A DNA stretch of 63,091 nt, counting the filler. It is 7 parts of 7 records of this genome, joined end to end, with 100 filler letters (N's around TTAATTAATTAA, not from the genome) between each part and the next. Parts side by side here need not be neighbours in the genome. Positions count along the whole stretch, not along the records: positions 26,584 to 37,992 come from SRR20825014_24; 6 more parts are not named here. One strand, written 5' to 3'. The notes below the pieces were generated by a model. That model ran no database searches. It had not been told where the DNA came from and saw only the letters and a program-made list of their open reading frames with translations. Both the position numbers and the translations under genes were made by a program. The stretch's first letter is position 1, and every line of letters starts with the position of its first letter. Positions 1 to 63,091 of the stretch are shown piece by piece.

Positions 1-65
1 ACAGCTGCACGCTTCAGGTCACGCTGAGCACGTAAGGAGTTTTTCAGAGGCTCCTTCAGCGCCAT
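1..65 (-). CDS. N-terminal fragment of an unidentified protein (MALKEPLKNSLRAQRDLKRAA...), running off the window start
   Basis: ATG at 65-63 on the minus strand, open to position 1, just downstream of the M61 gene. Confidence 0.4.
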   Translation of the reverse strand, partial: MALKEPLKNSLRAQRDLKRAA

Positions 66-121
66 TGGGCAGGAGAGCCTCTCAAGGCACTCCTGCGGGT
101 AACAATCGGATTTTCGTGCCG

Positions 122-1912
122 CTATTTTGCGTGCAACCACGCACGGCCTTTTTCTGTCAGCCCGCCTTTGGCGATAGTCAGGAATGCGGTGCTGGCTTCA
201 GTGGCTTCCACTTTGACCTTGAACCGCATCAACTCATCGCGCCGGAAAGCATGAATCTCCATGACCTCTCCGGGCAGGAAACCCGACAGCAAATTATCAA
301 TATTGCTGGTGGTGGCCTGCAGGCCATCCACGGCAATAATCACATCACCAGCGGATAGCCCCGCCGCCATGGCGGTCCCTTGCTCAAACGCCACCACGAT
401 TTTCGCCCCCATGGTATCCGGCACCAATCTGGCGCCCAGATGAGGGATACCCTCCTTGCCTACTCTGCCGCCGTTATCGCCATGCCCGGCAGCACTACGC
501 CAGTGCAGTTCCACGCCCCGGTCGGCCAGCAATTCCGCCAGCGGCAGATCCTCTGTGCTGTACAGGGCCTGATTGAAGAAGTCACTCATGTCGCAACCGG
601 CGATTTCTTCCGCCAGTGGCTGAATGCCCTGCTCCGGCACACCCTCACCGGTCTGGCCGTAGCGCTGCCACAACAGCCGCATCAGGTCATCCAGGGTCTT
701 TTTCTCTGCGGTCAGGTTGCGCAGGGTCAAATCCAGCGCCAGCGCCACCAGTGATCCCTTGGTGTAGTAGCTGACAATGGCATTGGGGGCGTTTTCATCC
801 TGCTTGTAGAAGCGGGTCCAGGCATCAAAACTGGATTCCGTCACCGTTTGTTTATGGCGACCCTGCCCCCGGTATACCCGCGTAAGCGTCTGCCCCAGCA
901 GCTCCAGATAACTCTGTGGCGCAATCAGCCCGGTCCGCGCGAGGGACAGGTCGTCGTAATAACTGGTGATGCCTTCAAACGCCCACAGCAATTCGGTATG
1001 CACTTCTTGTGATAAATCAAAAGGCGTAAACGCCGCCGGTTTGATCCGCTTCACGTTCCAGGTGTGGAAATATTCATGGCTGCACAGCCCCAGATAAGAG
1101 CGGTAGCCGTCGCGGACTTTGCCCGGCTCATCGGTACGGCGCGGCAAATCATCGCGGGGGCACATCAGGCTGGTGGAATTACGGTGCTCCAGCCCGCCAT
1201 AACCGTTACCGGTCACCAGGGTCATAAAGACGTAGCGATCCATGGGCGCTGGCTCGCCGAACATGCGGATATGATGTTCACAAATCGGTTTCAAATCACG
1301 ACACAGTCGCGCCATGTCGGTTTTGTGGCGCCCTGCCAACACCACCCAGTGCGGCACACCACAGGCTTCGAACTGCGCATACTCAAACGGCCCCATTTCC
1401 ACCGGGTGATCGATCAGGTCATCGTAGTTTTCCGCCTGGAACACACCGAAACCCAACTCCGAGCCGGACTCCCTTTTCAACCCGGTGGCCACTTGCCAGC
1501 CGTTGTAACCATGCCCTTGCGGGGCCTCTATGGCAACGTGGCAGGGCTGATCTTCATGGCCCATGGCGGCCAGGAACACGCAGCTGCCGTTAAAATAACC
1601 ATGGGTGGTGTCCAGGTGCGCGCCACGCACGGACAAATCCCAGGCATAAACGTGATAACGCAGTTGTACCGGACCATCACAGGGCGGCACTTGCCAGGTC
1701 TGCTTGTCCCGTTTGGCGACAGGCAGGGTTTCGCCATGGCAGCTGGCTTCCACATGCACAATATGGCGCGCAAAATCGCGAATCATATAACTGCCAGGAA
1801 TCCAGGCGGGCAAGCTGAACGCCTGCCCCTCCGAGGTCGGGTCCGCCACCGTCAGGATCACTTCAAACAGGTGCGCCTCAGGGCGCAGCGGGCGAATCCG
1901 GTATTCGATCAT
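122..1912 (-). CDS. M61 family glycyl aminopeptidase with C-terminal PDZ domain
   Basis: LPAWIPGSY N-terminal motif, GGLEH, zincin HEYFH, WAFEG, SYYTKG, PDZ-like GL.AGD.I.AVDG; AGGAG RBS before the ATG at 1912. Confidence 0.92.
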   Translation of the reverse strand: MIEYRIRPLRPEAHLFEVILTVADPTSEGQAFSLPAWIPGSYMIRDFARHIVHVEASCHGETLPVAKRDKQTWQVPPCDGPVQLRYHVYAWDLSVRGAHLDTTHGYFNGSCVFLAAMGHEDQPCHVAIEAPQGHGYNGWQVATGLKRESGSELGFGVFQAENYDDLIDHPVEMGPFEYAQFEACGVPHWVVLAGRHKTDMARLCRDLKPICEHHIRMFGEPAPMDRYVFMTLVTGNGYGGLEHRNSTSLMCPRDDLPRRTDEPGKVRDGYRSYLGLCSHEYFHTWNVKRIKPAAFTPFDLSQEVHTELLWAFEGITSYYDDLSLARTGLIAPQSYLELLGQTLTRVYRGQGRHKQTVTESSFDAWTRFYKQDENAPNAIVSYYTKGSLVALALDLTLRNLTAEKKTLDDLMRLLWQRYGQTGEGVPEQGIQPLAEEIAGCDMSDFFNQALYSTEDLPLAELLADRGVELHWRSAAGHGDNGGRVGKEGIPHLGARLVPDTMGAKIVVAFEQGTAMAAGLSAGDVIIAVDGLQATTSNIDNLLSGFLPGEVMEIHAFRRDELMRFKVKVEATEASTAFLTIAKGGLTEKGRAWLHAK

Positions 1913-1973
1913 GGTTACTCCTGACAGGTGTGTTGCTTTCATTCAATCGGGTTAAAGATAGGTCGCGCATCAC

Positions 1974-2003
1974 AAACAAAACCGGGAGCCCAAGGCTCCC
2001 GGT
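1974..2003 (-). terminator. Rho-independent terminator of the 2023-2658 gene
   Basis: accgggagcc-caa-ggctcccggt hairpin followed by tttgttt on the minus strand. Confidence 0.75.
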
Positions 2004-2022
2004 GAACGGCCCAGGCCAGAGG

Positions 2023-2658
2023 TTAAATCATGTCATCCTTGGCCATCCGGTCCACAACAGCATCGGCCACACCGCTGGTCCCTGCCTGCAGGTCACTGGG
2101 GTTTACCGTGGTGGATTTGGCTCTCCATAGTAGCCCTTCCGGCTGGAGCCGGTACAGATTGGACTCCAGGAAGTACTTCTTGTCATTACTGAAATAGCCA
2201 GGTTCGTAGGTAGCATTCTGACGCACGTAATAGGTCTGACCCATGGCACCGGACACCGCGATGTCTGGCGCAAAATTAGTGCCACCCTGGGTGTAGTGCA
2301 TTTCTTCCTTGATATCGATGACGCTGATTACCAGTGCCGCTTCATAACCTTTCGAGGCGATATCGGCGGCCATTTGCTTGCGGCTCTTCCCTTCACTGTA
2401 ACGGTCACCCAATACTGGTGCGGATGCCGTTGCTTCCACGCCCTGCGCTTTCAAAGCGGCCACAACATTGGACTCCAGCGAGTCCCGTGCCTGCTTGTCA
2501 TTAACCACGGCTACCACCATGACCTTGTTAACATGCTCACCGGCCTGGTGATCCTTGGCCCGGGCGGAACTGCTAACCATGGTGTTATGGGCCGTACAGG
2601 CCGTCGCCAGCACCGCCACCACGAAAACCATCAGGAGACCTTTTATTCTTGCTATCAT
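2023..2658 (-). CDS. Putative lipoprotein of unknown function
   Basis: Signal peptide with lipobox LATA-C; purine-rich RBS; C-terminal LLW.A.S.T motif. Confidence 0.75.
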   Translation of the reverse strand: MIARIKGLLMVFVVAVLATACTAHNTMVSSSARAKDHQAGEHVNKVMVVAVVNDKQARDSLESNVVAALKAQGVEATASAPVLGDRYSEGKSRKQMAADIASKGYEAALVISVIDIKEEMHYTQGGTNFAPDIAVSGAMGQTYYVRQNATYEPGYFSNDKKYFLESNLYRLQPEGLLWRAKSTTVNPSDLQAGTSGVADAVVDRMAKDDMI

Positions 2659-2728
2659 CTCTCTTCCTCGTTGAGTTTCTTGACCTTGCCTCGGCAATGA
2701 CGCACGTTTTGCGCAGCCGGAGACTATT

Positions 2729-3649
2729 ATGACCGAACAGATGATCCATCACACCACGGATGATAACCATGTCGTCGCCATCCACCACTGGCCCTGCGAA
2801 GCGGCAGCGGCCAAGGGCACGGTAATCTGGCTGCACGGTATGTCCGAACACGGCTCACGTTACCAGAATCTGGCCCGTACCTTGAATGCTGCCGGTTGGC
2901 ACCTATATTGCCCGGACCATCGCGGTCATGGTGACAGTATCAACGAGGCCAGCCCCGTGGGCCACGTTGGTGATCAGCACGGCTGGCAACATTTGGTCAA
3001 TGACGCCGCCAGCGTCATTCATCTGGCCAAAGAGCAACACCCGCGGTTACCGGTCGTGCTGGGCGGCCACAGCATGGGTTCCTTTATTGCACTGGGCGCA
3101 GCAGAGCAACACGGTGATGCCCTGGCCGGCCTGGTGTTGTGTGCCAGCAGTTATCATCCTGGTGCCTACTACCGCTTGATGTCTCTGCCCATCCTCTTCG
3201 AGCGCATGCGCCGGGGCAAACGCAACCCCAGCCCGCTGATACGCAAGCTCACCTTTGGTGCCTGGGCTACCCAGGTACCGGAACCCACCACCGATTTCGA
3301 CTGGCTGAGCAACGATGCCGAAGAAGTGAAACGTTATATCGATGATCCGCTGTGCGGGTTCGATTGCAGTACCGAAACCTGGGTGCAGCTGGTTACCGCC
3401 ATGCGTCGCATCCAGAGTATTTCAGGCTTGTCCGAGCTACCGGAAAACCTGCCTGTGCTGTTGTTAGGCGGTGAACAGGATCCCATGAGCGACAACGGCA
3501 AAGGCATGATGGCCCTGGAGAAGGTACTTCATGCCATGGAACAACCGCTAACCACACACTTCTGGCCGCAAGGTCGACATGAAATTCTCAACGATCACTG
3601 CCGTGACGAAGTGCACCAGGCAATCACCGAGTGGTTGGGAAGTCTCTGA
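2729..3649 (+). CDS. Alpha/beta hydrolase, lysophospholipase/monoacylglycerol lipase (PldB-like)
   Basis: HGMSEH, DHRGHG, nucleophile elbow GHSMG, D and RHE catalytic residues; TTG start after GGAG. Confidence 0.9.
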   Translation: MTEQMIHHTTDDNHVVAIHHWPCEAAAAKGTVIWLHGMSEHGSRYQNLARTLNAAGWHLYCPDHRGHGDSINEASPVGHVGDQHGWQHLVNDAASVIHLAKEQHPRLPVVLGGHSMGSFIALGAAEQHGDALAGLVLCASSYHPGAYYRLMSLPILFERMRRGKRNPSPLIRKLTFGAWATQVPEPTTDFDWLSNDAEEVKRYIDDPLCGFDCSTETWVQLVTAMRRIQSISGLSELPENLPVLLLGGEQDPMSDNGKGMMALEKVLHAMEQPLTTHFWPQGRHEILNDHCRDEVHQAITEWLGSL

Positions 3650-3671
3650 AAAACCGGGTCACGTGCGACAT

Positions 3672-3702
3672 AAAAAAACCGGGCAAAAAGCCCGGTTTTT
3701 TT
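3672..3702. terminator. Bidirectional intrinsic terminator between convergent genes
   Basis: A7-ccgggc-aaaaa-gcccgg-T7. Confidence 0.9.
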
Positions 3703-3715
3703 CAAACGCCTGGCG

Positions 3716-4003
3716 TTACTTGAACAGGCTGTTCTTGATGTCCTTCAGCCCATCCAGGGTGCTATCCCAGGTTTTTTCCACGCTGTCTTTGACGTCTTCC
3801 CAGCGCGAATTGCTGTCGTTGCGCACTTCGTCCAGCTGTGCGGACAGCTCTTTGCGCTTCTCTTTCAATTCCAGCTTGCGGGTTTCCCACTGATGGCGGA
3901 CATCCTCACCTGCTTTGTCCGCTTTGACTTGCAGCTGGTCGAATTCATTATCCAGCTCGTCCAGCTTGCCTTTTACCTTTTCGATGAAAGTGTTGCGATC
4001 CAT
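3716..4003 (-). CDS. Small coiled-coil protein (Sll1863-like stress-response type)
   Basis: Highly charged helical 95-aa ORF with W-E-D-V-K motif; AAGGAG RBS. Confidence 0.7.
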   Translation of the reverse strand: MDRNTFIEKVKGKLDELDNEFDQLQVKADKAGEDVRHQWETRKLELKEKRKELSAQLDEVRNDSNSRWEDVKDSVEKTWDSTLDGLKDIKNSLFK

Positions 4004-4083
4004 CACAATCTCCTTCAATGAGTGGTACCCCAGACAATGGGGCCCATTTCCGGCTTTTCCATGACCGGGTTGTAAAATTCCGG

Positions 4084-6177
4084 TTAAAGCTGAGACTGCT
4101 CCTGCTCACCCAGCGCGGCGACATAGCCCAAATAGCGGTTCTTGATTTCCCGCACGTATTTGACTGGCTCTGAGCCGCGCACATACCCATAGCGGGCTTG
4201 GCGAGCATATTGGGGCTTGGACAAGAGCAGCATGGCCTCCTCCACATGGCCAAACCACTTGTCCGGATCCTTGCCAAGGCGCTGCGCCAGGCGCCGGGCA
4301 TCTTCCACATGACCATGGCCGGCATTGTACGCGGCCAGAGTAAAATACAGTTTTTCCGCCAGGTCCAGGCGCGCGGGAAAGCGCTGCTCCAGCCAGTCGA
4401 TATAAGCCAGCCCCGCTTCCACGCCATTCTTTGGGTTAGTCAGATTACTGTAACCAAATTGCCGGCCGGTACGGGGCATCACTTGCAGCAGTCCCTGAGC
4501 TCCGGCAAAAGAGCGGGCGTTCGGATTAAAGCGGCTTTCCTGGTACATCTGTGAGGTAATCAGGCGCCAGTCCAGGCCATACTTGAGCGACTCGCCACGC
4601 ACCAGCTCATCGTAGGGCGAAATATCCCGACCCGCTTCCACCCGATAGGCCTCATGGGTTGCAATGGTTTTCTTTTCCTTGAAATAGCGGTTGTAGGTCA
4701 CGTTGTAAAACAACCCACGATAACCCCGTTTTATATAGCTATTGAGCTGCTCGCGCAGTGCCTGTTGGGGTTCCCGGGTGACCCAGGCAATCTCTTTTGC
4801 TGGCTCGAACTGGAACAACACAGCAATGTCATCCCGGTAGGTGGATTCCATGGCAGCCAGATGGCTATCGGCCATGGTCAGGTCGTAATCGCCGTTGGCA
4901 ACGCCATCGATCAACATTTCCGTACTGGCGTTTTCCACTTCCAGAATTTCGAACGTGCCCCCCGCCTCTTGCAACGCTTTGAGCGTATCGTAATAGGCGG
5001 TTTCCGGGTTCACCGCCACCGTGCGTCCTGCCAGTTCCTCAACGGTCTCCAACGGTGTGTCCCCCGCCTCGCCGATGAGCTGCTCATTCACTTCCAGATA
5101 ACGCTCACTGAAGGACCAGCCTGCGCTCTGCCGCTCTGCCGTGACGGTCATGGAAGCGGCGATGACATCCCCTTCCCCCGCTTCCAGGGCCGCAAACATG
5201 GAGGACGGGGTATCGTGCACAACAACCCGGACACGCAAACGATGCTGCTTGGCAAAGTCCTTGATCAGGTCGTAATCAAACCCCATCAGCTCCCCTCGCC
5301 ACATAAAATAGCTGGCCGGGTTATTGGAGGTGATGACTCGCAACACCCCTTTTTCACGAATCTCAGCCCAGTCACGCTCTTCCTCACTGTCCACGGAGGT
5401 AATGACCCGCTCGCTGGTAATGTACTGGTTGATCTGATCCAGCAATTCACTGCTATCCGGGCGCACAGCCCAAGCGATGCGACGCTTGCGGTTGGCCACT
5501 GGCCCCGCTACAGCCTCCCCGTCCTCTTCAAGCAGCGCATCGAGCATGTTGCTGTCGACGATACTTGCCGCCAGCTCACCGTTGGCCACGCCGTTGACCA
5601 ATTCCTCATCCGAAACATTGCTTTCCAGCACTTCCAGGCTGATGTTGTCGTGGCGCTTGGCCAGTTTGATGGCGGTTTCCTGATAGGCGGACCCTTCCGG
5701 TACCGACAGCGTCACCTCTCCCATCTCCGTTAGCGGCAGGTCCGCCAGTGCCCGCGGCACCACCATGCGCTCCTGTACAGCGTTTACAGGGGTGGAAAAT
5801 GCGAGGCTTTCCTGGCGATCTTTGGTCACCGAATAGTTGGTGATGATGATATCGGCCATGCCCTGATTGATGAGAGTGCTCAGCTCACCAAAATTGTCGG
5901 CATACACCCAGCGCGGCTCCAGTCCCAGGTGCTCAACAAACTCTTCCGCTTGCTGCTGGTATTCGCTGGCCGGGATGCCATCGCGGGGCAGGCCTGAGGG
6001 CTCGTCAAACCGGGGGGCCAATAACCGAACGAACCCCCGCTCCTTCAGCGCAGGCAAATCACCGGTTTCCTGGTAGTTCTCAAAGGTGCTGACGACCTCC
6101 CCCACCTCCGGCTCCTTGTCACAGCCGGCCAGCAGCGTGAAACCGAGACATATGAGGATGAATATGCCTGTTCGCAT
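4084..6177 (-). CDS. mltF: MltF-family lytic transglycosylase with two tandem family-3 solute-binding domains
   Basis: Lipobox LAGC; two SBP_bac_3-like repeats; SLT motifs QES.F, GLLQVMP, AAYNAG.GHV, RGSEP. Confidence 0.85.
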   Translation of the reverse strand: MRTGIFILICLGFTLLAGCDKEPEVGEVVSTFENYQETGDLPALKERGFVRLLAPRFDEPSGLPRDGIPASEYQQQAEEFVEHLGLEPRWVYADNFGELSTLINQGMADIIITNYSVTKDRQESLAFSTPVNAVQERMVVPRALADLPLTEMGEVTLSVPEGSAYQETAIKLAKRHDNISLEVLESNVSDEELVNGVANGELAASIVDSNMLDALLEEDGEAVAGPVANRKRRIAWAVRPDSSELLDQINQYITSERVITSVDSEEERDWAEIREKGVLRVITSNNPASYFMWRGELMGFDYDLIKDFAKQHRLRVRVVVHDTPSSMFAALEAGEGDVIAASMTVTAERQSAGWSFSERYLEVNEQLIGEAGDTPLETVEELAGRTVAVNPETAYYDTLKALQEAGGTFEILEVENASTEMLIDGVANGDYDLTMADSHLAAMESTYRDDIAVLFQFEPAKEIAWVTREPQQALREQLNSYIKRGYRGLFYNVTYNRYFKEKKTIATHEAYRVEAGRDISPYDELVRGESLKYGLDWRLITSQMYQESRFNPNARSFAGAQGLLQVMPRTGRQFGYSNLTNPKNGVEAGLAYIDWLEQRFPARLDLAEKLYFTLAAYNAGHGHVEDARRLAQRLGKDPDKWFGHVEEAMLLLSKPQYARQARYGYVRGSEPVKYVREIKNRYLGYVAALGEQEQSQL

Positions 6178-6374
6178 GGGCGCCCCCTTTCCGTTCTAGT
6201 GTTTATTTCTTAGCTCAGGGTACCAGCCTATGCCCATCAGGCGATACTTTTTAGGTGATCCGTACTTGCCTCCGAAAACGGCGTTTGCAGATATACGCCC
6301 AAAAGTGGTTAACCAGTACGCTATCTGCGCTCGAGACAATAAAAGAGCCTCTGAAAAGGCCTGCGCCCGGAACG

Positions 6375-6448
6375 AAAAAAGGCCTGAACCTCCCCTGTGA
6401 CAACGTATTCTTTTCAGAATCATTGCAACAAGTTTGGTTCAGGCCTTT
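6375..6448 (-). terminator. Long hairpin with U-tract, probable terminator of the ompA-TSP3 operon
   Basis: aaaggcctgaacc (6378-6390) pairs with ggttcaggccttt (6436-6448); the interior is partly self-complementary; U-run on the minus strand. Confidence 0.55.
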
Positions 6449-6525
6449 CACGTGCCCCAAAACGCTATTGCTATCGTTCGGAGCGGCGACCCAGAGGTCC
6501 TTTCCTTACTACCCTGTTTTGCCGA

Positions 6526-7962
6526 TCAGGGCGTACCGACACAAACATCGTGAACACGGAACGCCTTGTTGACATTTACCAGGCCAGCATAGTCCAGCTG
6601 AATGGAGTCGAACGGCTGGCTAGAGGCCGGAGCAGCAATGAAACGCTGATCCGAATTGGCACCCAGGCCCAGCAAGTCCAGATCCAGCAACCCGCCGCCT
6701 ACGGTAGCGCTATCCACTTCCACGCCGTCATTAAAGAAACGAACGGTAGTGAAGTTGCCAAGCAGTTCCAGATTGAGCAGCTGGGAGCTCGGGTCACTGA
6801 CCACAAAGCCAACAACGCTGTCTGCAATATCAACGGACTGGTCAATGGCGTCCGCTGCCACAAACCCGCCACCGTAGATCAGAGCCGCGCCGATATTGAT
6901 CTGTGCAAAGGTGGTGTTATTTCCGTCAATTGCATTGCCTTCGTCATTGACGGAGCAACCCAGGCACACGCCCAACACGCCGCTGTCTGCCGTGTAATCG
7001 GTACTGGCCAACTGCTGGTAAGTGGTGGTAGCGGAGCAAGTGAAGCCATCGTCGTCACAGACATCGCCTTTACCATCGCCATCGCCGTCAGCCTGATCCG
7101 CATTGGCAATCAGAGGGCAGTTGTCAGTGGCATCGGGAACACCATCACCATCGGTGTCAGTGGGATCACCGCCGCCGCCATCACAAACGTCACCGATGCC
7201 ATCACCGTCGCTGTCTGCCTGGTCCGCATTGGCCGCCAGTGGGCAGTTATCGGTATCGTTATCCACGCCGTCGCCATCACGGTCGTCATCACAAACATCA
7301 CCAATGCCATCCACATCCAGGTCAGCCTGGTCGGTGTTAGGAATGTTCAGGCAGTTGTCGTTGGTATCAAGGATGGTGTCACCGTCACGGTCGTCTTCGC
7401 AGACGTCACCAATACCATCGGCATCCGTATCTTTCTGATCCGCGTTTGCCGTGAACACACAGTTGTCATTGGTGTTATCCACACCATCACCATCCGCATC
7501 GTCATCACAAACATCACCGATACCATCGTTATCCACATCACCCTGTTCCGGGTTGAAGATGGCAGGACAGTTATCTACCCCATCGTCGATACCGTCGTTG
7601 TCCTGATCGTTGTCCTGATCACAGGCATCGCCGATACCATCGCCATCAGTGTCATCCTGAGTAGGATTCGCTACCAGAGGGCAGTTGTCCGTATCGTTAT
7701 CTTCGCCATCACCATCACGGTCGTCATCGCATACATCTCCGATGCCGTCACCATCTTGATCTTCCTGCATGGCGTTAGCGTTCGCCGGACAGTTGTCTAC
7801 ATCATCAGGAACACCATCATTATCCTGGTCATTATCACGGGTAACAGGGTTGTTGCTCCCGCCACCGCTACTGCCACCGCCGTCAGCACCACAAGCTGCC
7901 AAACCAAAAGCCAGCGAAACTGTGAGCAGCATGGCAAACAGTGTTTTCAAATTAACGTTCAT
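6526..7962 (-). CDS. Thrombospondin type-3 repeat (Ca-binding) lipoprotein
   Basis: Lipobox LAAC, Gly/Ser linker, seven DxDxDGxxDxxDNCxxxxNxxQxDxDxDGxGDxC units, beta-rich C-terminal domain. Confidence 0.9.
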   Translation of the reverse strand: MNVNLKTLFAMLLTVSLAFGLAACGADGGGSSGGGSNNPVTRDNDQDNDGVPDDVDNCPANANAMQEDQDGDGIGDVCDDDRDGDGEDNDTDNCPLVANPTQDDTDGDGIGDACDQDNDQDNDGIDDGVDNCPAIFNPEQGDVDNDGIGDVCDDDADGDGVDNTNDNCVFTANADQKDTDADGIGDVCEDDRDGDTILDTNDNCLNIPNTDQADLDVDGIGDVCDDDRDGDGVDNDTDNCPLAANADQADSDGDGIGDVCDGGGGDPTDTDGDGVPDATDNCPLIANADQADGDGDGKGDVCDDDGFTCSATTTYQQLASTDYTADSGVLGVCLGCSVNDEGNAIDGNNTTFAQINIGAALIYGGGFVAADAIDQSVDIADSVVGFVVSDPSSQLLNLELLGNFTTVRFFNDGVEVDSATVGGGLLDLDLLGLGANSDQRFIAAPASSQPFDSIQLDYAGLVNVNKAFRVHDVCVGTP

Positions 7963-7988
7963 AATCCCCACCTCTTTCCTTAGAAGAG

Positions 7989-8015
7989 CCTGCGGCAGTC
8001 AAGCACTGCCGCAGG
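7989..8015. other. Intra-operon stem-loop (mRNA stabiliser or attenuator)
   Basis: cctgcggcagt-caagc-actgccgcagg, 11-bp stem with no U-tract. Confidence 0.6.
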
Positions 8016-8030
8016 TCAAACTCTGTTTCT

Positions 8031-9830
8031 CTATTTGCAAGGCAAACCGAGCAAACCGCCAACAGTGCATACCAGCCCCGGAATCAAACCCTCTTCAGGG
8101 TTCAGGATATTTTCCAGAGCGGTGATCAATCCCGGAGCTTCGCCATTGTCAGGATCGCCCAGCAGCAATGCGGTCAAGCCTTGCTCGAGCTGCCCTTCAA
8201 CCAGCAGCGCCTGCACGGTATCGGCCAGGGTGCTGTCGTTCTCGAGCAAGTCGCCCAGCGTGTCCACAAGATCCTGCTGCTCAAGACCCAGCCCGGACAA
8301 GGCGCCGCCGTCTTCAAGAAGAAGATCCACAATCCCTTGCTGCTCATCAGTACCCACCAGGCAAATGGTGCCCAGAGGTGCCTGACAGTTCGGGTTGTTT
8401 TGTGGCTCGATCAGCAACGCTTCAAGCAAACCGGTTACACCGTCTTCGCCCAGCAGCCCTTCAAGACCGGCACCGCCGTTCTCGTCGCCCATCAGCAACT
8501 CAGTAACGATTGTTTGTAAGCCACCGTTACCTTCGTCGTCACCCAGGATCAGGGTTTGCAGACCTTCCTGCAGGTTGCCTTCCAGGAACAGACCTTCCAG
8601 CACAGAGGCCAGAGAACCGTCATCATTTTGCAGCAGGTCGACCAAACGATCCGTCAGCGCATCTGCGCCACCGATATTGGACGCGATGGGTGCCAGAGGG
8701 CCTGTTTCAGGATCCAGCAACACATCAACCAGACCGCCGTTGTGATCATCACCACCCAACACACAAATGTTGGACACTGGCGTAGAGCAGTTTTCCAGGT
8801 CCAGCACATCGTTGGTGGTTTCGAAGTTGATCACCACGCTTTCAGCCAGCGGATCCGCATTCGGGTTTTCAGCAGAGACACCACTCGCATCGACGGTCAA
8901 CTGGTAGTCGGAGCTTTCCTGCAAACCTTCGTCAGGAGTGAACGTTACCGTCATACCGTCTTCAGACAGTGCGCAGGTGCCGGCTACGGTTTCTTCTGCA
9001 ACGCCGCCATCGTCCAGTTTCTCAAGCACGATAACCGCATCATCACCTTCACAATCGAGTGTCGCTTCATCGATAGGCTGATTGAAGGTCACAGTCGGCT
9101 TCACACTGGCGCCAACGGCATCGCCATCTTCAGGATCGCTGGCTACCACTTCCAGGAAGTTGCTCAGACCGGTCTCGAAGTTGAACTCCTGTTCCGTCAC
9201 CGGATCGCCGTTACCATCAACCAGCGGCTCGCCATTTTCATCGGTAAAGATCAGATACTTAGGATCAAAACCTGGCTGGGCACAGGCTTGCGCTTCAATA
9301 CCACCAATTTCGCTGGCGTTGATGTAGAAGACATAGCTGGTGGACGCCATCAGGTGAGGGGAAGCGGGGGCAAAGGTTGCCTCATTACCCGTCACTGCCG
9401 GCGTCAACGCCACCGAGTCACCGCCCAGGGTTTCCAGACCAATAAAGGCACTGTTTTCCAAGCTGGTCAGGTTCGGTACGTGAGAGAACGTGGCCTGGAT
9501 CAGGGAGCCAATGGACACATTGGTTGCGCCATCAGCCGGGATCACCGAGCCAATATCAACGGTAAAGTGCTGCTCTGGATCTTCACAAAAATCTTCAGGG
9601 CAAGCATCGCCAATGCCATCACCATCAGAGTCCGCTTGATCCGCGTTCGGTACGGTAGGACAGTTATCGGTACTGTCAGGTACACCATCATTATCCTGGT
9701 CCGGCTGATTTCCAACCGGGTTATTGCCGCCACCATTGGAACCACTGCTATCGGCACCACAACCGGCGAGCCCTGCACCCAGGAAACCTGCCAGCGCTAG
9801 CGCCAGCAGTGTTTTCATCTGCTTGTTCAT
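8031..9830 (-). CDS. Lipoprotein with one TSP3 repeat, two Ig-like (Big_5-type) domains and a duplicated Leu/Gly/acidic C-terminal region
   Basis: Lipobox LAGC; DNCP...GDAC; P.DGA..V...I...FS and F.P...L..ST.Y motifs occur twice; the C-terminal C..P...IC(V/L).G.D...G.VD.LL unit is repeated. Confidence 0.8.
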
Positions 9831-9840
9831 GTCTCAGCTC

Positions 9841-10935
9841 CTACTGTTCGCTAACGCGAAACTCAACGCGACGGTTCATGGCACGGCCGGATGCAGTCTC
9901 GTTACTTGCAACCGGAACCACTTCACCATAGCCACGAGCGGTCAGGCGAGATGCTGAAACGCCCTGTTCAATCAGATACTCACGGACAGCATTCGCGCGG
10001 CGATCAGACAGGTCTTCATTGTACTGGGCACTACCGGTGCTATCGGTATGGCCTGCAATTTCGACATTGAAGTTAGTTTGCGACTTGAGGCCTTTCACCA
10101 AACGCTCCAGAGACGGACGAGACGTCGCGGTAATCTTGGCAGAGTCCAGTTCGAAACCGATGTTGTTAAAGGTAATGGTCTGGCTAGTCAGCAGGCAGCC
10201 ATCACCGTCCACCTTGCCACCTGCAATGGTGTTCGGGCATTTATCACGGCTGTCGGGGATGCCATCGCCATCGCTATCGGCAGCGGCCACTTCTACAACC
10301 CGTTCTACTTCGCGAGTTTCGTAGACAATTTTTTCTACTTCGACGGTCTTGCTCTTACCCAGGGGCAGTTCAAGGCCCAGGGAGAAACGCCAGTCGTTAA
10401 AGCCGCCTTCATCTTCCGACGCCGTGCCAGTGATGCCATCAAAGTCGTCGTACATGTAACGGGCTTCAGCACGCAGCTTCAAGCCACTATCAAAAAGCGG
10501 TCCACTTACCGCACCCAAACCGACATTGGCATGCAGACTGATGCCATCATCATCATCCGGCACAACGTCGTTATGGATGCCACCGATCTGCCCCACTATG
10601 AACGGAGTGAAACCTTCACGGTCACCAAAGGCATAAGCCAGGCCGGTGGTTAAGGTGTACTGATAAAAGTCGGTGCCAGCATTACTGCCTGTTTCCATGG
10701 TGTAGCCGGCCCCTTCCGTCTCCCACCACCAGTGATCGGACAGTTGACGGCCGTAAATCAAGCCGCCGCCCAAACCCTCGTCTGACAAATCTCGGTCATC
10801 GTCCAATTGCAAAACGTGGAACATGGGCGCCACATAGTGACGGGTTTCGGCTTCTTTCATGCCGTCTGCAGCAATGCCTTGCGTCGCTAAAGAGACGCCA
10901 GCGGCCAACATGGATATACGAATGCTTCCTTTCAT
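9841..10935 (-). CDS. OmpA/OprF family outer membrane protein
   Basis: Signal peptide, beta-barrel N-domain, DSDGDG.PD..DKCP linker, C-terminal GHTD...N..LS.RRA...GYGE...NRRVE. Confidence 0.93.
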   Translation of the reverse strand: MKGSIRISMLAAGVSLATQGIAADGMKEAETRHYVAPMFHVLQLDDDRDLSDEGLGGGLIYGRQLSDHWWWETEGAGYTMETGSNAGTDFYQYTLTTGLAYAFGDREGFTPFIVGQIGGIHNDVVPDDDDGISLHANVGLGAVSGPLFDSGLKLRAEARYMYDDFDGITGTASEDEGGFNDWRFSLGLELPLGKSKTVEVEKIVYETREVERVVEVAAADSDGDGIPDSRDKCPNTIAGGKVDGDGCLLTSQTITFNNIGFELDSAKITATSRPSLERLVKGLKSQTNFNVEIAGHTDSTGSAQYNEDLSDRRANAVREYLIEQGVSASRLTARGYGEVVPVASNETASGRAMNRRVEFRVSEQ

Positions 10936-11175
10936 GACTACCCCCCTTGGGTATGAATGATCTGTGCAATCATTGGAATAGGTGGGGAAAGAAAAAAAAA
11001 TAGGCGTCCGGTGCCGTTGCGTTGGAATATTGTTGTGAACCCGTTCATGTTCCTGCTTTCTGTATCTAAGCGTATCTTTTCGTATCCTTCACGCCCGTTC
11101 AGCAACAAAATGCACCCGTTTGCACCAATGGCATCAAGTTGGTACCTTGGTACAAATTACAAGAAAAGCCGGATT

Positions 11176-13188
11176 ATGAAACCCACACGCTCACGCCGCA
11201 TGCGCCGCTGGCTAGTTGCCATTGTCGCTCTCATTGTTATCGCCGCCCTGATTCATACCGCCTGGCCGTTTCTGTTTTTCCCCCGTCAGCAGGTCGATAT
11301 CCACCTTAACGAACCGCTTGCGCCCAACCGGGCCAACACTGCTGTGGCGGGTATTGCCGAACGGGACATTACGCCGCCAACAGGAATACCCAAGTTTGGC
11401 TATTCCGCCTGGGCCAAGGTTGCTGACGGCTTTCGCACCCGCTTGAAAGCGCGAGCGTTTTATCTGCATGCTCCCGGGCAGACGCCCATGGCCATTGTGC
11501 AACTGGACCTGGGCACCGGCTCCCTGCCCCTTCACCATCGCGTGGCAGAGCGCATCGCAGAGAAAACCGATGTACCCGCCCACGCCTTGTCCTTACTGGT
11601 GACTCATACCCATTCCGGCCCGGGGCAGTATCTGGGCAGTGACTTCTATAATGTCTTTGGCAGCAACAAACCCGGTTTCGACCCAGCATTGTTTGAATAC
11701 CTGAGCGAACAGATTGCCGACGCGGTAATCGCGGCTTATTCATCCCGGCAGGAAGCCCGCTTCGCCGTCGGCCAAAGCGACATCCGGGGCTATACCCGTA
11801 ACCGTTCCATGGGCGCCTGGGCGAACAATTTCCCTGACGGCCAGCATCTGGATGACGACCCGATGATGGCGGTCAACCCCACCATGACCTTGCTGCGCAT
11901 CGACCAGAAGCAAGGTGACCGCTTTGTTCCTGCCGGTGCGCTTAGCCTGTACTCCATTCATGGCACCGCCATTCCCCCCTTTACCCGCCCTTACCACGCC
12001 GACGTCTGGCACTGGATCAGTGGCACTCTGGAAGACGAACTTGCAGGCACAGCCCCCGGCTTTATCCATGGCGCAGCCCAGGCCACCCACGCCGACAATA
12101 ATCCGGCCTGGCACACAGACCAGCGTGGCGACCTGGAAGCGCAGCGTATCGGCATAGCCCTGGGCGAACACGCCATCCAATTGTTTCACTCACTGGACGG
12201 GCAGCTCACTAACAAACTGGACACCGCCGTCGCCAGCCGCCAATTGAACCTGCTGGACCAGATCGACACAGGGCGTTTCGGGCTCTGTGAGCGTGCCATT
12301 GCCGGGGCCGCCGTCGCGGGGGCCGCCAATGGCGATGAAGTGTTTCCTATTTCCTACTTGCCCTTTCTCAAGGAAGACTGGCCTCGACGCTTTTTCACCG
12401 ACAACTGCCAGGGCGTAAAGCAGTGGATGCTGTCCAAGTTGCAACTGCTGTTACCCGCGGAACGCTTCCCTCATCAGGCCTTGTTCCAGATCGTACGGAT
12501 CAACGATCTGGTCATCGTGCCGCTGCCCTGGGAAATCACCCTGGAAAGCGGCAATCGCCTGCGCAATGCGGTTACCGAAACCTTGCCCGCCGACACCCAT
12601 TGGAAAGTAGAAGTCTCCAGCCTGGCCAACGGCTATTTCGGCTATGCCGTCACCCCCGAGGAATACCAGCGGCAATACTACGAAGGTGGCCACACGCTCT
12701 ATGGGCCCCATACGCTGGATTTTCTGATTGCCCAGAGCAGCGAGCTGAGCCGCGACCTGCAACGAACCGGGGACATTAACGACATTCCCCGCAAGCAGAC
12801 CTTCTCCCTGCTTTCGCATCAGTACTTTCCAGAAGCACAGCAAACGGCAGCCCCGGTCTCTCCCACGGCTGTCCAGTGGCAAGGTCATCCGGCCCACGAG
12901 CCCGGCGACCCCACCACCGGCCCTTACTGGCGCATGTCCCTGCTGGCCGCCCCCGCCGAACACCTGGCGCTCGACACGCTGGAGCTTGCTATTGACTGCC
13001 GGGGGCAGCTCGCAGCCACTGATGACGGCGCCGCGTTGCAACTGCAATGGCAGGAACAACAAAACAGCCAGGACAAATACGAGGTGCGCTGGTATCCCGC
13101 TCCCGGGCAGCCACAAACAGGCTGTCGTTTTGCTTTTTCAGCCGACCCGGCCGCAGCTCCGGCACAGCACTCCCCGGCGATTCCCTAA
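11176..13188 (+). CDS. Neutral/alkaline ceramidase family protein
   Basis: N-terminal TM helix; DITP, RLKARAF, THTHSGP, IHGT, NGY.GY..T.EEY..Q.YEG..TLYGP motifs. Confidence 0.88.
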   Translation: MKPTRSRRMRRWLVAIVALIVIAALIHTAWPFLFFPRQQVDIHLNEPLAPNRANTAVAGIAERDITPPTGIPKFGYSAWAKVADGFRTRLKARAFYLHAPGQTPMAIVQLDLGTGSLPLHHRVAERIAEKTDVPAHALSLLVTHTHSGPGQYLGSDFYNVFGSNKPGFDPALFEYLSEQIADAVIAAYSSRQEARFAVGQSDIRGYTRNRSMGAWANNFPDGQHLDDDPMMAVNPTMTLLRIDQKQGDRFVPAGALSLYSIHGTAIPPFTRPYHADVWHWISGTLEDELAGTAPGFIHGAAQATHADNNPAWHTDQRGDLEAQRIGIALGEHAIQLFHSLDGQLTNKLDTAVASRQLNLLDQIDTGRFGLCERAIAGAAVAGAANGDEVFPISYLPFLKEDWPRRFFTDNCQGVKQWMLSKLQLLLPAERFPHQALFQIVRINDLVIVPLPWEITLESGNRLRNAVTETLPADTHWKVEVSSLANGYFGYAVTPEEYQRQYYEGGHTLYGPHTLDFLIAQSSELSRDLQRTGDINDIPRKQTFSLLSHQYFPEAQQTAAPVSPTAVQWQGHPAHEPGDPTTGPYWRMSLLAAPAEHLALDTLELAIDCRGQLAATDDGAALQLQWQEQQNSQDKYEVRWYPAPGQPQTGCRFAFSADPAAAPAQHSPAIP

Positions 13189-13337
13189 TGGGCGGTTAAA
13201 AGTGAGCGGTTAAAAACGGGCGGTTAAACGCCCGCCAGAACACAAGAGATTGTGCACCAGTTGATGTGGCGCCTGCGTGGCGCTGTTACACTGGGGGCAC
13301 GCCATTGAAGGCACCGCTCTTGCCGCCGGAGATTTCC

Positions 13338-13946
13338 ATGCGACCGCTTTTTCGATACCTGTTACCCGCCCTGCTCGTTGCCGGCTGCGCCAGCACTACG
13401 GACGTGACCACCCGCTTCACCGACGAGGGCAGCCACCCGCCGCAAGATACCCTGCTGCTGGTCGCCCACACCCCGGAAGGCAACATCCGCGAAACCTGGG
13501 AATTAACCTGCAGGGATATATTTTCAAGTGATTCGTTGACCGTTTTGCTCAGCCATCAGGAATTACCGTTATGGTATGAGGGCGGAAAAGAACGCATCCT
13601 CGACTGGGCGCAAGAAAACGATGTAGAGCGGATTCTGGTCGTCGAGCTGACCCACCTGCTGATAGATGCGGCCGCACCGCCGGCAGCCGGCAACCAGCTC
13701 AACCCCATGGAACAATCTGCTGGCGACGTGCAGCCAACCTGGCAAGTCGGGATTGGCGGTGAACTGGCCAAAGACGAGGTCCCCGACGCCCTGCGGCAGC
13801 ATGGCGCAGAGCTGATCAATGCCAACGGCAAACCGCTCTGGACCGGTATCGCCACCACCCACGAGGCCAGCAACGCCGTTGCCATCGCCAAAAGCCAGTG
13901 CTCGGCCCTGCGTCGCAGCTTGCGTGAACAAACCCTTATTCCCTGA
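13338..13946 (+). CDS. Putative lipoprotein of unknown function
   Basis: GGAG RBS; MRPLFRYLLPALLVAG-C lipobox. Confidence 0.75.
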   Translation: MRPLFRYLLPALLVAGCASTTDVTTRFTDEGSHPPQDTLLLVAHTPEGNIRETWELTCRDIFSSDSLTVLLSHQELPLWYEGGKERILDWAQENDVERILVVELTHLLIDAAAPPAAGNQLNPMEQSAGDVQPTWQVGIGGELAKDEVPDALRQHGAELINANGKPLWTGIATTHEASNAVAIAKSQCSALRRSLREQTLIP

Positions 13947-14003
13947 CCGGTCAATGTCCGTCAGGGAACGGTAAAACGGACTCTGACAACGGACATCAAC
14001 ATT

Positions 14004-15146
14004 ATGACAGGCCCACTTAACGGACTGACCTTCATCGAACTGGCCGGCATTGGCCCCGGCCCCTTCTGCGGCATGATGCTTGCCGACATGGGTGCCACCG
14101 TTATCCGCATCGACCGCCCCGGCGGTAACCCGCATTCCGCCATCGGCCACACCGTACTGTTTCGCAATCGCCAGAATCTGGCCGTGGACCTGAAAAGCGC
14201 CGAAGGCATCGAAACCGTTCTGAAGCTCTGTGAAACCGCCGATGGCCTGTTCGAGGGCTTTCGCCCCGGCGTCACCGAACGTCTGGGAGTGGGCCCGGAG
14301 CAATGCCTGGCTCGCAACCCGAAACTGGTCTATGGCCGCATGACCGGCTGGGGCCAGACCGGGCCACTGGCCCAGGCCGCCGGGCACGACATGAACTACA
14401 TCTCCCTGTCCGGCGCCTTGCATGCCATGGGCCGTGAAGGTGAAAAACCCGCCATCCCGCTTAACCTGGTCGGCGACTTCGGTGGCGGTGGCATGATGCT
14501 CGCCTTCGGTATGGTCTGTGCTGCACTGGAAGCCCAACGCAGCGGCAAAGGCCAAGTGGTGGATTCCTCCATGGTAGAAGGCTCCGCTGCGCTCATGGCC
14601 ATGTTCTACGGGCTAAAATCCCAAGGGATGTTTACCGACAATCGTGGCACTCACATGCTCGACTCCGGCGCACACTTCTATGAAGTGTATGAAACCGCCG
14701 ACGGCAAATACGTTTCCATCGGCAGCATCGAACCACAATTCTATGCCCAGCTGTGCCAACTGGCCGAGCTGCCCACCGAGGACTTTGGACATCAGATCAA
14801 CCCGCTCAAGTGGCCGGAAATGAAACAAAAGCTCGCCGCCGTCATCAAACAAAAGACACGGGACGAGTGGTCCGCGCTGATGGAAGGCACCGATGTCTGT
14901 TTTGCACCGGTTCTCAGCCTTGAAGAAGCGCCCTCACACCCGCATAACGTAGCCAGAGAATCCTTTGTGACTGTCAACGGCGCCGCACAACCAGCACCGA
15001 CCCCGCGCTTCTCACGCACTGCAGCCGGCGAGATAAAACCCGCCACCACTGCGGGGGCAGATAGCCGGGCCGTACTGAGCCAGGCTGGCTTCAGTGACAG
15101 TGACATCGATGGCCTGATCGCCAGTGGTGCTGTAAAGCAGGACTGA
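14004..15146 (+). CDS. CaiB/BaiF family III CoA transferase / alpha-methylacyl-CoA racemase-like
   Basis: GIGPGPFC..MLAD.GA, EGFRPGV.ERLG, GHDMNY, NL.GDFGGG. Confidence 0.93.
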   Translation: MTGPLNGLTFIELAGIGPGPFCGMMLADMGATVIRIDRPGGNPHSAIGHTVLFRNRQNLAVDLKSAEGIETVLKLCETADGLFEGFRPGVTERLGVGPEQCLARNPKLVYGRMTGWGQTGPLAQAAGHDMNYISLSGALHAMGREGEKPAIPLNLVGDFGGGGMMLAFGMVCAALEAQRSGKGQVVDSSMVEGSAALMAMFYGLKSQGMFTDNRGTHMLDSGAHFYEVYETADGKYVSIGSIEPQFYAQLCQLAELPTEDFGHQINPLKWPEMKQKLAAVIKQKTRDEWSALMEGTDVCFAPVLSLEEAPSHPHNVARESFVTVNGAAQPAPTPRFSRTAAGEIKPATTAGADSRAVLSQAGFSDSDIDGLIASGAVKQD

Positions 15147-15233
15147 CCCCTGTTTGCCCCCACTGGCCGCATTGACCTGTAACACCTGCCTGGCCACAAG
15201 TCCGGCAGGTGTTGATGCCCCATTGGAGGAACC

Positions 15234-15860
15234 ATGAACGCAGTGATCCCCGGCACATCCCTGGCCATTCACCCGGAACGCTTTCCTGATCCCGTTGACG
15301 ACCTGCCCGCCAATGGCATTGCCAAAGCGGTTCTTGCCGGCGGTTGTTTCTGGTGTGTGGAAGCGGTCTATCTGAATCTGGAAGGCGTGAACGCCGTGGT
15401 CTCCGGTTATGCCGGCGGCCATGCTGCCCGCGCCAATTACGAAGCCGTCTGTACTGGCACCACCGGCCATGCGGAAGTCATCGAAGTAGAATACGATAGC
15501 GCCGTAATCAGCTTTGGCGAACTGCTCAAGGTGTTCTTCTCCGTAGCCCACGACCCCACCCAGAAAGATCGGCAAGGCAACGACCGGGGCACCCAGTACC
15601 GCTCCGCCATTTTTTATCATGATGACACCGAGAAAGCGGTGGCTGAGTCATATATCCAGCAGCTGGATAATGCTGGCGCCTTTATTGCTCCCATCGCCAC
15701 CACCGTGGAACCGCTCGACGCTTTTTATCGCGCTGAGGATTACCATCAGGATTTCGCCCGTCGCAACCCCAATCAAGGCTACATTACCCATATTGCCAAA
15801 CCGAAAGTGGAAAAGCTGATCCAGGCCTTTCCTGACAAACTCAAAACCCGAACACCTTAA
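15234..15860 (+). CDS. msrA: Peptide-methionine (S)-S-oxide reductase
   Basis: GCFWC, GHAE, RQGND.G.QYRS, AE.YHQ. Confidence 0.96.
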
Positions 15861-15885
15861 CCAAACAAACTCAAGGGAGTGCCTG

Positions 15886-16317
15886 ATGACCCAAGCACTG
15901 TCCGCCAGCGGCTTCGACCTGACGCCCCTGAGCGAAGAAGAGAAACAGGCCCGCGCACAATCGCTGACCGAAGAAGAACGCCGCATCCTGCTCAACCAGG
16001 GTACCGAACCCCCGTTCTGCGGCGGCCTGCTGGATAACAAGGATGACGGCAACTATCACTGCAAACTGTGCGACCTGCCGCTGTTCACATCCAGTGCCAA
16101 GTTTGAGTCCGGCACCGGCTGGCCCAGCTTTTACGAACCCTTCGATCCACAACACATTCGTGAACTGCGCGACAGCAGCCACGGCATGATCCGTATAGAG
16201 ATCCGCTGCGCCCGCTGCGATAGCCACCAGGGCCACGTCTTCCCCGACGGCCCGCCTCCTACGGGTCAACGCTACTGCCTGAACTCTGCCTCCATGGTGT
16301 TCAAGGCCCAGAACTAA
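15886..16317 (+). CDS. msrB: Peptide-methionine (R)-S-oxide reductase
   Basis: GTE.PF, two CxxC, SG.GWPSF, GHVF.DGP, RYC.NS. Confidence 0.96.
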
Positions 16318-16373
16318 TCCACGCCAGACATAGGCGCTTTGCTGACAGCGCGATAAACCAAGTCGGCTCTGCT

Positions 16374-16398
16374 GTAGGAGCACCTCTCGAGGTGCGAA
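16374..16398 (+). repeat. GTAG-type REP-like element at the contig end
   Basis: GTAGGA-GCACCT-ctcg-AGGTGC-GAA; only one copy visible. Confidence 0.55.
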
Positions 16399-16401
16399 CC
16401 T

Positions 16402-16501
16402 NNNNNNNNNNNNNNNNNNNNNNNNNNNNNNNNNNNNNNNNNNNNTTAATTAATTAANNNNNNNNNNNNNNNNNNNNNNNNNNNNNNNNNNNNNNNNNNN
16501 N
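16402..16501. other. Artificial contig spacer (N-run/TTAATTAATTAA/N-run); also at 20657-20756, 26484-26583, 37993-38092, 49884-49983 and 60574-60673
   Basis: Identical 100-nt linker with stops in all six frames; composition changes abruptly across each one. Confidence 0.99.
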
Positions 16502-17004
16502 AGGAAGGATTGTATAAAATCGACCACATCGGGAGCATTGGGACCCTTCCTGGACGTAGAGGATACGTCGTGTTGTTTGTTAGTAGATAATCCTGTAGTA
16601 GCAGTAGTAAGTCTGGAGGGGGTACTGGGGTATTTAGTGGTACGAGGGGTGAGGGGGGATCCAGGGAGTGGGGGGCCAATGAGTCGTATCTCGGCATCAT
16701 TGTTAAACACGTCATCGGGGAAGGTGCTCTTGATCACACTAAGGATGCGGTGCTCTTTGAGGGCCCTGAGGCGTGCCTTATCGGTAAGCTCCGAGGTGGG
16801 CTGGGTGCTTGTGGCCATATTTTCCGATAGTAGATCAAATAACCGCCTTCTCTCATCTTCCTCGACTATCATCTCCTCCGCACGTCTCTCTAGTTCGTTG
16901 AGCTTCTCCTCGTCCATGACATAGACATCATTGGTAGCAGGCTGATGGTGTGATCCACCACCTCCCCAACGTACCTTGGAGGAGCCTTGCACTTCGTTAT
17001 ACAT
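16502..17004 (-). CDS. Eukaryotic hypothetical protein, 3'-truncated
   Basis: ATG at 17004, open to the contig edge; charged helix followed by a low-complexity S/T/P region. Confidence 0.6.
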
Positions 17005-17258
17005 TTAATAATAATAAATATAACGAAGTCGACGTTGAATGGAAATGTGTAACGGGCCTTGAATCAATAGAATGTAAGTTGAAAGTGGGGGATTATTAAA
17101 ATGTGCAAACCCATTAAAGTAGCATTTGAAAACAAGACCGCATAACACGCCAACAAAAAGGAGAGAATTTTGAGAGAGGGATTGTGTAGCTAATGTGTTT
17201 CGTTGTTGTTGTTTACTTACCTATATATTGTGTGTTTTTTTTTTGTCTAGTAGCCTTC

Positions 17259-20147
17259 TTACGATGAGAACTCGTTGTCGAGGAATCCACGCTGGGCGTC
17301 CCTCTTACGTGCCTCCTGTGAGGATCCCTCCGCCTCAGCCTTCACCTCATCTCCACTGTTATTACCGTGGATGTATAGCTGGGTGGGAGACACGAACATG
17401 GTCTTGGACTTGAGTTCGCGGTACTTTTTGTACAGGTCAGCGCTGGTGGATTCAATACGGCCGTAGTCGATAAGGGACTGCATAGCACGGGTCTGGCCAG
17501 AGGGGTTACGGACCTTAACCTCAACGGTAGGCCAGAACTCGGGGCCAAGGGTAGCCTTGCGGGCCTCGGCCAGCACCTCCTGCATCTTCATATTGCCGTA
17601 ATTTTGATTATCGGCACGATCCTCGAAGCGATCGCTATCCAACATAACATTGTCCATGCCGACCTTATCCCCAGCCACAACTCGCAATCTCCTCTCGGTC
17701 TGCATATTACCATAGGCGGCGGTGCCCTCGTGGTTGAGGACACGGAGGTCGCTAAGGCGCATTTTGATGGAGACGTTACGGTGGTGGATATCCTGCATAC
17801 GCTGGTACCAACCCTGTGGGTCGTAGCGCTTGTACTGCTGCACGTCGTACACCTCGGACTGACCTACCTCCACTGGGACATTCTGATGCTTAGCCTCAGA
17901 GGACACCTCTCCTAGCCTTCCGCGGAGGTTCCTCTTCAGCACCGACTGGGACGATTGGGGGACGTAGTTAAGACGAAGTAGGATGTTGAGAGCATTGGAC
18001 ATGATGGTTAGATTGCCCTTGGGGTCCTCGGGGGTGGGAGGCTCATCGGCGACGATTCCTTGGTTTACCCAGTTCATGTTCTCTCTTGAGACCTGATGGA
18101 GTGACTGGCGGAGTACCTCCTCCGTAACCGCAGGGGCCTGAGGTGTGCCCAGTGCTGCCTCATCGGTGGTGGGGGCATCCTTGGTCATAGCATGTAGCTT
18201 ACCGACCACATCGACGCCACAATCCTCGAGGATCTCGAGAGTTGCGTCCAATGTGCTGGGACTACGGAGATTCTGATCAATGGTGCTGCGGATACGACGC
18301 TGCTCCACCTTACGGCTCTGGCGTTGGGAGACGATGCCCATCATGGCGGTCTTGACGGCCTCGTTGAGGATGGAGGTGCTGTTGGGGAGCGTGTAGGCGG
18401 AGGGCATCTTGATCTTGCTAGCGGCGTCGGCATCGGCGGCATCCTCCTTCGAGGCTACGACCCTAAGGTAGGCGTTGATGGCCTGTGCGCTCTCCTTGAC
18501 CAGCTTAGAAGCGTCCTCGGGACGTGCGCAGAGATCGTCGACCCTGAAGAGAATTTCGCAGAACTCGGCATGGTACCCCGCCCAACCCTTATCCGGCAGG
18601 ACCTTGAAGTGATCAATATTTGTTAGCCCGAACGCATTTGTGAAGGTGGATGCGGTATCCTGCTCGGTTTTAGCGTGCTCACCAACTGTGAGACAGAACG
18701 CCCTAGCAGCGTCCTCGTCCTTGAGGAGGTTTGCCAAATGACCGACTTCCCTACGAAGGATGTCACCCGACATGTGAGCCGATGTGGCTACCATCTCCAC
18801 CGCAGAGGCCATCTCACGATGACCTGCCTTCTCAAGGGCCTTCTTGAGCTTCATTGCCGACTCGTAGTCACTGCATAGCGCATCAGTGGAACTGATGACG
18901 AACTCCCTACGCCTTTCCATGCTAATTCCGTAAAGGGGGTTGACGCTCTCAAGTGTCATGGACTGATTACGTACATCGGCCAAGGAGCCAGTGGCACCCG
19001 CAGCGGCGGCAGTGGCGCTTGAGAGAGAGATGGCGGAGAGGATGAGGTAGATGGCGACGGCGGGGGTTACAGCGGGGGCAGTACGGCCGTGGTTCTTCAT
19101 CCACTCAAGTTTTGTCAGGAGCACCTCGTCGCTACCGATGATCTTATCGTGATTGGCCTCGATGTGAGCGAGGAGGCACTTCCACACGCCATTACCGCCA
19201 TCGAGGATGTTCCTCAATGCGGCCCTACTTTGGGCATCCGATCCACCACAGCATGGCTGCATGATGTGCTCATCTACTAGGGAGTTACGACGATCGAGGA
19301 CAGCTCTGGTGATGACGTCGATAATATCGGTGAACTCCTCGGGGACCTCATCAGATGCATCCGCAACGGCGCCATCGGATCCAGCAGCCGAGTTCATAAT
19401 CTCGTGAGCGACCTTGACACACCCATCCCGACACTTTCCAATATCCCGGAGGAAAGCATTGGGGTCGAACAGATTCAGGGACACCTTAGAGAAGGCGTCG
19501 GTGGCCTTCTTCCATGAGGCACATGCAACGTCCACGGATGGGTTTCCAATGGACATACACACCTCCTTAATACCGTCAGTAGTGAAGGCCTTCATGCGCT
19601 TCTCGGCATCAGCGTGTTTGGGGAGTGGCAGCTCGATCTTGAGGTGTTCGTTGATGTAGAGGCCGAGGACAGTAGTGTGGGTAACATTGGTGGGGGAGGC
19701 ACGGGATTGGGTTCCCTCGGAGTAGGAGGTCTCCTCCAGCCATGCAGCTATCTTACGAGTGCTGCCTGGTAGCTGCTCCACGTCGTCCTTGGTGAGATGT
19801 AGGGTGTGGGAGGCACCGTTGGAGTCGCTGGATAGGACAGAACTGGTGGGGTCCTTTAGGGGCATGTTGGGGAGGGTGTGGACATAGGGGTCCTTATCAC
19901 TGGTACCCTGACCACGACCTGCACCACTGACAAAGAAGTCTGCAGCAGGAGCGGAGGGCTTGTAGCGAGAGAAGGGGTTATTGAACCCTGGCTCCATGGA
20001 CTGGAGGCCACCGCCCTGGGTGAGGGTGGTGAGGTCGGGGCGTTGGACATGGGAGCGGGTAGCAGCCACCTTAATAATAGATGGCGATGAGCCAGCGGCC
20101 ATGGTGGAGCCTGCAACCACGCACTGCTGTGAGTATCCACGGATCAT
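17259..20147 (-). CDS. Large intronless eukaryotic protein of about 962 aa, possibly mitochondrially targeted (kinetoplastid-like)
   Basis: Long ORF; the MIRGYSQ... start is preceded by AG and a polypyrimidine tract; the N-terminus is Ser/Ala/Arg-rich and lacks acidic residues; no domain recognised. Confidence 0.75.
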   Translation of the reverse strand: MIRGYSQQCVVAGSTMAAGSSPSIIKVAATRSHVQRPDLTTLTQGGGLQSMEPGFNNPFSRYKPSAPAADFFVSGAGRGQGTSDKDPYVHTLPNMPLKDPTSSVLSSDSNGASHTLHLTKDDVEQLPGSTRKIAAWLEETSYSEGTQSRASPTNVTHTTVLGLYINEHLKIELPLPKHADAEKRMKAFTTDGIKEVCMSIGNPSVDVACASWKKATDAFSKVSLNLFDPNAFLRDIGKCRDGCVKVAHEIMNSAAGSDGAVADASDEVPEEFTDIIDVITRAVLDRRNSLVDEHIMQPCCGGSDAQSRAALRNILDGGNGVWKCLLAHIEANHDKIIGSDEVLLTKLEWMKNHGRTAPAVTPAVAIYLILSAISLSSATAAAAGATGSLADVRNQSMTLESVNPLYGISMERRREFVISSTDALCSDYESAMKLKKALEKAGHREMASAVEMVATSAHMSGDILRREVGHLANLLKDEDAARAFCLTVGEHAKTEQDTASTFTNAFGLTNIDHFKVLPDKGWAGYHAEFCEILFRVDDLCARPEDASKLVKESAQAINAYLRVVASKEDAADADAASKIKMPSAYTLPNSTSILNEAVKTAMMGIVSQRQSRKVEQRRIRSTIDQNLRSPSTLDATLEILEDCGVDVVGKLHAMTKDAPTTDEAALGTPQAPAVTEEVLRQSLHQVSRENMNWVNQGIVADEPPTPEDPKGNLTIMSNALNILLRLNYVPQSSQSVLKRNLRGRLGEVSSEAKHQNVPVEVGQSEVYDVQQYKRYDPQGWYQRMQDIHHRNVSIKMRLSDLRVLNHEGTAAYGNMQTERRLRVVAGDKVGMDNVMLDSDRFEDRADNQNYGNMKMQEVLAEARKATLGPEFWPTVEVKVRNPSGQTRAMQSLIDYGRIESTSADLYKKYRELKSKTMFVSPTQLYIHGNNSGDEVKAEAEGSSQEARKRDAQRGFLDNEFSS

Positions 20148-20235
20148 TTCTAATTTATTATTTTGAAAATAGAAGCGCGGGGTCCTAACTTTGAAAAGAG
20201 GTGAGTTAGAGGGGAAAGGAATAGCAGAGGTGGTG
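20148..20235 (-). promoter_or_regulatory. Putative polypyrimidine tract and AG trans-splice acceptor
   Basis: Minus strand ctctgctattcctttcccctctaactcacctcttttc ... ttagaaATG; a similar tract (cccctctctcaaaattctctccttttt) lies near 17155-17180, upstream of the next gene. Confidence 0.5.
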
Positions 20236-20756
20236 ATAAATTCAAAAAAGACATTGTTGTGTAACAATGTCAAGCGATGGTTGCGATAATTTTGTGTTTG
20301 TGTGACAAGGGTAATAATACGCAACTACAGTTGAATACAATCATGGTGGTGGTGGGGTCCTCTCTCATCATGGATGTTTACAATTTTAAAGTCGATTCGA
20401 TTGACGACAACAAAGATATAAGCAAACACCAATCATGTAGAAAGGAGAGTGAAGTGGAAGAGGTAATGTGGGGAGAGTACAGTAGTAGAAAGGGTACCAG
20501 TGATATAACGGCGCGAGGTGGTGCTGACCTTCATAGTGATGAGGGCAAAAAAATATATAAAAGTGTGGGGAAATCGATGGGGTGGTGTTTTTTTTACAAC
20601 AGCACCTGCCCTGCTAACAATGTCAACCTCATCCAGTAAGGAGTGACGATGATATCNNNNNNNNNNNNNNNNNNNNNNNNNNNNNNNNNNNNNNNNNNNN
20701 TTAATTAATTAANNNNNNNNNNNNNNNNNNNNNNNNNNNNNNNNNNNNNNNNNNNN

Positions 20757-20901
20757 TGGACTTGCCGCAACCCGAGGGGCCGACAACAGCGACGAATTCG
20801 CCGCGTTGGATTTTGAGATTGAGCCCGCTCACCGCCAGCGTGCCATCGGGCCCGCCATAGCGCATGTCGACATTTTCGATTGAAACCAGGGGCGAAGCCA
20901 T
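20757..20901 (-). CDS. ABC transporter ATP-binding protein (TauB/SsuB-like), 3'-truncated
   Basis: [15 protein letters not shown] Walker A. Confidence 0.88.
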
Positions 20902-21018
20902 CGGCGTCTCCAGTCAAGGCAGAACAGGACCGCCCCGAGACCATTCCCGTTCCCTCGGAAGAATGGCTCGGGGCGGATGACCCGGGCGTCCCTTATCGCC
21001 CGGGAATGCAAGCCGCCA

Positions 21019-22050
21019 TCAAGGCAGCATGCGCTCCTCTGCCGGGGGCAGATACTGCGCATCGAAGATGTCGGCGGCAGTCACATTGCCCTGCAGGCCC
21101 ATGGAGATCTTGAGCGTTTCGATGGACGCAGCCAGGCGCGCCTCGTCGATACCGCCAAAGCCGTTCTCGACCACGTACGGGGTCTTGATGTTCATCTCAT
21201 TGGCCATGATCAGGCGCTCGGTTTCGGTGTCGATATTGAGCGTCTCATTGCGCATCAGGACGGCCGCAGCACCGGCGGCCGGATCAGCCACGGCATCGGC
21301 AAAGCCCTTGGCCAGTGCACGGAGGAACCCCTTGACCGCCTCCGGATTTTCTTCGGCGAAGGCCTCGTTGACCATGATGGCATTGCCATAAAGATTTAGG
21401 CCGTGATCGGCAAAGAGCAGCGGGACGATATCGTCTTCCGGCACGCCATTGGCCTTGAGGTTGAGGATCACCGAGAAGGCGAACCCAAACACGCCATCCA
21501 CATCGCCGGAGGCCAGCATTGGCTCGCGCACCGGGAACCCGATGGATTCAAGGGTAATAGCGCTATCGTCGATCCCGGCCACTTCCTTGAAGGCAGGCCA
21601 TTGGGCAAAGGCGCCATCCGGCGGCGGTGCGCCCAGCTTCTTGCCTTCCAAGGACTTGGGATCCTCGGTGATGCCGAGCGACCTGCGGCCGACAACCGAG
21701 AACACCGGCTTGTCATAGACCATCATCACGGCCTTGACCGGCTGGGACGGGTCTTCGTCAAGGAACTTGATCAGCGAATTGATATCGCCAAAGCCCAGCT
21801 GATAGGCGCCGGTGGCGACACGCGGAATGGCCTCGACCGATCCATTGCCGATATCGATGGTGACGTTGAGCCCTTCATCGGCGAAGTAACCATTGTCCTG
21901 AGCCAGGAGGAAGCCGGCAGCGGGGCCCTCGAAGCGCCAGTCAAGGGTGAGCTTGATGTCGGTCTGCGCCAGGGCAGGCAGGGCCAGGCCGGAAACGGAC
22001 AGGCCCGTTGCCAGAGCCAGAGCTGCGGTAAAGTGGCGGCGAGAAAGCAT
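21019..22050 (-). CDS. ABC transporter substrate-binding protein, NMT1/THI5/TauA-like
   Basis: Signal peptide (SRR.F); LDW.FEG, GYF.DEGL.V; adjacent to the ATPase gene. Confidence 0.88.
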   Translation of the reverse strand: MLSRRHFTAALALATGLSVSGLALPALAQTDIKLTLDWRFEGPAAGFLLAQDNGYFADEGLNVTIDIGNGSVEAIPRVATGAYQLGFGDINSLIKFLDEDPSQPVKAVMMVYDKPVFSVVGRRSLGITEDPKSLEGKKLGAPPPDGAFAQWPAFKEVAGIDDSAITLESIGFPVREPMLASGDVDGVFGFAFSVILNLKANGVPEDDIVPLLFADHGLNLYGNAIMVNEAFAEENPEAVKGFLRALAKGFADAVADPAAGAAAVLMRNETLNIDTETERLIMANEMNIKTPYVVENGFGGIDEARLAASIETLKISMGLQGNVTAADIFDAQYLPPAEERMLP

Positions 22051-22191
22051 GATGTTGACGTCCCCATTTTTGTTATGGGGAGAAATCAAGCGCAGCCACT
22101 GCCCGGGCGCAAGTATTTTCTGATTATTTTGGCATCAGACAGCATTGCTGCCCAATTTCTCAGCAACCTGCTGCCTCTTTCTCGTTCAGAC

Positions 22192-22656
22192 TCAGATCGG
22201 CAGCCCCGAGCGCGCCTTCACCCGTCGGATGCTCATATTGGAGTGGATGCGCGCCACCCCGGGGAGCCGCGCGCTCAACCGGCGATGGAGATGCTCGAAG
22301 TCCTCGTGGTCGCGGCAGATCACCCGCAGGATGTAGTCGGACTGTCCGGCCATAAGATGGCATTCGAGCACTTCGGGAATGTCCTGCACCGCAGCCTCGA
22401 AGGCATCGAGCGCCGCTTCGCTCTGGCTGGTCAGCCCCACCTCGATGAAGAACTGCATGGCAAATCCCAGAAGGCCGGCATCGAGCTCGGCGCGATAGCC
22501 TTGCACGAAACCTGCATCTTCCAGCGCCTTGATGCGCCGGTGGCAGGCCGAGGGCGACAAGCCAACCGTCTCTCCAAGAACCTGTACACTGCGATGGGAA
22601 TCGCGCTGCAGTTCACGCAATAATTTCCGGTCGGTTGCATCGGGCTGTAGGGGCAA
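22192..22656 (-). CDS. Lrp/AsnC family transcriptional regulator
   Basis: D..DR.LL..LQ.D HTH, VGLS.S.C.RRI..LE..G, ECH.MAG..DY; TTG start with GGAG. Confidence 0.9.
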   Translation of the reverse strand: MPLQPDATDRKLLRELQRDSHRSVQVLGETVGLSPSACHRRIKALEDAGFVQGYRAELDAGLLGFAMQFFIEVGLTSQSEAALDAFEAAVQDIPEVLECHLMAGQSDYILRVICRDHEDFEHLHRRLSARLPGVARIHSNMSIRRVKARSGLPI

Positions 22657-22838
22657 GGTGCGGTTCTCCGGCAGGACGAGCAATAATTCGACCATGTAAC
22701 CCACCACGTTGTCCTGACAAGGACTGCGCGGGTTATCCCCCGCCACACCCACAAATGGGCAGGAATCTGGTAAACAAATATTCTCGATTTTCGTCCGCTT
22801 TTTGTCCGCAATCCCGGGCCATTCCACTTGCGCGGCGC

Positions 22839-22991
22839 AAAAAAAACAGGGCGCGAAACCGAAGTTTCGCGCCCCTCCGGGGCGGCCAACAAAGGAGCGT
22901 CAACCTCTGCGGCCGACCGCCGATCGGATGGTGGAGGCTCTGTTGGCGTTCCACCATAGATTGGTCCGGATTGATCTGCGTCCGGTTCGCT
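22839..22991 (-). ncRNA. Candidate sRNA of about 150 nt with three hairpins ending in an intrinsic terminator
   Basis: Upstream GGAAC-N16-CGTT promoter; stems atggtgga/tccaccat and ggcggtcggc/gttggccgcc with CUCCUUU inside; terminator gggcgcgaaac-ttcg-gtttcgcgccc-tg-T8. Confidence 0.6.
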
Positions 22992-22996
22992 TGCTC

Positions 22997-23021
22997 AACG
23001 ACCGGACGCGCAGGCGGTTCC
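22997..23021 (-). promoter_or_regulatory. sigma-EcfG (RpoE2/SigT) general-stress promoter
   Basis: GGAAC-cgcctgcgcgtccggt-CGTT matches the GGAAC-N16/17-CGTT consensus. Confidence 0.6.
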
Positions 23022-23068
23022 CGCCAAACGGGCTCACACTGCTTTTGTGATCGGAGAACGGCGCGCGG

Positions 23069-23998
23069 CTAAAGTTCGAAGGGCACTTGCAGGGACTGGA
23101 TCGCCTTGATGGCGGCCGAGGCACGGTTTTCCACGCCCAGCTTGGCATAGACCTGCTCGAGGTGCTTATTCACCGTGCGAGGGCTGAGGCCCAGAATATC
23201 GCCAATATCCTTGTTGGACTTGCCGCGTCCGATCCAGAGCAGCACTTCGCTTTCGCGTTGCGTCAGGCCGAATTGCTGGCGCAGGACCTCTTCCTGCCCC
23301 TCCTCCTGTGCGCGGGCGATGCGGAACAGATATTCGTCCCCGCCCACCACGCCCAGAAAGGCAAAGTGCAGGCCGGTGCCCTCGCCTGTCTTGAGGTCGA
23401 ACCCGCCCCCCGGCGTTGGCCGTTCACCTTCGGCCAGGCGCCAGTCGACAAAGCAACTGGACATGATGCGCTGGGTCCCCTGCTCGATCCCGGATCGCTC
23501 CAGCAGGCGATTGGCCTGTGGCGTCGACCACAGCACGGCACCCTCTGCTGCAAAGGCCACCAGATGCCGCCCCGCGGCATCGAGGGCGATACGGGCACTC
23601 TGCGCCCGCCGCGCATTGGCCAGATGTACCCGGATGCGCGCCCGCAACTCGTCCACATTGATCGGCTTGGAGAGATAATCCACGCCCCCGCTTTCCAGCG
23701 CATGCACCACATGCTCGGTCTCGGTCAGCCCGGTCATGAAGATGATCGGCACATGGACCAGTGGCGGCAGGGCCTTCATCCGCTGGCAGGTTTCAAAGCC
23801 GTCCAGCCCCGGCATCACCGCATCCATCAGCACTACATCGGGCGTTACGCGCTCAACGATCTTGAGCGCCGCCTCGCCGCTGCGGGCGACCAGCACGGTG
23901 ACGCCGGCCTGTTCGAGGGCCGTGGTCAGAAAGCCGAGCGACTCCGGCGAGTCGTCAACCAGAAGAACGATATCCTGCTCCTGCTCAATCCGGCTCAT
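23069..23998 (-). CDS. Response regulator (REC plus LuxR HTH)
   Basis: LVDD, D..MPG.DG, DY..KP; LT.RE.EVL..I..GKSN..I...L.LS.RTV.KH. Confidence 0.92.
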   Translation of the reverse strand: MSRIEQEQDIVLLVDDSPESLGFLTTALEQAGVTVLVARSGEAALKIVERVTPDVVLMDAVMPGLDGFETCQRMKALPPLVHVPIIFMTGLTETEHVVHALESGGVDYLSKPINVDELRARIRVHLANARRAQSARIALDAAGRHLVAFAAEGAVLWSTPQANRLLERSGIEQGTQRIMSSCFVDWRLAEGERPTPGGGFDLKTGEGTGLHFAFLGVVGGDEYLFRIARAQEEGQEEVLRQQFGLTQRESEVLLWIGRGKSNKDIGDILGLSPRTVNKHLEQVYAKLGVENRASAAIKAIQSLQVPFEL

Positions 23999-26483
23999 GA
24001 CCCACCCGCTCCAGCGTCTCGGCAAAACCGTCGAAATCAAAATTTTGCATATGCTGCCTTAGCGCCTCGACAAGTGGCAGATTGGCCGGATCGGCCGCCA
24101 GTTCGCCCAGCTTGTCATCAATGCCCCTGACATGGCCGATTTGACCGAGCGCAGCCAGGTCACGCAAGTGCTCTGCGCCCGGAGAACGCATTTGTCTGTC
24201 CCGTGGCGCGGGTTTGCCAGGCGCTTCATGGACCCAATCCAGCCCCAGATGCGTGCCCAGCCGGTCGACAAGCTGGTTGAGATCGAACGGCTTGGCCAGC
24301 GTATCGCTATGCCCGGCATCGGCACTGGTGGGATTGGCGCCATCCCCGATATTGGCCGAGAGCATGATCATCGGCGACACCACGCCCCGCGCGCGCATGG
24401 TCTGTACCAACTCCCAGCCGCTCATGCCCGGCATGCGGATGTCGACAAAGAACAGATCGGGCTGCGTCGTCTCGATGGCCGCAAGACAGGATTGACCATC
24501 GACCGCCACGAGAACCGTAAACCCGAGCGGCGCGAGCATTTCGTGCATCAATTGGCGGTGGTCGGCATTGTCGTCGACGACCATGATGGTGCGTCGCCTG
24601 CCCTGATAGCCAATGATCTGCTGCACCGGCGCCGTGCGCTTAGGCGGCCGCTCGACTTTGGACAGCATCAACCGGGCCTGGAAGCGCGTGCCCTCACCAA
24701 CGACGCTCGACACGGTGATCTCTCCGCCCAACGTCTCGGTCAACAGCTTGGTGATGGTAAGGCCCAACCCCAGCCCCGGCGTGAAGCGATTGCGCTCCGC
24801 CTCGCCGCGCACAAAGGGCTCGAAGACATGGTCGAGATCGGCCGGTGCGATGCCGCTGCCGCTATCTTCAACGGTGAAAGTGGCCACCTGCATGCGATAA
24901 CCGACGCTGAAGCTGACATGGCCCGAACTGGTGAACTTGATGGCGTTGGACAAGAGGTTGACCAGGATCTGCCGCAACCGCTTCTCATCCGTCCGCACAT
25001 AATCAGGCAGCGCGCGGGCGCGCTCATGGCGAAATTCCAGCCCCTTGGCCTCCGCCTGTAGGCGGAACATGTCGACGATCTGATCCAGGAAATCCTGGAT
25101 ATTGACCTCGCTGGTATAGACCTGCAGCCGCCCCGCCTCGATCTTGGAAATATCGAGCAGCCCGTCGATCAGTCCTGACAGATGCTCTGCGCTGCGGCGG
25201 ATGACCTGAGCCGAGCCGCGCCGGTTTTCCGGCAATTGGCCGTCGCGTTCGAGAATTTGCGCATAGCCCATCACCGCATTGAGCGGCGTGCGCAATTCGT
25301 GGCTGAGGCCCACCACATAGCGGCTCTTGGCCTGGTTGGCGGCCTCGGCCTTTTCCTTGGCGCGCTGCAATTCGGCGTCGGTCTTCGAGTGCGCGTCGAT
25401 TTCCTTTAGAAGCAGCGTGTTTTGGCGCGAGCTTTCCTCTTCGGCCACCAGGCGACTGTCATGCGCGAGCACCAGGAACCAGGTCATCACCCCCGCGGCC
25501 ACGGCAAAGACGAAAAACACCACAAGCAGTGTGCCACCTACGACGTCGGCCGTATTGGGCGCCGAGCCGATGGCGAAATAATAAATCAGCCCCAGAATGC
25601 CGCCCAGGATGGCCGTGGCAACGGCCATGGAAATACCGTAACGCCCCAGCCGGGTCTGCAGTTTGTCGATGGCCCATTGCGGCAGAATGCTGGCGGCCAC
25701 CGCATGGGTCTGCGCGCGGAAATGCGCATGTGGCTTGCACATGTCGTGGCAGCGCGCGTCGAGCGAACAGCACAGCGAGCAGATCGGCGCCGCATAGGCC
25801 GGGCACCAGGCCATATCCTCGGGCTCGAATGGATGCTCGCAGATCGAGCAGGTAAGGGTTTGCCGCGACTGCCATTGCTTGCGCGGTTTGCGGGCGAGGT
25901 AATATTTGCCCTTGGTTGCCCAGGCGATGGTGGGCGATGCGATGAGGCAAACAATGAGCGCGATATAGGGCGAGAGCGCCGAGGCCATCTCACCAAAGGC
26001 CCCGAAATGGGCGGTCAGCGCGATCACCACCGACAGCAACATCGAGCCGACGCCGACCGGATTGATGTCATAGAGATGGGCGCGCTTGAACTCGATGCCC
26101 GGCGGCGCCAGGCCCAGGGGCTTGTTGATGAACAGATCCGCCGAGATCGAGCAGAGCCAGGCCATGGCAATGATCGAGAAGATGCCCAGTGTCTCTTCGA
26201 GCAGCCGATAAATGCCCAGCTCCATCAAGAGGAGCGCAATGGCGACATTGAACAGCAGCCAGACCACGCGCCCAGGATGGCTGTGGGTCAGCCGCGAAAA
26301 GAAGTTCGACCAGGCGAGCGAGCCGGCATAAGCGTTCATGACGTTGATCTTGAGCTGGCTGACCACGACGAACACCGCCATCAGCATCAGCGCCACGAAC
26401 TCATTGGGGATCATGTAGCCAAAGGCGACGGCATACATATGGCCCGGCTCGGAGGCATGTTCGGGCGAAACGCCCACCGAGAG
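23985..26483 (-). CDS. Hybrid sensor histidine kinase with a transporter-like N-terminal membrane domain and a Cys-rich insert, 5'-truncated
   Basis: Multiple TM segments (SQLKINV.NAY.GSLAWSN), CSIC...C....ICSLCC...C...C, SHELRTPL, NL.SNAIKFT, GLGL, REC domain. Confidence 0.92.
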   Translation of the reverse strand, partial: LSVGVSPEHASEPGHMYAVAFGYMIPNEFVALMLMAVFVVVSQLKINVMNAYAGSLAWSNFFSRLTHSHPGRVVWLLFNVAIALLLMELGIYRLLEETLGIFSIIAMAWLCSISADLFINKPLGLAPPGIEFKRAHLYDINPVGVGSMLLSVVIALTAHFGAFGEMASALSPYIALIVCLIASPTIAWATKGKYYLARKPRKQWQSRQTLTCSICEHPFEPEDMAWCPAYAAPICSLCCSLDARCHDMCKPHAHFRAQTHAVAASILPQWAIDKLQTRLGRYGISMAVATAILGGILGLIYYFAIGSAPNTADVVGGTLLVVFFVFAVAAGVMTWFLVLAHDSRLVAEEESSRQNTLLLKEIDAHSKTDAELQRAKEKAEAANQAKSRYVVGLSHELRTPLNAVMGYAQILERDGQLPENRRGSAQVIRRSAEHLSGLIDGLLDISKIEAGRLQVYTSEVNIQDFLDQIVDMFRLQAEAKGLEFRHERARALPDYVRTDEKRLRQILVNLLSNAIKFTSSGHVSFSVGYRMQVATFTVEDSGSGIAPADLDHVFEPFVRGEAERNRFTPGLGLGLTITKLLTETLGGEITVSSVVGEGTRFQARLMLSKVERPPKRTAPVQQIIGYQGRRRTIMVVDDNADHRQLMHEMLAPLGFTVLVAVDGQSCLAAIETTQPDLFFVDIRMPGMSGWELVQTMRARGVVSPMIMLSANIGDGANPTSADAGHSDTLAKPFDLNQLVDRLGTHLGLDWVHEAPGKPAPRDRQMRSPGAEHLRDLAALGQIGHVRGIDDKLGELAADPANLPLVEALRQHMQNFDFDGFAETLERVGHEPD

Positions 26484-26589
26484 NNNNNNNNNNNNNNNNN
26501 NNNNNNNNNNNNNNNNNNNNNNNNNNNTTAATTAATTAANNNNNNNNNNNNNNNNNNNNNNNNNNNNNNNNNNNNNNNNNNNNGAGAAA

Positions 26590-26609
26590 TTTTCCCGACG
26601 GGAAGTTTC
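26590..26609 (+). repeat. Left terminal inverted repeat of the AT-rich contig
   Basis: ttttcccgacgggaagtttc is the exact reverse complement of 37973-37992. Confidence 0.92.
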
Positions 26610-26739
26610 ACGTATATCTTACGTACATAAATTTTATGCGTAACTTACAGAAGACATGCCGGAATATATTTACATTACATGTATATACACGTACATAGTA
26701 TGTAAGTAAATAATGTAACATCATACATCGTACGTTTGC

Positions 26740-29700
26740 GGGTATATACTTTATCGTTGTTGTGGTTTTGCATACATGCATAAATTACACCTACTCAGGA
26801 AAGGTGTACATGTATCATATATACACATTATAACCTACACTCTTTTATTAGTTTAATGTGTACTGTCTTATCAAGTATACTACCCCTGTGGGCACCTTTC
26901 CAAACATCCCCCTGTCAGCAATGAAGTATACTCCGCTTACGGTCAGACATGTAACATATTTCGGGGTGCTCCCACAGAAATGTACTTGACCACATCACCA
27001 CTACAAGGAATAACCGTAATGATATTTCTGACATGCACGGTATACTTATAAGTACTCGTGCATACCCTAGGAGTTTTGTTTTTACTTGTTGTGTGGTGTT
27101 AAGCACATCCTCCCGCACCGTTACATGGAAAGGTGTATGCACAGTAGGTATATAACACCTTACACGCGACATGTAATGCTGTGTTCCGCGCAAAACCCCG
27201 GTATGTGTAAAACGTAATATTATGTTGGAACACCTATTTTTTCTAATTGTAACGTACCGTGCCACATATGTATTAGTTACGTATAGCTAGTTTGTTGTTG
27301 TTGTACGTAGCTGATACAATTGCGGTAAATCCTGGAAAGGTGTACCTGGTAACAACCTACGCGGAGTGTGCTATAATAACATTACTGATAATATGTATAC
27401 TACACGTTCGTAATATTATGTGAACAACCATGTGAGTATGTTAGGTGTACGGTCGCGTGCAACATACTCATACCTATAGGAATACCCGGGTGTACTTACG
27501 TATCGTATTAACTTATAATTTTCATCCGTTGTTTTGTTTTGGTTTTGTGTATAATAATATCTGTGTCTCGGGAAAGGTGTGTATCATTACCGATGTATAT
27601 ATGTGTACCCTATTGTTACGAACCCCTGTACGCAGTAGATAAGATTACGTAATCCCGTCGGGTGGGGTGTAAGTAACTGCAGTTCTTTGCGAGATTGCGT
27701 GTATCGCCTCGTACGTACTGTATTATCTTTACTTGTGGCAAGTTATATAAAATTAAAAAACACCTTTCCGAGTAACACTTGTAACAAGCTTTTATAAAAC
27801 ACAACAAACTTAACAAAAAAATTTGTATGTGAATCATGTACAACTTGTATCCGCCTACAGTGCTTACACAGTAAATAACGGAATAACGGCCCGTGTATTA
27901 CAATACCTGTGGGATATTACGTTAAATTAAAATTAGACCTGGCTTATATTTCTGTAAGTTACGTCCGCTTACATGTATGTATGTACATATTTGTAGGTGC
28001 ACGCTATCAATCGATACGTATACTGGAGCGGTGTTTACACAATACGTTGTGGGTTTACCGGGGGCAGTACACTCGTATAATCACATACACAACTTCATCA
28101 TACGACCGCGTGTACGTGTACCGTTATATCACAGGTGCTACCGCGGAGTTGTATACGTAATACGTTAAACATTCATCATGTTTGTAATGCTGTGTTTTGT
28201 TTTGTATACGTATACCTACATGCTGCATTTTATAGGAAAGGTGAATACTTATACGAAATGTACTGATCCGCATATTGTGTTATATGTTGTTTATTAATTG
28301 GTAGGTTTTTTCTGCTGGTGGATAACATTTAACATAAGGAAAGGTGTGCATGTACGCAGTGCAATAACCCACGTAAGATGTAGTTTAGTTTGGCTTTGTA
28401 TAGTATTACTTTAAAAAAAACTAAACACGGAAAGGTGTGTACTACATGCGCACACTACACGGACATACGTAAAGGTATAATTCCAAGTACAAGTTGGATA
28501 CGTAACATACTACGTAACCGAAGTTACATATATTTCTGGGAGGGGTATACGAATCCGGATCTTATAAAAAATAAAACCCGCTAGTATTATCTGACAGTAC
28601 ACGGGTAGATTAAAACTACGTAGGCTAATCCCATCGTGTATTACGTAATGATAATATCCGCGTATAACAGCATACGTAATAATGGTACGCCCTAAATAGA
28701 TTACGTTCAGATAGGAACATCTACGTGAAACTACGTAGTAGACGTTACCGTGCATGTTACTGATACGTTGTTAGCTTAATACTATGTGTGTTTGTTTTCT
28801 CGCGGCAGCGCATTACACTATATTTAACATGTACATGCTGGAAAGGTGTAAACATGTCGTGAAGATGTATTTTAATATGCACTTTTAATACGTTAATAAC
28901 GTACCTGTACGTAAAGCGGGCGTATGTATGTCATGCACGGTACGTTGTCATTATTACATGTTGTGCACGATAGTGTACGTATATAATTACACCTACAACG
29001 TAGGGAAAGGTGCAGTTAATAACATTATATAATTTGTTACTACTCCGCGTGGTGGTTATGTGTTTCTGTATGTAGTGACTGCATGCACTCCCTGGCCTGA
29101 CATTGTGCACCCACTGGTAAAGGATGTACTTTCATAATTTTTGGTTGTTGCGTGTACTTGTGTAGTCATAAACGCTTTAGGAAAGGTGTACGTACATCCC
29201 CATATATGTATGTGGTTACACATCCGCGGAAGGAACCACCCATGTTTTGTAATGATAAGTACACACCTTTCCAATGCTCGCGGTCTACATCAGAAAACAT
29301 ATCCCATACACAAATACAAGTAACATTTCTCACAGTGCATGTGTTGTATTTTTGGCAAGGTTCGTGTATTACTATTTGTCATATAACAGACGTATGTCAT
29401 TACAAAATTTACGGGTATTCAACGTATTACAATGTAACAAGCATTAGTGACTTACCCCGTGTTGTAAGTATGCGTATCCTGTTTATACGTACGTGTAGCA
29501 GTAGTACACCTACACTACCTCAGGTATACTGGTGTTATATAAAGTACATTTTTTACGGGGAGAAGCTCCCTAATATAGTTAAGGACGTTATGTCTTACCC
29601 CGCATGTACATAATATACACGTAGACACCTTTCCATGTAGTACAGGTAAGGTTCGGATTACGTATCTCATACACAAATAATAAAATAAATTAATTTTTAA

Positions 29701-32700
29701 CGACTGTACGTAAAAGTAGTACACATTGTATACGTCGCAGGACTGTGTATAATCCACGACAAAACATTACGCGACATAATATTCGGGGATGGACAGACCT
29801 GGAGAAGGTATGCCATACCAGCACGTATTAAATACGCGAGATGTACTACGTTTACATGTCTATAGAACTATTACGTGCAGGTACTATCAAGACCATGTAC
29901 ACACCTTTCCACAACGGCCTGGTGTGCATGGTATATACACATCCCAAAATAATAATGTACTACGTAAAATATAGACACACATAATAACTGTATGTCGTAG
30001 GAACAACGCTAATCGTACACATTGTTTTTTCAAATCGGAGAACACCTATTACAAGAGAGGTTATATAATATATGCACCGTATACACAACACTGCACGGCA
30101 GGCGATTTCTTTCCGTGTAAGTTGTTGTTGTTGTTCTATAATTACGTGTGCGTATTAAGCTTTATTGGAAAGGTGTACCCGCGTACAAACGCTACCCCAG
30201 TATACATGTATACATGTTCCTTGTAATACTCAACCATAAATAATTATTTTTAATTTTTTGTGGGAAGGGACTAACCATATTACACTACCCGGAAAGGTGT
30301 ATGAGTGCGCTTATGGGATGTGACGGGATTCACCCCGTAAATACATTAAAATCGGATTTGTGTAATACACATATAATAAAATACCGGTATGCAGTATTTG
30401 TAAGTACGTGGTACATACACTTTTTTATGTTTTGTGGGTGTATACCAATAACACATGGTGTTAACGCTGATGCCGGAAAGGTACATACACGTATCGTAAT
30501 CTTGTATATGGCATAACCCACGAATGTGTAATAACATATACCTGTATGCGTACACTGCTACACCTTTCCGGTAAGTAAAAACATCCCCATCTAGTATACT
30601 GCTACGCAATAAAATAAACGTAAATCTATGTACCGCGCAGTACGATTAATTCTCCATCTGTAGGTAGCTGAGATCATGTTCTGCATGTTTTACATTTAAT
30701 ACTCCTCCGTGTACACGCATACCTGTGGGGGGGCACACCTGTCCAGGAAGACTTACTACTGGGTATAGCATCATCCCAACCACAAAAAGTAAATGAAGTA
30801 TCATAGTTTACACCTGGGTAACATGTTGTTATTCCGTGTAAGTGCATCACATAATACGTCCTTTTATTTACGTGGTATATGTATATATATATATACGAGT
30901 ACATTACACGGATACGCGTAAAATGAAAGTAGTATAATAATACTATTGCCCGATACGCTACACTGTTGCTATCCTTAAACAGGTTATTATTAATTTATTT
31001 TATTTATACTAGACATGTACTTTTTGGAATCCTACCCTGGAAAGGTGTTTTTTATATGTTCACTCTAAAATAGCAGACTGTGTGTAAGTATATATTGACA
31101 CAGTATATAACTATACTAACAGCACTACACGATCACCAACAAGGCGTGACGCCACGTAGTGAGGGTAAGATATATTACGTGTGCAACGTAAGGAAAAAGT
31201 AACTTACATCTTACAAAATACACGGATTATAATATACCTGTATGACAGAAAACACCTATTGTGTAACTTTTGTGTTTTGTTCGTTTTTATTGTTTTTTAA
31301 TATCACACTATAACCCGGGAAAGGTGTATTCACATCCGGTGTTGTATGCTACGATCGCAGTACATGTAAACCAATACGCACGTAGTATATGTAACAGCGT
31401 AGTGTTGTTGTTTATACGCGTGTAGCCTAGTGCACGGCCGGCATGTTGTTTCAGATGAAACGCCCCGGACGGACATATCGTAACCTTTAACTGGTAAGTG
31501 CATGTAGCAATACTTAAACTCTATACAGTAAGTATATGTACACTGTACAACCTATCAAGGGTTAATACATGGTCTGGGTAAGCAGGTTCATATTAACAGT
31601 GTATACCGAGATGTATTCTACACGTGATTTTGTTTTGTTGTTGTAATCATTGCTGACGTATTGGTACAGTGTCCTAGGAAAGGTGTAACGCGTGAGGATG
31701 CATCACCACAGATTACGTCCTACACGTGTATAGAATATAGCTGTAAAACTAACCCGTTCCCGTACGTGGTACAACCTTCATAACATAATGCCGTCAGGCG
31801 TGTAATATGTACATGGACATACATTTACTTTTTTGTTTGTTTTTGTATATGTAACCCCACTCAGTATTACATCCCACTGGAAAGGTGTTGTATCACTACA
31901 CAATACGTGTATACGTAGTTTTCGTGTTATAACCGTATCACCGTAACCCCTCGTAAAAACGTATATAAAATACATGTAAGTACACTTGGTTGTTTAGTCT
32001 TTCCGGAGAGTTACCTGTTGCGGTAAGGCCCTCCTGAGAAAAAAAAACACACCATGAACTGTATACATGTATGTTACACACGCTTACACAGTAACTGTAC
32101 AACCCACTCATAATCGTTTATGTACTGGTTTAATAACCACACCTTTCCTATACGCGGTAAACGTTGATATATCCTATACAAAACATAAACAAATAAAAGT
32201 TATAACAAACCTTAATGGTGAAGGCATGTTACCCTATACATGTGCACATGGTGACGTATATAAAACATAATGCTACATTACATGTATGGCACATCGGTAA
32301 AATCAGTTACAATGGTCGTACACGTGTACTTACACGTATATGTACATAGCATCGTGTATGGTTATGCATGTACGGGGATTAAAGTATACTACACGCATTA
32401 CGAGATTAATAAAATTAACATATACGTAAAGTTATATTTTCTTTTTTATTTTTTTGTGTGCGTGTAATATTAATGTAGTTTACCCCGGAAAGGTGTGTAC
32501 GTTGATGATGATACTGTGTACCTAGTATAACACCTTTCCGTGGGTATGTAGTAACTGTATTTACCATTAAACGTCAACTCACATGGATGAACCCCGTAAG
32601 CCTTATCCCGTGTATTTTCATACGTAGTAATATTTGTACATGGAATATATTTACCGTTACGGACGTAGTACGTGCACCACCGTATATATGTCCCCGGGTA

Positions 32701-35700
32701 CACCTTACACATAGGGTTTAATATGTGTACGGTACGTGTTAATTACAAAAGGCGTATGTATCGTATTATTACTAAGTTGTACACCATATGTATAGTACGT
32801 TAAACATTACATACTTTGTTGTAAATTTTTAATACTGGTAACATTTCATACACGCTGGAAAGGTGATCCGACTTAAAAGTTTCAGATTTATGGTTGCTTT
32901 ACGTACATGGTATGTCTTACACAGGGTGTAAGTACACGTACTTAAAAATAAAGTAAACACCAGATACTAAATATGTAACCGCTATCCCATAGGTTTGTAT
33001 TAACTACGATCCCGGTTTTTTTTGTTGCAGTATGTAACAGTGTTGTTGGCCTAACCAGTAGGAAAGGTGTGGTATATACGCGAGGCTTATCTGATAGTAA
33101 CACATTGCATAACATACGTTTAGTTGCATTAATCCTATACGGGTGGGGTATAAAACGTGCCCGGTACCACCTACCAGCAAGACGTACCGTTTTTATGTAC
33201 CTCGTGGATGACGTTAATAGTTTATATGTTTTTGTGTATGGTGTGTATGTGTATTACCACGTAGCATATACTAAGGAAAGGTGTGTACTCGCATAGTTAT
33301 ATCCATAGTTGACTTAGCGGTATGTATTACATACTCCCCGGGTAGTGCATAACAAATACATATTGAATTGCAGTTACTTTGTCGGTGTTATTTTTTGATG
33401 TGTACGTACTTAATATAACATACTAGGAAAGGTGTAATGGTTGTATATGTAATTAATGATTACTCCTGGAGGATATACACATACACTAGAAATCCATATA
33501 GGAGTGTACAACACACGGTGTATATCTTACCGTCTATAGGCTTACGTACGGGGTAGTATACACACAATAAAAACGGTGTAACAGCCCGGTAGTACGTAGG
33601 TTGGTTACCCTATAAACATACATACCCTGTATTTGAAGTACATTATATTAGACGTTGTAACTTTCCGGTTATATACACGTATGGTATAACATAAATCCGT
33701 AATGAATATTTGTAATGCTTTCCAGGTGGTACTGTTGTGCATAAATGGCATTTTTGGAAATGCTCCCCACACCTTTCCTAGCAAAACTATAAAATACGGT
33801 ATAAAAAATCTGCAACAAAATGAAGCCATCTATACACGCTGCTTGTACATGTACGTGCAACTATCCGGTAAAGACAGGCAACATCTGTCCGAATGGCTAT
33901 ATGATTGCGTTGTGTGTTGGCACACCTTTCCGGGGTAATTCCTGAATGTTTGTGTATATGCTACGCATAATATTAGGCACAGTAACGTGCAAGGTATGTT
34001 CCATTTACACAGCGGGTATTGCTTGCTATGCGGCGTGTAACATGTTACCAGTATACATGTCTTTACGCACGGGGGGGTGTGCACATACACCAGTGAGGTT
34101 ATTACGTTCTCTGTAGGAACGACATGTTACATTTTATACCGGGGTGTATACCACGACCGGATGTGGTTTTACGGGAAAGGTGTTGTGCACGATTTATGTT
34201 GGCAAGTACTATGTTAACCGTATTACTGGTATTTGTTTATTGTTATGTGAGAATTGTATATTCACTTTTCCCGGAAAGGTGTATTCCGTGCATGCATCGT
34301 AACACATTATGGCTATTGTGGAGGGCTGCCCCCGGGATTACGGTATGTATTTATATGCGTGCGGTGTGTACCTTATGCCTACGTGTGGTGTGTTTTTTTG
34401 TATTTACAACTGGTGTAATACATACATCCTGGAAAGGTGTATTACACGTTAATGGAAACGTTTTGTGTAAACCGGGATTAGTACTGTATACACAGGTATG
34501 TTGTAACTTGTATCCGTTACATGTATGCTATAAGAGTACTTAACGTAGCGCGGTGATTACTACCGGTTATACGGGGGTTATACACCTTTCCAGGATGTAT
34601 GCGGTTTATCCCCTTATAGCGCAAAACGAAAACTAAACTAAATCAGTATAATGTAAAACTTGCTGAACAACGCATATCTAATAGTGATGTGTAAACGTCA
34701 TACCATGTCTGTGTATGCACTGTGTCGCATGTGGTCTCTACAACATATCGAGTAGTACTACCCCTGAAAGTCATTACATCTCGGGGACCATATAGGTAAT
34801 TTTACGTATATATAGCCCCATGTGATACACCCTAGTACGCTTACGGTGATACTTCTAACGAGTACGGGGTAACTATACGTAACTATACGACCGTGTATTG
34901 CACATCGTGTGAAGGCCATAATGTAAACGTACTGTTACATGTATTACTGTTTTTGTTTGGTGCAGTACTATAACAGTATGAGTTTAACAGGAGCGGTGTA
35001 GGTGTAAGTACACTACCCTATGTAATGGCTCTTACACACCTTTCCGGTAAAATGCATGTAGTTGCGTCTACACCAAAAACTATAAAATAACAATTAACTT
35101 CCGGTGACCGTCTATCCGTGGGATACACTTCCCTGTTAGATCTTACACAAGCATATATTGCATACATATGCAACACGGTTTTCCCAGGTATGTTTAGTTG
35201 TGGTTCTGCGTATATGGCTTGTAAAGTACAAAACACACATACGTATGTATTAAGTGTAACGGATTACACCTTTCCAGTGGGAGGGGCTATGTCTTACGTG
35301 GTATGTTATCCTTCAAAAAAATGAAACTTAATCTGTACACAGCAGATACCTGTATAAAGGTTTATCCTGTAAATGGCAACTATCCCCCGGGTGGCTTACG
35401 TCATTACATGTGTGCATGTAGGGGAGTACCATACAACCTCGGAAAGGTGTACACACACAGGGGGTGACACACGCACAGCAAACACAGAAATTGCTGGTCG
35501 TCGTAAGACACGTACTGGTGAGGACGTAATTTACATATGTGGTAGGGTCGTTGTCATTATCTAGTACATGTGTGGAAGCTTGTATACACAATCCGTAGGA
35601 ACAATCCTGTAGTATACATTTATCTCCCCGGGAAAAAACACCTTTCCCGTATATTGATAATACTGAGTACATCGTTACACCTCACCATCAAAAAAATTAT

Positions 35701-37890
35701 ATGTGGGTATTAAACATGTCGTTTTGGGTAATATGTCAACATGACCCTGGTAAACACCTTTCCAGGGGATTGTTATTATACGTCACCTGTAGTCATACAA
35801 AACACAAGAAACATGTATACTAATTTATTGTATTTACATGCAACAAGTATGTTTACGTTAATAGCACACAACGTAATATCCGTTGTAAGCAGGTAATGCA
35901 CGCGGTATTAATACAGTATTAGTTGCACACGTAGCAATGGATAATAACATACTGGTCGCATATACAGATAGGTTACACCTTTCCTAAACAGTGTTGATGT
36001 ATAAAGCCCTACAAAAAAACAACAAATATAAATTTGTAAGCGCTCATAAAAGTATACCACTACTGTACCCCGCATTAACTACGTACAAAGCATTACACAT
36101 TGTTGGTGGGAGTCTGGTTTTACTTTACGTTTTTTGGTGTTGTGTTATACGTGTATACTTCGATTACGCGGGAAAGGTGTACTTTATTCATGTCAAGCAG
36201 TATGCATAATATAATTATAACCCAACAGGCCACGCACCTTTCCTGATAAATGTAACGTATGTAACCTACAAGAATCCTTCAAAATAACAAAATCAAATTT
36301 ATATATGGTTATAGTGAGAACGCGGTAACGTTAACATTAGGTTGTTATACATATACGAAACACACATATTACGGGCCTGCGTAGTTCACGCGCGGTATCT
36401 TCCACGTCTGTAACACATGCTCGGCTATGTATTAACGGACTGTTGTATACTGTAATTCCTATAGATACAGTACATATTACTTAACTATACTTTTTTGGTA
36501 AGGCGCTCCTCACGGAAAAACCATGCATCTAAAATTCCACGGGATCGCGTACGTGTAAACCCGCGTATATACGTGCATGTGAATAAATAAGTACGTACAT
36601 AAACATATACACCTTTCCTATATTAAACGATGTAGTATGTTACGACTAACAAACAACAACAAAATAAGCAAGCTTACAAGTGGTAATACTTTACTACACA
36701 AGGTACGATATGCGTGTCGTGTCATGTACATATATCGTACATCACGTAGTTTGTAGTAGTGTGTAACGGAACCCCACAATAAGGGGATGTACTCATATAC
36801 ATGCACCGGGTATGTAAGCAAGGTTATACTACCCATACTCTACAGTACTGGATCAGGCATTACAGTTATCCTATGTAATGTTTTTATTTTATTTTTCTGC
36901 GAAGCAGGCCTGTCTGTACATACCTACATTTATAGGAAAGGTGTAGTGGTGTTCCGTAACATATATATATATTATATACATCTTTCCTACTATACGAGGA
37001 GATGTGTAACCGCACCATAACAAAACAATAAAAAAAATGGAAACACGTAATAGGTGAGTGTTAACCCGTTTACAATAATATGTTCGTGTAAGTGGGTAAC
37101 AAAAGATATATTCTTGTAATGAAGAAATACATACATAAAAGTTCTGTGATGGTTCACTACATAATACCGTACAGGGTTACACGTACCAGAATAGAACTTG
37201 TTCGTTACATAAGTTATGATTGTCATACGTATAACAGGTTATTGACCATTGTTATTTAAGAAGGACGTCCACCTGATGGAGTAACCTCCACCTTGTGAGC
37301 ATACCTATACATAGCGATATGTTTCTGTAAGACAAGTTTGTTACTGATGTTTATATAGGCGTTGTGTGCACTTGTCATGTAACGTAAGTATTTACCCTTA
37401 CGTTAACAACATACCGGTATGTACCGCACCTTTCCTATGTATGTACGTGATTACCGCCTAACATAATGACACATAAAATACCTATAGTAAAGTGCAGTAC
37501 CCGGTTATGCGCACATGATCAGGATTAATGCCGTTAGCTTGTTACCAACGTTCATGTGTCGCTACCGTACACGGACACGTGCTTATACGTTAGTAACAAA
37601 AAGTTTTATGCCATGTTATTTTTTTGTAATGTGCAAGTAAAGTAGGCTTCGCTTGGAAAGGTATAAGTTAATACTACAGGTATGTGTTCTGTATTGCATG
37701 TATACTACAGGTTGATACCTACCTACGTATACACCTTTCCTATGTTTAACGTAACACACGCATATACGAAAAATCCGGGAAACATAGACTATAATATACG
37801 TTGGGTGTAATGACATGCATACATAAACTTTTTTGATAACAATTTTATGAATATAATATGACCCTATATTGTTACACCGTGGAAAGGTCA
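26740..37890. repeat. Dispersed array of about 50 GGAAAGGTGT/ACACCTTTCC cassettes (putative guide-RNA genes)
   Basis: Manual count of about 50 exact or near-exact copies. Plus strand examples: 26798, 27127, 27334, 27571, 28338, 28429, 30291, 33061, 34431, 36171. Minus strand examples: 27760, 29263, 29901, 32139, 34582, 35975, 37731. Most have a unique T/G tract about 20-35 nt 5' of GGAAAGG. The repeat itself is certain; the gRNA role is inferred. Confidence 0.85.
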
Positions 37891-37914
37891 CATCAACAAG
37901 GTGAGCAATGTTGT

Positions 37915-37992
37915 GAAAACTTCCCGACGAAAAACTTCCCACGAAGTTTGGGAAACTTCCCGCGAAATTCGGGAAACTTCCCGTCGGGAAAA
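37915..37992 (+). repeat. Degenerate tandem GAAACTTCCC repeats, including the right terminal inverted repeat (37973-37992)
   Basis: gaaaacttcccgac-gaaaaacttcccac-gaagtttgg-gaaacttcccgc-gaaattcgg-gaaacttcccgtcgggaaaa. Confidence 0.9.
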
Positions 37993-38092
37993 NNNNNNNN
38001 NNNNNNNNNNNNNNNNNNNNNNNNNNNNNNNNNNNNTTAATTAATTAANNNNNNNNNNNNNNNNNNNNNNNNNNNNNNNNNNNNNNNNNNNN

Positions 38093-38695
38093 CATGGTCA
38101 TGGCTTCGACCTGATCATGGGTGACATAGATCGAGGTGACACCAAGGCGACGTTGCAGCGCCTTGATTTCGATCCGCATCTGATTGCGCAGTTTCGCGTC
38201 CAGGTTGGAGAGCGGTTCGTCAAACAGGAACAGCGCCGGATCGCGCACGATGGCGCGGCCCATGGCAACACGTTGGCGTTGCCCGCCCGAGAGTTGACTG
38301 GGCTTGCGATCAAGGTAGTCATTGAGGTTGAGCATCGCCGCGGCTTCGGCCACTTTCGCGTCAATTACGTCTTTCGGTGTTTTACGGTTTTTCAGGCCAT
38401 AGGCGATGTTTTTGCGCACACTCATATGTGGGTAAAGCGCGTAGTTTTGGAACACCATGGCGATGTCACGATCCGCGGGATCGACGTCATTGACGATGCG
38501 CTCCCCGATGGAGAGCGTCCCTTCGGTGATGTCCTCAAGCCCTGCGATCATCCGCAACAACGTGGATTTGCCACAGCCCGAGGGGCCAACGAGGACAACG
38601 AATTCGCCATCTTCGATGTGGAAAGAGGAAGGGGTCACGGCCTCTGCGCCGTTGGGGTAGATTTTGCGGACAGAGTCCAAGCTAACCTGAGCCAT
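38093..38695 (-). CDS. ugpC: sn-glycerol-3-phosphate ABC transporter ATPase, 3'-truncated
   Basis: [42 protein letters not shown]; operon context. Confidence 0.88.
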
Positions 38696-38706
38696 AGTTG
38701 TAGTCC

Positions 38707-39618
38707 TTATTTATCGGATTCCGTGAGGCCCTTGACGAACCAGCTCTGGAAGAAAATGACGACGAGCACGGGCGGCAGAACGGCGATCAGCGCCAACATA
38801 TTGGCCCGGCCATATTCGGGGATGTTGTTGCCTTCGAGCGTCTGCACGATCTGTTTGATGCCGCGCACGAGGGTGTACATGTTCTCATCCGTGGTGATCA
38901 TGGTGGGCCAGAGGTATTGGTTCCAGCCGTAGACAAACATGATGATGAACATCGCCGCGATCATGGTCTGCGAGAGCGGCACAAGGATGTCGATGAAGAA
39001 TTTGATCGGCCCCGCCCCATCAATCCGCGCGGCTTCGATCAACTCTTCGGGTACGGAGCGAAAGAACTGGCGAAAGAAAAACGTGGCCGTGGCCGAAGCG
39101 ATCAGTGGGATGATCAGGCCTTGGTAGGTGTTCATCATGCCGAGCTGTTGCACGATTTCATAGGAGGGCAGGATGCGGACCTCCAAAGGCAACAACAGCG
39201 TGGTGAAGATCAACCAAAACGCCAGCGTGGCAAAGCGCAGGCGGAAATAGACGATGGCATAGGCGGCCATCATCCCGATCACGATCTTGCCCACGGCAAA
39301 GCCAATGCCCAAGATCATCGAGTTTTTCAGCATGTTCATCCCGGTGTTTTGACCGGAAAAGCCAGAGGCTTCGAACATCGCTTTGCGGAAATTGTCATCC
39401 AGCTCGGTGCCGATGGTCAGCGTCGGGCCGAGTTTCATCGTCTCAAGGTCCGGCGTGGTCACGGTTTGCAACACGATCAACAGCGGCAACAGCATGAGCA
39501 GCGAGCCAAAGATCAGGATCGCGTGATCAAACACGGTTTCAAGTTTGAACCATGTACGTTTGCGCGTCTGCGCAATGGCGTGGGCCGGATGAGGGGAATG
39601 GGCGGAAATGTCAGTCAT
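38707..39618 (-). CDS. ugpE: Glycerol-3-phosphate ABC transporter permease
   Basis: [29 protein letters not shown]. Confidence 0.85.
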
Positions 39619-39627
39619 GTCAGATCC

Positions 39628-40509
39628 TCAAGTGTAATGAATGCGCCGCTCAATCAGGCGGAACTGAAAGACGGTGAGGGCCAGGACGAGGATCATCAGG
39701 ATCACGGATTGCGCCGAGGAACCGCCAAGATCATTGCCGCGGAAACCATCGACGAAAACCTTGTACACCAGCGTCATCGGGTTGTTGCCCGGCTCGCCTT
39801 TGTTGAGCGTATCGATCACGCCGAACGTGTCGAACAGCGAATAGGTGATGTTGGTGATCAACAGGAAAAACCCGGTGGGTGCCAAAAGTGGGAAGGTGAT
39901 GTCCCAAAACCGGCGCGTGCCAGAGCGGTTGTCCAACAGCGCGGCCTCGCGCACCGAACGCGGGATGGATTGCAGCCCGGAGAGAAAAAAGATGAAATTG
40001 ACCGGCACTTGTTTCCACACGGAGACCACGATCATGGCAAAGGCCGTGTCAAAATAATTGACGCCCAAGGTAAAGTCCCAGCCAAAGAATTTGAACAAAT
40101 CCGACAGCGGTCCCCAGGTTTGGTTGAACATCAAAAGCCCGATGAAACCCGCAACGGGCGGGGCGACCGCATAGACCCACATCAACAGCGTGCGATAGGT
40201 CTTGGCCCCGCGCAGAACCTTGTCGGCCTTGACCGCAAACAACAGCGCCAGAGCGAGCGAGAAAAACGTCACCAACACCGTGAAGAGCACGGTGAACTTC
40301 GCCACTTTGAGATATTCGACGGAGCTGGTGAGGTGGGTGTAATTCTCAAGCCCCACAAAGGTCTGACCAAAGCCAAACGGGTCTTGCAGGTAGAACGAAG
40401 AGGTCACGGCATGCAACGCCGGCCAGTAGAAAAAGATCGCGATGATCAACAGTTGCGGCAAAAGCAACAGGATCGGCAACCATTTGGTGGAGAATCCAGC
40501 GCGTTTCAT
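39628..40509 (-). CDS. ugpA: Glycerol-3-phosphate ABC transporter permease
   Basis: PQL....FF.WPA, WKQ...NF.FF..GLQ.IP, DTFG.ID, LVYKV..DGF.G.DLG.S.AQS. Confidence 0.85.
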   Translation of the reverse strand: MKRAGFSTKWLPILLLLPQLLIIAIFFYWPALHAVTSSFYLQDPFGFGQTFVGLENYTHLTSSVEYLKVAKFTVLFTVLVTFFSLALALLFAVKADKVLRGAKTYRTLLMWVYAVAPPVAGFIGLLMFNQTWGPLSDLFKFFGWDFTLGVNYFDTAFAMIVVSVWKQVPVNFIFFLSGLQSIPRSVREAALLDNRSGTRRFWDITFPLLAPTGFFLLITNITYSLFDTFGVIDTLNKGEPGNNPMTLVYKVFVDGFRGNDLGGSSAQSVILMILVLALTVFQFRLIERRIHYT

Positions 40510-40533
40510 GGGGGAGGGCCTTTCTGAGAAAGC

Positions 40534-40562
40534 CTGACGGCCGCAGCGGGTGCGGCCGTCAG
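40534..40562. other. Stem-loop between ugpB and ugpA (mRNA stabiliser)
   Basis: ctgacggccgca-gcggg-tgcggccgtcag. Confidence 0.65.
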
Positions 40563-40582
40563 TGTGGTGTCACAGGCAAGGC

Positions 40583-41899
40583 TTAGCCTTGGGTTTTTGC
40601 GAAACGGGCCAAAAGCTCGTTGCCTTCTTTTTCGATCGTCGCCATTGCGTCATCGACCGTGGTCTCACCCGACAAGATGCGGCTGAACTCGCGGTTTTCG
40701 ACGTCACGGATTTGAACGTAGAAGCCCATGCGATACCCTTTGGTGTTTTCACCGGAGGTCAGCATCAACTGTTTGATGCCGGTTTCAGCAGCCGGGAAAC
40801 GGTCATAATGGCCGTCTGCTTTGGCCATCTCATAGGCCGCAGTGGTGATCGGCACATAGCCGGTTTCACGGTGCCACATGTACTGAACTTCCGGCGAAGT
40901 CAGGTAACGGAAGAACTCAGCCGTGGCTTTGTTTTCCTCGGCGGATTTGCCGGACATGGCAAAGAGGGACGCGCCGCCGATGAAGGTTTGGTAACCCTCT
41001 TCGGTGATGGAGGACCAGAACGGCAGGTTGGTGGCGGAGAAGTCAAACGGAAGGTCTTTTTTCATCAACCCGCCGAAGGAGCCGGAAGAGCCGATCCAAA
41101 GGCCAACTTTGCCCTGTTCGAACTGGGCTTGGTTGTCGTTCCAACCGGTGCCGTAAAAGCCAAAATACCCATCGTCCAGCCACTGCTTGACATGAGTCCA
41201 ATGCATTTTGAATTCGTCGGTGTTGACGAGGATTTTGGTGCCCTCAGAACCATCGTAGCCATTGTCATTGGTGGCAAACGGCAGGTTGTGACGGCTAAAG
41301 AAGTTCTCGGCAAATTCCCACGGCAGGTGCGATTGCACGAGCGGCACGTAACCGGCGGCTTTCAACGCGGGGGCGGTAACGGTTTCGAACTCTTCATAGG
41401 TTACAGGAGCTTCAACGCCCGCCGCTTCAAGCGCCTGTTCGTTGAAATACATGATCGGCGAGGAGGAGTTGAACGGCATGCCGATCATTTTGCCGGTATT
41501 GTCGGCGTAGAAGTAACGCACACCGGAGATGTAGTCTTCGATGTTGAAGTCCACGCCATTCTCGGACAGCAGATCCTGCACCGGAACAGTCGCGCCTTTG
41601 GCGCCGATCACGGTGGCGGAGCCTGCGTCAAACACCTGAAGGATGTTCGGCTGTTCACCGGCGCGGAACGCCGCGATGCCCGACGTCAGGGTCTCTTCGT
41701 AAGAACCTTTGAACACGGGAGTGATTTTGTACTCATCTTGCGAGGCGTTAAAGCCAGCCGCGATTTCATTGACGGTTTCGCCAAGATCGCCACCCATCGC
41801 GTGCCACCACGTGATTTCGGTTTCGGCAAAGGCGGCTGTGCCCAACAGGGTGAACGCGGTTGCGGCCCCCAGGAATTTCGATGTTGTCTTGATGGTCAT
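40583..41899 (-). CDS. ugpB: Glycerol-3-phosphate-type ABC transporter substrate-binding protein
   Basis: Signal peptide; WWHAM.G, KG.Y.E, IAAFRA..QP.I.QV, MPFNSS, IGGASL, WH..TGY.P.T. Confidence 0.85.
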   Translation of the reverse strand: MTIKTTSKFLGAATAFTLLGTAAFAETEITWWHAMGGDLGETVNEIAAGFNASQDEYKITPVFKGSYEETLTSGIAAFRAGEQPNILQVFDAGSATVIGAKGATVPVQDLLSENGVDFNIEDYISGVRYFYADNTGKMIGMPFNSSSPIMYFNEQALEAAGVEAPVTYEEFETVTAPALKAAGYVPLVQSHLPWEFAENFFSRHNLPFATNDNGYDGSEGTKILVNTDEFKMHWTHVKQWLDDGYFGFYGTGWNDNQAQFEQGKVGLWIGSSGSFGGLMKKDLPFDFSATNLPFWSSITEEGYQTFIGGASLFAMSGKSAEENKATAEFFRYLTSPEVQYMWHRETGYVPITTAAYEMAKADGHYDRFPAAETGIKQLMLTSGENTKGYRMGFYVQIRDVENREFSRILSGETTVDDAMATIEKEGNELLARFAKTQG

Positions 41900-42027
41900 G
41901 TCACATCTCCGGTGTCTGTTTAAATCACGCAGGCATCCCAAGCGGGGCGCAAGCGTCGAAAAGGTCCGTCCTCCCTCACGGGAGAAACGCGCAAGACACG
42001 TGCAGGCCCCGGATGTCCATCAGGGCC

Positions 42028-42051
42028 TGCACGCCTGTGCACACGTGTTCA
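42028..42051. promoter_or_regulatory. Putative LacI-family operator(s)
   Basis: Overlapping near-palindromes tgcacgcctgtgca and tgcacacgtgttca between the divergent ugpB and lacI-type genes. Confidence 0.4.
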
Positions 42052-42096
42052 GATACCCGGCGGATGTAATGGGAATGTGAAAGATTTTTATCATTC

Positions 42097-43149
42097 TTGA
42101 CAAAATATGACCCAAAGCCCGACAGAGACGCCGTGGATCAGGACAAGCTCATATCACCCAAGCGTCACCGCCGTGTGACAGCTCAAGACGTGGCCGAGGC
42201 GGCGGGCGTGTCGCGCTCTGCGGTGTCGCGCGCCTTTACCGAAGGCGCGTATTTGGACGAGGAAAAACGTGAGCGCGTGCGCGACGCCGCTCTCAAACTG
42301 GGCTATCGGCCAAATGCTTTGGCCGCGGGGCTTCAGGGCGGGCGCTCGCATCTGGTCGCGATTTTCGTTGGCGACATGCGCAACGCCTATGACACCGAAG
42401 TCGTCACCCGCCTTGTCGGCGCACTGAACGCCATTCAAAAATGGCCGATCCTGATTGATGGCGGCGGGCTTTCATCCGTCAAAGAGGCGATGGGCGAGGT
42501 GCTGCGCTATCCTTTGGATGCGTTGATCCTGCGCTCCGGCTCCATGGACCCCGCCATTGCCAGAGAATGCACCAAGCTGCACATCCCGGTGATCTCGTCG
42601 GGGCGCGTTCTCAATCATCCGCAAATCGACAATGTCTGTTGTCGCAATGCGCAAGGAAGCCAGGCCGCCGCCCAGCTTTTGTTGGACCGTGGCCGCCAAA
42701 ATTTTGGCTATATCGCCGGACCCTTGGGCTATAGCTCCTCAAGCGCGCGCCAAGACGGCATGATGCGGGCTTTGGCCGCCGCCGGGCTGGCACCTGTTGC
42801 CATTGAGGCCGGGGATTTTACGGTTGAGAGCGGGTTTGCCGCCGCCGAACGCCTGTTTGAGCGCGCGCGCCTTGATGCGCTGCTCTGTGCCAATGATGCC
42901 ATGGCCATCGGTGCGCTGGGGGCTGCGCGCGCGCGCGGGATCGACGTTCCGGCCGATCTGTCCATCGTCGGATTTGATGATATTTCCATGGCGCGCTGGC
43001 CGGGGATCAATCTGACAACCGTCTGCAATCCGATCGACATTTACGCCGATAAAGTCGTCGAATTGCTGAGCGCACGTCTGGCCGATCCCGAAAAGCCCAG
43101 TGACGTGGCCTATATCGACACGCATCTGGTTTTGCGCGGGACTCATTAG
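42097..43149 (+). CDS. LacI family transcriptional regulator
   Basis: T..DVA..AGVS.S.VSR, LGYRPN..A, CAND.MA.G, VGFDD; start position uncertain. Confidence 0.92.
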   Translation: MTKYDPKPDRDAVDQDKLISPKRHRRVTAQDVAEAAGVSRSAVSRAFTEGAYLDEEKRERVRDAALKLGYRPNALAAGLQGGRSHLVAIFVGDMRNAYDTEVVTRLVGALNAIQKWPILIDGGGLSSVKEAMGEVLRYPLDALILRSGSMDPAIARECTKLHIPVISSGRVLNHPQIDNVCCRNAQGSQAAAQLLLDRGRQNFGYIAGPLGYSSSSARQDGMMRALAAAGLAPVAIEAGDFTVESGFAAAERLFERARLDALLCANDAMAIGALGAARARGIDVPADLSIVGFDDISMARWPGINLTTVCNPIDIYADKVVELLSARLADPEKPSDVAYIDTHLVLRGTH

Positions 43150-43377
43150 GTCGCAGCTTTTGTTGCAGCCCTCTGGCCCGGATCACATCCGCCCGAATTT
43201 TGACCCCCTGACCCGAAAATCGCCCGTAGAATGACCAAAAGCCCCTGTCGGAGGATTTCCCCTATAGGTTGTGGTCTTCGCCTGATCCGTTGCCGTATAT
43301 CCTGATCTCAATCAACGCGATCCTCCTGTAGATCGTCCTGGGGAGGAGGATACAGGCCTTATTTGAAAGAGAGAGAT

Positions 43378-44316
43378 ATGTTTTCAGTCTTGGATTTCCG
43401 GGCATTTTCGTCTGGGCAAGATTCGGTCGGGTTTACGACAGCACTGGGGGAGGCCTGTCGCGACAGTGGCGTTTTTTTTCTCACACATCACGGCATTCCG
43501 CGCGGGCTTTTGACGGATGTGGGCGAGGTGGCCGATACGTTTTTTGCCCTGCCAACGCAGGACAAAACCCCCCTCGACATCCGCCATTCCAACACCAATC
43601 GCGGCTGGGCGGGCTATGGTGTCGAAGTGATGGCGGACCGCCCGGATGTGCCTCTGTACAAAGAGAGCTTTAGCATCGGCTTGGATCTTCAACCCAACGA
43701 TCCGCGTGTGCTGGCACATGAGCCGTTTCGCGCCCCAAACGCGTGGCCCGCGATCGACATGTTTCGCGATGTGATGTTGGATTATTACAAGGAAATGCTG
43801 GCGCTGGGGCGGCTTTTGATGCGCGCGGTCGAACGTGATCTCGATCTGCACGCCGATTTTTTCCAGCCGCATTTCACCGAACCGATGGCCACCCTGCGCC
43901 TGTCACATTACCCGGCCAACCCGTGGGACATTGCCGCCACTGACACCGTGGACGGTCCGGCACAGCATGATTACGGCGCGTTGACGATGGTGCTGACCGA
44001 TGGCTCCGCCGGGATTCAGGTTCAGGACAAAGCGGGCCAATGGGTCGATGTGCCGGACATGCCGGACAGTTTGTTGGTGTTGGTCGGGGATTGCCTGATG
44101 CGGTGGTCCAATGATCAATATCGCTCGGCGCCGCATCGGATTTTACCGCCCGCCGCGCCGCGCCGTTTGGCGGCCTTTTACCTTGATCCCAACCCCGACA
44201 GTTTGATCACCCCATTGCCCGGCACGGGGGCGGCGCATTACGCACCGATCCGCGCGGCCGAATATTTGCGGGCGCGTTTGGATGAGATTTATCTTTCGGC
44301 GGCCGTGGCGCAGTAG
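43378..44316 (+). CDS. Isopenicillin-N-synthase-like 2OG-Fe(II) oxygenase family protein with atypical motifs
   Basis: AC...G.F.L..HGI, FF.LP...K, N.WP, LR..HYP, DYG.LT, VGD.L.RWSN..Y.S..HR. Confidence 0.82.
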   Translation: MFSVLDFRAFSSGQDSVGFTTALGEACRDSGVFFLTHHGIPRGLLTDVGEVADTFFALPTQDKTPLDIRHSNTNRGWAGYGVEVMADRPDVPLYKESFSIGLDLQPNDPRVLAHEPFRAPNAWPAIDMFRDVMLDYYKEMLALGRLLMRAVERDLDLHADFFQPHFTEPMATLRLSHYPANPWDIAATDTVDGPAQHDYGALTMVLTDGSAGIQVQDKAGQWVDVPDMPDSLLVLVGDCLMRWSNDQYRSAPHRILPPAAPRRLAAFYLDPNPDSLITPLPGTGAAHYAPIRAAEYLRARLDEIYLSAAVAQ

Positions 44317-44369
44317 CGTTGGATTGAGACTGGCTGGACAGGGGCATGAGCGGCCAGTAAGGCTGCAGT

Positions 44370-44615
44370 ATGACCCATATTTTTGATCAAGACCTCGATG
44401 CCATCGACCTGTTGTGCCCGCTGCCCGTGCTCAAAGCCCGCAAGCGGCTTTTGGCGATGGCACCGGGCGAGATATTGCGCCTGCGGGCCTCTGATCCGGC
44501 GGCGGTGATCGACGTGCCGCATTTTTGCGCCGAGGCGGGGCATGAATTTGTGTCGATGTCCGACGAGGATGGCGTGCAGAGCTATCTGATTCGCCGCAGC
44601 AAAACCACGCTTTAA
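44370..44615 (+). CDS. TusA family sulfur carrier
   Basis: LD...L.CPLP.LK..K.L, DP.A..D.P.FC...GH. Confidence 0.9.
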   Translation: MTHIFDQDLDAIDLLCPLPVLKARKRLLAMAPGEILRLRASDPAAVIDVPHFCAEAGHEFVSMSDEDGVQSYLIRRSKTTL

Positions 44616-45232
44616 GAGGTCAACATGGCTTCGGCGCGGGCGAGGTCTTCGCGCGTGTTGATGTTGAAAAACGGATCAAACGACGGCGATGTCTCAAACA
44701 CCACCGGCACCACGCCTTTGCTCTCGGCAAACTGCCGCATCCGCCGTTGATCGTGCCGCAACGCCTCCCGAAGCTCATCGCGCAATGCCACCGGCCAAAG
44801 CGCGAAGGTCGGATGCCAAAACCGTCTGCCTTCTGCCTCGGTCACGGCCAGGCCAAAACCTACGGGCGAGGAACCCGCTTGCAGCCGTGTCACAAGGTCG
44901 GTTGGGAAAAACGGCGTGTCGGTGGCCACCGTCACAATCGCCTCAAAGCTCATGCGCGCGGCCCAGTCCAACCCGGCCAAAACCCCCGCCAAAGGCCCCT
45001 GCGACTCTATGCTGCCATCGGAGAACACCGGATAGCCAAAGTCGGCAAAGCGGGTCAGGTCGCCATTGGCGCTGATCGCGAGTGTGGCGCATTGCGGCGA
45101 AAGCCGCGCGATCACCCGCTCGATCAAAGGTGCACCGCCAAGCCGCATCATGCCCTTGTCCTGCCCGCCCATTCGGGTCGCTTGCCCCCCCGCAAGGATC
45201 ACCCCGGCGATCTGCGTTATTCTTGGTGTCAC
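44612..45232 (-). CDS. mobA: Molybdenum cofactor guanylyltransferase
   Basis: GVILAGG...RMGG.DK, GPLAG.LAGL, DTPF.P, FFN.NT.EDL; GTG start. Confidence 0.93.
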   Translation of the reverse strand: MTPRITQIAGVILAGGQATRMGGQDKGMMRLGGAPLIERVIARLSPQCATLAISANGDLTRFADFGYPVFSDGSIESQGPLAGVLAGLDWAARMSFEAIVTVATDTPFFPTDLVTRLQAGSSPVGFGLAVTEAEGRRFWHPTFALWPVALRDELREALRHDQRRMRQFAESKGVVPVVFETSPSFDPFFNINTREDLARAEAMLTS

Positions 45233-45328
45233 TGCGTGCTTTCCTCTCTGGCGTTCCGTCTGTATGTCCAGATACCATCCAATCAAGGCTCGCGGACTGC
45301 AAGGGCCAGACAGATCAAGGGCTGGTTC

Positions 45329-45835
45329 ATGTTGGGATATGTGATGATGGCGGGGCGCGGCGAAACCGATGCGGTGTTATGCGCCTTGGCCGACCGGCTG
45401 ATCTCCGAGGGCCGCCGTCTCGCGGGCGCGGTGCAAATCAATCGCGAGCGTCCCGGCGCAAGCAAATGCCATATGGAACTGAAGCTGCTGCCCTCGGGGG
45501 AGAGCCGATCCATCACGCAAGCCTTGGGTGAGATGTCGCAAGGCTGCCGTTTGGACGCCGAGGGGCTTGAACTGGCCGTGGCACAGGCGGAACGGGCCTT
45601 GGAGGCAGGGGCGGAGTTGGTTGTGATCAACAAATTCGGCAAACAGGAAGTGGCGGGCCGGGGCTTTCGCGCGCTGATCGCCGAGGCGCTGCATCGCGGT
45701 GTCCCGGTAATCCTTGGGGTCAATGAGAAAAACCTTCACGGCTTTGACGCCTTTGCTGGCGACATCGCCGAACCGCTTGCGCCCGATCTGACGGTGCTGT
45801 TGGAGTGGTGCCATGCAAAGTTGCATGTCGATTAA
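45329..45835 (+). CDS. DUF2478 family protein
   Basis: LAG.VQ, ITQ.LG....GCRLD, NKFGKQE..GRG. Confidence 0.82.
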   Translation: MLGYVMMAGRGETDAVLCALADRLISEGRRLAGAVQINRERPGASKCHMELKLLPSGESRSITQALGEMSQGCRLDAEGLELAVAQAERALEAGAELVVINKFGKQEVAGRGFRALIAEALHRGVPVILGVNEKNLHGFDAFAGDIAEPLAPDLTVLLEWCHAKLHVD

Positions 45836-45938
45836 AAAATATGCGCATAAGCTTAATTTTTGACATATTGCCAAAGGGCACAGCGCGCGCCGCGCGGGAA
45901 TCGTTTACTTTATAGGCCGATCGCCGCGATCTGAGGCC

Positions 45939-46523
45939 ATGAGTGCCTCCCTATCCATCATCGTCGTCGAAACCGACCGCACCCGCGCGCAGCTGATCGT
46001 GGACAGCCTGCGGCAAGCGGGTGACTTCGACATTTATATCATCGCCGAAGTCACTGGGCTGGCGCGCCAAATACAGGCGCGTAACCCGGACATCGTGCTG
46101 ATCGACATCGAAAACCCGTCTCGTGACACGATGGAAGAGCTGACCTTGGCCTCCGGTCCTCTGGATCGCCCGGTGGCGATGTTTGTGGATCGTTCGGATG
46201 AGGGCCTGTCTGCCGCTGCGATCGAGGCGGGGGTCTCGGCCTATATTGTTGACGGATTACATTCAAACCGGGTCAAACCGATTTTGGATGCCGCCATCGC
46301 CCGGTTTCGGATGTTTCAGCGGATGCGCACGGAATTGGCTGAAACCAAAAAGGCGCTGGAAGAACGCAAGGTCATTGACCGCGCCAAGGGCATGTTGATG
46401 CGCGCGAAAGGCATCGGCGAAGACGAAGCCTATGCGCTTTTGCGCAAAACCGCGATGGACCAGGGGCGTCGCGTTGCCGATGTGGCGCAGGCTTTGGTCA
46501 CGGCGGCGGGGCTTTTGGCATGA
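45939..46523 (+). CDS. nasT: ANTAR-domain antiterminator of nitrate assimilation
   Basis: Pseudo-REC domain plus L.ERK.IDRAKG.LM...E.EAY..LRK.AM. Confidence 0.9.
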   Translation: MSASLSIIVVETDRTRAQLIVDSLRQAGDFDIYIIAEVTGLARQIQARNPDIVLIDIENPSRDTMEELTLASGPLDRPVAMFVDRSDEGLSAAAIEAGVSAYIVDGLHSNRVKPILDAAIARFRMFQRMRTELAETKKALEERKVIDRAKGMLMRAKGIGEDEAYALLRKTAMDQGRRVADVAQALVTAAGLLA

Positions 46524-47695
46524 GGGCGGTGACGGTTTCGGTCGGGTTCATACCGCTCGTCGATGCAGCCCCTTTGATTGTGGCACAGGAAATGGGATTT
46601 GCCGCCGAGGAGGGCATCAACCTTGCCCTCAAACCTGCGCCCTCCTGGTCCTCGCTGCGCGATATGTTGTCTTTTGGTCAGGTCGAGGCGGCACATATGC
46701 TGTCGCCGCTTCCAGTCGCCACGGCGTTGGGTCTGGGCGGGGCGGGGGCGAAACTGTCGGCCGTCTCAGTGCTGTCGGTGAATGGCAACGTGATCGGCGT
46801 GTCCAATGCTTTGGCTGCGCGGCTGCACGATCAGGGCCATGATTTCGGCTTTAACGATGCCTATAAGGCGGGCACCGCCTTGATCGCGGCCGCCAAGGGG
46901 CGGTTGCGGATCGGTGTGCCATTTCCGTTTTCGATGCATGCCGAGCTTTTATATTACTGGCTCTCGGCGCTGGGCCTTCCTGCGCCGCAATCGGTCGATA
47001 TCCACACCGTGCCGCCGCCTTTGATGGCCGATGCGATGGAGGCAGGCGACATTGACGCGTTTTGCGTCGGCGAACCTTGGGGGTCGCAGGCGGTGGACAA
47101 TGGCGTGGGGCAGCTTTTGTTGCCTGGATCGGCAATCTGGTCCTGTGCGCCCGAAAAGGTCTTGGCGGTGCGCTCAGACTGGGCCGAACAGGAAAGCGCC
47201 TTGATGGGTCGGTTGATCCGGGCCGTGTGGCGCGCGGGGCGTTGGTTGGGCGAACCGGACAGCCGGATGTTGACCTCCGAACTTTTGAGCCGCCCCGAAT
47301 ACCTTGATCTGCCCTCGGACATGCTGGAGCGCGCCTTGACGGGGCGTTTGGTGATCGGACCTGCGGGCGAAGAGCGTCATGTCGACGGGTTTGTCGAATT
47401 CTTCAAAGGGGCTGCGACTTTCCCATGGCGGTCGCAGGCCGAATGGATCGGAATGCAGTTGGCCACCCGGATGGGGTTGGATCAGGTGATGGCGCGCAGC
47501 GTGGCCGCCGGAGTGTTTCGTTCCGATCTTCACCGTCAGGCGCTTGTGGGAACCACCGCGGATTTGCCGGGTGCCTCCTCGAAAGTCGAGGGCGGATTGG
47601 ATGCACCCATGGCGGTGGCTTCTGAGGCGGGGCACTTGATCCTTGGTCAAAATCGGTTCTTTGATGGGCGTGTTTTTGATCCAAAGGGGGATTGA
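46520..47695 (+). CDS. nasS: Cytoplasmic nitrate-sensing NrtA-like protein
   Basis: GFIPL.D.APL, FCVGEPW, PEKVL; no signal peptide; ATGA overlap with nasT. Confidence 0.85.
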   Translation: MRAVTVSVGFIPLVDAAPLIVAQEMGFAAEEGINLALKPAPSWSSLRDMLSFGQVEAAHMLSPLPVATALGLGGAGAKLSAVSVLSVNGNVIGVSNALAARLHDQGHDFGFNDAYKAGTALIAAAKGRLRIGVPFPFSMHAELLYYWLSALGLPAPQSVDIHTVPPPLMADAMEAGDIDAFCVGEPWGSQAVDNGVGQLLLPGSAIWSCAPEKVLAVRSDWAEQESALMGRLIRAVWRAGRWLGEPDSRMLTSELLSRPEYLDLPSDMLERALTGRLVIGPAGEERHVDGFVEFFKGAATFPWRSQAEWIGMQLATRMGLDQVMARSVAAGVFRSDLHRQALVGTTADLPGASSKVEGGLDAPMAVASEAGHLILGQNRFFDGRVFDPKGD

Positions 47696-47712
47696 TGCGC
47701 AAATAATGGGCA
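47696..47712 (+). promoter_or_regulatory. Possible NtrC binding site
   Basis: tgcgcaaataatgggca resembles TGCACC-N5-GGTGCA, upstream of the nitrate transport operon. Confidence 0.4.
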
Positions 47713-47801
47713 AAACTGTGCGTTTGCAGCATTTTTTGGTCCGCACGACCCGACGCCTTTTGCATGTGCAGCGCGATTCCACGCATAGATAAGACATCGA
47801 A

Positions 47802-47910
47802 GGCAACGATGCCGCGATACGAGATTTCCATCCCGATGATCGGGATGACTGAGCAAAGCCGCTCGACAACCGCCCCCTCCTCCCGGGCGATTTGTCGGCG
47901 GCTTTTTTTT
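47802..47910 (+). promoter_or_regulatory. ANTAR-binding dual-hairpin leader overlapping an intrinsic terminator
   Basis: ggc-AACGAT-gcc and gagc-AAAGCC-gctc hexaloops (A1, G4); the second overlaps the 5' arm of aaagccgctcgacaa...ttgtcggcggc-T8. Confidence 0.88.
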
Positions 47911-47955
47911 ATTTTTCGCCTCCAACAGGGCATGCACTGACTAAGGGACACACAG

Positions 47956-49323
47956 ATGAAACACCTTCTTCTCGGCCTCGCGGCCACCACGGCGCTCGCC
48001 ACTCCTGGCTGGGCTGAGATGCTTGATCTCGAAAAAGATCAACTGACCTTTGGTTTTATCAAGCTGACCGATATGGCGCCTTTGGCCGTGGCCTATGAAC
48101 AGGGTTTTTTCGATGACGAAGGCCTGTTTGTGACGCTGGAAGCCCAAGCCAACTGGAAAGTGCTTCTGGACGGCGTGATCGACGGCACCCTGGACGGCGC
48201 GCATATGTTGGCCGGGCAACCCTTGGCCGCGACCATCGGCTATGGCACCGAAGCGCATATCATCACGCCGTTTTCGATGGATTTGAACGGCAACGGCATC
48301 ACCGTGTCGAACGAGGTGTGGGATGAGATGAAGCCGAACATCCCATTGGATGCGGAGGGCAAGGTGCAGCACCCGATTTCCGCCTCGGCTCTGGCTCCGG
48401 TGGTTGAAAGATTCCGCTCCGAAGGCAAGCCCTTTAACATGGGCATGGTCTTTCCGGTCTCCACGCACAACTACGAGCTGCGCTACTGGTTGGCAGCGGG
48501 CGGGTTGCATCCGGGGTTCTATTCCCCCGACAACATCACCGGCCAGATTGGCGCGGATGTGTTTCTCTCCGTCACGCCGCCGCCGCAGATGCCGGCCACG
48601 TTGGAAGCGGGCACCATCAACGGCTATTGCGTCGGTGAACCGTGGAACCAACAGGCCGTGTTCAAAGGCATCGGCGTGCCGGTTGTGACCGATTACGAAC
48701 TGTGGAAAAACAACCCGGAAAAGGTGTTTGGCATCACCGCTGAGTTTGCCGAGGAGAACCCGAACACCACCAAAGCGGTTGTCAAAGCGTTGATCCGCGC
48801 CGCGATGTGGCTGGACGAAAACGACAACGCCAATCGCGCAGAGGCCGTCAAAATCCTGTCGCGCCCGGATTACGTCGGGGCCGACGAAGAGGTGATTGCC
48901 GCCTCGATGACCGGGACTTTTGAATATGAAAAGGGCGACAAACGCTCGGTTCCCGATTTCAACGTGTTCTTCCGCTACAACGCCACATATCCGTTCTACT
49001 CGGACGCAGTGTGGTATCTGACCCAGATGCGCCGTTGGGGGCAAATCTCTGAGGCCAAGCCGGACAGCTGGTACGACGAGGTCGCCAAATCCGTTTACAA
49101 GCCAGAGATTTATTTGGAGGCTGCAAAACTGTTGGTCGAAGAGGGTCTGGCCGATGAGGCCGACTTCCCGTGGGACAGCGATGGCTACAAGACCCCGACC
49201 CCGGCCGAAGATGTCATCGACGGCATCGGCTATGACGGCCGCGCGCCCAACGCCTATCTCGACAGCCTGCCGATCGGCCTGAAAGGCGAGCAGATCGTCA
49301 TCGGCACCGAAGTCAAAGGCTAA
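47956..49323 (+). CDS. nrtA: Nitrate/nitrite ABC transporter substrate-binding protein (NrtA/NasF/CmpA family)
   Basis: Signal peptide; GFIKLTD.APL, VFP.STHNY.LRYWLA, PPPQM, CVGEPW, PEK. Confidence 0.88.
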
Positions 49324-49337
49324 CCCAAACCTCTCCT

Positions 49338-49367
49338 GGGGCGCGCTTTCGGGTGCGCCCATTTTTC
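49338..49367 (+). terminator. Hairpin with a short U-tract after nrtA
   Basis: gggcgcgc-tttcgg-gtgcgccc-attttt. Confidence 0.5.
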
Positions 49368-49397
49368 CGACCCTGATTTTCCCGCGAGGACCCTGCA

Positions 49398-49883
49398 ATG
49401 ACCGCCATAGATCCGCACGCTCTGGACACACAGGCCAAAGCGGCCCGCCGTGCGAAACTGTTCACCCGCATCAACAAAGCCGACACTTGGTTTCAGGTCT
49501 TGGGTCTGAGTTGGATGACCCCGATTTTGAAAGCCATCGCGGGCGACAACCCCAAGGCACAGGTCAAAGAGATCTGGAAACTCTTGGGGGTGCCGGTTTT
49601 GGCGATCCTGTGTTTCTTGATGCTCTGGGGCACATTGGCCCCGAAAGTGCAGACCTCATTGGGCGCAATCCCCGGCCCCTCGGCCGTTTGGGAAGAGGCC
49701 GTGAACCTACATTATGACGCGATGGCCAAGGCCGAAAAGAAGGCCGCGTTTGAAGAGCGCGTGGACAAACGCAACGCGCGGTTGATCGAACAGGGCAAAG
49801 CCGACGAGGTCAAAGATATCGCCTACACCGGCTCGCCGTCCTATTACACGCAAATCTGGACCTCGATCAAAACCGTGTTCTTC
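49398..49883 (+). CDS. nrtB: Nitrate ABC transporter permease, 3'-truncated
   Basis: TM helix followed by TSLG..PGP..VW and QI.TS..TV; follows nrtA. Confidence 0.78.
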
Positions 49884-49983
49884 NNNNNNNNNNNNNNNNN
49901 NNNNNNNNNNNNNNNNNNNNNNNNNNNTTAATTAATTAANNNNNNNNNNNNNNNNNNNNNNNNNNNNNNNNNNNNNNNNNNNN

Positions 49984-50134
49984 CGGTGGTGTTATTCGCC
50001 GTCGTGTTGTTCGTGTTGTGATTTTCGTGGTTCGCGTGGTTGTTGTTCGCCTTGTTGTTGTCTTCATCGCTGGGTCCACAGGCGACGAGCACGAGCATCG
50101 AGGCGCACAGTGCGAGGTTTCTTTTCCAATTCAT
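49984..50134 (-). CDS. Lipoprotein with Asn-rich linker, 3'-truncated
   Basis: MNWKRNLALCASMLVLVA-C followed by NNKANNNHANHENHNTNNTT; GGAG RBS. Confidence 0.75.
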
Positions 50135-50191
50135 TTTAAAAGCTCCATCAGAGATCATTGGTGGGGTTGATTGAGTGGTTCGAGCTCGCAT

Positions 50192-52570
50192 TTAAAGGCC
50201 GAGCTCCATTTGCATCGTGAAACTCCTGCCCGGTCCGTTCACGCTGGAGCCGTGGTAACGGTAGGCTTCGTCGGTGATGTTCTCGAAGACGGTGTGAATG
50301 GCCGCGTGACGGCCAAATCTCCAGCCGAGGCGGCCATCGATGACCATGAACGCTGGCGTACCTCCGCGCGGGATACGTTCATCGGAGATGTCCGAGAGCG
50401 CGAGGCGATCCTGTAGACCTGCCCAACGCATCCCCGCGCCGACATAGAGCCCGCGGTCGCTCCTCCAGATTCCTTCGACGGTCCCATTGAGCGGTGGAAT
50501 GCGCGAGAGCGGGACACGATCGTCGAGGATCGCGTCCGGGTTGTCGGCCTGGAAGATAGGTCTCGGGCCATCTCCCCACGCATAGGCGATGGTGGATTGC
50601 AGCTCGACATTCCTGGGGAGCTTGAGCTTGAGGCTGCCCTCCGCGCCGAAGATGCGCGCCTGACCTGGCAAGTTCACCAGCTGGAGGCGAGACCACGTCG
50701 TGTAGCACTCGGGCGTTGACTCCCTGGATGGGCACGCATCTGAATCGCGCGTCGTGCGCGCGATCGCCTGGTCGAGCGTCGAGCGATAAGCCCAGGCATC
50801 CGCCTCGATGTGCCGGGTCGCCACGCGAACGCCGACCTCCTGGGTGACGCCTCGTTCTGGCTCGAGGGCGGCGTTCTCGATCTGGAAACCTGGACCTGTG
50901 CGCTGGCGCGAGGTCAGGTCATCGAGGTTCGGCGCTCGAAACCCCTGGTCTGCATTCGCCAGGATCGTGAGCCACTCGTTGGCCCACCACTCCGCGCCGA
51001 CGTTCCCGATCCATGCCCCCCAGGTCTTGTTCACACCGAGCGTGCCGGACTCCTCATCGCGAGGAGCATACGCGCTGATCTGCGTGCGCCGTCCTCCAGC
51101 GCGCGTGATCACGCGATCAAAAATCTGCAACTCGAGCTCGCTCCAGAGACCGCCCCAGCTGTAGCGCGACCCTGACAAATAGAGCCCGCGCGAGTACTCC
51201 TTGGTGTAATCGAGGTTGAGGAGCGTGGTGGATGCCGTGGAGTTCACGCGGTCGCGGTACACCTCGCCGCCATAGCGCCCGATCAAGGAGAGGTCGTCGC
51301 TCAGATCGAAGCGCGCCGTGGTCGCGCGATAAAGCATCCCGTAGGTGTCGACGTCATCCTGACCTCGGTTGATGACCTGCGAGTCCGGGCGATCGTAGCT
51401 CCGTTTTTCATGCTGTTTTTGCCAGCTGAAAATCAGCCGCGACTGCTTCGCCAGCACCCCCCAGTTTCCTTCGAGCGCGCCGTAGGCGAGCGTGCGGAAT
51501 TGCTCGTCGTACTTGAGGCATTCGCTCGAGGGGGCGTAGGCCGGAGGGCAATTGTCTGTGCGAGGGGCGTCGTATTGGCGGTAGGCGTAGTAGCCAAACA
51601 CCATGCGCTTGTCTCGGTCCAGGTAATAGACCGCGCGCAAATCCCCGGTGAGTTCATCGAAACCCGTCCCGAGCTGCGTGCGCTCATCATCCTCGAACCG
51701 AGGCACCTGAGGTTGCTCCGGGTTGCCGTCCATATCTCGGTAGGGTCCATAGACGATGCCGCCGCTCTCGAGTTGGCCCACGGTGCGACCTCCGAAACCT
51801 GCGAGGATTCCGAAGTTGTCCGTGATTTGCGTGTCGAGCGCGAGTCGTCCTCCTGACTCCCCATCCGCGCTCCCATAGCGGTAACTCACCACGGGCCTCA
51901 TCATGAAGCCCTCCTCGGGATCGAAGGTCGGTTCGAGCGGGACGGCGTTGATGGCGCCAGCGATGGCGTCGGTGCCATAGCGCGTCGACGCGCTCCCTCG
52001 CACGACGTCGATATGATCGATGGTGCGAGAGTCCACGGTGAAGAAGTACTGATTTGGTCCCTGGCGAAAGAGCGAGTTGTTGAGGCGAACATCGTCGAAC
52101 ATCAACACGGTTTGTTGACCTGTGCGGCCTCGGACAAACGCGGAGCCCTGGCTGTGGGCGGTTTGCTGTACGAAGACGCCAGCCTCGTAGCGCAGCGCAT
52201 CTGGCGCCGAGCGCGGCTGGCGCTCCTCGAGCTCCTGGCGCGTCACCGTCGAGCTCGCCTGCCCCGGATCGGGGAGACGCCTCGGCTTGGCGCGCGTGGT
52301 CACGCTGCCGCCTTCGTCGACGAGTTCCCCCTCATAACTCGGCTCTCCAGTTGTGATCGTGCCGCCTTCCACAGGCTCACCGTCAACTCGAGTTTGCTCG
52401 CCATCGGTTGTCTCAGCTTCAGAGGGCGCCGTCGCTTCTGCCTGTGCGTGTGCGTTCTTTGCGAGCGTCACATTCGCCGCGAAAAAAACACACGCGCAAA
52501 CACAAACTGCTCGCGTCAGCCGTTGGTTGCCGCGCATGCACCGTGCTCCACCTGAATATCTGCTGAACAA
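50192..52570 (-). CDS. TonB-dependent receptor
   Basis: Plug motifs (PD.L....GV, VRG, DVVRG.AS..YG.DA..G.IN), GFRAP, L.PE, EN..D..Y......GPGR; start position uncertain. Confidence 0.93.
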   Translation of the reverse strand: MFSRYSGGARCMRGNQRLTRAVCVCACVFFAANVTLAKNAHAQAEATAPSEAETTDGEQTRVDGEPVEGGTITTGEPSYEGELVDEGGSVTTRAKPRRLPDPGQASSTVTRQELEERQPRSAPDALRYEAGVFVQQTAHSQGSAFVRGRTGQQTVLMFDDVRLNNSLFRQGPNQYFFTVDSRTIDHIDVVRGSASTRYGTDAIAGAINAVPLEPTFDPEEGFMMRPVVSYRYGSADGESGGRLALDTQITDNFGILAGFGGRTVGQLESGGIVYGPYRDMDGNPEQPQVPRFEDDERTQLGTGFDELTGDLRAVYYLDRDKRMVFGYYAYRQYDAPRTDNCPPAYAPSSECLKYDEQFRTLAYGALEGNWGVLAKQSRLIFSWQKQHEKRSYDRPDSQVINRGQDDVDTYGMLYRATTARFDLSDDLSLIGRYGGEVYRDRVNSTASTTLLNLDYTKEYSRGLYLSGSRYSWGGLWSELELQIFDRVITRAGGRRTQISAYAPRDEESGTLGVNKTWGAWIGNVGAEWWANEWLTILANADQGFRAPNLDDLTSRQRTGPGFQIENAALEPERGVTQEVGVRVATRHIEADAWAYRSTLDQAIARTTRDSDACPSRESTPECYTTWSRLQLVNLPGQARIFGAEGSLKLKLPRNVELQSTIAYAWGDGPRPIFQADNPDAILDDRVPLSRIPPLNGTVEGIWRSDRGLYVGAGMRWAGLQDRLALSDISDERIPRGGTPAFMVIDGRLGWRFGRHAAIHTVFENITDEAYRYHGSSVNGPGRSFTMQMELGL

Positions 52571-52686
52571 GTTGGCCTCTTTGTGCCTGAGTGAAGTATG
52601 CGGAATCAGGCGATCCGTTTGTATGGGGGATCTTCCCGGATCGGGGTGGGAGTTTTTCCCGAATGGCAGGGGGCGGGGAATTTTGC

Positions 52687-53343
52687 TCAGGAGAGCTCGC
52701 CAGACTCCGAGGTCAGGCCAAGCTTCATCGCGACGCGAACCAACCCCGCGGTGGTGCGCACATCGAGCTTGTCCATGATCTGCGTGCGGTAGTTCTGGAC
52801 GGTCTTGGTTTTGATCCCGAGGCGCTTGGCGATGTCCTGGCTGGTGTTGCCTTCAGCGATCAGCTGCAAGATCTCTCGCTCCCTCGGCGTGAGCGGATCT
52901 CGATCGTCCTCCTCACTTCGCAGATAACCCTGCAAGACAAAGTGCGCGATGCCCGGGTCGAAGTAGACCGCGCCGTGATACACGGTGCGTATCGCCTCGC
53001 AGAGCGTCTCCATGCCGCCCCCCTTGAGCACGAAGCCGCGCGCGCCAGCCCGCAGCGCGCGATCCACCGTCTGCGCGTCATCGTGCATCGTCAGCATCAA
53101 CACGTGGATATCAGGGCGCATCGCCTGGAGTTGACGCGCGGCGTCGATCCCGTTCAAGCCTGGTAACCCCACGTCCATGATGACAACGTCGGGGCCTTGC
53201 TCGGTCGCGAGCTGGACCGCGTCCGCGCCATCGGAGACCTCGCCGATGACGCGCAAGTCGTCCACATCCGCGAGCAGCGATCGCAACCCTTCGCGCATCA
53301 GTTGATGATCCTCGGCGATGATGATGCGTATTTGATCAGACAT
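52687..53343 (-). CDS. NarL/LuxR family response regulator
   Basis: EDH...REG, D..LPG.NG, LT.RE.EILQL.AEG...IA..L....KTV. Confidence 0.93.
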   Translation of the reverse strand: MSDQIRIIIAEDHQLMREGLRSLLADVDDLRVIGEVSDGADAVQLATEQGPDVVIMDVGLPGLNGIDAARQLQAMRPDIHVLMLTMHDDAQTVDRALRAGARGFVLKGGGMETLCEAIRTVYHGAVYFDPGIAHFVLQGYLRSEEDDRDPLTPREREILQLIAEGNTSQDIAKRLGIKTKTVQNYRTQIMDKLDVRTTAGLVRVAMKLGLTSESGELS

Positions 53344-53459
53344 CTTGTCCTTGATGTTTGGCTCGTGCGTTCCAGGGTGTTCCTCGGGGCAAGATAACGG
53401 ATACTCCTTCGTCGGTACACAGGGGACAAAACACCCCGCGACAGCCTGGCGTGTTGCCT

Positions 53460-54728
53460 CTAAATCGGTGCCCTGAATCGGAGCGTGGTGCCTTCTCCTG
53501 GCGCGCTCTCGACCTCGAAGCTCCCGCCGAGAAGCTGCGCCCGTGCGCGCATATTCGATAACCCGTGCCCCGGCTGCTCGAGCTGATCCGGTGAAAACCC
53601 CTGGCCATCATCGCGCACCTCGAGCGTGAGGTCTGCTTCCGTGCGGGTGAGCGAGAGGCCGATCTCATCCGCCTTCGCGTGCCGCTCCACATTATGGAGC
53701 GCCTCCTGAAACACGCGCAGCAAGCTCGCCGACAACACCCCCGGGAGATCCTCCATGTTCCCCTGAGTTCGCACGAACACCGCGATCCCCGTGGAGAGCT
53801 CGAAGCGCTCGGCGTTCTGGCGAATGACCTCGAGCAAGTTCGCGGCATCGAGCGCCACAGGTCGGAGATCCTGGATCGCGCGCCGCAGATCAGCGAGCGC
53901 GTCCTGGCATTGCGTCGACGCGCTCTCGAGGAGAGCGCGTTGATCGAGGTCCTCGGTCGTGCGCATCGCGCGCTCGAGATCGAGCCGGAGCGCCGAGAGC
54001 TCTTGCGCCAACCCATCATGCAGCTCGCGCGCGATGCGCGCGCGCTCCTCATCCTGAACAGCGAGCACGCGTTGACTCAGTTGCCTGATCTGCAACACGG
54101 CTTCGTCCACACGCTCCTGCAAGGTGAGGTTTGTCTGACGGAGCTGCTCGCGCGCCTGCACGAGGTGCGTGGTCGTCTCTTCGATGGCGCGCGCCTGGCG
54201 CCGCACGATCCTGACGGGGAAGTGATAGAGCGCCAGCCCAGAGAGCAACCCCAACAGGGCGCTCAGCGATGCGATCAGCAATTGCCTCGTGGAGACCGCG
54301 CCAGGTGACAGGGACACAGAGAGGGTCCCGAGCTCTCCGCCTGTCGTGACCACCTTGGCCTTTGACGCGACCCAGGTGTATGGCCAGCTCGTGGGTTCGC
54401 GTTCGCCGCGCTCGAAGAGCGCGGCGCCATCGCAGTCATCCACGCGCAGGTGGGCGAGGTTCTGCACCTCCTCTGCCGCGAGCGCGCCTTCGACGACCTT
54501 CTCGATCCTCCAGCGCCAGACGTAAGGATGCCTCGAGGCATCCTTTGCGACCTCGTGCGCGAGGTTGCGCGCGTACAGATCCGAGCGCGCTCTGGCGCGC
54601 TCGAAGTCCAGCCCCGCGACGAGCAGCGTGGGCGTGAGCACGACGATCGATCCGAACAGGATCGCCAGCGGGAGCATCTTCCTCGAAAACGCGCGCACCA
54701 GCTCGCGGTCATGGCGTGCGGTATCCAT
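53460..54728 (-). CDS. NarX/UhpB-type (HisKA_3) sensor histidine kinase
   Basis: Two TM segments; ER.RIARELHD, QEAL.N..RH, DDG.GF, G.GL..M..R. Confidence 0.9.
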   Translation of the reverse strand: MDTARHDRELVRAFSRKMLPLAILFGSIVVLTPTLLVAGLDFERARARSDLYARNLAHEVAKDASRHPYVWRWRIEKVVEGALAAEEVQNLAHLRVDDCDGAALFERGEREPTSWPYTWVASKAKVVTTGGELGTLSVSLSPGAVSTRQLLIASLSALLGLLSGLALYHFPVRIVRRQARAIEETTTHLVQAREQLRQTNLTLQERVDEAVLQIRQLSQRVLAVQDEERARIARELHDGLAQELSALRLDLERAMRTTEDLDQRALLESASTQCQDALADLRRAIQDLRPVALDAANLLEVIRQNAERFELSTGIAVFVRTQGNMEDLPGVLSASLLRVFQEALHNVERHAKADEIGLSLTRTEADLTLEVRDDGQGFSPDQLEQPGHGLSNMRARAQLLGGSFEVESAPGEGTTLRFRAPI

Positions 54729-55617
54729 GGTCCTCCAGTAGCTGTCGCGCCTCGTCTCCGAGCGCAAATGAGAGGAAGCGCTCGATGACTTCGCGCCGCG
54801 CGCCCTTGTCTTTCGCTTCGACCAGGTAAATGGGGAGCTCGATCTCGAGCGTCGTTCGATCCTCCCGTCGCACTTCGAGAGGATGCAGCGGGAGTGATTC
54901 TGTTCGGATCATCCCGACATGAAGCCACCCGATCGCGCCATCGATCTCGAGCAACGCATCGCGCATCTGCTGATCCGTGTGCAACACGAGGCCGCGCTTC
55001 GTATCTCGCTCGGGTGGCATGAGCGCCTCGCCGAGCTCGGGGTCGTGCGCTCGCAATAACTTCAAGCTCGAGTCCCCTCGCTCTCGGAACAGCGGCGTGA
55101 TCGGTCTCCCGTCAGGCCACGTGCGCTGCTCTCCGCGATAGATCGCGAGCAGCGTGGCGCGATCGATTTGCGTGAGCGCCTCGCGCCTCGTCGCGAACAC
55201 CACGCGCGAGGTCGCCAGCGGGTGCTCCTCGAAACCCATCGCCATCTCTTCTTGTGTCAGCGAGCGAGCCGTGATGGCGAGGTCGATCGCGCCCGCCGAG
55301 AGCGCGCGCAGACCTCCTCCCGTACCAATCGATACCGGCACGAAGGCGCGCGCGTTCGGGTCATCGGTTTGCTCCTCGTATGCCTTGGCGAGCATTTTCA
55401 TCGGCGAGAGCCCTGCCCCTGTGCCTGCGACGATGACGCCTTCGGGGCGAGAGGAGGCGACGCCCGGCCTGGGGGCCGCGCAGGCGAGGTCCGAGGATGC
55501 CTCGTTGTGGCACCCCACGCATAGCAACACCACGCAGAGCAACCCCAACAATGATCGCCATGCGTATGAGGTTGGCGCTTGAGAGGTTGTGGTAAACGTT
55601 CTAAAACCGTGCGCCAC
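54709..55617 (-). CDS. PstS-like substrate-binding lipoprotein
   Basis: Lipobox LCVG-C; AG.G, S.GTGGG...L..G.ID.A...R.L, IY.G....W, RE.GDS; GTG start after AAGGGGA. The longer N-terminus in the ORF track is antisense to the next gene. Confidence 0.8.
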   Translation of the reverse strand: MAHGFRTFTTTSQAPTSYAWRSLLGLLCVVLLCVGCHNEASSDLACAAPRPGVASSRPEGVIVAGTGAGLSPMKMLAKAYEEQTDDPNARAFVPVSIGTGGGLRALSAGAIDLAITARSLTQEEMAMGFEEHPLATSRVVFATRREALTQIDRATLLAIYRGEQRTWPDGRPITPLFRERGDSSLKLLRAHDPELGEALMPPERDTKRGLVLHTDQQMRDALLEIDGAIGWLHVGMIRTESLPLHPLEVRREDRTTLEIELPIYLVEAKDKGARREVIERFLSFALGDEARQLLEDHGYRTP

Positions 55618-55665
55618 GTCCCCTTGTCGGGGAGTTGATGTCAGTTTGCCTGGAGGAGAATGCAT

Positions 55666-56484
55666 ATGTCTGATCAAGCGACGATCACGAGCGAAACAGC
55701 CCTGATGATGGAGAAGATGGTCGGCCTGGACCCGAGCGATCCTCGTTACATGGTGCTCAAAGCGGCGCTCGACTACAAGGCATCCTGGATCGACCTCGCC
55801 GAGCACCTCAACGTCGTGGCCGCCAACAAGGATTACAAGGAGTGGGGCTACAAAGCATTCAAAGACTACTGCGACCAGGAGCTCCAGATCCGCCAGGCCA
55901 CCGCGCGCAAGCTCGTCCGCGGCTTCCAGTGGATCGACCAGGAGGCGCCCGAACTCCTCCCCAGGTTGATCGATGATCAGGTCGACGTCGCCGCGCGCGA
56001 TTCCGGCGTGATGCTCCCCGATGTCGACACCGTCGATGTGCTCGTGAAGGCGCAAAAAGAGGTCAAGAAAGAGCGCCTCTCGCGCGATGTCTACGATGAC
56101 CTCAAGGAGCGCGCGCTTCGTGGCGAGCACACGGTCTCCGAGCTCAAGCAAGACCTCAAGGACGCGGTCGTCGTGCCCGAGCCCGACCCCAAGAAGGAGC
56201 AGCTCAAGCTGATGCGCCGCTCGCTTCGCGCCGCAGAGAAGATGGTCGAGCAGTTCGAGGAGCTCGGCATCGACGATCAGGAGATCGTCGAGCTCGCGGC
56301 CAACCTGCGCGAAAAACTCTTCGAGTTCGTCGCCGGTATGCTCGACGAGCAGGCTTACAAGGATGGCGGCGAAGGCGGCAGCGATGACGCCCCCGCAGCG
56401 GAAGAAGCTCCAGCGGAGGACGCGCAGAAGACCGAGCAGGTCACCGTGATCGTGGGCAGCAAGGATCAGTTCACCGGAGGTTGA
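55666..56484 (+). CDS. Hypothetical helical protein with acidic tail
   Basis: GGAGGAG RBS, GC3-biased codons, K.SW..L...L and WGY..F..YC..EL.I...TA.KL motifs. Confidence 0.8.
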   Translation: MSDQATITSETALMMEKMVGLDPSDPRYMVLKAALDYKASWIDLAEHLNVVAANKDYKEWGYKAFKDYCDQELQIRQATARKLVRGFQWIDQEAPELLPRLIDDQVDVAARDSGVMLPDVDTVDVLVKAQKEVKKERLSRDVYDDLKERALRGEHTVSELKQDLKDAVVVPEPDPKKEQLKLMRRSLRAAEKMVEQFEELGIDDQEIVELAANLREKLFEFVAGMLDEQAYKDGGEGGSDDAPAAEEAPAEDAQKTEQVTVIVGSKDQFTGG

Positions 56485-56510
56485 TCCGTCGAGCTGATGG
56501 GTCGTTCGAC

Positions 56511-56559
56511 AAAGAAAGCGGGCGCGGTGATTCGAGAAACCACCGCGCCCGCTTTCTTT
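56511..56559. terminator. Bidirectional intrinsic terminator
   Basis: aaagaaagcgggcgcggtg ... caccgcgcccgctttcttt between convergent genes. Confidence 0.88.
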
Positions 56560-56581
56560 GTCGAACTCGCGCCGTGAGCGA

Positions 56582-57481
56582 TTACTCTTCGCTGTCCTTG
56601 TGTAGCCGGTGTCGCATCAGCGCGATGCGCTCCTGCATCGCCTCGAGCTCGCGCGCGAGCTGCATGAGCTCGTTCTCGACCGAGTGCGCCTCGCCGGCGG
56701 CCTCGAGTTGTTCGGCCTCCATCGCGATCGCGTACTCCTTACTTGTCTCGTCCATCGACGCCAGGATCACACCCACGAACAGGTTGAGCACGATCATCGT
56801 CCCGAGCAGCACGAAGCTACTAAAGAAGACCGCGCCCAGGATAGGCTGCGCGTTTGGCGCAGTACACAGCGCCATCGCGTCCCCATAGCCGTAGTTGTCG
56901 CAACCGTACATGGCGATATACATCACGTCCGTCCAGTCCTCGAGCGTGACCACCCGGAACAACGAAAGCATCGAGAGGTGCAGCGTCTTGAAGTGGATCG
57001 GATCATTGGCGCCAAAGAAGAACACCGCCGCCACCGCGTACACGTAAAAGAGCAGCCCCAACAAGATCGTCACGTAGAACATCGACGGGATACTCTTGAG
57101 CATCGCCGTCACGAGCATCTGCAACTTTGGCAGGGCGCGCACGAGCTTGAGCACGCGGAGAAGTCTGGCCATCCGCAGCACGACCACGTAGTCTCCCGCG
57201 CCCGGCAGGAAACAGGCCACCACGATGATAAAGTCGAAGATGTTCCACGGATCGAGGAAGTAGCGCCATGGTTTGTTGCCCTCGGCGACCATCTTGAGGA
57301 TGACCTCCACCACGAAGATCCAGAGGATCAACTGGTCGAGTGCATGTAAGATCCCTCCGTACTTCTCGACCACCGAGGGATACGTCTCGATTCCGATCAA
57401 AACCCCGGCGGCGATGATGACGAAGGTGATGAAATTGGTGAACCAGCGTGAGTAGCCGATGCTCTTGAGCGTCTCGTACAT
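56582..57481 (-). CDS. Bacterial voltage-gated cation channel (BacNav-like) with TLEDWTD filter
   Basis: Six TM segments; WN.FDF; S4 LRMARLLRVLKLVR; pore TLEDWTD; LNLFVGVI; C-terminal coiled coil. Confidence 0.93.
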   Translation of the reverse strand: MYETLKSIGYSRWFTNFITFVIIAAGVLIGIETYPSVVEKYGGILHALDQLILWIFVVEVILKMVAEGNKPWRYFLDPWNIFDFIIVVACFLPGAGDYVVVLRMARLLRVLKLVRALPKLQMLVTAMLKSIPSMFYVTILLGLLFYVYAVAAVFFFGANDPIHFKTLHLSMLSLFRVVTLEDWTDVMYIAMYGCDNYGYGDAMALCTAPNAQPILGAVFFSSFVLLGTMIVLNLFVGVILASMDETSKEYAIAMEAEQLEAAGEAHSVENELMQLARELEAMQERIALMRHRLHKDSEE

Positions 57482-57634
57482 TTCATGCTCTCTGCGGCGT
57501 TGGGCGTAGGTGAGTTGGATGAACCGACCTGTGAGTCATTTCGTAGGGCATTCCTCTCGAGCCTGTATCGCTTGATTGGTTGCCATCGGCAAGATGATCG
57601 CGGCGACTTTTTTGTCCCTTGCTCGATTACTGGT

Positions 57635-60573
57635 ATGACGATCGAAAACCCTACAAAACTTGGACCTGGATCCTTGATCGGACCCTTCGTGATGCGCGCC
57701 TTGATCGGCTCTGGCGGTATGGGAGACGTGTGGCTTGCCAACCATCGCGAGCAGGACCTGGAGGTCGCGATCAAGGTCATCGGCGCCCACGTCGACGAGT
57801 CGAGCGATGTGCAAGAGGCGTTCGCGCGCGAGGCCCGCGCCGTCGCCGGGCTCTCGCACAGCGGCATCGTGGGCGTGTACGACTACGGTTTGCTCTGTGG
57901 CAAGCGCCCCTTTCTCGTCATGGAGTATGCGCCCAGAGGAAGCCTCGAGCGCCTGATCCCATTGATGGACTGGTCGTTGATGCGCCAGATCTTGCTCGAT
58001 GTCTGCGACGCGCTCGCGCACGCGCACGCCCGAGGGATTGTCCACAAGGACCTCAAACCTGGAAATGTCCTGCTCACGGGTCAGGAGAAGGTCGCGACGC
58101 TGCTGACTGATTTCGGCGTGGCGCACGCGTTGGCCGGTCATGTCGGGGATATCGCGCGCCAGCAGGAGTTGACCGACGAGCCCTCTCCTCGCTCTGCTGG
58201 CGCCGGAACGCCAGCCTACATGCCGCCCGAGCAATTGCTCGGGCACTGGCGCGAGTTTGGACCGTGGACCGATCTTTACGCGCTCGGTTGCATGGCCTGG
58301 GAGATGGTCACGGGTCATCCTCCCTTCGACGCGGACAACCTCGTCCAGCTTGCGTCGATGCACCTGTTCGAGGAGCTCCCGAGGCTCGATCCTCGCTTCG
58401 AGGTCCCCGCAGGTCTCGAGCACTGGCTGCGTCGATTGCTCCGCAAGCGCACCTGGGAACGTTACCCGAGCGCGGCGGATGCGGCCTGGGCGCTGCGACA
58501 GATCCCATCAGCGCAGCATGGATCAGGGACGCGATGGGCTGACCTGGAGACCACGCTCGAGCTCGACTCGAGCGCGTGGCTCTCGGCCACGCGCTCGTTC
58601 GCCACGATCAGTTGGGGAGAAGCGCCCACCGTGATCTGGTCCGGTGCTGATGGCGACGCTCCCAGAGTCGAGCATGTCCAGACCTTGCTCTCGCACGCGG
58701 TGAAGTTTGTCTCTCCTGGCCAGGAGCCAGGTCCGCTCCAGGTGACCGGCGAGCTGCCCTCGTTGCGACCGCCGTGGCCCGAGAACTGGCGCGAGCAGCG
58801 TGACGGCGCCGCGAGCGTGTTGGCTGGCGCGGGGTTGGGCATTTTTGGCTTGCGCGAGTTGCCGCTCGTGGGGCGCGAGCAAGAGCGCGATACGTTGTGG
58901 GAGTTGTTGGGCGAGGCGACACACGGCGCCATGCGCGCCGTGCTTGTTCGGGGCGCGAGCGGTGTCGGCAAGAGCAGGCTCGCCGAGTGGCTCGCGGTGC
59001 GCGCTCAGGAGGTCGGCGCGAGCGTCTCGCTGCGCGTTAAATACGGCGCATCACCGAGTCCTGGCGATGGCATCACGCGCGCGCTGGCGCATCACTTTCA
59101 AGTCGTCGGCCTCGAGCGAGACGCGTGCTTCACAAGAATCGCCGAGGAGCTCTCCAGGCTCGCGCCAAACGAAGAGGGCGCCATCCTCGAGCAGGAGGCG
59201 AGCGTGTTGGCGCGTGCGATCGCTGTCGCCAGCGGTGAGGAGCGCGTCTCTCCTCCAGGAGAGCGCGAGCTGCGCGCCGTCGCCGGGAGCATCCTCTCCA
59301 GAATGGCGCGCCGACGCTCGCTGCTTGTCTGGTTCGATGATGTTCAATGGGGCGCTTCGTCATTGGCGTTCCTCTCGGAACTCTTTGAAAATGAACAGCT
59401 TCACTTTCCCGCGCTCTTCATCGCCACGGTTCGTGATGACTTGCTCTCCGAGCGGGTGCGAGAGGCCGAGCAGCTCGAGCGCTTCGCCAAACAGGACGGG
59501 GTCTCGACCCTGGAGGTCGAGCCCCTCGACGCCAGCGAACACCGCGATCTGGTGCACAAGCTGCTCGGCTTCGATGACGCGCTCGCGCAACGCATCGTCG
59601 AGCGCACGTTGGGCAACCCGCTGTTCGCCGTGCAGCTCGTGGGGGATTGGATCGAGCGAGGTTTGCTCAAGCCTTCCGGCGGAGGATTCAAGCTCGTCGA
59701 TGACGCGCGCATCGAGCTCCCCGATGACCTCCACACGTTGTGGCGCCAGCGCATCGGTCGTCTGCTCGCGCAGCGGTTTGGCGGAGACAGCGTCATGCTC
59801 GCCAGGCAATCGCTCGAGCTCGCGGCGACGCTCGGGCTCGAGGTCGATCAGCGCGAGTGGGAGACGGCCTGTATGCTCGCGGGAGTGATCCCTCCTCACG
59901 GCCTGGTCGAGCTCTTGCTGCAACAGCGCCTCGCCAGAGACACTCGCGAGGGCTGGGCGCTCGTGCACGGGATGCTGCGCGAGAGCATCGAGCGCGTCGC
60001 CCGCGATGCGGGCCGCGCCAGACAACATCATCTGGTCTGCATGGACATGCTGCGCACGCTCTACGGCGAGCACGCCATGGGTCATGCCGAGCGCGTGGCT
60101 CAACACGCCATCGCCGCCGGGGAGCTCGAGGCCGCGCTCGATCCCTTGATCGATGCCTCTTACCACGAGCAAGTCTCCGGGCGTTACATCGCCGCAGAAG
60201 AGACCCTGTTGCGCTACGAGATGGTCCTCGAAGCATTGAGCATCTCGCAGGATGATATTCGTTGGGCCAGGGGACAGGTCCAGCGCTTCTGGCTCGACTG
60301 GACCCGCGGCGGCGCCGACGAGGACTTGCGTCACCACGTCGAAGAACTCGCCGGGCTCGCCGAATCACGCGGTTGGGAGGAGATCCTTGGCGAATGTTGG
60401 CGCTGGCGAGGTCTGGTCGCGCGCTTTGAAGAGGGGGCTTCGGCGAGCCTCTCTCACCTGGAGCGCGCTCGCAAACACTACGCCGCGATCGGTGATGAAG
60501 AGGGGCAGGCGCGGTGTTTGCTCTCGATGGCTGTGGCATTGCGAAGCCTGCGCTCGCTCGAGCGAGCGCAGGC
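57635..60573 (+). CDS. Ser/Thr kinase fused to an AAA_16/STAND ATPase and TPR-like region, 3'-truncated
   Basis: GSGGMG.V, VAIK, HKDLKPGN, DFG, GTP.YM.PE; LVGRE.E, G.SGVGKS, DD.QW, GNPLF. Confidence 0.92.
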
Positions 60574-60675
60574 NNNNNNNNNNNNNNNNNNNNNNNNNNN
60601 NNNNNNNNNNNNNNNNNTTAATTAATTAANNNNNNNNNNNNNNNNNNNNNNNNNNNNNNNNNNNNNNNNNNNNAT

Positions 60676-63090
60676 GGGTTCGTTGCGGCTGTTACCTACC
60701 TCACAGATCAATCTCACGTCAACGTTTTCAACTCATCTACTGTGAAGTTGTCGGGAAACTTGATTGATCGGATAACAATGTCGGCAGGGATAGATCACTC
60801 CAAAGGCCGCTTTGTCTTCATACTAGGACTCATGGCAAGCTCAACCTACACCATACAACGGAACTCATCTATCGGCATAATCAACAATGCAATCACGGCA
60901 ACAAATATCACTCGTCTTGGAAATGTGGTGAGGGTCATGATTTTGTACGGGGAGTACTGCACACAGCTGGTTGAGGACGGGGGCTCGTTACTAAATATAT
61001 CTCAAAACAGCATATCCACTACCACAACAACAAGTAATTTCCCGAGCCACATAATTGCCATCGTATCGATAATTCTCTCGTTTTTATCTGCGAATGGAGA
61101 TGCTGTTATTATTGTGGGGGGTAATAATATTAGTAGCGCCATGTTTCACCCATGTTCCAGCACTGCCACCGATATTATCTACGTAAATGTTGTGCTTTGC
61201 GAGTCCACTCCGTTGAAGATTTGGAACAACTCTACAGTAGAAATAGTTGATAATATCGTCGTTCAAACTGTTGACTTTCAACTTCCATCATTTGGTAGTG
61301 AGGGATCGTGCAAGATTTCAACAATTATTGATGTACTGGCTCGTATCGGAGGCGGGATTGAGCTCGCCAACAGCTCTTACCTTAGTATATCTAGAAATAA
61401 AGATCAGATAACCACCACGTCTGACCTAGCTCCTCCTCCACCTTCTACCCCAGTTGCCTATCCGCTGCACGACATGCTATTCGCCACCCTCCAACTAAGC
61501 GACCTGACAATCTATGCCAACAGTTGGTTAGAGGTGAGCAACAACAACGCAAGCATAACAAGCATGGAACTCCGAGCAAATGATATTGCCGCAATTCGGT
61601 TCAATTCGATGGTTGTCCACTCTGAAAGCTCCCTCAGCATTGTGGGAAATCAACTCCACGAAACTTTCACAAATGGGCGATCTCAGTACATGACGACGCT
61701 AAGATTTATGATTGTGACTGGTGGGTCTACTGTTGTCATTGGGGACACCTCCTGCGTTAACGTTTCTTCAAATACTCACACACACACAGCCTCACAGAGT
61801 CCATATGGTTTGTTTTTGTTCGATTCGACCTTTCTACAGATCGGCACCCCACTTATGGACATCTTCAACACATCGTCGCTTTTGATAGGGCACAATATAT
61901 TAGACGGGAATTTCGATGAGAGCGGAGGAGTCGCACGATTCGTCATTTTCCTTCAGAGGGTAAACGTAGCTATTGGATCTAGTATCAGTATTGTCAACAC
62001 AACCATGCGTATGAGTGGACCGTTGCAGACGACACTTTTGTCGATTATCCATGGAGCTCGTTTAGTGCTAGAACAAGGGGGTACACGGGGGGACACAGTT
62101 GCCCATGAAGCTGCTAGAGCAATATCATTTATTACCATTCAAGGTAACAGCGTTCATATATCAGTACAAAACAACAACAATCACAAAGGACCCTCGCCAA
62201 ACTTGCTATCTGGTGTTGTTTTGTTTTTTGACGCAGCAGCTTCAATCATGGGTCCGTTGGGGACGTACCCGACGATACAATTCAGAGTAGCTGACAATAA
62301 CTTCACGCTAGTTGCAGAAGTAGACACTCGCACCTTTACCGCAGCAAAGACTAACTCAATCTTCATTTTACTTTCAGAGAAAGTAGATTGGGAATTAGAT
62401 GGGGGGGCATTAATGATAGAAGGAAACCACTTCACTAGTAGCATTTCATTCATTCGATGTGGGGGAGGAGAAGGAAGCTCGGCTGACAACTTCACAAATA
62501 AGTTCATCGTATCGACAACTATGGTGTATTCTGGTGTTGTGACGGGGCTGGGTGGTGTTGTATCTGTCAGTGGCAATACGATGGTATCTAACCTTCAAAT
62601 TACTTACTTATCAGCGCCAAACACCACCAGTGGCTTTATTCCATTTTATTCCACGCAGTCCCTTGTGTTGCTGGCGACAAACGTCCTACTGGGGGCTTCA
62701 AGTGGTGTCTACATCGAAAGTAATAATGTACATCTCACAACCACCTCCCCCTCAGACCCCTTTGGTTTTCCAGGGAAACTGATGACGGTCGGGAGCAGTC
62801 TACTTTTCACGATGTTCCTCTTCACCACACACACCCTCCACATTGATGGTAACGACTACACGTGGAGGGGTACGTGCCGTACATGTGGTGGTGTAGTAAT
62901 ACGTAAAGTATCCCCACCCTCGAACACCTCCTTATCAACAACAACAATAACACATTACAAATATATCATTTCAAATTGCAAATTTGATATCTATGCTGAT
63001 CAACCAACTGCAGTGGACTTTTTAGAAGAAGGTGGGTTATTGGGAGGTTTACTTCTCCTCAGCGTTGTTAATGACATGAAAAAAGTCGAG
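60676..63090 (+). CDS. Fragment (805 codons, open at both ends) of a large beta-helix-like eukaryotic surface protein
   Basis: Frame +1 read by hand has no stop. Recurring S-x-(L/I/V)-x-(I/V)-x-x-N turns: STVKLSGN, SSIGIINN, SLLNISQN, STVEIVDN, SYLSISRN, SWLEVSNN, SSLSIVGN. Many N-x-S/T sequons. Confidence 0.85.
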
Positions 63091-63091
63091 G

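Follow-up and report, generated by a model that had tools for sequence, protein, structure and literature searches.

In Trypanoplasma borreli, as far as the account in PMC9679448 describes them, the molecules carrying guide-RNA genes are long, possibly linear, and bounded by inverted repeats, and the genes are distributed over the two strands in no pattern. The same account gives the guide-RNA loci one 9-nt motif (RYAGGCTTT), located 20-40 bp upstream, and the guides a median length of 28 nt with 0.11 G:U pairs per base (PMC9679448). The putative guide genes of Perkinsela are described as having an A- or A/C-rich tract (PMC4669381). The contig presented here resembles the T. borreli molecules, as portrayed in that account, in its repeat termini, single upstream motif, and short tracts, which amounts to a closely parallel layout, but it is smaller and much denser, has another motif, and is without CSB-3. 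None of the 21 contigs of the family considered below contains this 12-mer of kinetoplastid minicircles, which the T. borreli termini also have. The single-motif design had originally been called simpler than that of T. brucei, which is correct, but it is less unprecedented than that comparison suggests, as the T. borreli loci described already carry a single motif (PMC9679448). We consider it likely that the array contig is a member of a multi-copy, non-coding kDNA family of a non-trypanosomatid kinetoplastid, whose units are proposed to be guide-RNA genes, and the indirect tests that were run were all compatible with a kinetoplastid guide-RNA array.

The window is a stretch of 63,091 nucleotides in which seven contigs are joined by N...TTAATTAATTAA...N filler spacers; the features discussed here are collected in Table 1. 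The GC content of the array contig (38.0%) compares with 44.7-63.1% in the six other contigs of the window and with 45-53% in the co-assembled eukaryotic contigs. As had been predicted for this 11.4-kb molecule, no credible ORF was found when it was scanned with translation tables 1, 4, and 11, the longest ORF being 153 aa (table 11) and the longest stop-to-stop frames 170 aa (table 1) and 196 aa (table 4). An Rfam search of the contig returned zero matches at E <= 1, and a tRNA search found none. It is also one complete contig: in run X1, a single 11,480-nt Logan contig covers it entirely with 0 differences, and it was recovered from sequencing runs belonging to five studies. The array contig is a contaminant within a bacterial assembly and is probably one guide-RNA-bearing kDNA molecule, with ends probably truncated within its own terminal repeats.

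The motif GGAAAGGTG occurs in 47 exact copies in the window (27 on the plus and 20 on the minus strand), where 0.41 are expected and the maximum over 100 shuffles was 2. All 47 are confined to the array contig, from 26798 to 37740, with a mean spacing of 238 nt (median 218, range 44-492). Six further copies have one mismatch, and the unit count of 52 is made up of the 47 exact motifs and 5 variants. When the motif is read in the direction CACCTTTCC, the 24-nt segment 26-50 nt downstream has a mean A+C content of 76.2%, compared with 50.0 +/- 1.9% for random sets of 47 positions (z = 13.8); none of 20,000 such sets matched the observed mean. Tracts with at least 75% A+C follow 32 of the 47 motifs, as against 4.2% of random 24-mers, while a clear A/C tract is missing from about 12 of the 52 units. 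The original prediction had described about 50 motif copies on both strands, roughly one per 220 bp, most of them followed by a unique A/C-rich tract, and it holds on both counts; of the sequences it quoted as examples, those given for 32176, 36009, 35795, and 27525 are present at these positions.

Table 1. Coordinates of the array contig, its terminal features and units, and the co-assembled mS35 ORF (positions in the window).
Feature	Position	Strand	Motif	Tract	Remarks
mS35 ORF	17259-20324	-			Kinetoplastid-type mitoribosomal protein, 1021 aa, full-length; separate co-assembled contig 16502-20656
Whole contig	26584-37992	.			11,409 bp, 38.0% GC, non-coding, ~52 oriented units
Terminal inverted repeat, left arm	26590-26609	.			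20 nt, TTTTCCCGACGGGAAGTTTC
Unit 1	26756-26806	-	26798-26806	26756-26770	
Unit 2	26893-26901	+	26893-26901		Motif alone; no clear A/C tract
Unit 3	27073-27135	-	27127-27135	27073-27100	
Unit 4	27290-27342	-	27334-27342	27290-27304	
Unit 5	27528-27579	-	27571-27579	27528-27550	18-nt island common to L042 unit
Unit 6	27761-27821	+	27761-27769	27796-27821	
Unit 7	28179-28243	-	28235-28243	28179-28205	
Unit 8	28276-28346	-	28338-28346	28276-28321	
Unit 9	28379-28437	-	28429-28437	28379-28399	
Unit 10	28785-28848	-	28840-28848	28785-28798	
Unit 11	28959-29012	-	29004-29012	weak	
Unit 12	29138-29188	-	29180-29188	29138-29163	16-nt island common to L038 unit
Unit 13	29264-29319	+	29264-29272	29287-29319	
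Unit 14	29626-29689	+	29626-29634	29671-29689	
Unit 15	29902-29949	+	29902-29910	29937-29949	
Unit 16	30121-30175	-	30167-30175	30121-30135	
Unit 17	30247-30299	-	30291-30299	30247-30264	
Unit 18	30421-30483	-	30475-30483	30421-30441	Variant motif TACCTTTCC
Unit 19	30561-30589	+	30561-30569	weak	
Unit 20	30736-30788	+	30736-30744	30775-30788	Variant motif CACCTGTCC
Unit 21	31021-31047	-	31039-31047		Downstream tract A/T-rich, not A/C-rich
Unit 22	31268-31326	-	31318-31326	31268-31298	L014 and L088 relatives, A-run lengths differ
Unit 23	31624-31685	-	31677-31685	31624-31644	Islands: 20-nt with L014, 18-nt with L020
Unit 24	31829-31887	-	31879-31887	31829-31846	
Unit 25	32140-32198	+	32140-32148	32178-32198	
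Unit 26	32437-32495	-	32487-32495	32437-32465	Back-to-back with unit 27, motif starts 44 nt apart
Unit 27	32531-32587	+	32531-32539		Island ACGTCAACTCACATGGA, ~32571-32587, 17 nt, not A/C-rich, identical in L073 unit
Unit 28	32815-32865	-	32857-32865	short	
Unit 29	33014-33069	-	33061-33069	33014-33049	
Unit 30	33220-33283	-	33275-33283	33220-33252	
Unit 31	33378-33434	-	33426-33434	33378-33403	
Unit 32	33770-33820	+	33770-33778	33803-33820	
Unit 33	33923-33931	+	33923-33931		Motif alone; no clear tract
Unit 34	34141-34182	-	34174-34182	weak	
Unit 35	34227-34281	-	34273-34281	34227-34249	
Unit 36	34383-34439	-	34431-34439	34383-34405	
Unit 37	34583-34642	+	34583-34591	34622-34642	
Unit 38	35037-35093	+	35037-35045	35070-35093	
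Unit 39	35267-35321	+	35267-35275	short	
Unit 40	35409-35449	-	35441-35449	weak	
Unit 41	35639-35696	+	35639-35647	35677-35696	
Unit 42	35755-35813	+	35755-35763	35797-35813	
Unit 43	35976-36026	+	35976-35984	36003-36026	
Unit 44	36115-36179	-	36171-36179	36115-36146	
Unit 45	36235-36297	+	36235-36243	36263-36297	
Unit 46	36610-36671	+	36610-36618	36648-36671	
Unit 47	36879-36943	-	36935-36943	36879-36896	
Unit 48	36979-37037	+	36979-36987	37008-37037	Variant motif CATCTTTCC
Unit 49	37427-37482	+	37427-37435	37453-37482	
Unit 50	37614-37663	-	37655-37663	37614-37627	Variant motif TACCTTTCC
Unit 51	37732-37773	+	37732-37740	37753-37773	
Unit 52	37829-37889	-	37881-37889	weak	Variant motif GACCTTTCC; doubtful unit
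Terminal array	37916-37983	.			AAACTTCCCG-type units, periods 15 and 21; start of sibling-shared repeat terminus
Terminal inverted repeat, right arm	37973-37992	.			Exact reverse complement of 26590-26609

A search for siblings with the same motif and ends, proposed together with the original prediction, found 20 contigs in metagenomes (L034 being a copy of L042) that have the motif and tract geometry of the array contig. Inverted-repeat termini are common to these siblings and their interiors are unique, only the ends being shared. Their GC content is 35-41% and their motif density 1.2-6.2 per kb; several stem from records with names starting TARA_. The left end of the array contig (26586-26609) is identical at 24/24 positions to the termini of L011, L038, and L098. 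Terminal inverted repeats measure 551 bp in L042 (96.7% identity), 292 bp in L077 (87.7%), and 73 bp in L091, and L042 has A/T tracts at a 10-bp phase; the lag-10 autocorrelation is 0.38 there and about 0 in the interior. In run X1, the depth of sibling contigs of 6.9-10.7 kb is 15-46 and that of the array contig 32, whereas the terminal 29-mer that they share reaches a k-mer depth of 2350, about 70x that of any single contig.

When the array contig is pooled with 19 siblings, the motif-tract geometry recurs in 434-440 units. The tract starts 21-38 nt past the motif in 325 of the 440, and its motif-proximal boundary is sharp while the distal one is diffuse. The footprint of a unit was derived from 421 neighbouring motif pairs split by relative orientation: divergent motifs can be just 11 nt apart, convergent ones are separated by at least 147 nt in all but 1 of 104 pairs, and tandem pairs are seldom less than about 81-91 nt apart (3 exceptions in 212). 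Each unit therefore takes up approximately 75-90 nt downstream of the motif and almost nothing upstream.

Among the 440 units, tract sequences of 17-24 nt reappear in units with unrelated flanks. Exact 16-mers are shared by 34 unit pairs versus 8 in the reversed-sequence control, exact 18-mers by 8 versus 1, and 20-mers by 3 versus 0; a local score of at least 17 is reached by 34 pairs versus 6. Of these 34 high-scoring pairs, 33 are formed by units from different contigs, and in 32 the offsets from the motif agree to within 4 nt. The 15-nt flanks of the shared islands are 24.9% identical, as expected at random, and certain islands are not low-complexity. As tract sequences recur while their flanks are unrelated, selection acts on the tract alone. 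Related tracts display no transition excess, with 31 transitions versus 54 transversions at a score of at least 16 (control 8 and 10), many of the pairs counted being low-complexity matches; this speaks against a guide function because G:U-tolerant redundancy would predict such an excess. Stop-codon avoidance in the mRNA sense of the tracts gave no signal above the reversed control. The islands are also shorter than trypanosomatid guides, which span 40-60 nt.

These last properties bear on an alternative that we regard as unlikely, namely that the DNA is kinetoplastid and organellar but its units are something other than U-indel guide genes: the motif could serve replication, recombination, or packaging, or the product could be small RNAs of a different class. 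In one version, a U/G-rich RNA would be made from the opposite strand, read towards the motif. Short islands (17-24 nt), the missing transition excess, and the absence of CSB-3 all suit this explanation, and the spacing would also be compatible with a 3' processing signal downstream of a U/G-rich product. The sharp near and diffuse far tract boundary is, however, what a fixed start and variable length would produce, and the presence of hundreds of distinct tracts, of which a minority recurs under selection, suggests an information library instead of a structural signal. We know of no other RNA class with such properties in kinetoplastid mitochondria. Moreover, the orientation and distance of the motif agree with those of the motif upstream of the T. 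borreli guide loci, as far as these are described.

The only evidence here for the organism of the array is the mS35 contig, and the link to kinetoplastids runs through the co-assembly of this one nuclear contig. The mS35 ORF matches PDB 7ane chain u ('mS35') with an E value of 3e-89 in three aligned stretches spanning the whole chain, and 5/5 of the PDB sequences matched are named mS35, in a comparison set containing no diplonemid mS35. Two kinetoplastid-like nuclear contigs had been proposed originally; this one is confirmed, and the other has no informative match. Co-assembly being the sole taxonomic link, the contig could be a coincidence and the array could derive from a diplonemid, another protist organelle, or a linear plasmid, which we judge quite improbable. 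Besides the absence of CSB-3, the occurrence of several siblings in TARA_ records, which we take to be ocean metagenomes, would favour such a source, since diplonemids are abundant in ocean metagenomes. Diplonemid chromosomes, however, are described as carrying one gene piece each (PMC6792441), whereas the molecules here have unique interiors and some 50 units apiece. The lack of ORFs argues against a plasmid or virus, and the combination of a U/G-rich complement with a T. borreli-like layout is specific to U-indel editing systems. Very improbable, finally, is a nuclear small-RNA cluster or a functionless selfish repeat array: many tiny oriented units do resemble piRNA mini-genes such as the nematode 21U-RNA loci, in which an upstream motif is followed by unique sequence, but discrete 6-12-kb molecules with inverted-repeat ends, the ~70x depth of their terminal 29-mer, the GC difference from the co-assembled eukaryotic contigs (38% versus 45-53%), a motif unlike the nematode one, A/C-rich tracts, and tract sequence kept between contigs despite fully diverged flanks all speak against it.

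The array most likely stems from an unsequenced free-living relative of trypanosomes, in which it would be a mitochondrial guide-RNA chromosome, the host being a contaminant of, or co-cultured with, the bacterium of this assembly. The family consists of multi-copy, non-coding, probably mitochondrial (kinetoplast) DNA molecules of 6-12 kb, each of which has a unique interior between inverted-repeat termini built from short GGGAAA/TTTCCC-type units. On one strand or the other, the interior holds approximately 4-5 putative autonomous mini-genes per kb. Motif, geometry, molecule family, unit footprint, and the conservation confined to tract sequence are direct observations, while transcription, its start point, the mitochondrial location, and the guide function are predicted from them. 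Each mini-gene is made up of three parts. The oriented 8-12-nt element, (A/G)(T/C)A-CACCTTTCC with the core ACCTTTCC, has almost no upstream requirement and most likely serves the mitochondrial RNA polymerase as a promoter or initiation signal. Next come a spacer of about 26 nt that is not conserved and is C-poor in its first 7 nt, and an information tract of some 17-35 nt, which is unique, rich in A/C, and poor in G. Transcribed from a predicted start point, this tract would yield a short guide RNA that forms few G:U pairs. The complement of the tract is U/G-rich, as pan-edited mRNA is, and the guide would specify where U is inserted into or deleted from maxicircle transcripts.

The seven contigs of the window are joined by N...TTAATTAATTAA...N spacers, and the array contig at 26584-37992 (11,409 bp) has 38.0% GC against 44.7-63.1% in the remaining six. 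Five window contigs with 57-63% GC are bacterial in appearance, and long eukaryote-like ORFs are found on 16502-20656 (52.7% GC) and 60674-63091 (44.7% GC). The motif, a short oriented element, takes the form GGAAAGGTG in 47 copies, 27 on the plus and 20 on the minus strand, where 0.41 would be expected in the window, and all 47 lie within the array contig at a mean spacing of 238 nt (median 218, range 44-492). Six more copies carry one mismatch, and the downstream feature is present in four or five of them. Read as CACCTTTCC, the motif is preceded by A in 41 of the 47 copies and followed by an A/C-rich tract: the mean A+C content at +26..+50 is 76.2% over 24 nt, compared with 50.0 +/- 1.9% in random position sets (z = 13.8), a value reached by none of 20,000 such sets. 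At least 75% A+C was observed in 32 of 47 tracts and in 4.2% of random 24-mers, and a clear tract is absent in about 12 of 52 units. The original prediction of a motif array on both strands of this contig, with A/C-rich tracts following the motif, is confirmed, and the example tracts it had picked out are present where it had placed them. It had also seen no credible ORF, and the longest table-11 ORF indeed measures 153 aa, with stop-to-stop maxima of 170 aa (table 1) and 196 aa (table 4); under tables 1 and 4 none of the related molecules described below contains a frame above ~240 aa. Readings under table 6 were discounted, as overlapping frames are then open on both strands and are meaningless here. 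A tRNA search of the array contig yielded none, and an Rfam search gave no match at E <= 1.

The array contig belongs to a family of molecules. A metagenome scan for two motif copies 197-227 nt apart matched at least 116 stretches; among the matches listed, 53 loci that contain four or more motif copies were profiled. Of these 53, 20 were accepted as siblings, again among the matches listed, by criteria that we set ourselves: a GC content of 35-41%, a density of 1.2 motifs per kb or more, and an A+C content of 64% or more at +26..+50. One of the 20, L034, comes from another record and duplicates part of L042 at 99.99%. The largest siblings measure 8.7-12.1 kb and carry 39-58 motif copies. L105, L110, L118, L023, L115, and the remaining loci were left out as ambiguous, tandem arrays, or chance. 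L082 has values within the numeric criteria but is a tandem array; together with L019, L069, and L046 it represents unrelated repeats, which are short tandem arrays of 40-51% GC with 16-32 motif copies and no unit geometry. Since A/C content is among the criteria, the pooled tract profile is partly circular; the tract effect is seen in the window by itself, on the array contig and with no siblings. In an all-against-all BLAST of the siblings the ends are common and the interiors unique. In L042 the unit motif is relaxed to the core ACCTTTCC (28 copies, the full 9-mer in 11 only), and this looser core together with a different terminal sequence indicates that at least two related organisms have such molecules, L042 probably deriving from a different species of the same lineage. 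The nearest genome, G001, gave no match to the array contig. Three genome-contig loci matching the terminal 20-mer were rejected as chance, the motif occurring in none, and the two-motif pattern was found at four loci in viral contigs, none with sibling features.

The array contig was found in runs of five studies in total: complete in three runs of one study, by about half in a run of a second, and as fragments of at least 99% identity in runs of three further studies. In the public sequencing run X1, other contigs of 6.9-10.7 kb (depth 15-46) match the array contig solely at motif or terminal sequences, and the k-mer depth of the terminal 29-mer is 2350 compared with 32 for the array contig. 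We are therefore dealing with a genuine family of stable, multi-copy replicons whose host organism is widespread. Two further runs, X6 and X8, which are presumed to be RNA by guess only, yielded 6 and 4 pieces, respectively, which measure 154-280 nt, have a depth of 2-6, and do not relate consistently to the units. At 32920-33077 an X6 contig (32924-33077) and an X8 contig (32920-33076) nearly coincide; the two runs come from different studies, and their RNA status is guessed. This could be due to chance, locally raised copy number, or a transcript.

Pooling of the window with 19 non-redundant siblings delivered 434-440 units. Their element reads (A/G)(T/C)A-CACCTTTCC: position -1 is A in 87% of units, and position -2 is T in 55% or C in 30%. 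It is followed by a spacer of ~26 nt, whose first 7 nt are depleted in C (4-9% versus 19% background) and which shows no conservation beyond them. In 325 of 440 units the tract, which is A/C-rich and G-poor, begins 21-38 nt past the motif. It has a sharp boundary on the motif side, fades out gradually on the other, and is usually 12-35 nt long. Counted from the motif start, RYAYA is enriched 1.7-1.8-fold over positions 30-39 (5-nt bins of 156 and 142 versus a background of ~85), for which the A/C-rich composition could suffice. An independent measure of the footprint comes from the spacing of neighbors: the smallest distance in divergent pairs (n=105) is 11 nt, only one convergent pair (n=104) lies below 147 nt, and only two tandem pairs (n=212) lie below 81 nt, so that a unit, measured from the motif start, needs ~75-90 nt on the downstream side and hardly any sequence on the upstream side. 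The four neighbor orientations are about equally frequent (105, 104, 96, and 116) and there is no polarity along the molecules, which identifies the motif as one oriented element that stands alone, without a partner copy, in agreement with the single-element cassette that had been proposed.

The tract is under selection, as became evident from a comparison of units with one another in which reversed sequences served as control. Unit pairs with a common 16-mer numbered 34 versus 8 in the control, those with a common 18-mer 8 versus 1, those with a common 20-mer 3 versus 0, and those with a local score of at least 17 numbered 34 versus 6. Of the 34 high-score pairs, 33 join units of different contigs, 32 lie within 4 nt of equal motif offset, and the 15 nt flanking either side of the shared block in the same register show 24.9% identity, as at random. 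A block of 17-24 nt that is kept while the spacer and downstream sequence are random is the signature of a small functional RNA matching another sequence. Over the 440 pooled units the tracts are mostly unique, with recurrent and staggered 16-24-nt islands in excess of the control; some tract families are staggered by 6-10 nt and some vary in A-run length. The tract at 31268-31298, for instance, is related to units of L014 and L088 with differing A-run lengths. If the tracts are guides, such differences would mean different numbers of inserted U at one site, which could reflect strain differences or non-canonical editing. A transition excess among related tracts is absent (31 transitions, 54 transversions), and in a stop-avoidance or open-frame test of the mRNA-sense strand, which was underpowered, the real tracts showed no advantage over the reversed control.

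Features of the array contig, its siblings, and the co-assembled contigs (window unit numbers run along the array contig)
Feature	Location	Strand	Size	Remarks
Terminal inverted repeat	array contig, 26590-26609 and 37973-37992		20 nt	
Short array of AAACTTCCCG-type units	right end of array contig			
Terminal inverted repeat	L042		551 bp	96.7% identity
Terminal inverted repeat	L077		292 bp	87.7% identity
Terminal inverted repeat	L091		73 bp	94.5% identity
Shared island	L061 unit and L037 unit		24-mer	
Shared island	window unit 23 and L014		20-mer	
Shared island	window unit 27 and L073		17-mer	not low-complexity
Accepted siblings	L009, L011, L014, L020, L028, L034, L036, L037, L038, L042			
Accepted siblings	L057, L061, L073, L077, L088, L091, L097, L098, L102, L104			
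ORF, kinetoplastid-type mS35	contig 16502-20656		1021 aa	PDB matches
Second ORF	16450-17004 (contig 16502-20656)	-	184 aa	downstream of mS35 gene; runs into spacer
Open-ended ORF	60742-63090	+	783 aa	S/T/N/I/V-rich, repetitive

The ends of the siblings consist of arrays of GGGAAA/TTTCCC-type units that form terminal inverted repeats, the arms of which are imperfect, arguing against a fold-back assembly artefact. In L042 (8.9 kb) the repeats, in the end regions 1-640 and 8230-8872, are built of TTCCGGAAA-type units. Its terminal repeat contains A/T dinucleotides with a 10-bp phase (autocorrelation at lag 10 of 0.38, compared with ~0 in the interior), reminiscent of the bent DNA in the conserved regions of trypanosomatid minicircles; phasing is weak in the L077 repeat (0.10-0.14), and the ends of the array contig are cut short. 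A consensus search of 21 contigs for CSB-3 gave no exact copy; a 9-nt core is present once, in L061. A 176-nt contig in X1 links 26604 to 37964 with 8 extra letters between them; as the same inverted-repeat units are present at both ends, this join fits a circle or a linear molecule alike. A different terminal repeat, a tandem unit of ~80-85 nt with copies 72-82% identical, is found at 1-280 of L088 and at 4130-4731 of L104, whose ends are without the GGGAAA/TTTCCC array; this repeat could represent another type of end or a block inside the molecule.

The presence of a kinetoplastid in the assembly is indicated by the 1021-aa ORF on contig 16502-20656, which matches the mitoribosomal protein mS35 in PDB entries 7ane, 7aor, 7pua, 6hiv, and 9hny (E 3e-89 to 2e-80), which we take to be Leishmania and Trypanosoma mitoribosomes. 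Three aligned stretches are spread along the entire ~890-aa chain, and at an E threshold of 0.01 mS35 is the sole PDB protein matched. To our knowledge, mS35 of such length is specific to kinetoplastids. Pfam recognized the MRP-S28 domain alone, below the cut-off, and Atlas assigned the ORF with good confidence to a generic mS35 family. Database homologs are metagenome proteins, the best of 90% identity and the others of 34-42%, and the moderate identity to trypanosomatid mS35 suggests a bodonid. The original prediction had counted two kinetoplastid-like contigs in this assembly; this is confirmed for the contig with the mS35 gene, and the other gave no informative match. Its 783-aa ORF, without a Pfam or PDB match, may encode a protein from the same protist, of a surface or repeat type. 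The link between array and kinetoplastid consists of co-assembly only.

Each unit is probably a guide-RNA mini-gene, an interpretation that is well supported by indirect evidence, short of proof. In the mechanism that we propose, the element would attract the mitochondrial RNA polymerase or set its position, and transcription would start near the sharp tract boundary ~26 nt downstream, where the RYAYA enrichment, perhaps only compositional, lies. The A/C-rich tract, as the guiding information, would pair with U/G-rich edited mRNA, using hardly any G:U pairs, and the footprint would leave room for a primary product of ~40-50 nt. The data demonstrate the geometry, the footprint, the molecule family, and selection on the tract, from which transcription, its start site, an organellar location, and mRNA pairing are inferred. 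The guide reading is weakened, or at least not helped, by the missing transition excess and stop-avoidance signal, the shortness of the conserved blocks, the absence of CSB-3, and the units without a tract. We rate the array family as probable guide-RNA-bearing kDNA molecules of the Trypanoplasma borreli type. According to Gerasimov et al. 2022 (PMC9679448), the guide-RNA loci of T. borreli lie on 17 possibly linear contigs of ~70 kb with inverted ScaI-repeat termini; the loci are on both strands and patternless, with RYAGGCTTT 20-40 bp upstream, and the guides have a median of 28 nt, 0.11 G:U pairs per base, and high redundancy. Among the systems compared, T. borreli guide-RNA kDNA is the closest match to the array family, which follows the same logic in a far more compact form. 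In both, the molecules are non-coding and carry a unique interior between termini that are inverted and repetitive, a feature that was tested and found here. A single oriented motif 20-40 bp upstream, on both strands and patternless, is likewise common to them in geometry, but not in motif sequence, which is (A/G)(T/C)ACACCTTTCC in the array family. They also have in common short guides, putative in our case, with few G:U pairs and redundant overlapping coverage. On the other hand, the molecules of the array family measure ~6-12 kb and carry ~4-5 units per kb, whereas the paper reports a mean of 23 high-confidence loci per ~70-kb contig. The motif is nearly invariant here and served as a loose filter there, and the termini consist of GGGAAA/TTTCCC-type 10-nt units with no CSB-3-like 12-mer, whereas the 1-kb ScaI repeats of T. 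borreli contain one.

A trypanosomatid minicircle (a circle of about 0.7-2.5 kb with CSB-1/2/3 in a conserved region) also shares traits with the array family. Judging by the T. brucei account (PMC6868439), the likeness extends to several small autonomous guide genes, putative in our case, in a variable region beside a conserved region, which is of bent DNA there and may be so here, to cassettes of 80-150 bp compared with the unit footprint of ~75-90 nt, and perhaps to a RYAYA-like sequence near the presumed start. The same text describes 1-kb catenated circles with three to four cassettes on one strand, each between paired imperfect 18-bp inverted repeats, whereas our element is single and oriented; it also gives CSB-1, -2, and -3, the last of which is absent from the array family, and 0.4 G:U pairs per base, while putative guides of the array family contain ~5% G. 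At 11.4 kb, without CSB-3 and with an unpaired motif, the array contig is not such a minicircle. Carriers likewise far above 1 kb are found in Table 2 of a 2026 review (PMC12936278), including the Vickermania HL-circles of 15-22 kb, which shows the carrier form to be evolutionarily flexible. The Vickermania-type carriers listed there differ from the array family in being circles with conserved regions in four cassettes at polar positions, with inverted repeats flanking the guide genes and two to five guide loci per molecule, and none of the entries of that table has a comparable organization. In Perkinsela an A- or A/C-rich tract is the sole common trait of candidate guide genes, according to PMC4669381, where contigs average 730 bp and a common flanking motif is lacking, unlike in the array family.

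Among the papers searched, none links this motif to guide RNAs; a Leishmania topoisomerase paper contains both of the motif strings, and variants could be present in supplements (e.g., T. borreli Table S1). The search also returned no description of such arrays for free-living kinetoplastids and no sequence-level account of the minicircles of Bodo caudatus. In work attributed to Hajduk et al. (1986), the kDNA of Bodo (Parabodo) caudatus is said to consist of non-catenated 10-12-kb 'minicircles', which were circles and came without sequence. The likeness to the array family lies in the size class (11.4 kb for the array contig, 6-12 kb for the siblings) and in the bacterivorous, free-living bodonid host, which is presumed in our case.

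Two further candidates fit poorly. A diplonemid mitochondrial chromosome is circular and carries one gene-piece cassette, the rest being a constant region common to a chromosome class, a definition backed by PMC6792441. The array molecules hold ~50 units each and their interiors are unique between siblings, for which reason this candidate is unlikely. Nematode piRNA (21U-RNA) mini-genes form a nuclear chromosomal cluster and combine an upstream 8-nt motif with a 21-nt product starting with U. Here the motif differs, the tract starts with A or C (by the definition used), and the units lie on discrete, multi-copy molecules bounded by inverted repeats, which makes a 21U-RNA cluster unlikely.

The promoters and the initiation and termination signals of guide-RNA genes are called 'obscure' in the abstract of PMC6789859, and only two public nuclear genomes of free-living kinetoplastids are counted in a 2026 preprint (10.64898/2026.09.29.755400). 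Knowledge of guide RNAs comes nearly entirely from parasitic trypanosomatids. With more than 400 natural replicates of a minimal unit and a sharp element at a fixed distance, the array family is suited to dissecting initiation by the mitochondrial RNA polymerase and represents a compact, highly replicated natural system for locating the guide-RNA promoter. It adds a third sequenced data point on the evolution of guide-RNA carriers, after minicircles and the T. borreli molecules, and offers a first look at the kDNA of an uncharacterized free-living kinetoplastid lineage. Such contigs moreover make it possible to recognize bacterial assemblies and metagenome bins that are contaminated by protists, as the occurrence of the array contig in the runs of several studies illustrates. 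Tentatively, and with a confidence that stops a little short of even, we propose an unsequenced kinetoplast architecture of a widespread free-living (probably marine-capable) kinetoplastid: dozens of 6-12-kb, inverted-repeat-bounded, possibly linear mini-chromosomes, each with 25-60 autonomous guide-RNA mini-genes, one nearly invariant 8-12-nt element that would switch on every mini-gene from ~26 nt upstream of the start, and guides of ~17-25 nt of information that are almost G:U-free. If this is true, the element would be the clearest candidate for a guide-RNA promoter so far, and U-indel editing in the host lineage would run on much shorter duplexes than in trypanosomes.

Follow-up and report, generated by a model that had tools for sequence, protein, structure and literature searches.

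A probable kinetoplast DNA molecule of a bodonid-like flagellate, with about 50 candidate guide-RNA genes, in a bacterial assembly

The window, a stretch of 63,091 nucleotides (filler included) in which several unrelated contigs are chained through linkers, holds at 26584-37992 a contig that we consider likely to be a kinetoplast DNA (kDNA) molecule of a bodonid-like, non-trypanosomatid flagellate, with about 50 guide-RNA (gRNA) genes on both strands. This stray 11-kb piece in a bacterial assembly is most likely mitochondrial DNA of a free-living trypanosome relative, and the best explanation is that flagellate DNA was co-assembled with the bacterium, the contig being the variable region of a molecule of about 12 kb. 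The whole molecule is probably circular, as suggested by a ~330-nt conserved core that sits between repeat blocks. As read from their sequence, the ~50 small units would most likely be gRNA genes for uridine insertion/deletion editing.

Allowing one mismatch, the motif that heads each unit occurs 54 times in the window, compared with 3.57 +/- 1.93 in shuffles, and 50 of the 54 matches fall inside this contig. The units cover the whole contig (Table 1), beyond the 27302..36013 to which the sequence-only reading had confined them. The motif logo is alike in 47 window units and in 244 independent metagenome units, and both sets show the same anatomy: C is scarce at +10..+16 from the motif, and +36..+60 is rich in A/C and poor in G. 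The A/C run is constant in side and strand relative to the motif, and the motifs themselves lie on both strands with no order pattern. Coupling also holds in reverse, as of the contig's 34 strong A/C runs 28 have the 10-mer (<=1 mismatch) upstream, and so do 35/42, 21/26, 30/36, 20/28 and 13/20 in five relatives; a clear A/C run is missing at 13 of the 50 motif copies. The tracts are composed of A (0.6), C (0.25), T (0.1) and G (under 0.05) and are unstructured, with a mean MFE of -0.79 kcal/mol vs -2.72 in random windows. No paired inverted repeats were found around the units of this contig.

Table 1. Features of the window. Spacers are in nt, with the pentamer in brackets where one is named.
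Feature	Position	Strand	Motif	A/C run	Spacer
mS35, kinetoplastid-type mitoribosomal protein, 962-aa ORF	17259..20147	-
Stand-alone contig, variable region of kDNA-like molecule; 11,409 nt, ~38% GC; N44-TTAATTAATTAA-N44 linker each side	26584..37992	.
Left arm, 29-nt inverted repeat; inverted GGGAAAnTTCCCG-type repeat copy, edge of common conserved region	26590..26618	.
Right-end block, four AACTTCCC(R)CG-type repeat units; leads into conserved region unresolved by assembler	37915..37992	.
Unit	26756..26807	-	26798-26807	26756-26770	27
Motif variant	26892..26901	+	GCACCTTTCC	no clear run	
Unit	27070..27136	-	27127-27136	27070-27100	26
Unit	27290..27343	-	27334-27343	27290-27304	27 (GTACA)
Unit	27528..27580	-	27571-27580	27528-27550	20
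Unit	27760..27821	+	27760-27769	27796-27821	26
Unit	28179..28244	-	variant TCACCTTTCC 28235-28244	28179-28205	27 (ATACA)
Unit	28278..28347	-	28338-28347	28278-28321	16
Unit	28379..28438	-	28429-28438	28379-28407	27 (ATACA)
Unit	28785..28849	-	28840-28849	28785-28798	41
Motif variant	29004..29013	-	GCACCTTTCC	weak	
Unit	29138..29189	-	29180-29189	29138-29166	13
Unit	29263..29319	+	29263-29272	29287-29319	14
Unit	29625..29689	+	29625-29634	29668-29689	33
Unit	29901..29955	+	29901-29910	29937-29955	24 (ATACA)
Unit	30115..30176	-	30167-30176	30115-30135	31
Unit	30244..30300	-	30291-30300	30244-30264	26
Unit	30421..30484	-	2-mismatch GTACCTTTCC 30475-30484		31 (ATACA)
Unit	30560..30624	+	30560-30569	weak, 30607-30619	
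Unit	30735..30788	+	variant ACACCTGTCC	30769-30788	24
Unit	30982..31048	-	31039-31048	A-rich, 30982-31005	33
Unit	31268..31327	-	31318-31327	31268-31298	19
Unit	31624..31686	-	31677-31686	31624-31644	30 (TTACA)
Unit	31829..31888	-	31879-31888	31829-31852	30 (ATACA)
Unit	32139..32198	+	32139-32148	32178-32198	27 (ATACA)
Unit	32431..32496	-	32487-32496	32431-32465	21
Motif copy	32530..32583	+	32530-32539	weak	
Motif variant	32815..32866	-	TCACCTTTCC 32857-32866	weak, A-rich	
Unit	33014..33070	-	33061-33070	33014-33048	12
Unit	33220..33284	-	33275-33284	33220-33255	19
Unit	33378..33435	-	33426-33435	33378-33403	22
Unit	33769..33820	+	33769-33778	A-rich, 33803-33820	24
Motif copy	33922..33931	+		none	
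Motif copy	34174..34183	-		7 nt only	
Unit	34227..34282	-	34273-34282	34227-34257	15
Unit	34383..34440	-	34431-34440	34383-34405	27 (ATACA)
Unit	34582..34645	+	34582-34591	34622-34645	30
Unit	35036..35093	+	35036-35045	35070-35093	22 (CTACA)
Motif copy	35266..35321	+	35266-35275	short A run, 35314-35321	38
Motif copy	35441..35450	-		weak	
Unit	35638..35696	+	35638-35647	35677-35696	29
Unit	35754..35813	+	35754-35763	35794-35813	31 (ATACA)
Unit	35975..36032	+	35975-35984	36007-36032	24 (CTACA)
Unit	36115..36180	-	36171-36180	36115-36146	24
Unit	36234..36297	+	variant GCACCTTTCC	36263-36297	19
Unit	36609..36667	+	36609-36618	36645-36667	26
Unit	36879..36944	-	36935-36944	A-rich, 36879-36896	38
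Unit	36978..37037	+	variant ACATCTTTCC	37008-37037	20
Motif variant	37426..37482	+	GCACCTTTCC	weak	
Unit	37614..37664	-	variant ATACCTTTCC 37655-37664	37614-37633	21
Motif copy	37731..37776	+	37731-37740	weak	

The sequence-only reading had measured twelve distances from motif to pentamer by hand, and all twelve are exact: 27 nt for the motifs at 27334, 28235, 28429, 32139 and 34431, 30-31 nt at 31879, 30475, 35754 and 31677, and 22-24 nt at 29901, 35036 and 35975. It had also called for a permutation test of RYAYA at +22 to +31, and the enrichment was borne out when the 47 units with an exact CACCTTTCC were compared with 2000 sets of 47 random anchors from the same contig. RYAYA starts 22-31 nt past the motif in 25/47 units (13.1 +/- 3.0 at random, random maximum 23) and ATACA in 9/47 (2.9 +/- 1.7). 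The result was replicated in the metagenome relatives, with RYAYA at 113/244 vs 69.3 +/- 7.1 (maximum 92 in 1000 sets) and ATACA at 45/244 vs 16.7 +/- 4.0; at spacers of 32-41 and 60-69 in these relatives, ATACA (14 and 15) was at background and RYAYA (87 and 80) close to it. The preferred distance is real, but looser than the near-fixed 27 nt first proposed: the median start of the A/C run is 26 nt, with an IQR of 19-30 for the window and 23-32 for relatives, ATACA peaks at a spacer of 23-24 nt in relatives, and clear tracts start anywhere from 12 to 41 nt. RYAYA and ATACA are enriched at 22-31 nt, but RYAYA is found there in only about half of the units, and putative exact 5′ ends can be predicted for at best that half.

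From this arrangement we infer transcription, exact 5′ ends and guide function of the units. The 11-nt YACACCTTTCC and the C-poor stretch may be a promoter or other positioning signal for a mitochondrial RNA polymerase, which would start preferentially 20-31 nt downstream of YACACCTTTCC, frequently at ATACA or another RYAYA. The ~30-nt A/C-rich, G-poor, unstructured stretch would then provide a Watson-Crick anchor and guide, pairing with G/U-rich edited mRNA.

Constraint on the units was observed against a syntenic relative of the contig from a sediment metagenome, about 9% diverged (622 transitions, 292 transversions). Differences from this one relative are listed for a single stretch, and there substitutions spare motif and tract: the 105 nt predefined as motif or tract hold only 2 of the 39, and the remaining 343 nt hold 37 (Fisher p = 0.0018). 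The motif and run of unit 30244..30300 carry no differences there, nor do 30412-30441 (unit 30421..30484) and 30592-30624 (unit 30560..30624). Anatomy and conservation together show constraint and leave its purpose unspecified, so that the units could also be transcribed from the motif into short mitochondrial RNAs of a non-guide class, with a regulatory, antisense or primer-like role, and the DNA would then be a plasmid-like multicopy element of that flagellate. Such a reading would suit the absence of a clear signal in the cascade and redundancy counts: prefix-in-body overlaps at k=12 number 23 vs 13 in a reversed control, and tract-to-tract mismatches show no transition enrichment (197:621 vs 37-55:146-156 shuffled). 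It would also suit CSB-3 (GGGGTTGGTGTA), which was not found in any metagenome relative locus examined and for which the conserved region of locus L004 has no match even when 2 mismatches are allowed. We nevertheless consider it unlikely, as we know of no such class of short RNAs in kinetoplastids and the tract composition is what one expects of a sequence that pairs by Watson-Crick rules with U/G-rich edited mRNA. The composition also fits gRNA anchors as described in PMC9202587, and the layout is that of Trypanoplasma borreli (PMC9679448). Against the gRNA-gene reading stand the same cascade and redundancy counts, the lack of CSB-3, the motif copies that lack a clear A/C run and the broad spacing; in addition, 5/292 reverse-complemented tracts are interrupted by stops in every frame across 27 nt, vs 1.7 in shuffles.

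A second alternative places the motif and A/C run at the DNA level, as sites for recombination, topoisomerase or replication priming in selfish or structural multicopy DNA, and would accommodate the mixed, patternless orientation, the palindromic repeats that build the conserved region, and a filler composition that suggests DNA-level pressures. We hold this to be distinctly improbable, since the units are polar, with the run fixed in side and strand, and since the tracts, each with a sequence of its own, are nonetheless spared in the single diverged relative that was compared. Constraint that is specific to the sequence of about 50 distinct 30-mers is more readily expected of templates than of sites bound by protein.

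The gRNA-gene reading agrees with the architecture of the molecule, which belongs to an observed family of siblings. These are 8-12 kb long and share a conserved region of ~0.5 kb made of palindromic repeats, the remainder being mutually unrelated, so that the unique part makes up about 95% of each molecule. A run containing the contig at 100% identity holds further contigs of 7-10.7 kb with only the motif and end repeat in common, and seven of nine metagenome loci found via the end repeat (2.4-12 kb, GC 0.37-0.39) carry 11-58 copies of CACCTTTCC. The final 29 nt of the contig (37964-37992) make up the right arm of the 29-nt repeat, and what had looked like a terminal inverted repeat proves to be an edge of the conserved region common to the siblings. 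Depth is 2350 for a 32-nt end-repeat piece vs 32.4 for the contig. The filler DNA shows a strong purine-pyrimidine alternation that is strand-symmetric.

Multicopy molecules of 8-12 kb with a common region, and relatives from metagenomes, are also what a diplonemid-type mitochondrial chromosome with trans-spliced gene fragments (modules) would offer, and a comparable mS35 might exist in diplonemids too. This explanation is very improbable, as only ~0.5 kb is common and ~50 units of ~30 nt take the place of one cassette. ORF lengths in the contig are at chance level under code 11 and with TGA=W. The contig, at 38% GC, is AT-rich against eukaryotic contigs of about 48-57%, the opposite of D. papillatum mtDNA, which is reported as GC-richer than its own nucleus; kinetoplastid kDNA is described as AT-rich compared with the nucleus.

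The kinetoplastid context is itself observed. The 962-aa ORF of the separate contig 16502-20656 matches, over N-terminal, middle and C-terminal parts, five PDB chains named mS35 (874-890 residues, E 1.9e-89 to 1.3e-80), which we take to be trypanosomatid mitoribosome entries, and no other PDB chain at E <= 1. This ORF shows the assembly to contain a kinetoplastid-like eukaryote, and contig 26584-37992 is tied to this nuclear contig solely by common assembly. Neighbouring contigs in the window include bacterial operons, and the contig is identical across runs labelled as several organisms, as with a reagent or spike-in contaminant. A bacterial mobile element, phage, synthetic spike-in or assembly artefact is nonetheless extremely improbable, given the sediment relative with its 2:1 transition bias, the siblings in other metagenomes and the lack of ORFs beyond chance. 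The contig had zero matches in phage and plasmid collections, viral contigs and the nearest bacterial genome, and a scan of it returned zero Rfam families and zero tRNAs.

The closest known case is T. borreli, whose 'ScaI-flanked' kDNA (Gerasimov et al. 2022, PMC9679448) likewise has a unique centre with many putative, unordered gRNA loci on its two strands, flanking repeats in opposing orientation as the only part common between molecules, a short conserved motif 20-40 bp 5′ of each locus, and short guides with few G:U pairs (a median of 28 bp in T. borreli; in our contig, a biased stretch of ~30 nt). The same paper (PMC9679448) also sets the two apart: the 9-nt motif is RYAGGCTTT there, which is at chance frequency in the window, and YACACCTTTCC here; a contig there has about 23 high-confidence loci, and ~11 kb here has about 50 units; CSB-3, reported for T. 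borreli, was not found in the loci examined here; the ~330-nt core between repeat blocks is particular to the present molecules; and edited mRNAs served to validate the loci of T. borreli, whereas our units are candidates read from DNA.

Minicircle cassettes of T. brucei, as presented by Cooper et al. 2022 (PMC9202587), share a conserved upstream repeat, a start of RYAYA/ATAYA type that lies at a favoured distance and, immediately past it, an A/C-rich, G/T-poor stretch, the composition of their anchors. The T. brucei minicircle (PMC9202587) measures ~1 kb and carries CSB-1 to CSB-3 and 3-5 genes, nearly all of which use the same strand; 18-bp forward and reverse repeats frame each gene, starts cluster tightly at 30-32 nt, and the guiding regions contain many G:U pairs, whereas here a single 10-11-nt element serves both strands of ~12 kb, spacing is broad with a mode of 23-27 nt, and CSB-3 was not found. 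The gRNA-gene interpretation of the sequence-only reading is supported in part, by the mS35 context, the architecture and the published parallels, but its trypanosomatid type of element is not, given the lack of paired repeats, of 30-32 nt spacing and of CSB-3, and ~50 units on both strands of ~12 kb.

Size class and bodonid context are like those of the large, non-catenated kDNA circles of free-living bodonids, among which circles of 10-12 kb have been reported in Bodo caudatus; we know of no sequence-level description of these large circles. Minicircles of Bodo saltans and Prokinetoplastina (PMC7515712 and PMC7859406) also combine a conserved and a variable region, and those of bodonids carry gRNA genes in either orientation, but they measure 0.6-2.2 kb with 1-3 gRNA genes, against about 12 kb and ~50 units here.

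Seven contigs make up the 63-kb window, joined by six linkers of the form N44-TTAATTAATTAA-N44, and since it is a chain of separate contigs, neighborhood across a linker carries no meaning. The feature is confined to the contig at 26584-37992 (11,409 nt), which has ~38% GC; the neighboring contigs have 48-66%. When one mismatch was allowed, ACACCTTTCC had 54 matches in the window versus 3.57 ± 1.93 expected, and 50 of the 54 were inside this contig, 47 of them with the exact core CACCTTTCC. Aligning these 47 units on the motif gave a profile with a pyrimidine at -1 and an invariant core, followed by a scarcity of C at +10 to +16 and an A/C-rich, G-poor stretch at about +36 to +60, and no other conserved positions were found in that profile. 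Immediately after the motif (at 32149-32155, for example), C falls to ~5% at +10 to +16 both here and in the related molecules described below, and purines are favored at +11 to +13. The functional element probably extends beyond the 10-mer.

An A/C run scoring at least 10 followed 37 of the 50 motif copies, the spacer ranging from 12 to 41 nt and being most often 26 (6 units) or 29 nt (4 units), and the other 13 had no clear run. The coupling also held in reverse, since, of the 34 strongest A/C runs counted over both strands of the contig, 28 had the 10-mer (≤1 mismatch) 8-60 nt before them, and several of the remaining six were preceded by a more degenerate copy. The tract is nearly pure A/C for ~15 nt, after which G and T gradually return; G is ≤0.04 and T ≤0.13 in the first 15 nt of the run (205 units), and the tract composition is A 0.6, C 0.25, T 0.1, and G under 0.05. 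Motif copies are single, and convergent copies, which lie 165-469 nt apart, each have their own tract. An apparent bias in unit orientation along the window contig was not found in its relatives.

The sequence-only reading had described a near-fixed spacing of about 27 nt between the motif and an NTACA/ATACA start. All 12 motif-to-pentamer distances that it gave were exact when we measured them again, and the enrichment of RYAYA at 22-31 nt held in a permutation test, with 25 of 47 units carrying the pentamer versus 13.1 ± 3.0 for 47 anchors drawn at random from the same contig (2000 sets; maximum count, 23). ATACA at the same spacers was found in 9 of 47 units versus 2.9 ± 1.7 for random anchors in the contig. 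Similarly, the relatives had RYAYA at spacers of 22-31 nt in 113 of 244 units (69.3 ± 7.1 at random) and ATACA in 45 (16.7 ± 4.0), the latter returning to background at 32-41 and 60-69 nt. The commonest ATACA spacer is 27 nt for the window (4 units) and 23-24 nt for the relatives, and the best A/C run begins a median of 26 nt after the motif in both (interquartile range 19-30 in the window and 23-32 in the relatives). A significant preferred distance therefore exists, but it is not a constant, and RYAYA stands at these spacers in only about half of the units.

The contig terminates in a 29-nt inverted repeat, and scanning metagenome contigs with 20 nt of this repeat returned nine loci. Seven of them, of 2.4-12 kb and GC 0.37-0.39, contain 11-58 copies of CACCTTTCC each and yielded 244 units from 245 motif copies, one copy being too near a contig end; these units give the same profile as the 47 of the window. 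The unit counts exclude the other two loci: L007 matches the end repeat by chance, and L002 has the conserved region described next without the motif. The seven loci are unrelated to one another and to the window contig except for this conserved region of ~0.5 kb, whose core of ~330 nt is bounded by blocks of GGGAAAnTTCCCG-type units, with inverted copies following the blocks on one side. Two of the loci, L004 (12,073 nt) and L005 (11,233 nt), continue through the core, which the window contig itself lacks, and accordingly the "terminal inverted repeat" of the contig represents the two edges of the conserved region, where the assembler stopped. The layout would fit a circle of about 12 kb. Circles of 10-12 kb have been reported for Bodo caudatus. 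One public run holds an identical contig of 11,480 nt together with other contigs of 7-10.7 kb that have nothing but the motif and the end repeat in common with it, and a 32-nt piece of the end repeat reaches a depth of 2350 there versus 32.4 for the contig, indicating that many sibling molecules coexist. As in minicircles, there are many sequence classes with one common conserved region and differing variable regions.

The universal minicircle 12-mer CSB-3, GGGGTTGGTGTA, is matched exactly by none of the 12 loci searched, conserved region included, and the two matches in L004 with up to two mismatches are at chance level and lie outside the conserved region. In an alignment of the conserved core (A1; L004:11560-12073), three stretches are well kept: a GCTC(T/C)C(T/C)AAACGTGTGTT block, read across six aligned loci, a palindrome ATGTCGCGACA, and AAAGTTTGATTTACC. 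These are candidate replication or segregation signals that could replace the missing CSB-3. In L002:1-2280, the conserved region adjoins 2.3 kb of repeats, GGGAAATTTCCCG-type and homopolymer-rich, with no copy of CACCTTTCC; this locus may be a different class of molecule with the same conserved region, such as the non-coding part of a protein-coding chromosome.

The contig sequence is natural and under constraint. A sediment-metagenome run (X7) contains a syntenic relative diverged by ~9%; the eight pieces listed cover about 10.1 kb and contain 886 differences, and the run as a whole has 622 transitions and 292 transversions. Using the interior (30220-30667) of one X7 contig that covers 30169-30718, we counted differences at predefined positions of three units (motif, 0 to +9; tract, +36 to +60), and in this small sample only 2 of the 39 differences fell in these 105 nt, the other 37 being in the remaining 343 nt (one-sided Fisher p = 0.0018); 9 further differences, probably near the ends of the X7 contig, are outside the count. 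The two longest stretches without a difference (30220-30269 and 30592-30624) and one of 30 nt at 30412-30441 overlie the three tracts. A further such stretch of 30 nt, at 30510-30539, belongs to no predicted unit; it is upstream of the 30560 motif and may be chance or an unrecognized element.

Several other explanations for the units were considered. Protein coding was rejected because the longest stop-to-stop frame, 170 aa, was matched by 12.5% of Markov simulations, and reassigning stop codons opened no long frames on the contig convincingly. Small ORFs behind the units fared no better, the first ATG-ORF after a tract having a median of 11 codons versus 13 at random positions, and the same was seen when TGA was read as tryptophan. 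Rfam and tRNA scans returned nothing, and a structured RNA is contradicted by the 30 nt from +36, which fold worse than random windows (-0.79 versus -2.72 kcal/mol). Regarding mobile elements, the contig had no match in phage and plasmid collections, and three patterns had no match in viral contigs. Among species-representative genomes, the end repeat occurred at three loci; each is a chance match in bacterial DNA of high GC content, and none has the motif. Finally, a diplonemid chromosome would consist mostly of shared constant region with one unique cassette for a gene module, and this is rejected by the ~0.5 kb shared here and the ~50 short units per molecule.

The other contigs of the window (table below) give the biological context. 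The contig at 38093-49883 is plainly bacterial, with ABC-transporter permeases, solute-binding proteins, and a LacI-type regulator, and the nearest bacterial genome of the collection searched (G001) has 23% of the sampled words of the window in common but no match to the low-GC contig. Those at 16502-20656 and 60674-63091, with about 48-57% GC, look eukaryotic. The 962-aa ORF matched five PDB chains of 874-890 residues, all mS35 (E 1.9e-89 to 1.3e-80), over its N-terminal, middle, and C-terminal segments, and no further chain at E ≤ 1; Pfam and the ESM Atlas identified only the small MRP-S28/mS35 core. We take the five PDB entries to be trypanosomatid mitoribosomes, and mS35 in other eukaryotes has about 300 residues. 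Together, the matches and this origin point to a kinetoplastid-like eukaryote in the assembly. The only close relative of the protein in a collection of 5.8 billion proteins (90% identity) is on a metagenome contig, suggesting that the organism is poorly sampled. A 184-aa ORF lies on the same strand as the mS35 gene, separated from it by a pyrimidine-rich spacer, and the contig at 60674-63091 holds an open-ended ORF of 783 aa, rich in Asn, Ser, and Thr, with no Pfam family. The assembly is mixed or contaminated, and a bacterial assembly with eukaryotic nuclear and organelle-like DNA deserves a flag.

Coordinates of the linkers and of the mS35 gene in the window
Feature	Position	Strand	Basis
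Linkers N44-TTAATTAATTAA-N44	16402-16501, 20657-20756, 26484-26583, 37993-38092, 49884-49983, 60574-60673		
962-aa ORF, kinetoplastid-type mS35	17259-20147	(-)	PDB chain matches

Three features of published gRNA genes recur in the low-GC contig and, along with its kDNA-like AT-richness, they lead us to read it as most likely a kDNA molecule with about 50 guide-RNA genes, judging from its sequence. An A/C-rich, G/T-poor stretch directly follows the start in the profiles of the 47 and the 244 units, and an RYAYA-type start at a set distance from a conserved element is seen as a preference, in about half of them. The tract is the Watson-Crick complement of a U/G-rich RNA, and pan-edited kinetoplastid mRNAs are U/G-rich. 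The contig may belong to kinetoplast DNA, to which the mS35 gene on another contig of the same assembly and the multicopy family with a conserved and a variable region point indirectly. Transcription of the units, their 5′ ends, and their guide function are what we infer from this anatomy, in which the 11-mer YACACCTTTCC would position transcription initiation ~25 nt downstream. If the units are guides, the near-absence of G in them would mean editing almost without G:U wobble.

In Trypanosoma brucei, transcripts are described as beginning at an RYAYA/ATATA pentamer in a zone 30-32 nt past a conserved 18-bp repeat, with an "AC-rich and GT-poor" anchor after the start (PMC9202587). The cassette there is framed by forward and reverse copies of this inverted repeat, whereas the motif here is single and forms no framing pair, and the start zone is nearer and broader (tract start interquartile range, 19-32). 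The trypanosomatid reading given to these units earlier finds partial support, in the gRNA-gene-like anatomy and the kinetoplastid context, but the type is not trypanosomatid. A closer arrangement is reported for the non-trypanosomatid Trypanoplasma borreli, in which putative gRNA loci (n = 420, tabulated in Table S1; ~23 per contig) lie on both strands of the unique center of repeat-flanked molecules, each preceded at 20-40 bp by a motif of 9 nt; the loci are 28 bp long at the median and form few G:U pairs (PMC9679448). Likewise, the molecules studied here have oppositely oriented repeat blocks enclosing dozens of loci on both strands, each locus having a short motif upstream; the T. borreli motif RYAGGCTTT is not one of their features, its single match in the window being in a bacterial contig (1.59 expected). 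In kinetoplastids, unlike Diplonema, kDNA is described as AT-rich relative to the nucleus (PMC6334171), and the 38% GC of the contig compares in the same way with the about 48-57% of the eukaryotic contigs. Minicircles reported from Bodo saltans and free-living Prokinetoplastina are 0.6-2.2 kb with 1-3 guide genes (PMC7515712, PMC7859406).

Similarity between tracts was above that of mononucleotide and block shuffles, and that of the flanking regions was likewise above. Among 205-291 low-complexity tracts from more than one strain, transitions were not in excess among tract-to-tract mismatches, and prefix-in-body overlaps showed a slight excess (23 versus 13). These redundancy and cascade tests gave no clear signal, which weighs little given the small sample, the mixture of strains, and the low complexity of the tracts, but keeps guide function putative. 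An open-frame test of the reverse-complemented tracts had no power.

Multi-gene kDNA molecules on which guide-RNA genes follow a short motif are already known. What appears new here, as read from the sequence, is a motif of its own, the high gene density, and a conserved region without CSB-3. A full-text literature search for the 10-mer returned only primer-like hits, none in a kDNA context, and a 2026 preprint (10.64898/2026.09.29.755400) counts only two public nuclear genomes of free-living kinetoplastids. It is possible, if somewhat doubtful, that the source is a free-living kinetoplastid lineage with kDNA not yet described, whose gRNA chromosomes would be ~12-kb circles without CSB-3, with ~50 guide genes each and every gene driven by YACACCTTTCC ~25 nt before its start. 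If the guide-RNA reading is right, the contig would show at the level of sequence how a non-parasitic trypanosome relative keeps its editing guides, namely ~50 per 12-kb molecule, on both strands and with one short signal before each, and would fall between two known arrangements, the 1-kb trypanosome minicircles and the large molecules with flanking repeats of Trypanoplasma. The motif-plus-spacing rule would also be a practical finder that predicts the starts of hundreds of guide genes in any assembly or metagenome containing the lineage, and it would offer a testable candidate promoter. Promoter identity and initiation signals in trypanosome mitochondria are called obscure in one review (PMC6789859); were YACACCTTTCC a true promoter, it would be a cleanly defined one for mitochondrial gRNA transcription.

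Three runs of a single study (X1-X3), each assigned to a different organism, contained 100% of the sampled words of the contig, and identical pieces of it were found at low depth in runs of two other studies, those in one of these runs (X5) being few and shallow. Two runs presumed to be RNA contain only a few pieces, at low depth. It seems that several cultures carry one and the same flagellate strain, or DNA from it. The contig also has a strong strand-symmetric dinucleotide bias, with GA/TC at 0.50 and AG/CT at 0.65 of expectation, AC/GT at 1.58, TA at 1.35, and GTA/TAC trinucleotides at 2.44, which indicates purine-pyrimidine alternation in the filler between units. This alternation is interrupted by the A/C tracts and by the motif (CCTTTCC).

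Follow-up and report, generated by a model that had tools for sequence, protein, structure and literature searches.

The 11409-bp contig described here is, in our preferred reading, a guide-RNA-bearing mitochondrial chromosome of kinetoplast type from an uncultured euglenozoan, with the guide-RNA molecules of Trypanoplasma borreli as its nearest known counterparts; we give this reading, which is argued from likeness of design, a probability of roughly 0.55. The terminal inverted repeat of the contig and its GAAACTTCCC block are best explained as the inner borders of a constant region that is built of self-complementary tandem units, and, on the same best explanation, in every member of the family to which the contig belongs (~11–12 kb, AT-rich, non-coding) this region bounds the assembled sequence on both sides, in inverted orientation. 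Each of the ~50 units between these ends would be a small gene, read on the strand opposite its T/G tract, with the conserved CACCTTTCC element as a promoter-proximal signal and, ~17–27 nt downstream of that element, the start of a short A/C-rich antisense RNA of ~20–30 nt. Both the A/C-rich strand as the source of the RNA and the start ~17–27 nt past CACCTTTCC are proposed on the analogy of T. borreli and Perkinsela. Such an antisense RNA would form Watson-Crick pairs with U/G-rich transcripts of the mitochondrion, in the manner of U-insertion editing, and the constant region may have a role in replication or end maintenance.

If this reading is true, a contig from a bacterial bin documents a new guide-RNA DNA architecture in an uncultured protist: 50 guide-like genes on a molecule of 11 kb, with a new proximal motif and with neither wobble nor CSB3. 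The known range of kinetoplast-type genomes would be widened, and there would be concrete candidate guide RNAs for lineages in which none are known. DNA of this architecture is present in an open-ocean metagenome and in runs from at least four other sequencing studies, and the combination of motif and T/G core, together with the 49-nt terminal unit, offers a handle for searching metagenomes.

The contig and its inverted ends

The window, by which we mean the whole 63,091-nt stretch of DNA that was analysed, is a chain of seven contigs, each separated from the next by N runs that enclose the word ttaattaattaa. The target contig and the features at its ends are as follows.

26584–37992, no strand assigned: target contig, 11409 bp, N spacers on either side (N run 26540–26583)
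26590–26618, plus strand: left arm of the terminal inverted repeat, exact over 26590–26609; one family terminal block, read from outside inwards
26592–26604, plus strand: hairpin TTCCC-GAC-GGGAA inside the left arm, with its mirror at 37978–37990; paired in minimum-free-energy DNA folds
37916–37983, plus strand: tandem block of degenerate repeats (periods 15 and 21) that includes four copies of AAACTTCCC
37964–37992, minus strand: right arm of the terminal inverted repeat, exact over 37973–37992

The target contig is foreign to the bacterium of its bin. Its GC content is ~38% (36–41%), against 55–65% in most neighbouring contigs. The neighbouring contig at 38093–44000 matches the nearest complete bacterial genome (G001; 4.3 Mb, 100% complete, 1% contaminated) at 98% over its whole length; the target stretch 29000–35000 has no match in that genome, in which the paired-motif pattern of the target contig has 0 instances. 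Two further contigs of the window are also without a match there. The target contig was wrongly binned, and as contamination it should be taken out of the bacterial genome bin.

The target contig is also non-coding. Its longest open reading frame under translation table 11 is 153 aa, and no gene is recognisable in it. Under code 4 it has 99 stop-to-stop frames of ≥50 aa; a Pfam scan took the 60 longest, none of which reached the cut-off, and modules shorter than ~50 aa would escape such a scan. Searches of the contig with Rfam (0 matches at E up to 0.1) and for tRNAs (none found) were negative, as were comparisons with plasmid and phage records (no match) and with viral contigs (0 matches in each of two scans).

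The ends of the contig have the structure that a preliminary description of this DNA, made from the letters alone, had reported. The 20-bp perfect terminal inverted repeat is exact: the 20-mer TTTTCCCGACGGGAAGTTTC lies at 26590–26609 on the plus strand and at 37973–37992 on the minus strand, the two copies being exact reverse complements and the only matches in the window at ≤3 mismatches (chance expectation 0.01; 0 of 100 shuffles reach two). In a repeat search the arms extend to 26590–26618 and 37964–37992, which gives 29 nt at 90% complementarity. Six bases of the contig (GAGAAA) precede the left arm, and the right arm forms the very end of the contig. A block query taken from the relative L045 has a 100% match at target-contig positions 3–25. 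The internal hairpin described earlier is present both in the sequence and in the DNA fold.

The AAACTTCCC word occurs five times in the window, at 37917, 37932, 37953 and 37974 on the plus strand and at 26600 on the minus strand, the last of these in the left arm; the chance expectation is 0.45, and 0 of 100 shuffles reach five. The four plus-strand copies correspond to the four degenerate copies that had been described at the right end, and Tandem Repeats Finder reports the block as two repeats, one at 37916–37945 (period 15, 2.1 copies) and one at 37932–37983 (period 21, 2.5 copies, 90% matches, score 83). The right-end block is a diverged form of a 49-nt tandem unit found in the relatives described below, to whose blocks target-contig positions 11323–11408 align at 74–94%. 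Folded as single-stranded DNA, the right-end 83 nt reach −21.4 kcal/mol (z −4.30), and 0 of 200 shuffles do as well.

All sampled words of the target contig are contained in three runs of one study, half of them in a run of a second study and 6–9% in runs of four further studies. The contig was compared in detail with the assemblies of four runs (X1, X4, X6 and X7). An independent 11480-bp assembly in X1 covers all 11408 compared bases with 0 differences, and extends past the right end by 67 nt and past the first compared base by 5 nt. The stopping points of the two assemblies lie within ~70 nt, so the target contig ends at assembly breaks and not at physical ends of the molecule.

That the assembly broke at a constant region common to many molecules, as had been proposed, is supported by the assembly and coverage at the ends. 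In X1 the terminal 29 nt (37964–37992) recur on three further contigs: one of 10529 bp (its positions 62–90, depth 15), one of 75 bp (depth 198) and one of 32 bp, whose depth is 2350 compared with 32.4 for the target contig. A difference of this size suggests that there are tens of classes of molecule. The end bins sum to 158.6 and 267, against ~33–70 for interior bins. The end words, found on further contigs and at raised depth, are neither unique nor single-copy. Short-read assemblers would stop at the constant region because that region is common to all members. Other X1 contigs, of 6.9–10.7 kb, have only ~30 nt around a cassette motif in common with the target. The runs X4, X6 and X7, from three other studies, contain pieces that are 99–100% identical to the target contig; in X6 and X7, which are labelled ‘RNA?’, these comprise six and four identical pieces of 132–244 nt at a depth of ~2 and are uninformative on strand, ends and expression. 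Stretches of the contig that lack coverage in X4, X6 and X7 carry no significance, and no run listed as RNA is among those that contain its words.

The constant region in related molecules

Relatives were sought in 185,579 species genomes and in a metagenome collection, with an 18-mer from the repeat as the query. The 26 loci from the genome collection are taken as chance matches, each with at most one cassette motif, and the three that were examined are ordinary high-GC DNA. The metagenome collection yielded 40 loci, nine of which are relatives: eight loci on seven contigs of one open-ocean sample, and L028 from another sample. No cassette motif is found in the remaining 31. The eight marine loci have 37–39% GC and 11–49 cassette motifs each (39–49 in the five loci longer than 8 kb), whereas in L028 five terminal words occur without any cassette motif.

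The three largest marine contigs measure 11233, 11211 and 12073 bp, compared with 11409 bp for the target. Marine contigs and target share the terminal blocks, in inverted orientation, and the design of the units; they do not share unique sequence. In a BLAST search with the target contig, the best 25 of 43 matches all lie at its positions 2–34 and 11323–11408. A conserved region of ~480 bp is common to three of the marine contigs (L029, L038, L046) and L028 at 80–87% identity. The basic element of the constant region is a 49-nt unit, which is present in L028 in 2.5 tandem copies with 98% matches.

The inverted orientation at both ends, claimed for the target contig from its own letters, recurs in a relative, the 11233-bp marine contig that carries L045 and L046. 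The left end of this contig has one block in plus orientation; at the right end inner blocks in minus orientation are followed by a core of ~320 nt and, at the very end, by an outer block, also minus. The blocks of L038 are arranged in the same way, and the target contig has a plus block at its positions 3–25 and a minus block at 11380–11408. The orientation of the blocks across members indicates that the inverted arrangement is a trait of the family and not an accident of one assembly.

The target molecule may be linear with telomere-like inverted tandem ends, or it may be circular. In L028 (2824 bp) array-like sequence is followed by minus blocks, ~2 kb of homo-oligomeric low-complexity DNA, a plus block, the 320-nt core, plus blocks and again array-like sequence, the two array-like flanks measuring no more than 100 and 24 nt. 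Such an order would be expected if the two ends of a molecule of this kind were joined through a spacer, and it favours a circle or concatemer in that relative; coming from one short contig, it does so weakly. Rfam gives only far-below-threshold matches on the low-complexity part of L028. When the constant regions were examined for bent DNA, the periodicity of A/T versus G/C peaked at ~11–13 nt and not at 10.5, which gives no ground for proposing bending of the kinetoplast kind. CpG is not depleted in the molecules (1.17), and the same strong bias in dinucleotides runs through all members, with a signature of AC/GT 1.58 and GA/TC 0.49.

The unit array and its conserved cores

Between the terminal blocks the target contig is filled by an array of oriented units. 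The array and five example units, whose cores recur in units of marine relatives, are as follows.

26748–37889, both strands: array of 50 oriented units, 29 plus and 21 minus; median spacing 204 bp, range 45–493
29130–29188, plus strand: example unit, core identical over 16 of 16 nt to that of an L029 unit
31627–31685, plus strand: example unit, core identical over 18 of 18 nt to that of an L047 unit; flanks unrelated
33225–33283, plus strand: example unit, core identical over 17 of 17 nt to that of an L058 unit
35038–35095, minus strand: example unit, core identical over 17 of 17 nt to that of an L058 unit
37428–37485, minus strand: example unit, core identical over 16 of 16 nt to that of an L045 unit

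The units occur at a density of 4.4 per kb and have a uniform order: a T/G-rich core of 24 nt (positions −50 to −27), a variable spacer of ~20 nt, a G-free stretch at −7 to −1 and then the motif GGAAAGGT(G)T(A/G), which may also be written GGAAAGGTGT(A/G). In the target contig GGAAAGGTG has 47 exact matches and 53 with ≤1 mismatch, the total for the whole window being 67 against 12.8 expected, and the shorter motif GGAAAGGT occurs 50 times. The mean T+G content of the cores is 0.76, compared with 0.51 contig-wide. Across 275 units aligned from eight contigs, T accounts for 55–66%, G for 14–32% and C for at most 11% of the bases at −44 to −30 (C at most 6% at −42 to −35), and positions upstream and downstream of the tract have background composition. 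All 275 aligned units contain GGAAAGGTG, which was the criterion by which they were selected; the fixed position of the core at −50 to −27 is a result. Several cores are a T-run of 7–9 within ordinary sequence. No excess of secondary structure was found on either strand of the units (mean z about −0.6 over 145 units), as is expected for linear guides.

The cores, and little else, are shared between units. Within −56 to −22, a 14-mer is common to 53 pairs among 290 units and a 16-mer to 17 pairs, compared with shuffle means for the 14-mer of 2.4 (base shuffle) and 9.4 (column-preserving shuffle) and for the 16-mer of 0.3 and 1.0; the control stretch at −130 to −96 gives two pairs and none. Sorted by start position, shared 12-mers number 825 and 426 per 10-nt bin at −50 to −31, and 59–137 elsewhere. 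The same holds between sources: when the 50 units of the window are set against 240 marine units, 14 pairs share a 14-mer (1.86 in shuffles) and seven share a 16-mer (0.26), with 0 pairs for either length at −100 to −66. The flanks of the shared cores are unrelated, including the 20–25 nt that separate core from motif. Sharing confined to the cores is unlike common descent with even decay and indicates selection on ~16–24 nt (up to ~30) at a fixed distance from the motif, a pattern that would fit many small genes aimed at common targets.

Mismatches between shared cores include transitions in 5 of 21 cases and G/T differences in 10 of 21, and the strand antisense to the core has almost no G; with so G-poor an antisense strand and so few transitions, there is no sign of G:U wobble. 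Tiling of the shared cores (13–24 nt) into longer targets failed, the longest shared unitig being 20 nt. These observations speak against the guide reading, as does the spacer beside the core, which is of background composition and not U-rich as the anchors of a pan-editing cascade would be.

Alternative readings and known systems

The alternative that survives best, although we hold it to be doubtful, is a mitochondrial chromosome of diplonemid type or of a deep kinetoplastid-sister lineage, that is, a circle in which a long unique ‘cassette’ lies between constant arms and the units are not classical U-insertion/deletion guides but something as yet undescribed, for example RNAs that guide module trans-splicing or U-appendage, or gene pieces of very small size. 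A non-kinetoplastid euglenozoan origin would be equally compatible with the architecture, and the relatives come from an open-ocean metagenome. Long unique cassettes, module-less chromosomes and homo-oligomeric cassette flanks are all described in diplonemids (PMC7049700): cassettes of 3.2–12.3 kbp make up 83–90% of the circle in Sulcionema and Artemidia, Sulcionema has 16 module-less chromosomes, and homo-oligomeric repeat motifs flank the cassettes of Namystynia. A marine kinetoplastid-sister cell is described with similar contigs, mostly unique mitochondrial sequence with short similar regions near the ends and 36% GC (PMC6792441). The family resembles the diplonemid chromosomes described there in having a constant region beside a unique region of up to ~12 kb, homo-oligomeric flanks, a marine source and some gene-less members; circularity is hinted at by the bridging contig L028, which fits a circle. 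The T-runs in several cores recall U-appendage junctions, and a family with neither CSB3 nor wobble fits a non-kinetoplastid.

Against this alternative, the code-4 scan revealed no gene module among the 60 longest frames, and in the diplonemid accounts consulted there is no report of guide RNAs or of oriented arrays of motif plus core (the term ‘guide RNA’ does not occur in the main text of PMC7049700). Most diplonemid chromosomes, as described, are also 90–95% constant region, the opposite of the target family. Should the arrays nevertheless come from a diplonemid or kinetoplastid-sister lineage, they would be candidates for its missing guides, none being mentioned for these lineages in the portions of PMC7049700 and PMC6792441 that bear on them. 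A bolder proposal follows, which we put forward as speculation and consider improbable: the arrays may be undescribed organellar ‘guide chromosomes’ of ~11 kb, each with ~50 promoter-tagged, short, Watson-Crick-only guides, of an uncultured marine euglenozoan outside the known kinetoplastids (diplonemid or kinetoplastid-sister), and would then be the sought-after trans-acting RNAs for module joining and/or U-appendage, or ancestral U-insertion guides.

We also regard as unlikely an element from outside the organelles, in an unknown eukaryote or some other host. The DNA would then be a nuclear or extrachromosomal array of small-RNA genes, a family of satellite-like repeats, or a plasmid- or virus-like linear replicon bounded by terminal inverted repeats. 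Such repeats, together with a uniform size of ~11 kb, would suit an element of this kind, organelle genes are absent from every member, and the undepleted CpG and common dinucleotide bias are in keeping with it, although they assign no compartment. A linear plasmid or virus would be expected to encode its own replication or structural proteins, but with a longest frame of 153 aa and no family match the contig has no open reading frame of a known polymerase, terminal protein or capsid family, and it finds no counterpart in the plasmid, phage and viral collections. A selected core of 16–24 nt at a constant distance from the motif is hard to square with a satellite and speaks instead for a large number of small functional genes.

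Very little speaks for accessory DNA that truly belongs to the bacterium of the bin, for instance a cassette array resembling an integron or a CRISPR locus. The contig does sit in a bacterial bin, and this bin may contain accessory DNA, since G001 also has no match to two others of the seven contigs; but the GC of the target contig lies ~20 points under that of the G001-matching contigs, the nearest complete genome has neither the DNA nor the motif pattern, and the relatives are from a marine sample unlinked to this bacterium. Bacterial arrays would be expected to show regularly spaced repeats, or attC sites with open reading frames and a neighbouring integrase or cas genes, but the contig has no genes and its units are irregularly spaced (45–493 bp) and of mixed orientation. 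Least credible of all, and already contradicted, is a terminal repeat created as a fold-back chimera, adapter or assembler palindrome: the block is nearly palindromic and strongly self-complementary, so that strand-switch artefacts are possible with such sequence, but the X1 assembly is independent and free of differences, identical pieces occur in runs of three other studies, and the same blocks delimit seven marine contigs from assemblies made by others.

The preferred reading, a guide-RNA chromosome of kinetoplast type, can be set against two known kinds of guide-bearing DNA. In trypanosomatids, guides typically make use of G:U wobble, and the minicircles of Trypanosoma brucei carry their guides in cassettes bracketed by 18-bp inverted repeats. 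Circles of 10–12 kb have reportedly been seen in Bodo caudatus. The units described here have a single oriented motif in place of inverted-repeat brackets, and they are ten to fifty times more numerous per molecule than in trypanosomatid and bodonid minicircles. Redundant guides that tolerate G:U would be expected to differ by transitions, which make up only 5 of the 21 differences here. A further difference is CSB3, a 12-nt block called invariably present in minicircles in the account of PMC9679448: a search with the 12-mer, at ≤2 mismatches, gave 12 scattered matches, all within the arrays, and none in the terminal blocks or the 320-nt core of a constant region that is partly assembled. What the family has in common with the minicircles, as described in PMC4806707, PMC7859406 and PMC9679448, is a population of heterogeneous small high-copy molecules in which a shared conserved region adjoins a variable region with guide genes, and many high-copy molecules with a shared conserved region and differing variable regions are what we observe. 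Guide-bearing molecules of kinetoplastids are themselves varied, ranging from 600-bp linear molecules to 2.2-kb circles (PMC7859406). The comparison supports, by analogy, a family that works like the minicircle class; it does not establish membership in that class.

The literature search, outside which most subscription journals lay, returned no description of the motif or of ~11-kb arrays, and the unit motifs have 0 occurrences in the supplements of four related papers, some files of which are unsearchable pictures.

The closest likeness is to the ‘ScaI-flanked’ kDNA of T. borreli, from which the family differs in several respects, among them the lack of any CSB3-like block in the repeats that were searched. 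The T. borreli molecules are described as ~70 kb in length, compared with ~11 kb here; they carry ~23 units (0.3 per kb), compared with ~50 (4.4 per kb); and their motif is RYAGGCTTT, compared with GGAAAGGTGT / ACACCTTTCC in the target family (RYAGGCTTT has 0 matches in the target contig and one elsewhere in the window, at chance level). According to PMC9679448, the guide loci of T. borreli lie on both strands of the ~70-kb contigs in unique inner sequence, the 9-nt motif being found 20–40 bp upstream of the guide locus and downstream of the mRNA-like match, and the guides have a median length of 28 bp, a G:U content of 0.11 per base and high redundancy. In Perkinsela the edited mRNAs have a U/G-rich texture like that of the cores, and candidate guides with A- or A/C-rich tracts are described (PMC4669381).

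The likenesses to T. borreli, so far as its molecules are described, extend to each level of organisation. Both have a unique, non-coding inner region with many small loci on both strands, and a conserved motif at a fixed short distance from each locus, which in the family holds for each putative guide gene among the 275 aligned units. Tandem repeats in inverse orientation, called ‘telomeric-like’ in T. borreli, stand at both ends of the unique region there, as they do at both ends of the unit-bearing region here. The informative stretches are short in both (median 28 bp there, ~20–30 nt here), and both combine low use of G:U with high redundancy. Point by point in design, the target family matches the guide-RNA DNA of T. 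borreli.

Occurrence and base composition

The non-coding contig at 26584-37992 was found at 99-100% identity in four sequencing runs (X1, X4, X6, and X7) from four different studies, dated 2018-2022, and none of its unique sequence is common to the marine metagenome relatives. The near-identity across studies may mean that a single clonal organism is widespread, or that a companion of cultures or samples keeps recurring. In terms of composition, the contig and the marine relatives (loci L038 and L058) have a strong and near-identical dinucleotide bias, in which AC/GT (1.57-1.58) and TA (1.30-1.36) are raised, GA/TC (0.48-0.50) and AG/CT (0.64-0.66) are lowered, and CpG, at 1.17, is not depleted. 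It is this bias that gives the spacers their "GTA/TAC" look, and it could serve as a handle for recruiting more family members out of assemblies. In L028, a 2824-bp contig of a relative from another sample, the two inverted sets of the terminal-repeat block flank a homo-oligomeric, low-complexity stretch of about 2 kb (L028:100-2340). This stretch is made of runs of each of the four bases (G, C, A, and T), and its tandem repeats have periods of 10-12, 61, and 70. The periodicity of A/T versus G/C in it has its maximum at 11-13 nt, not at 10.5.

Other contigs of the bin

Two further contigs, 16502-20656 and 60674-63091, are likewise unmatched in G001 (4.3 Mb), the nearest complete bacterial genome. 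Each contains a single very long ORF, neither of which matched a Pfam family at E values up to 0.001:

17259-20324, minus strand, ORF of 1021 aa
60742-63090, plus strand, ORF of 783 aa, running off the end of the contig

The bin therefore contains additional accessory or foreign DNA besides 26584-37992.

Facing motif pairs

At three places in the contig, facing cassette motifs form local inverted repeats:

34421-34445 and 34577-34601, facing, 25-nt inverted repeat with 96% complementarity, 131 nt apart
32487-32539, facing, local inverted repeat
36171-36243, facing, local inverted repeat

The stretch between two facing motifs (35-190 nt) lacks a T/G core. If putative guide RNAs are read from the strand opposite the T/G tract, by analogy with T. 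borreli and Perkinsela, these pairs would be divergent promoter pairs.

Comparison with known editing systems

Many Perkinsela cox2 guide candidates in supplementary file 3 of PMC4669381 carry one common flank, which as printed there, 3' to 5', reads like the terminal word of the contig (…cgtcgggaaaaa…). The same printed flank read 5' to 3' gives a different sequence, and the likeness is therefore taken as a coincidence of printing direction.

Several cores consist of a run of 7-8 T within ordinary sequence, rather than of interspersed T and G:

33011-33033, T-run core
34381-34403, T-run core
35302-35325, T-run core
35674-35697, T-run core
37605-37627, T-run core

These cores resemble diplonemid U-appendage junctions as much as they do kinetoplastid multi-site insertion.
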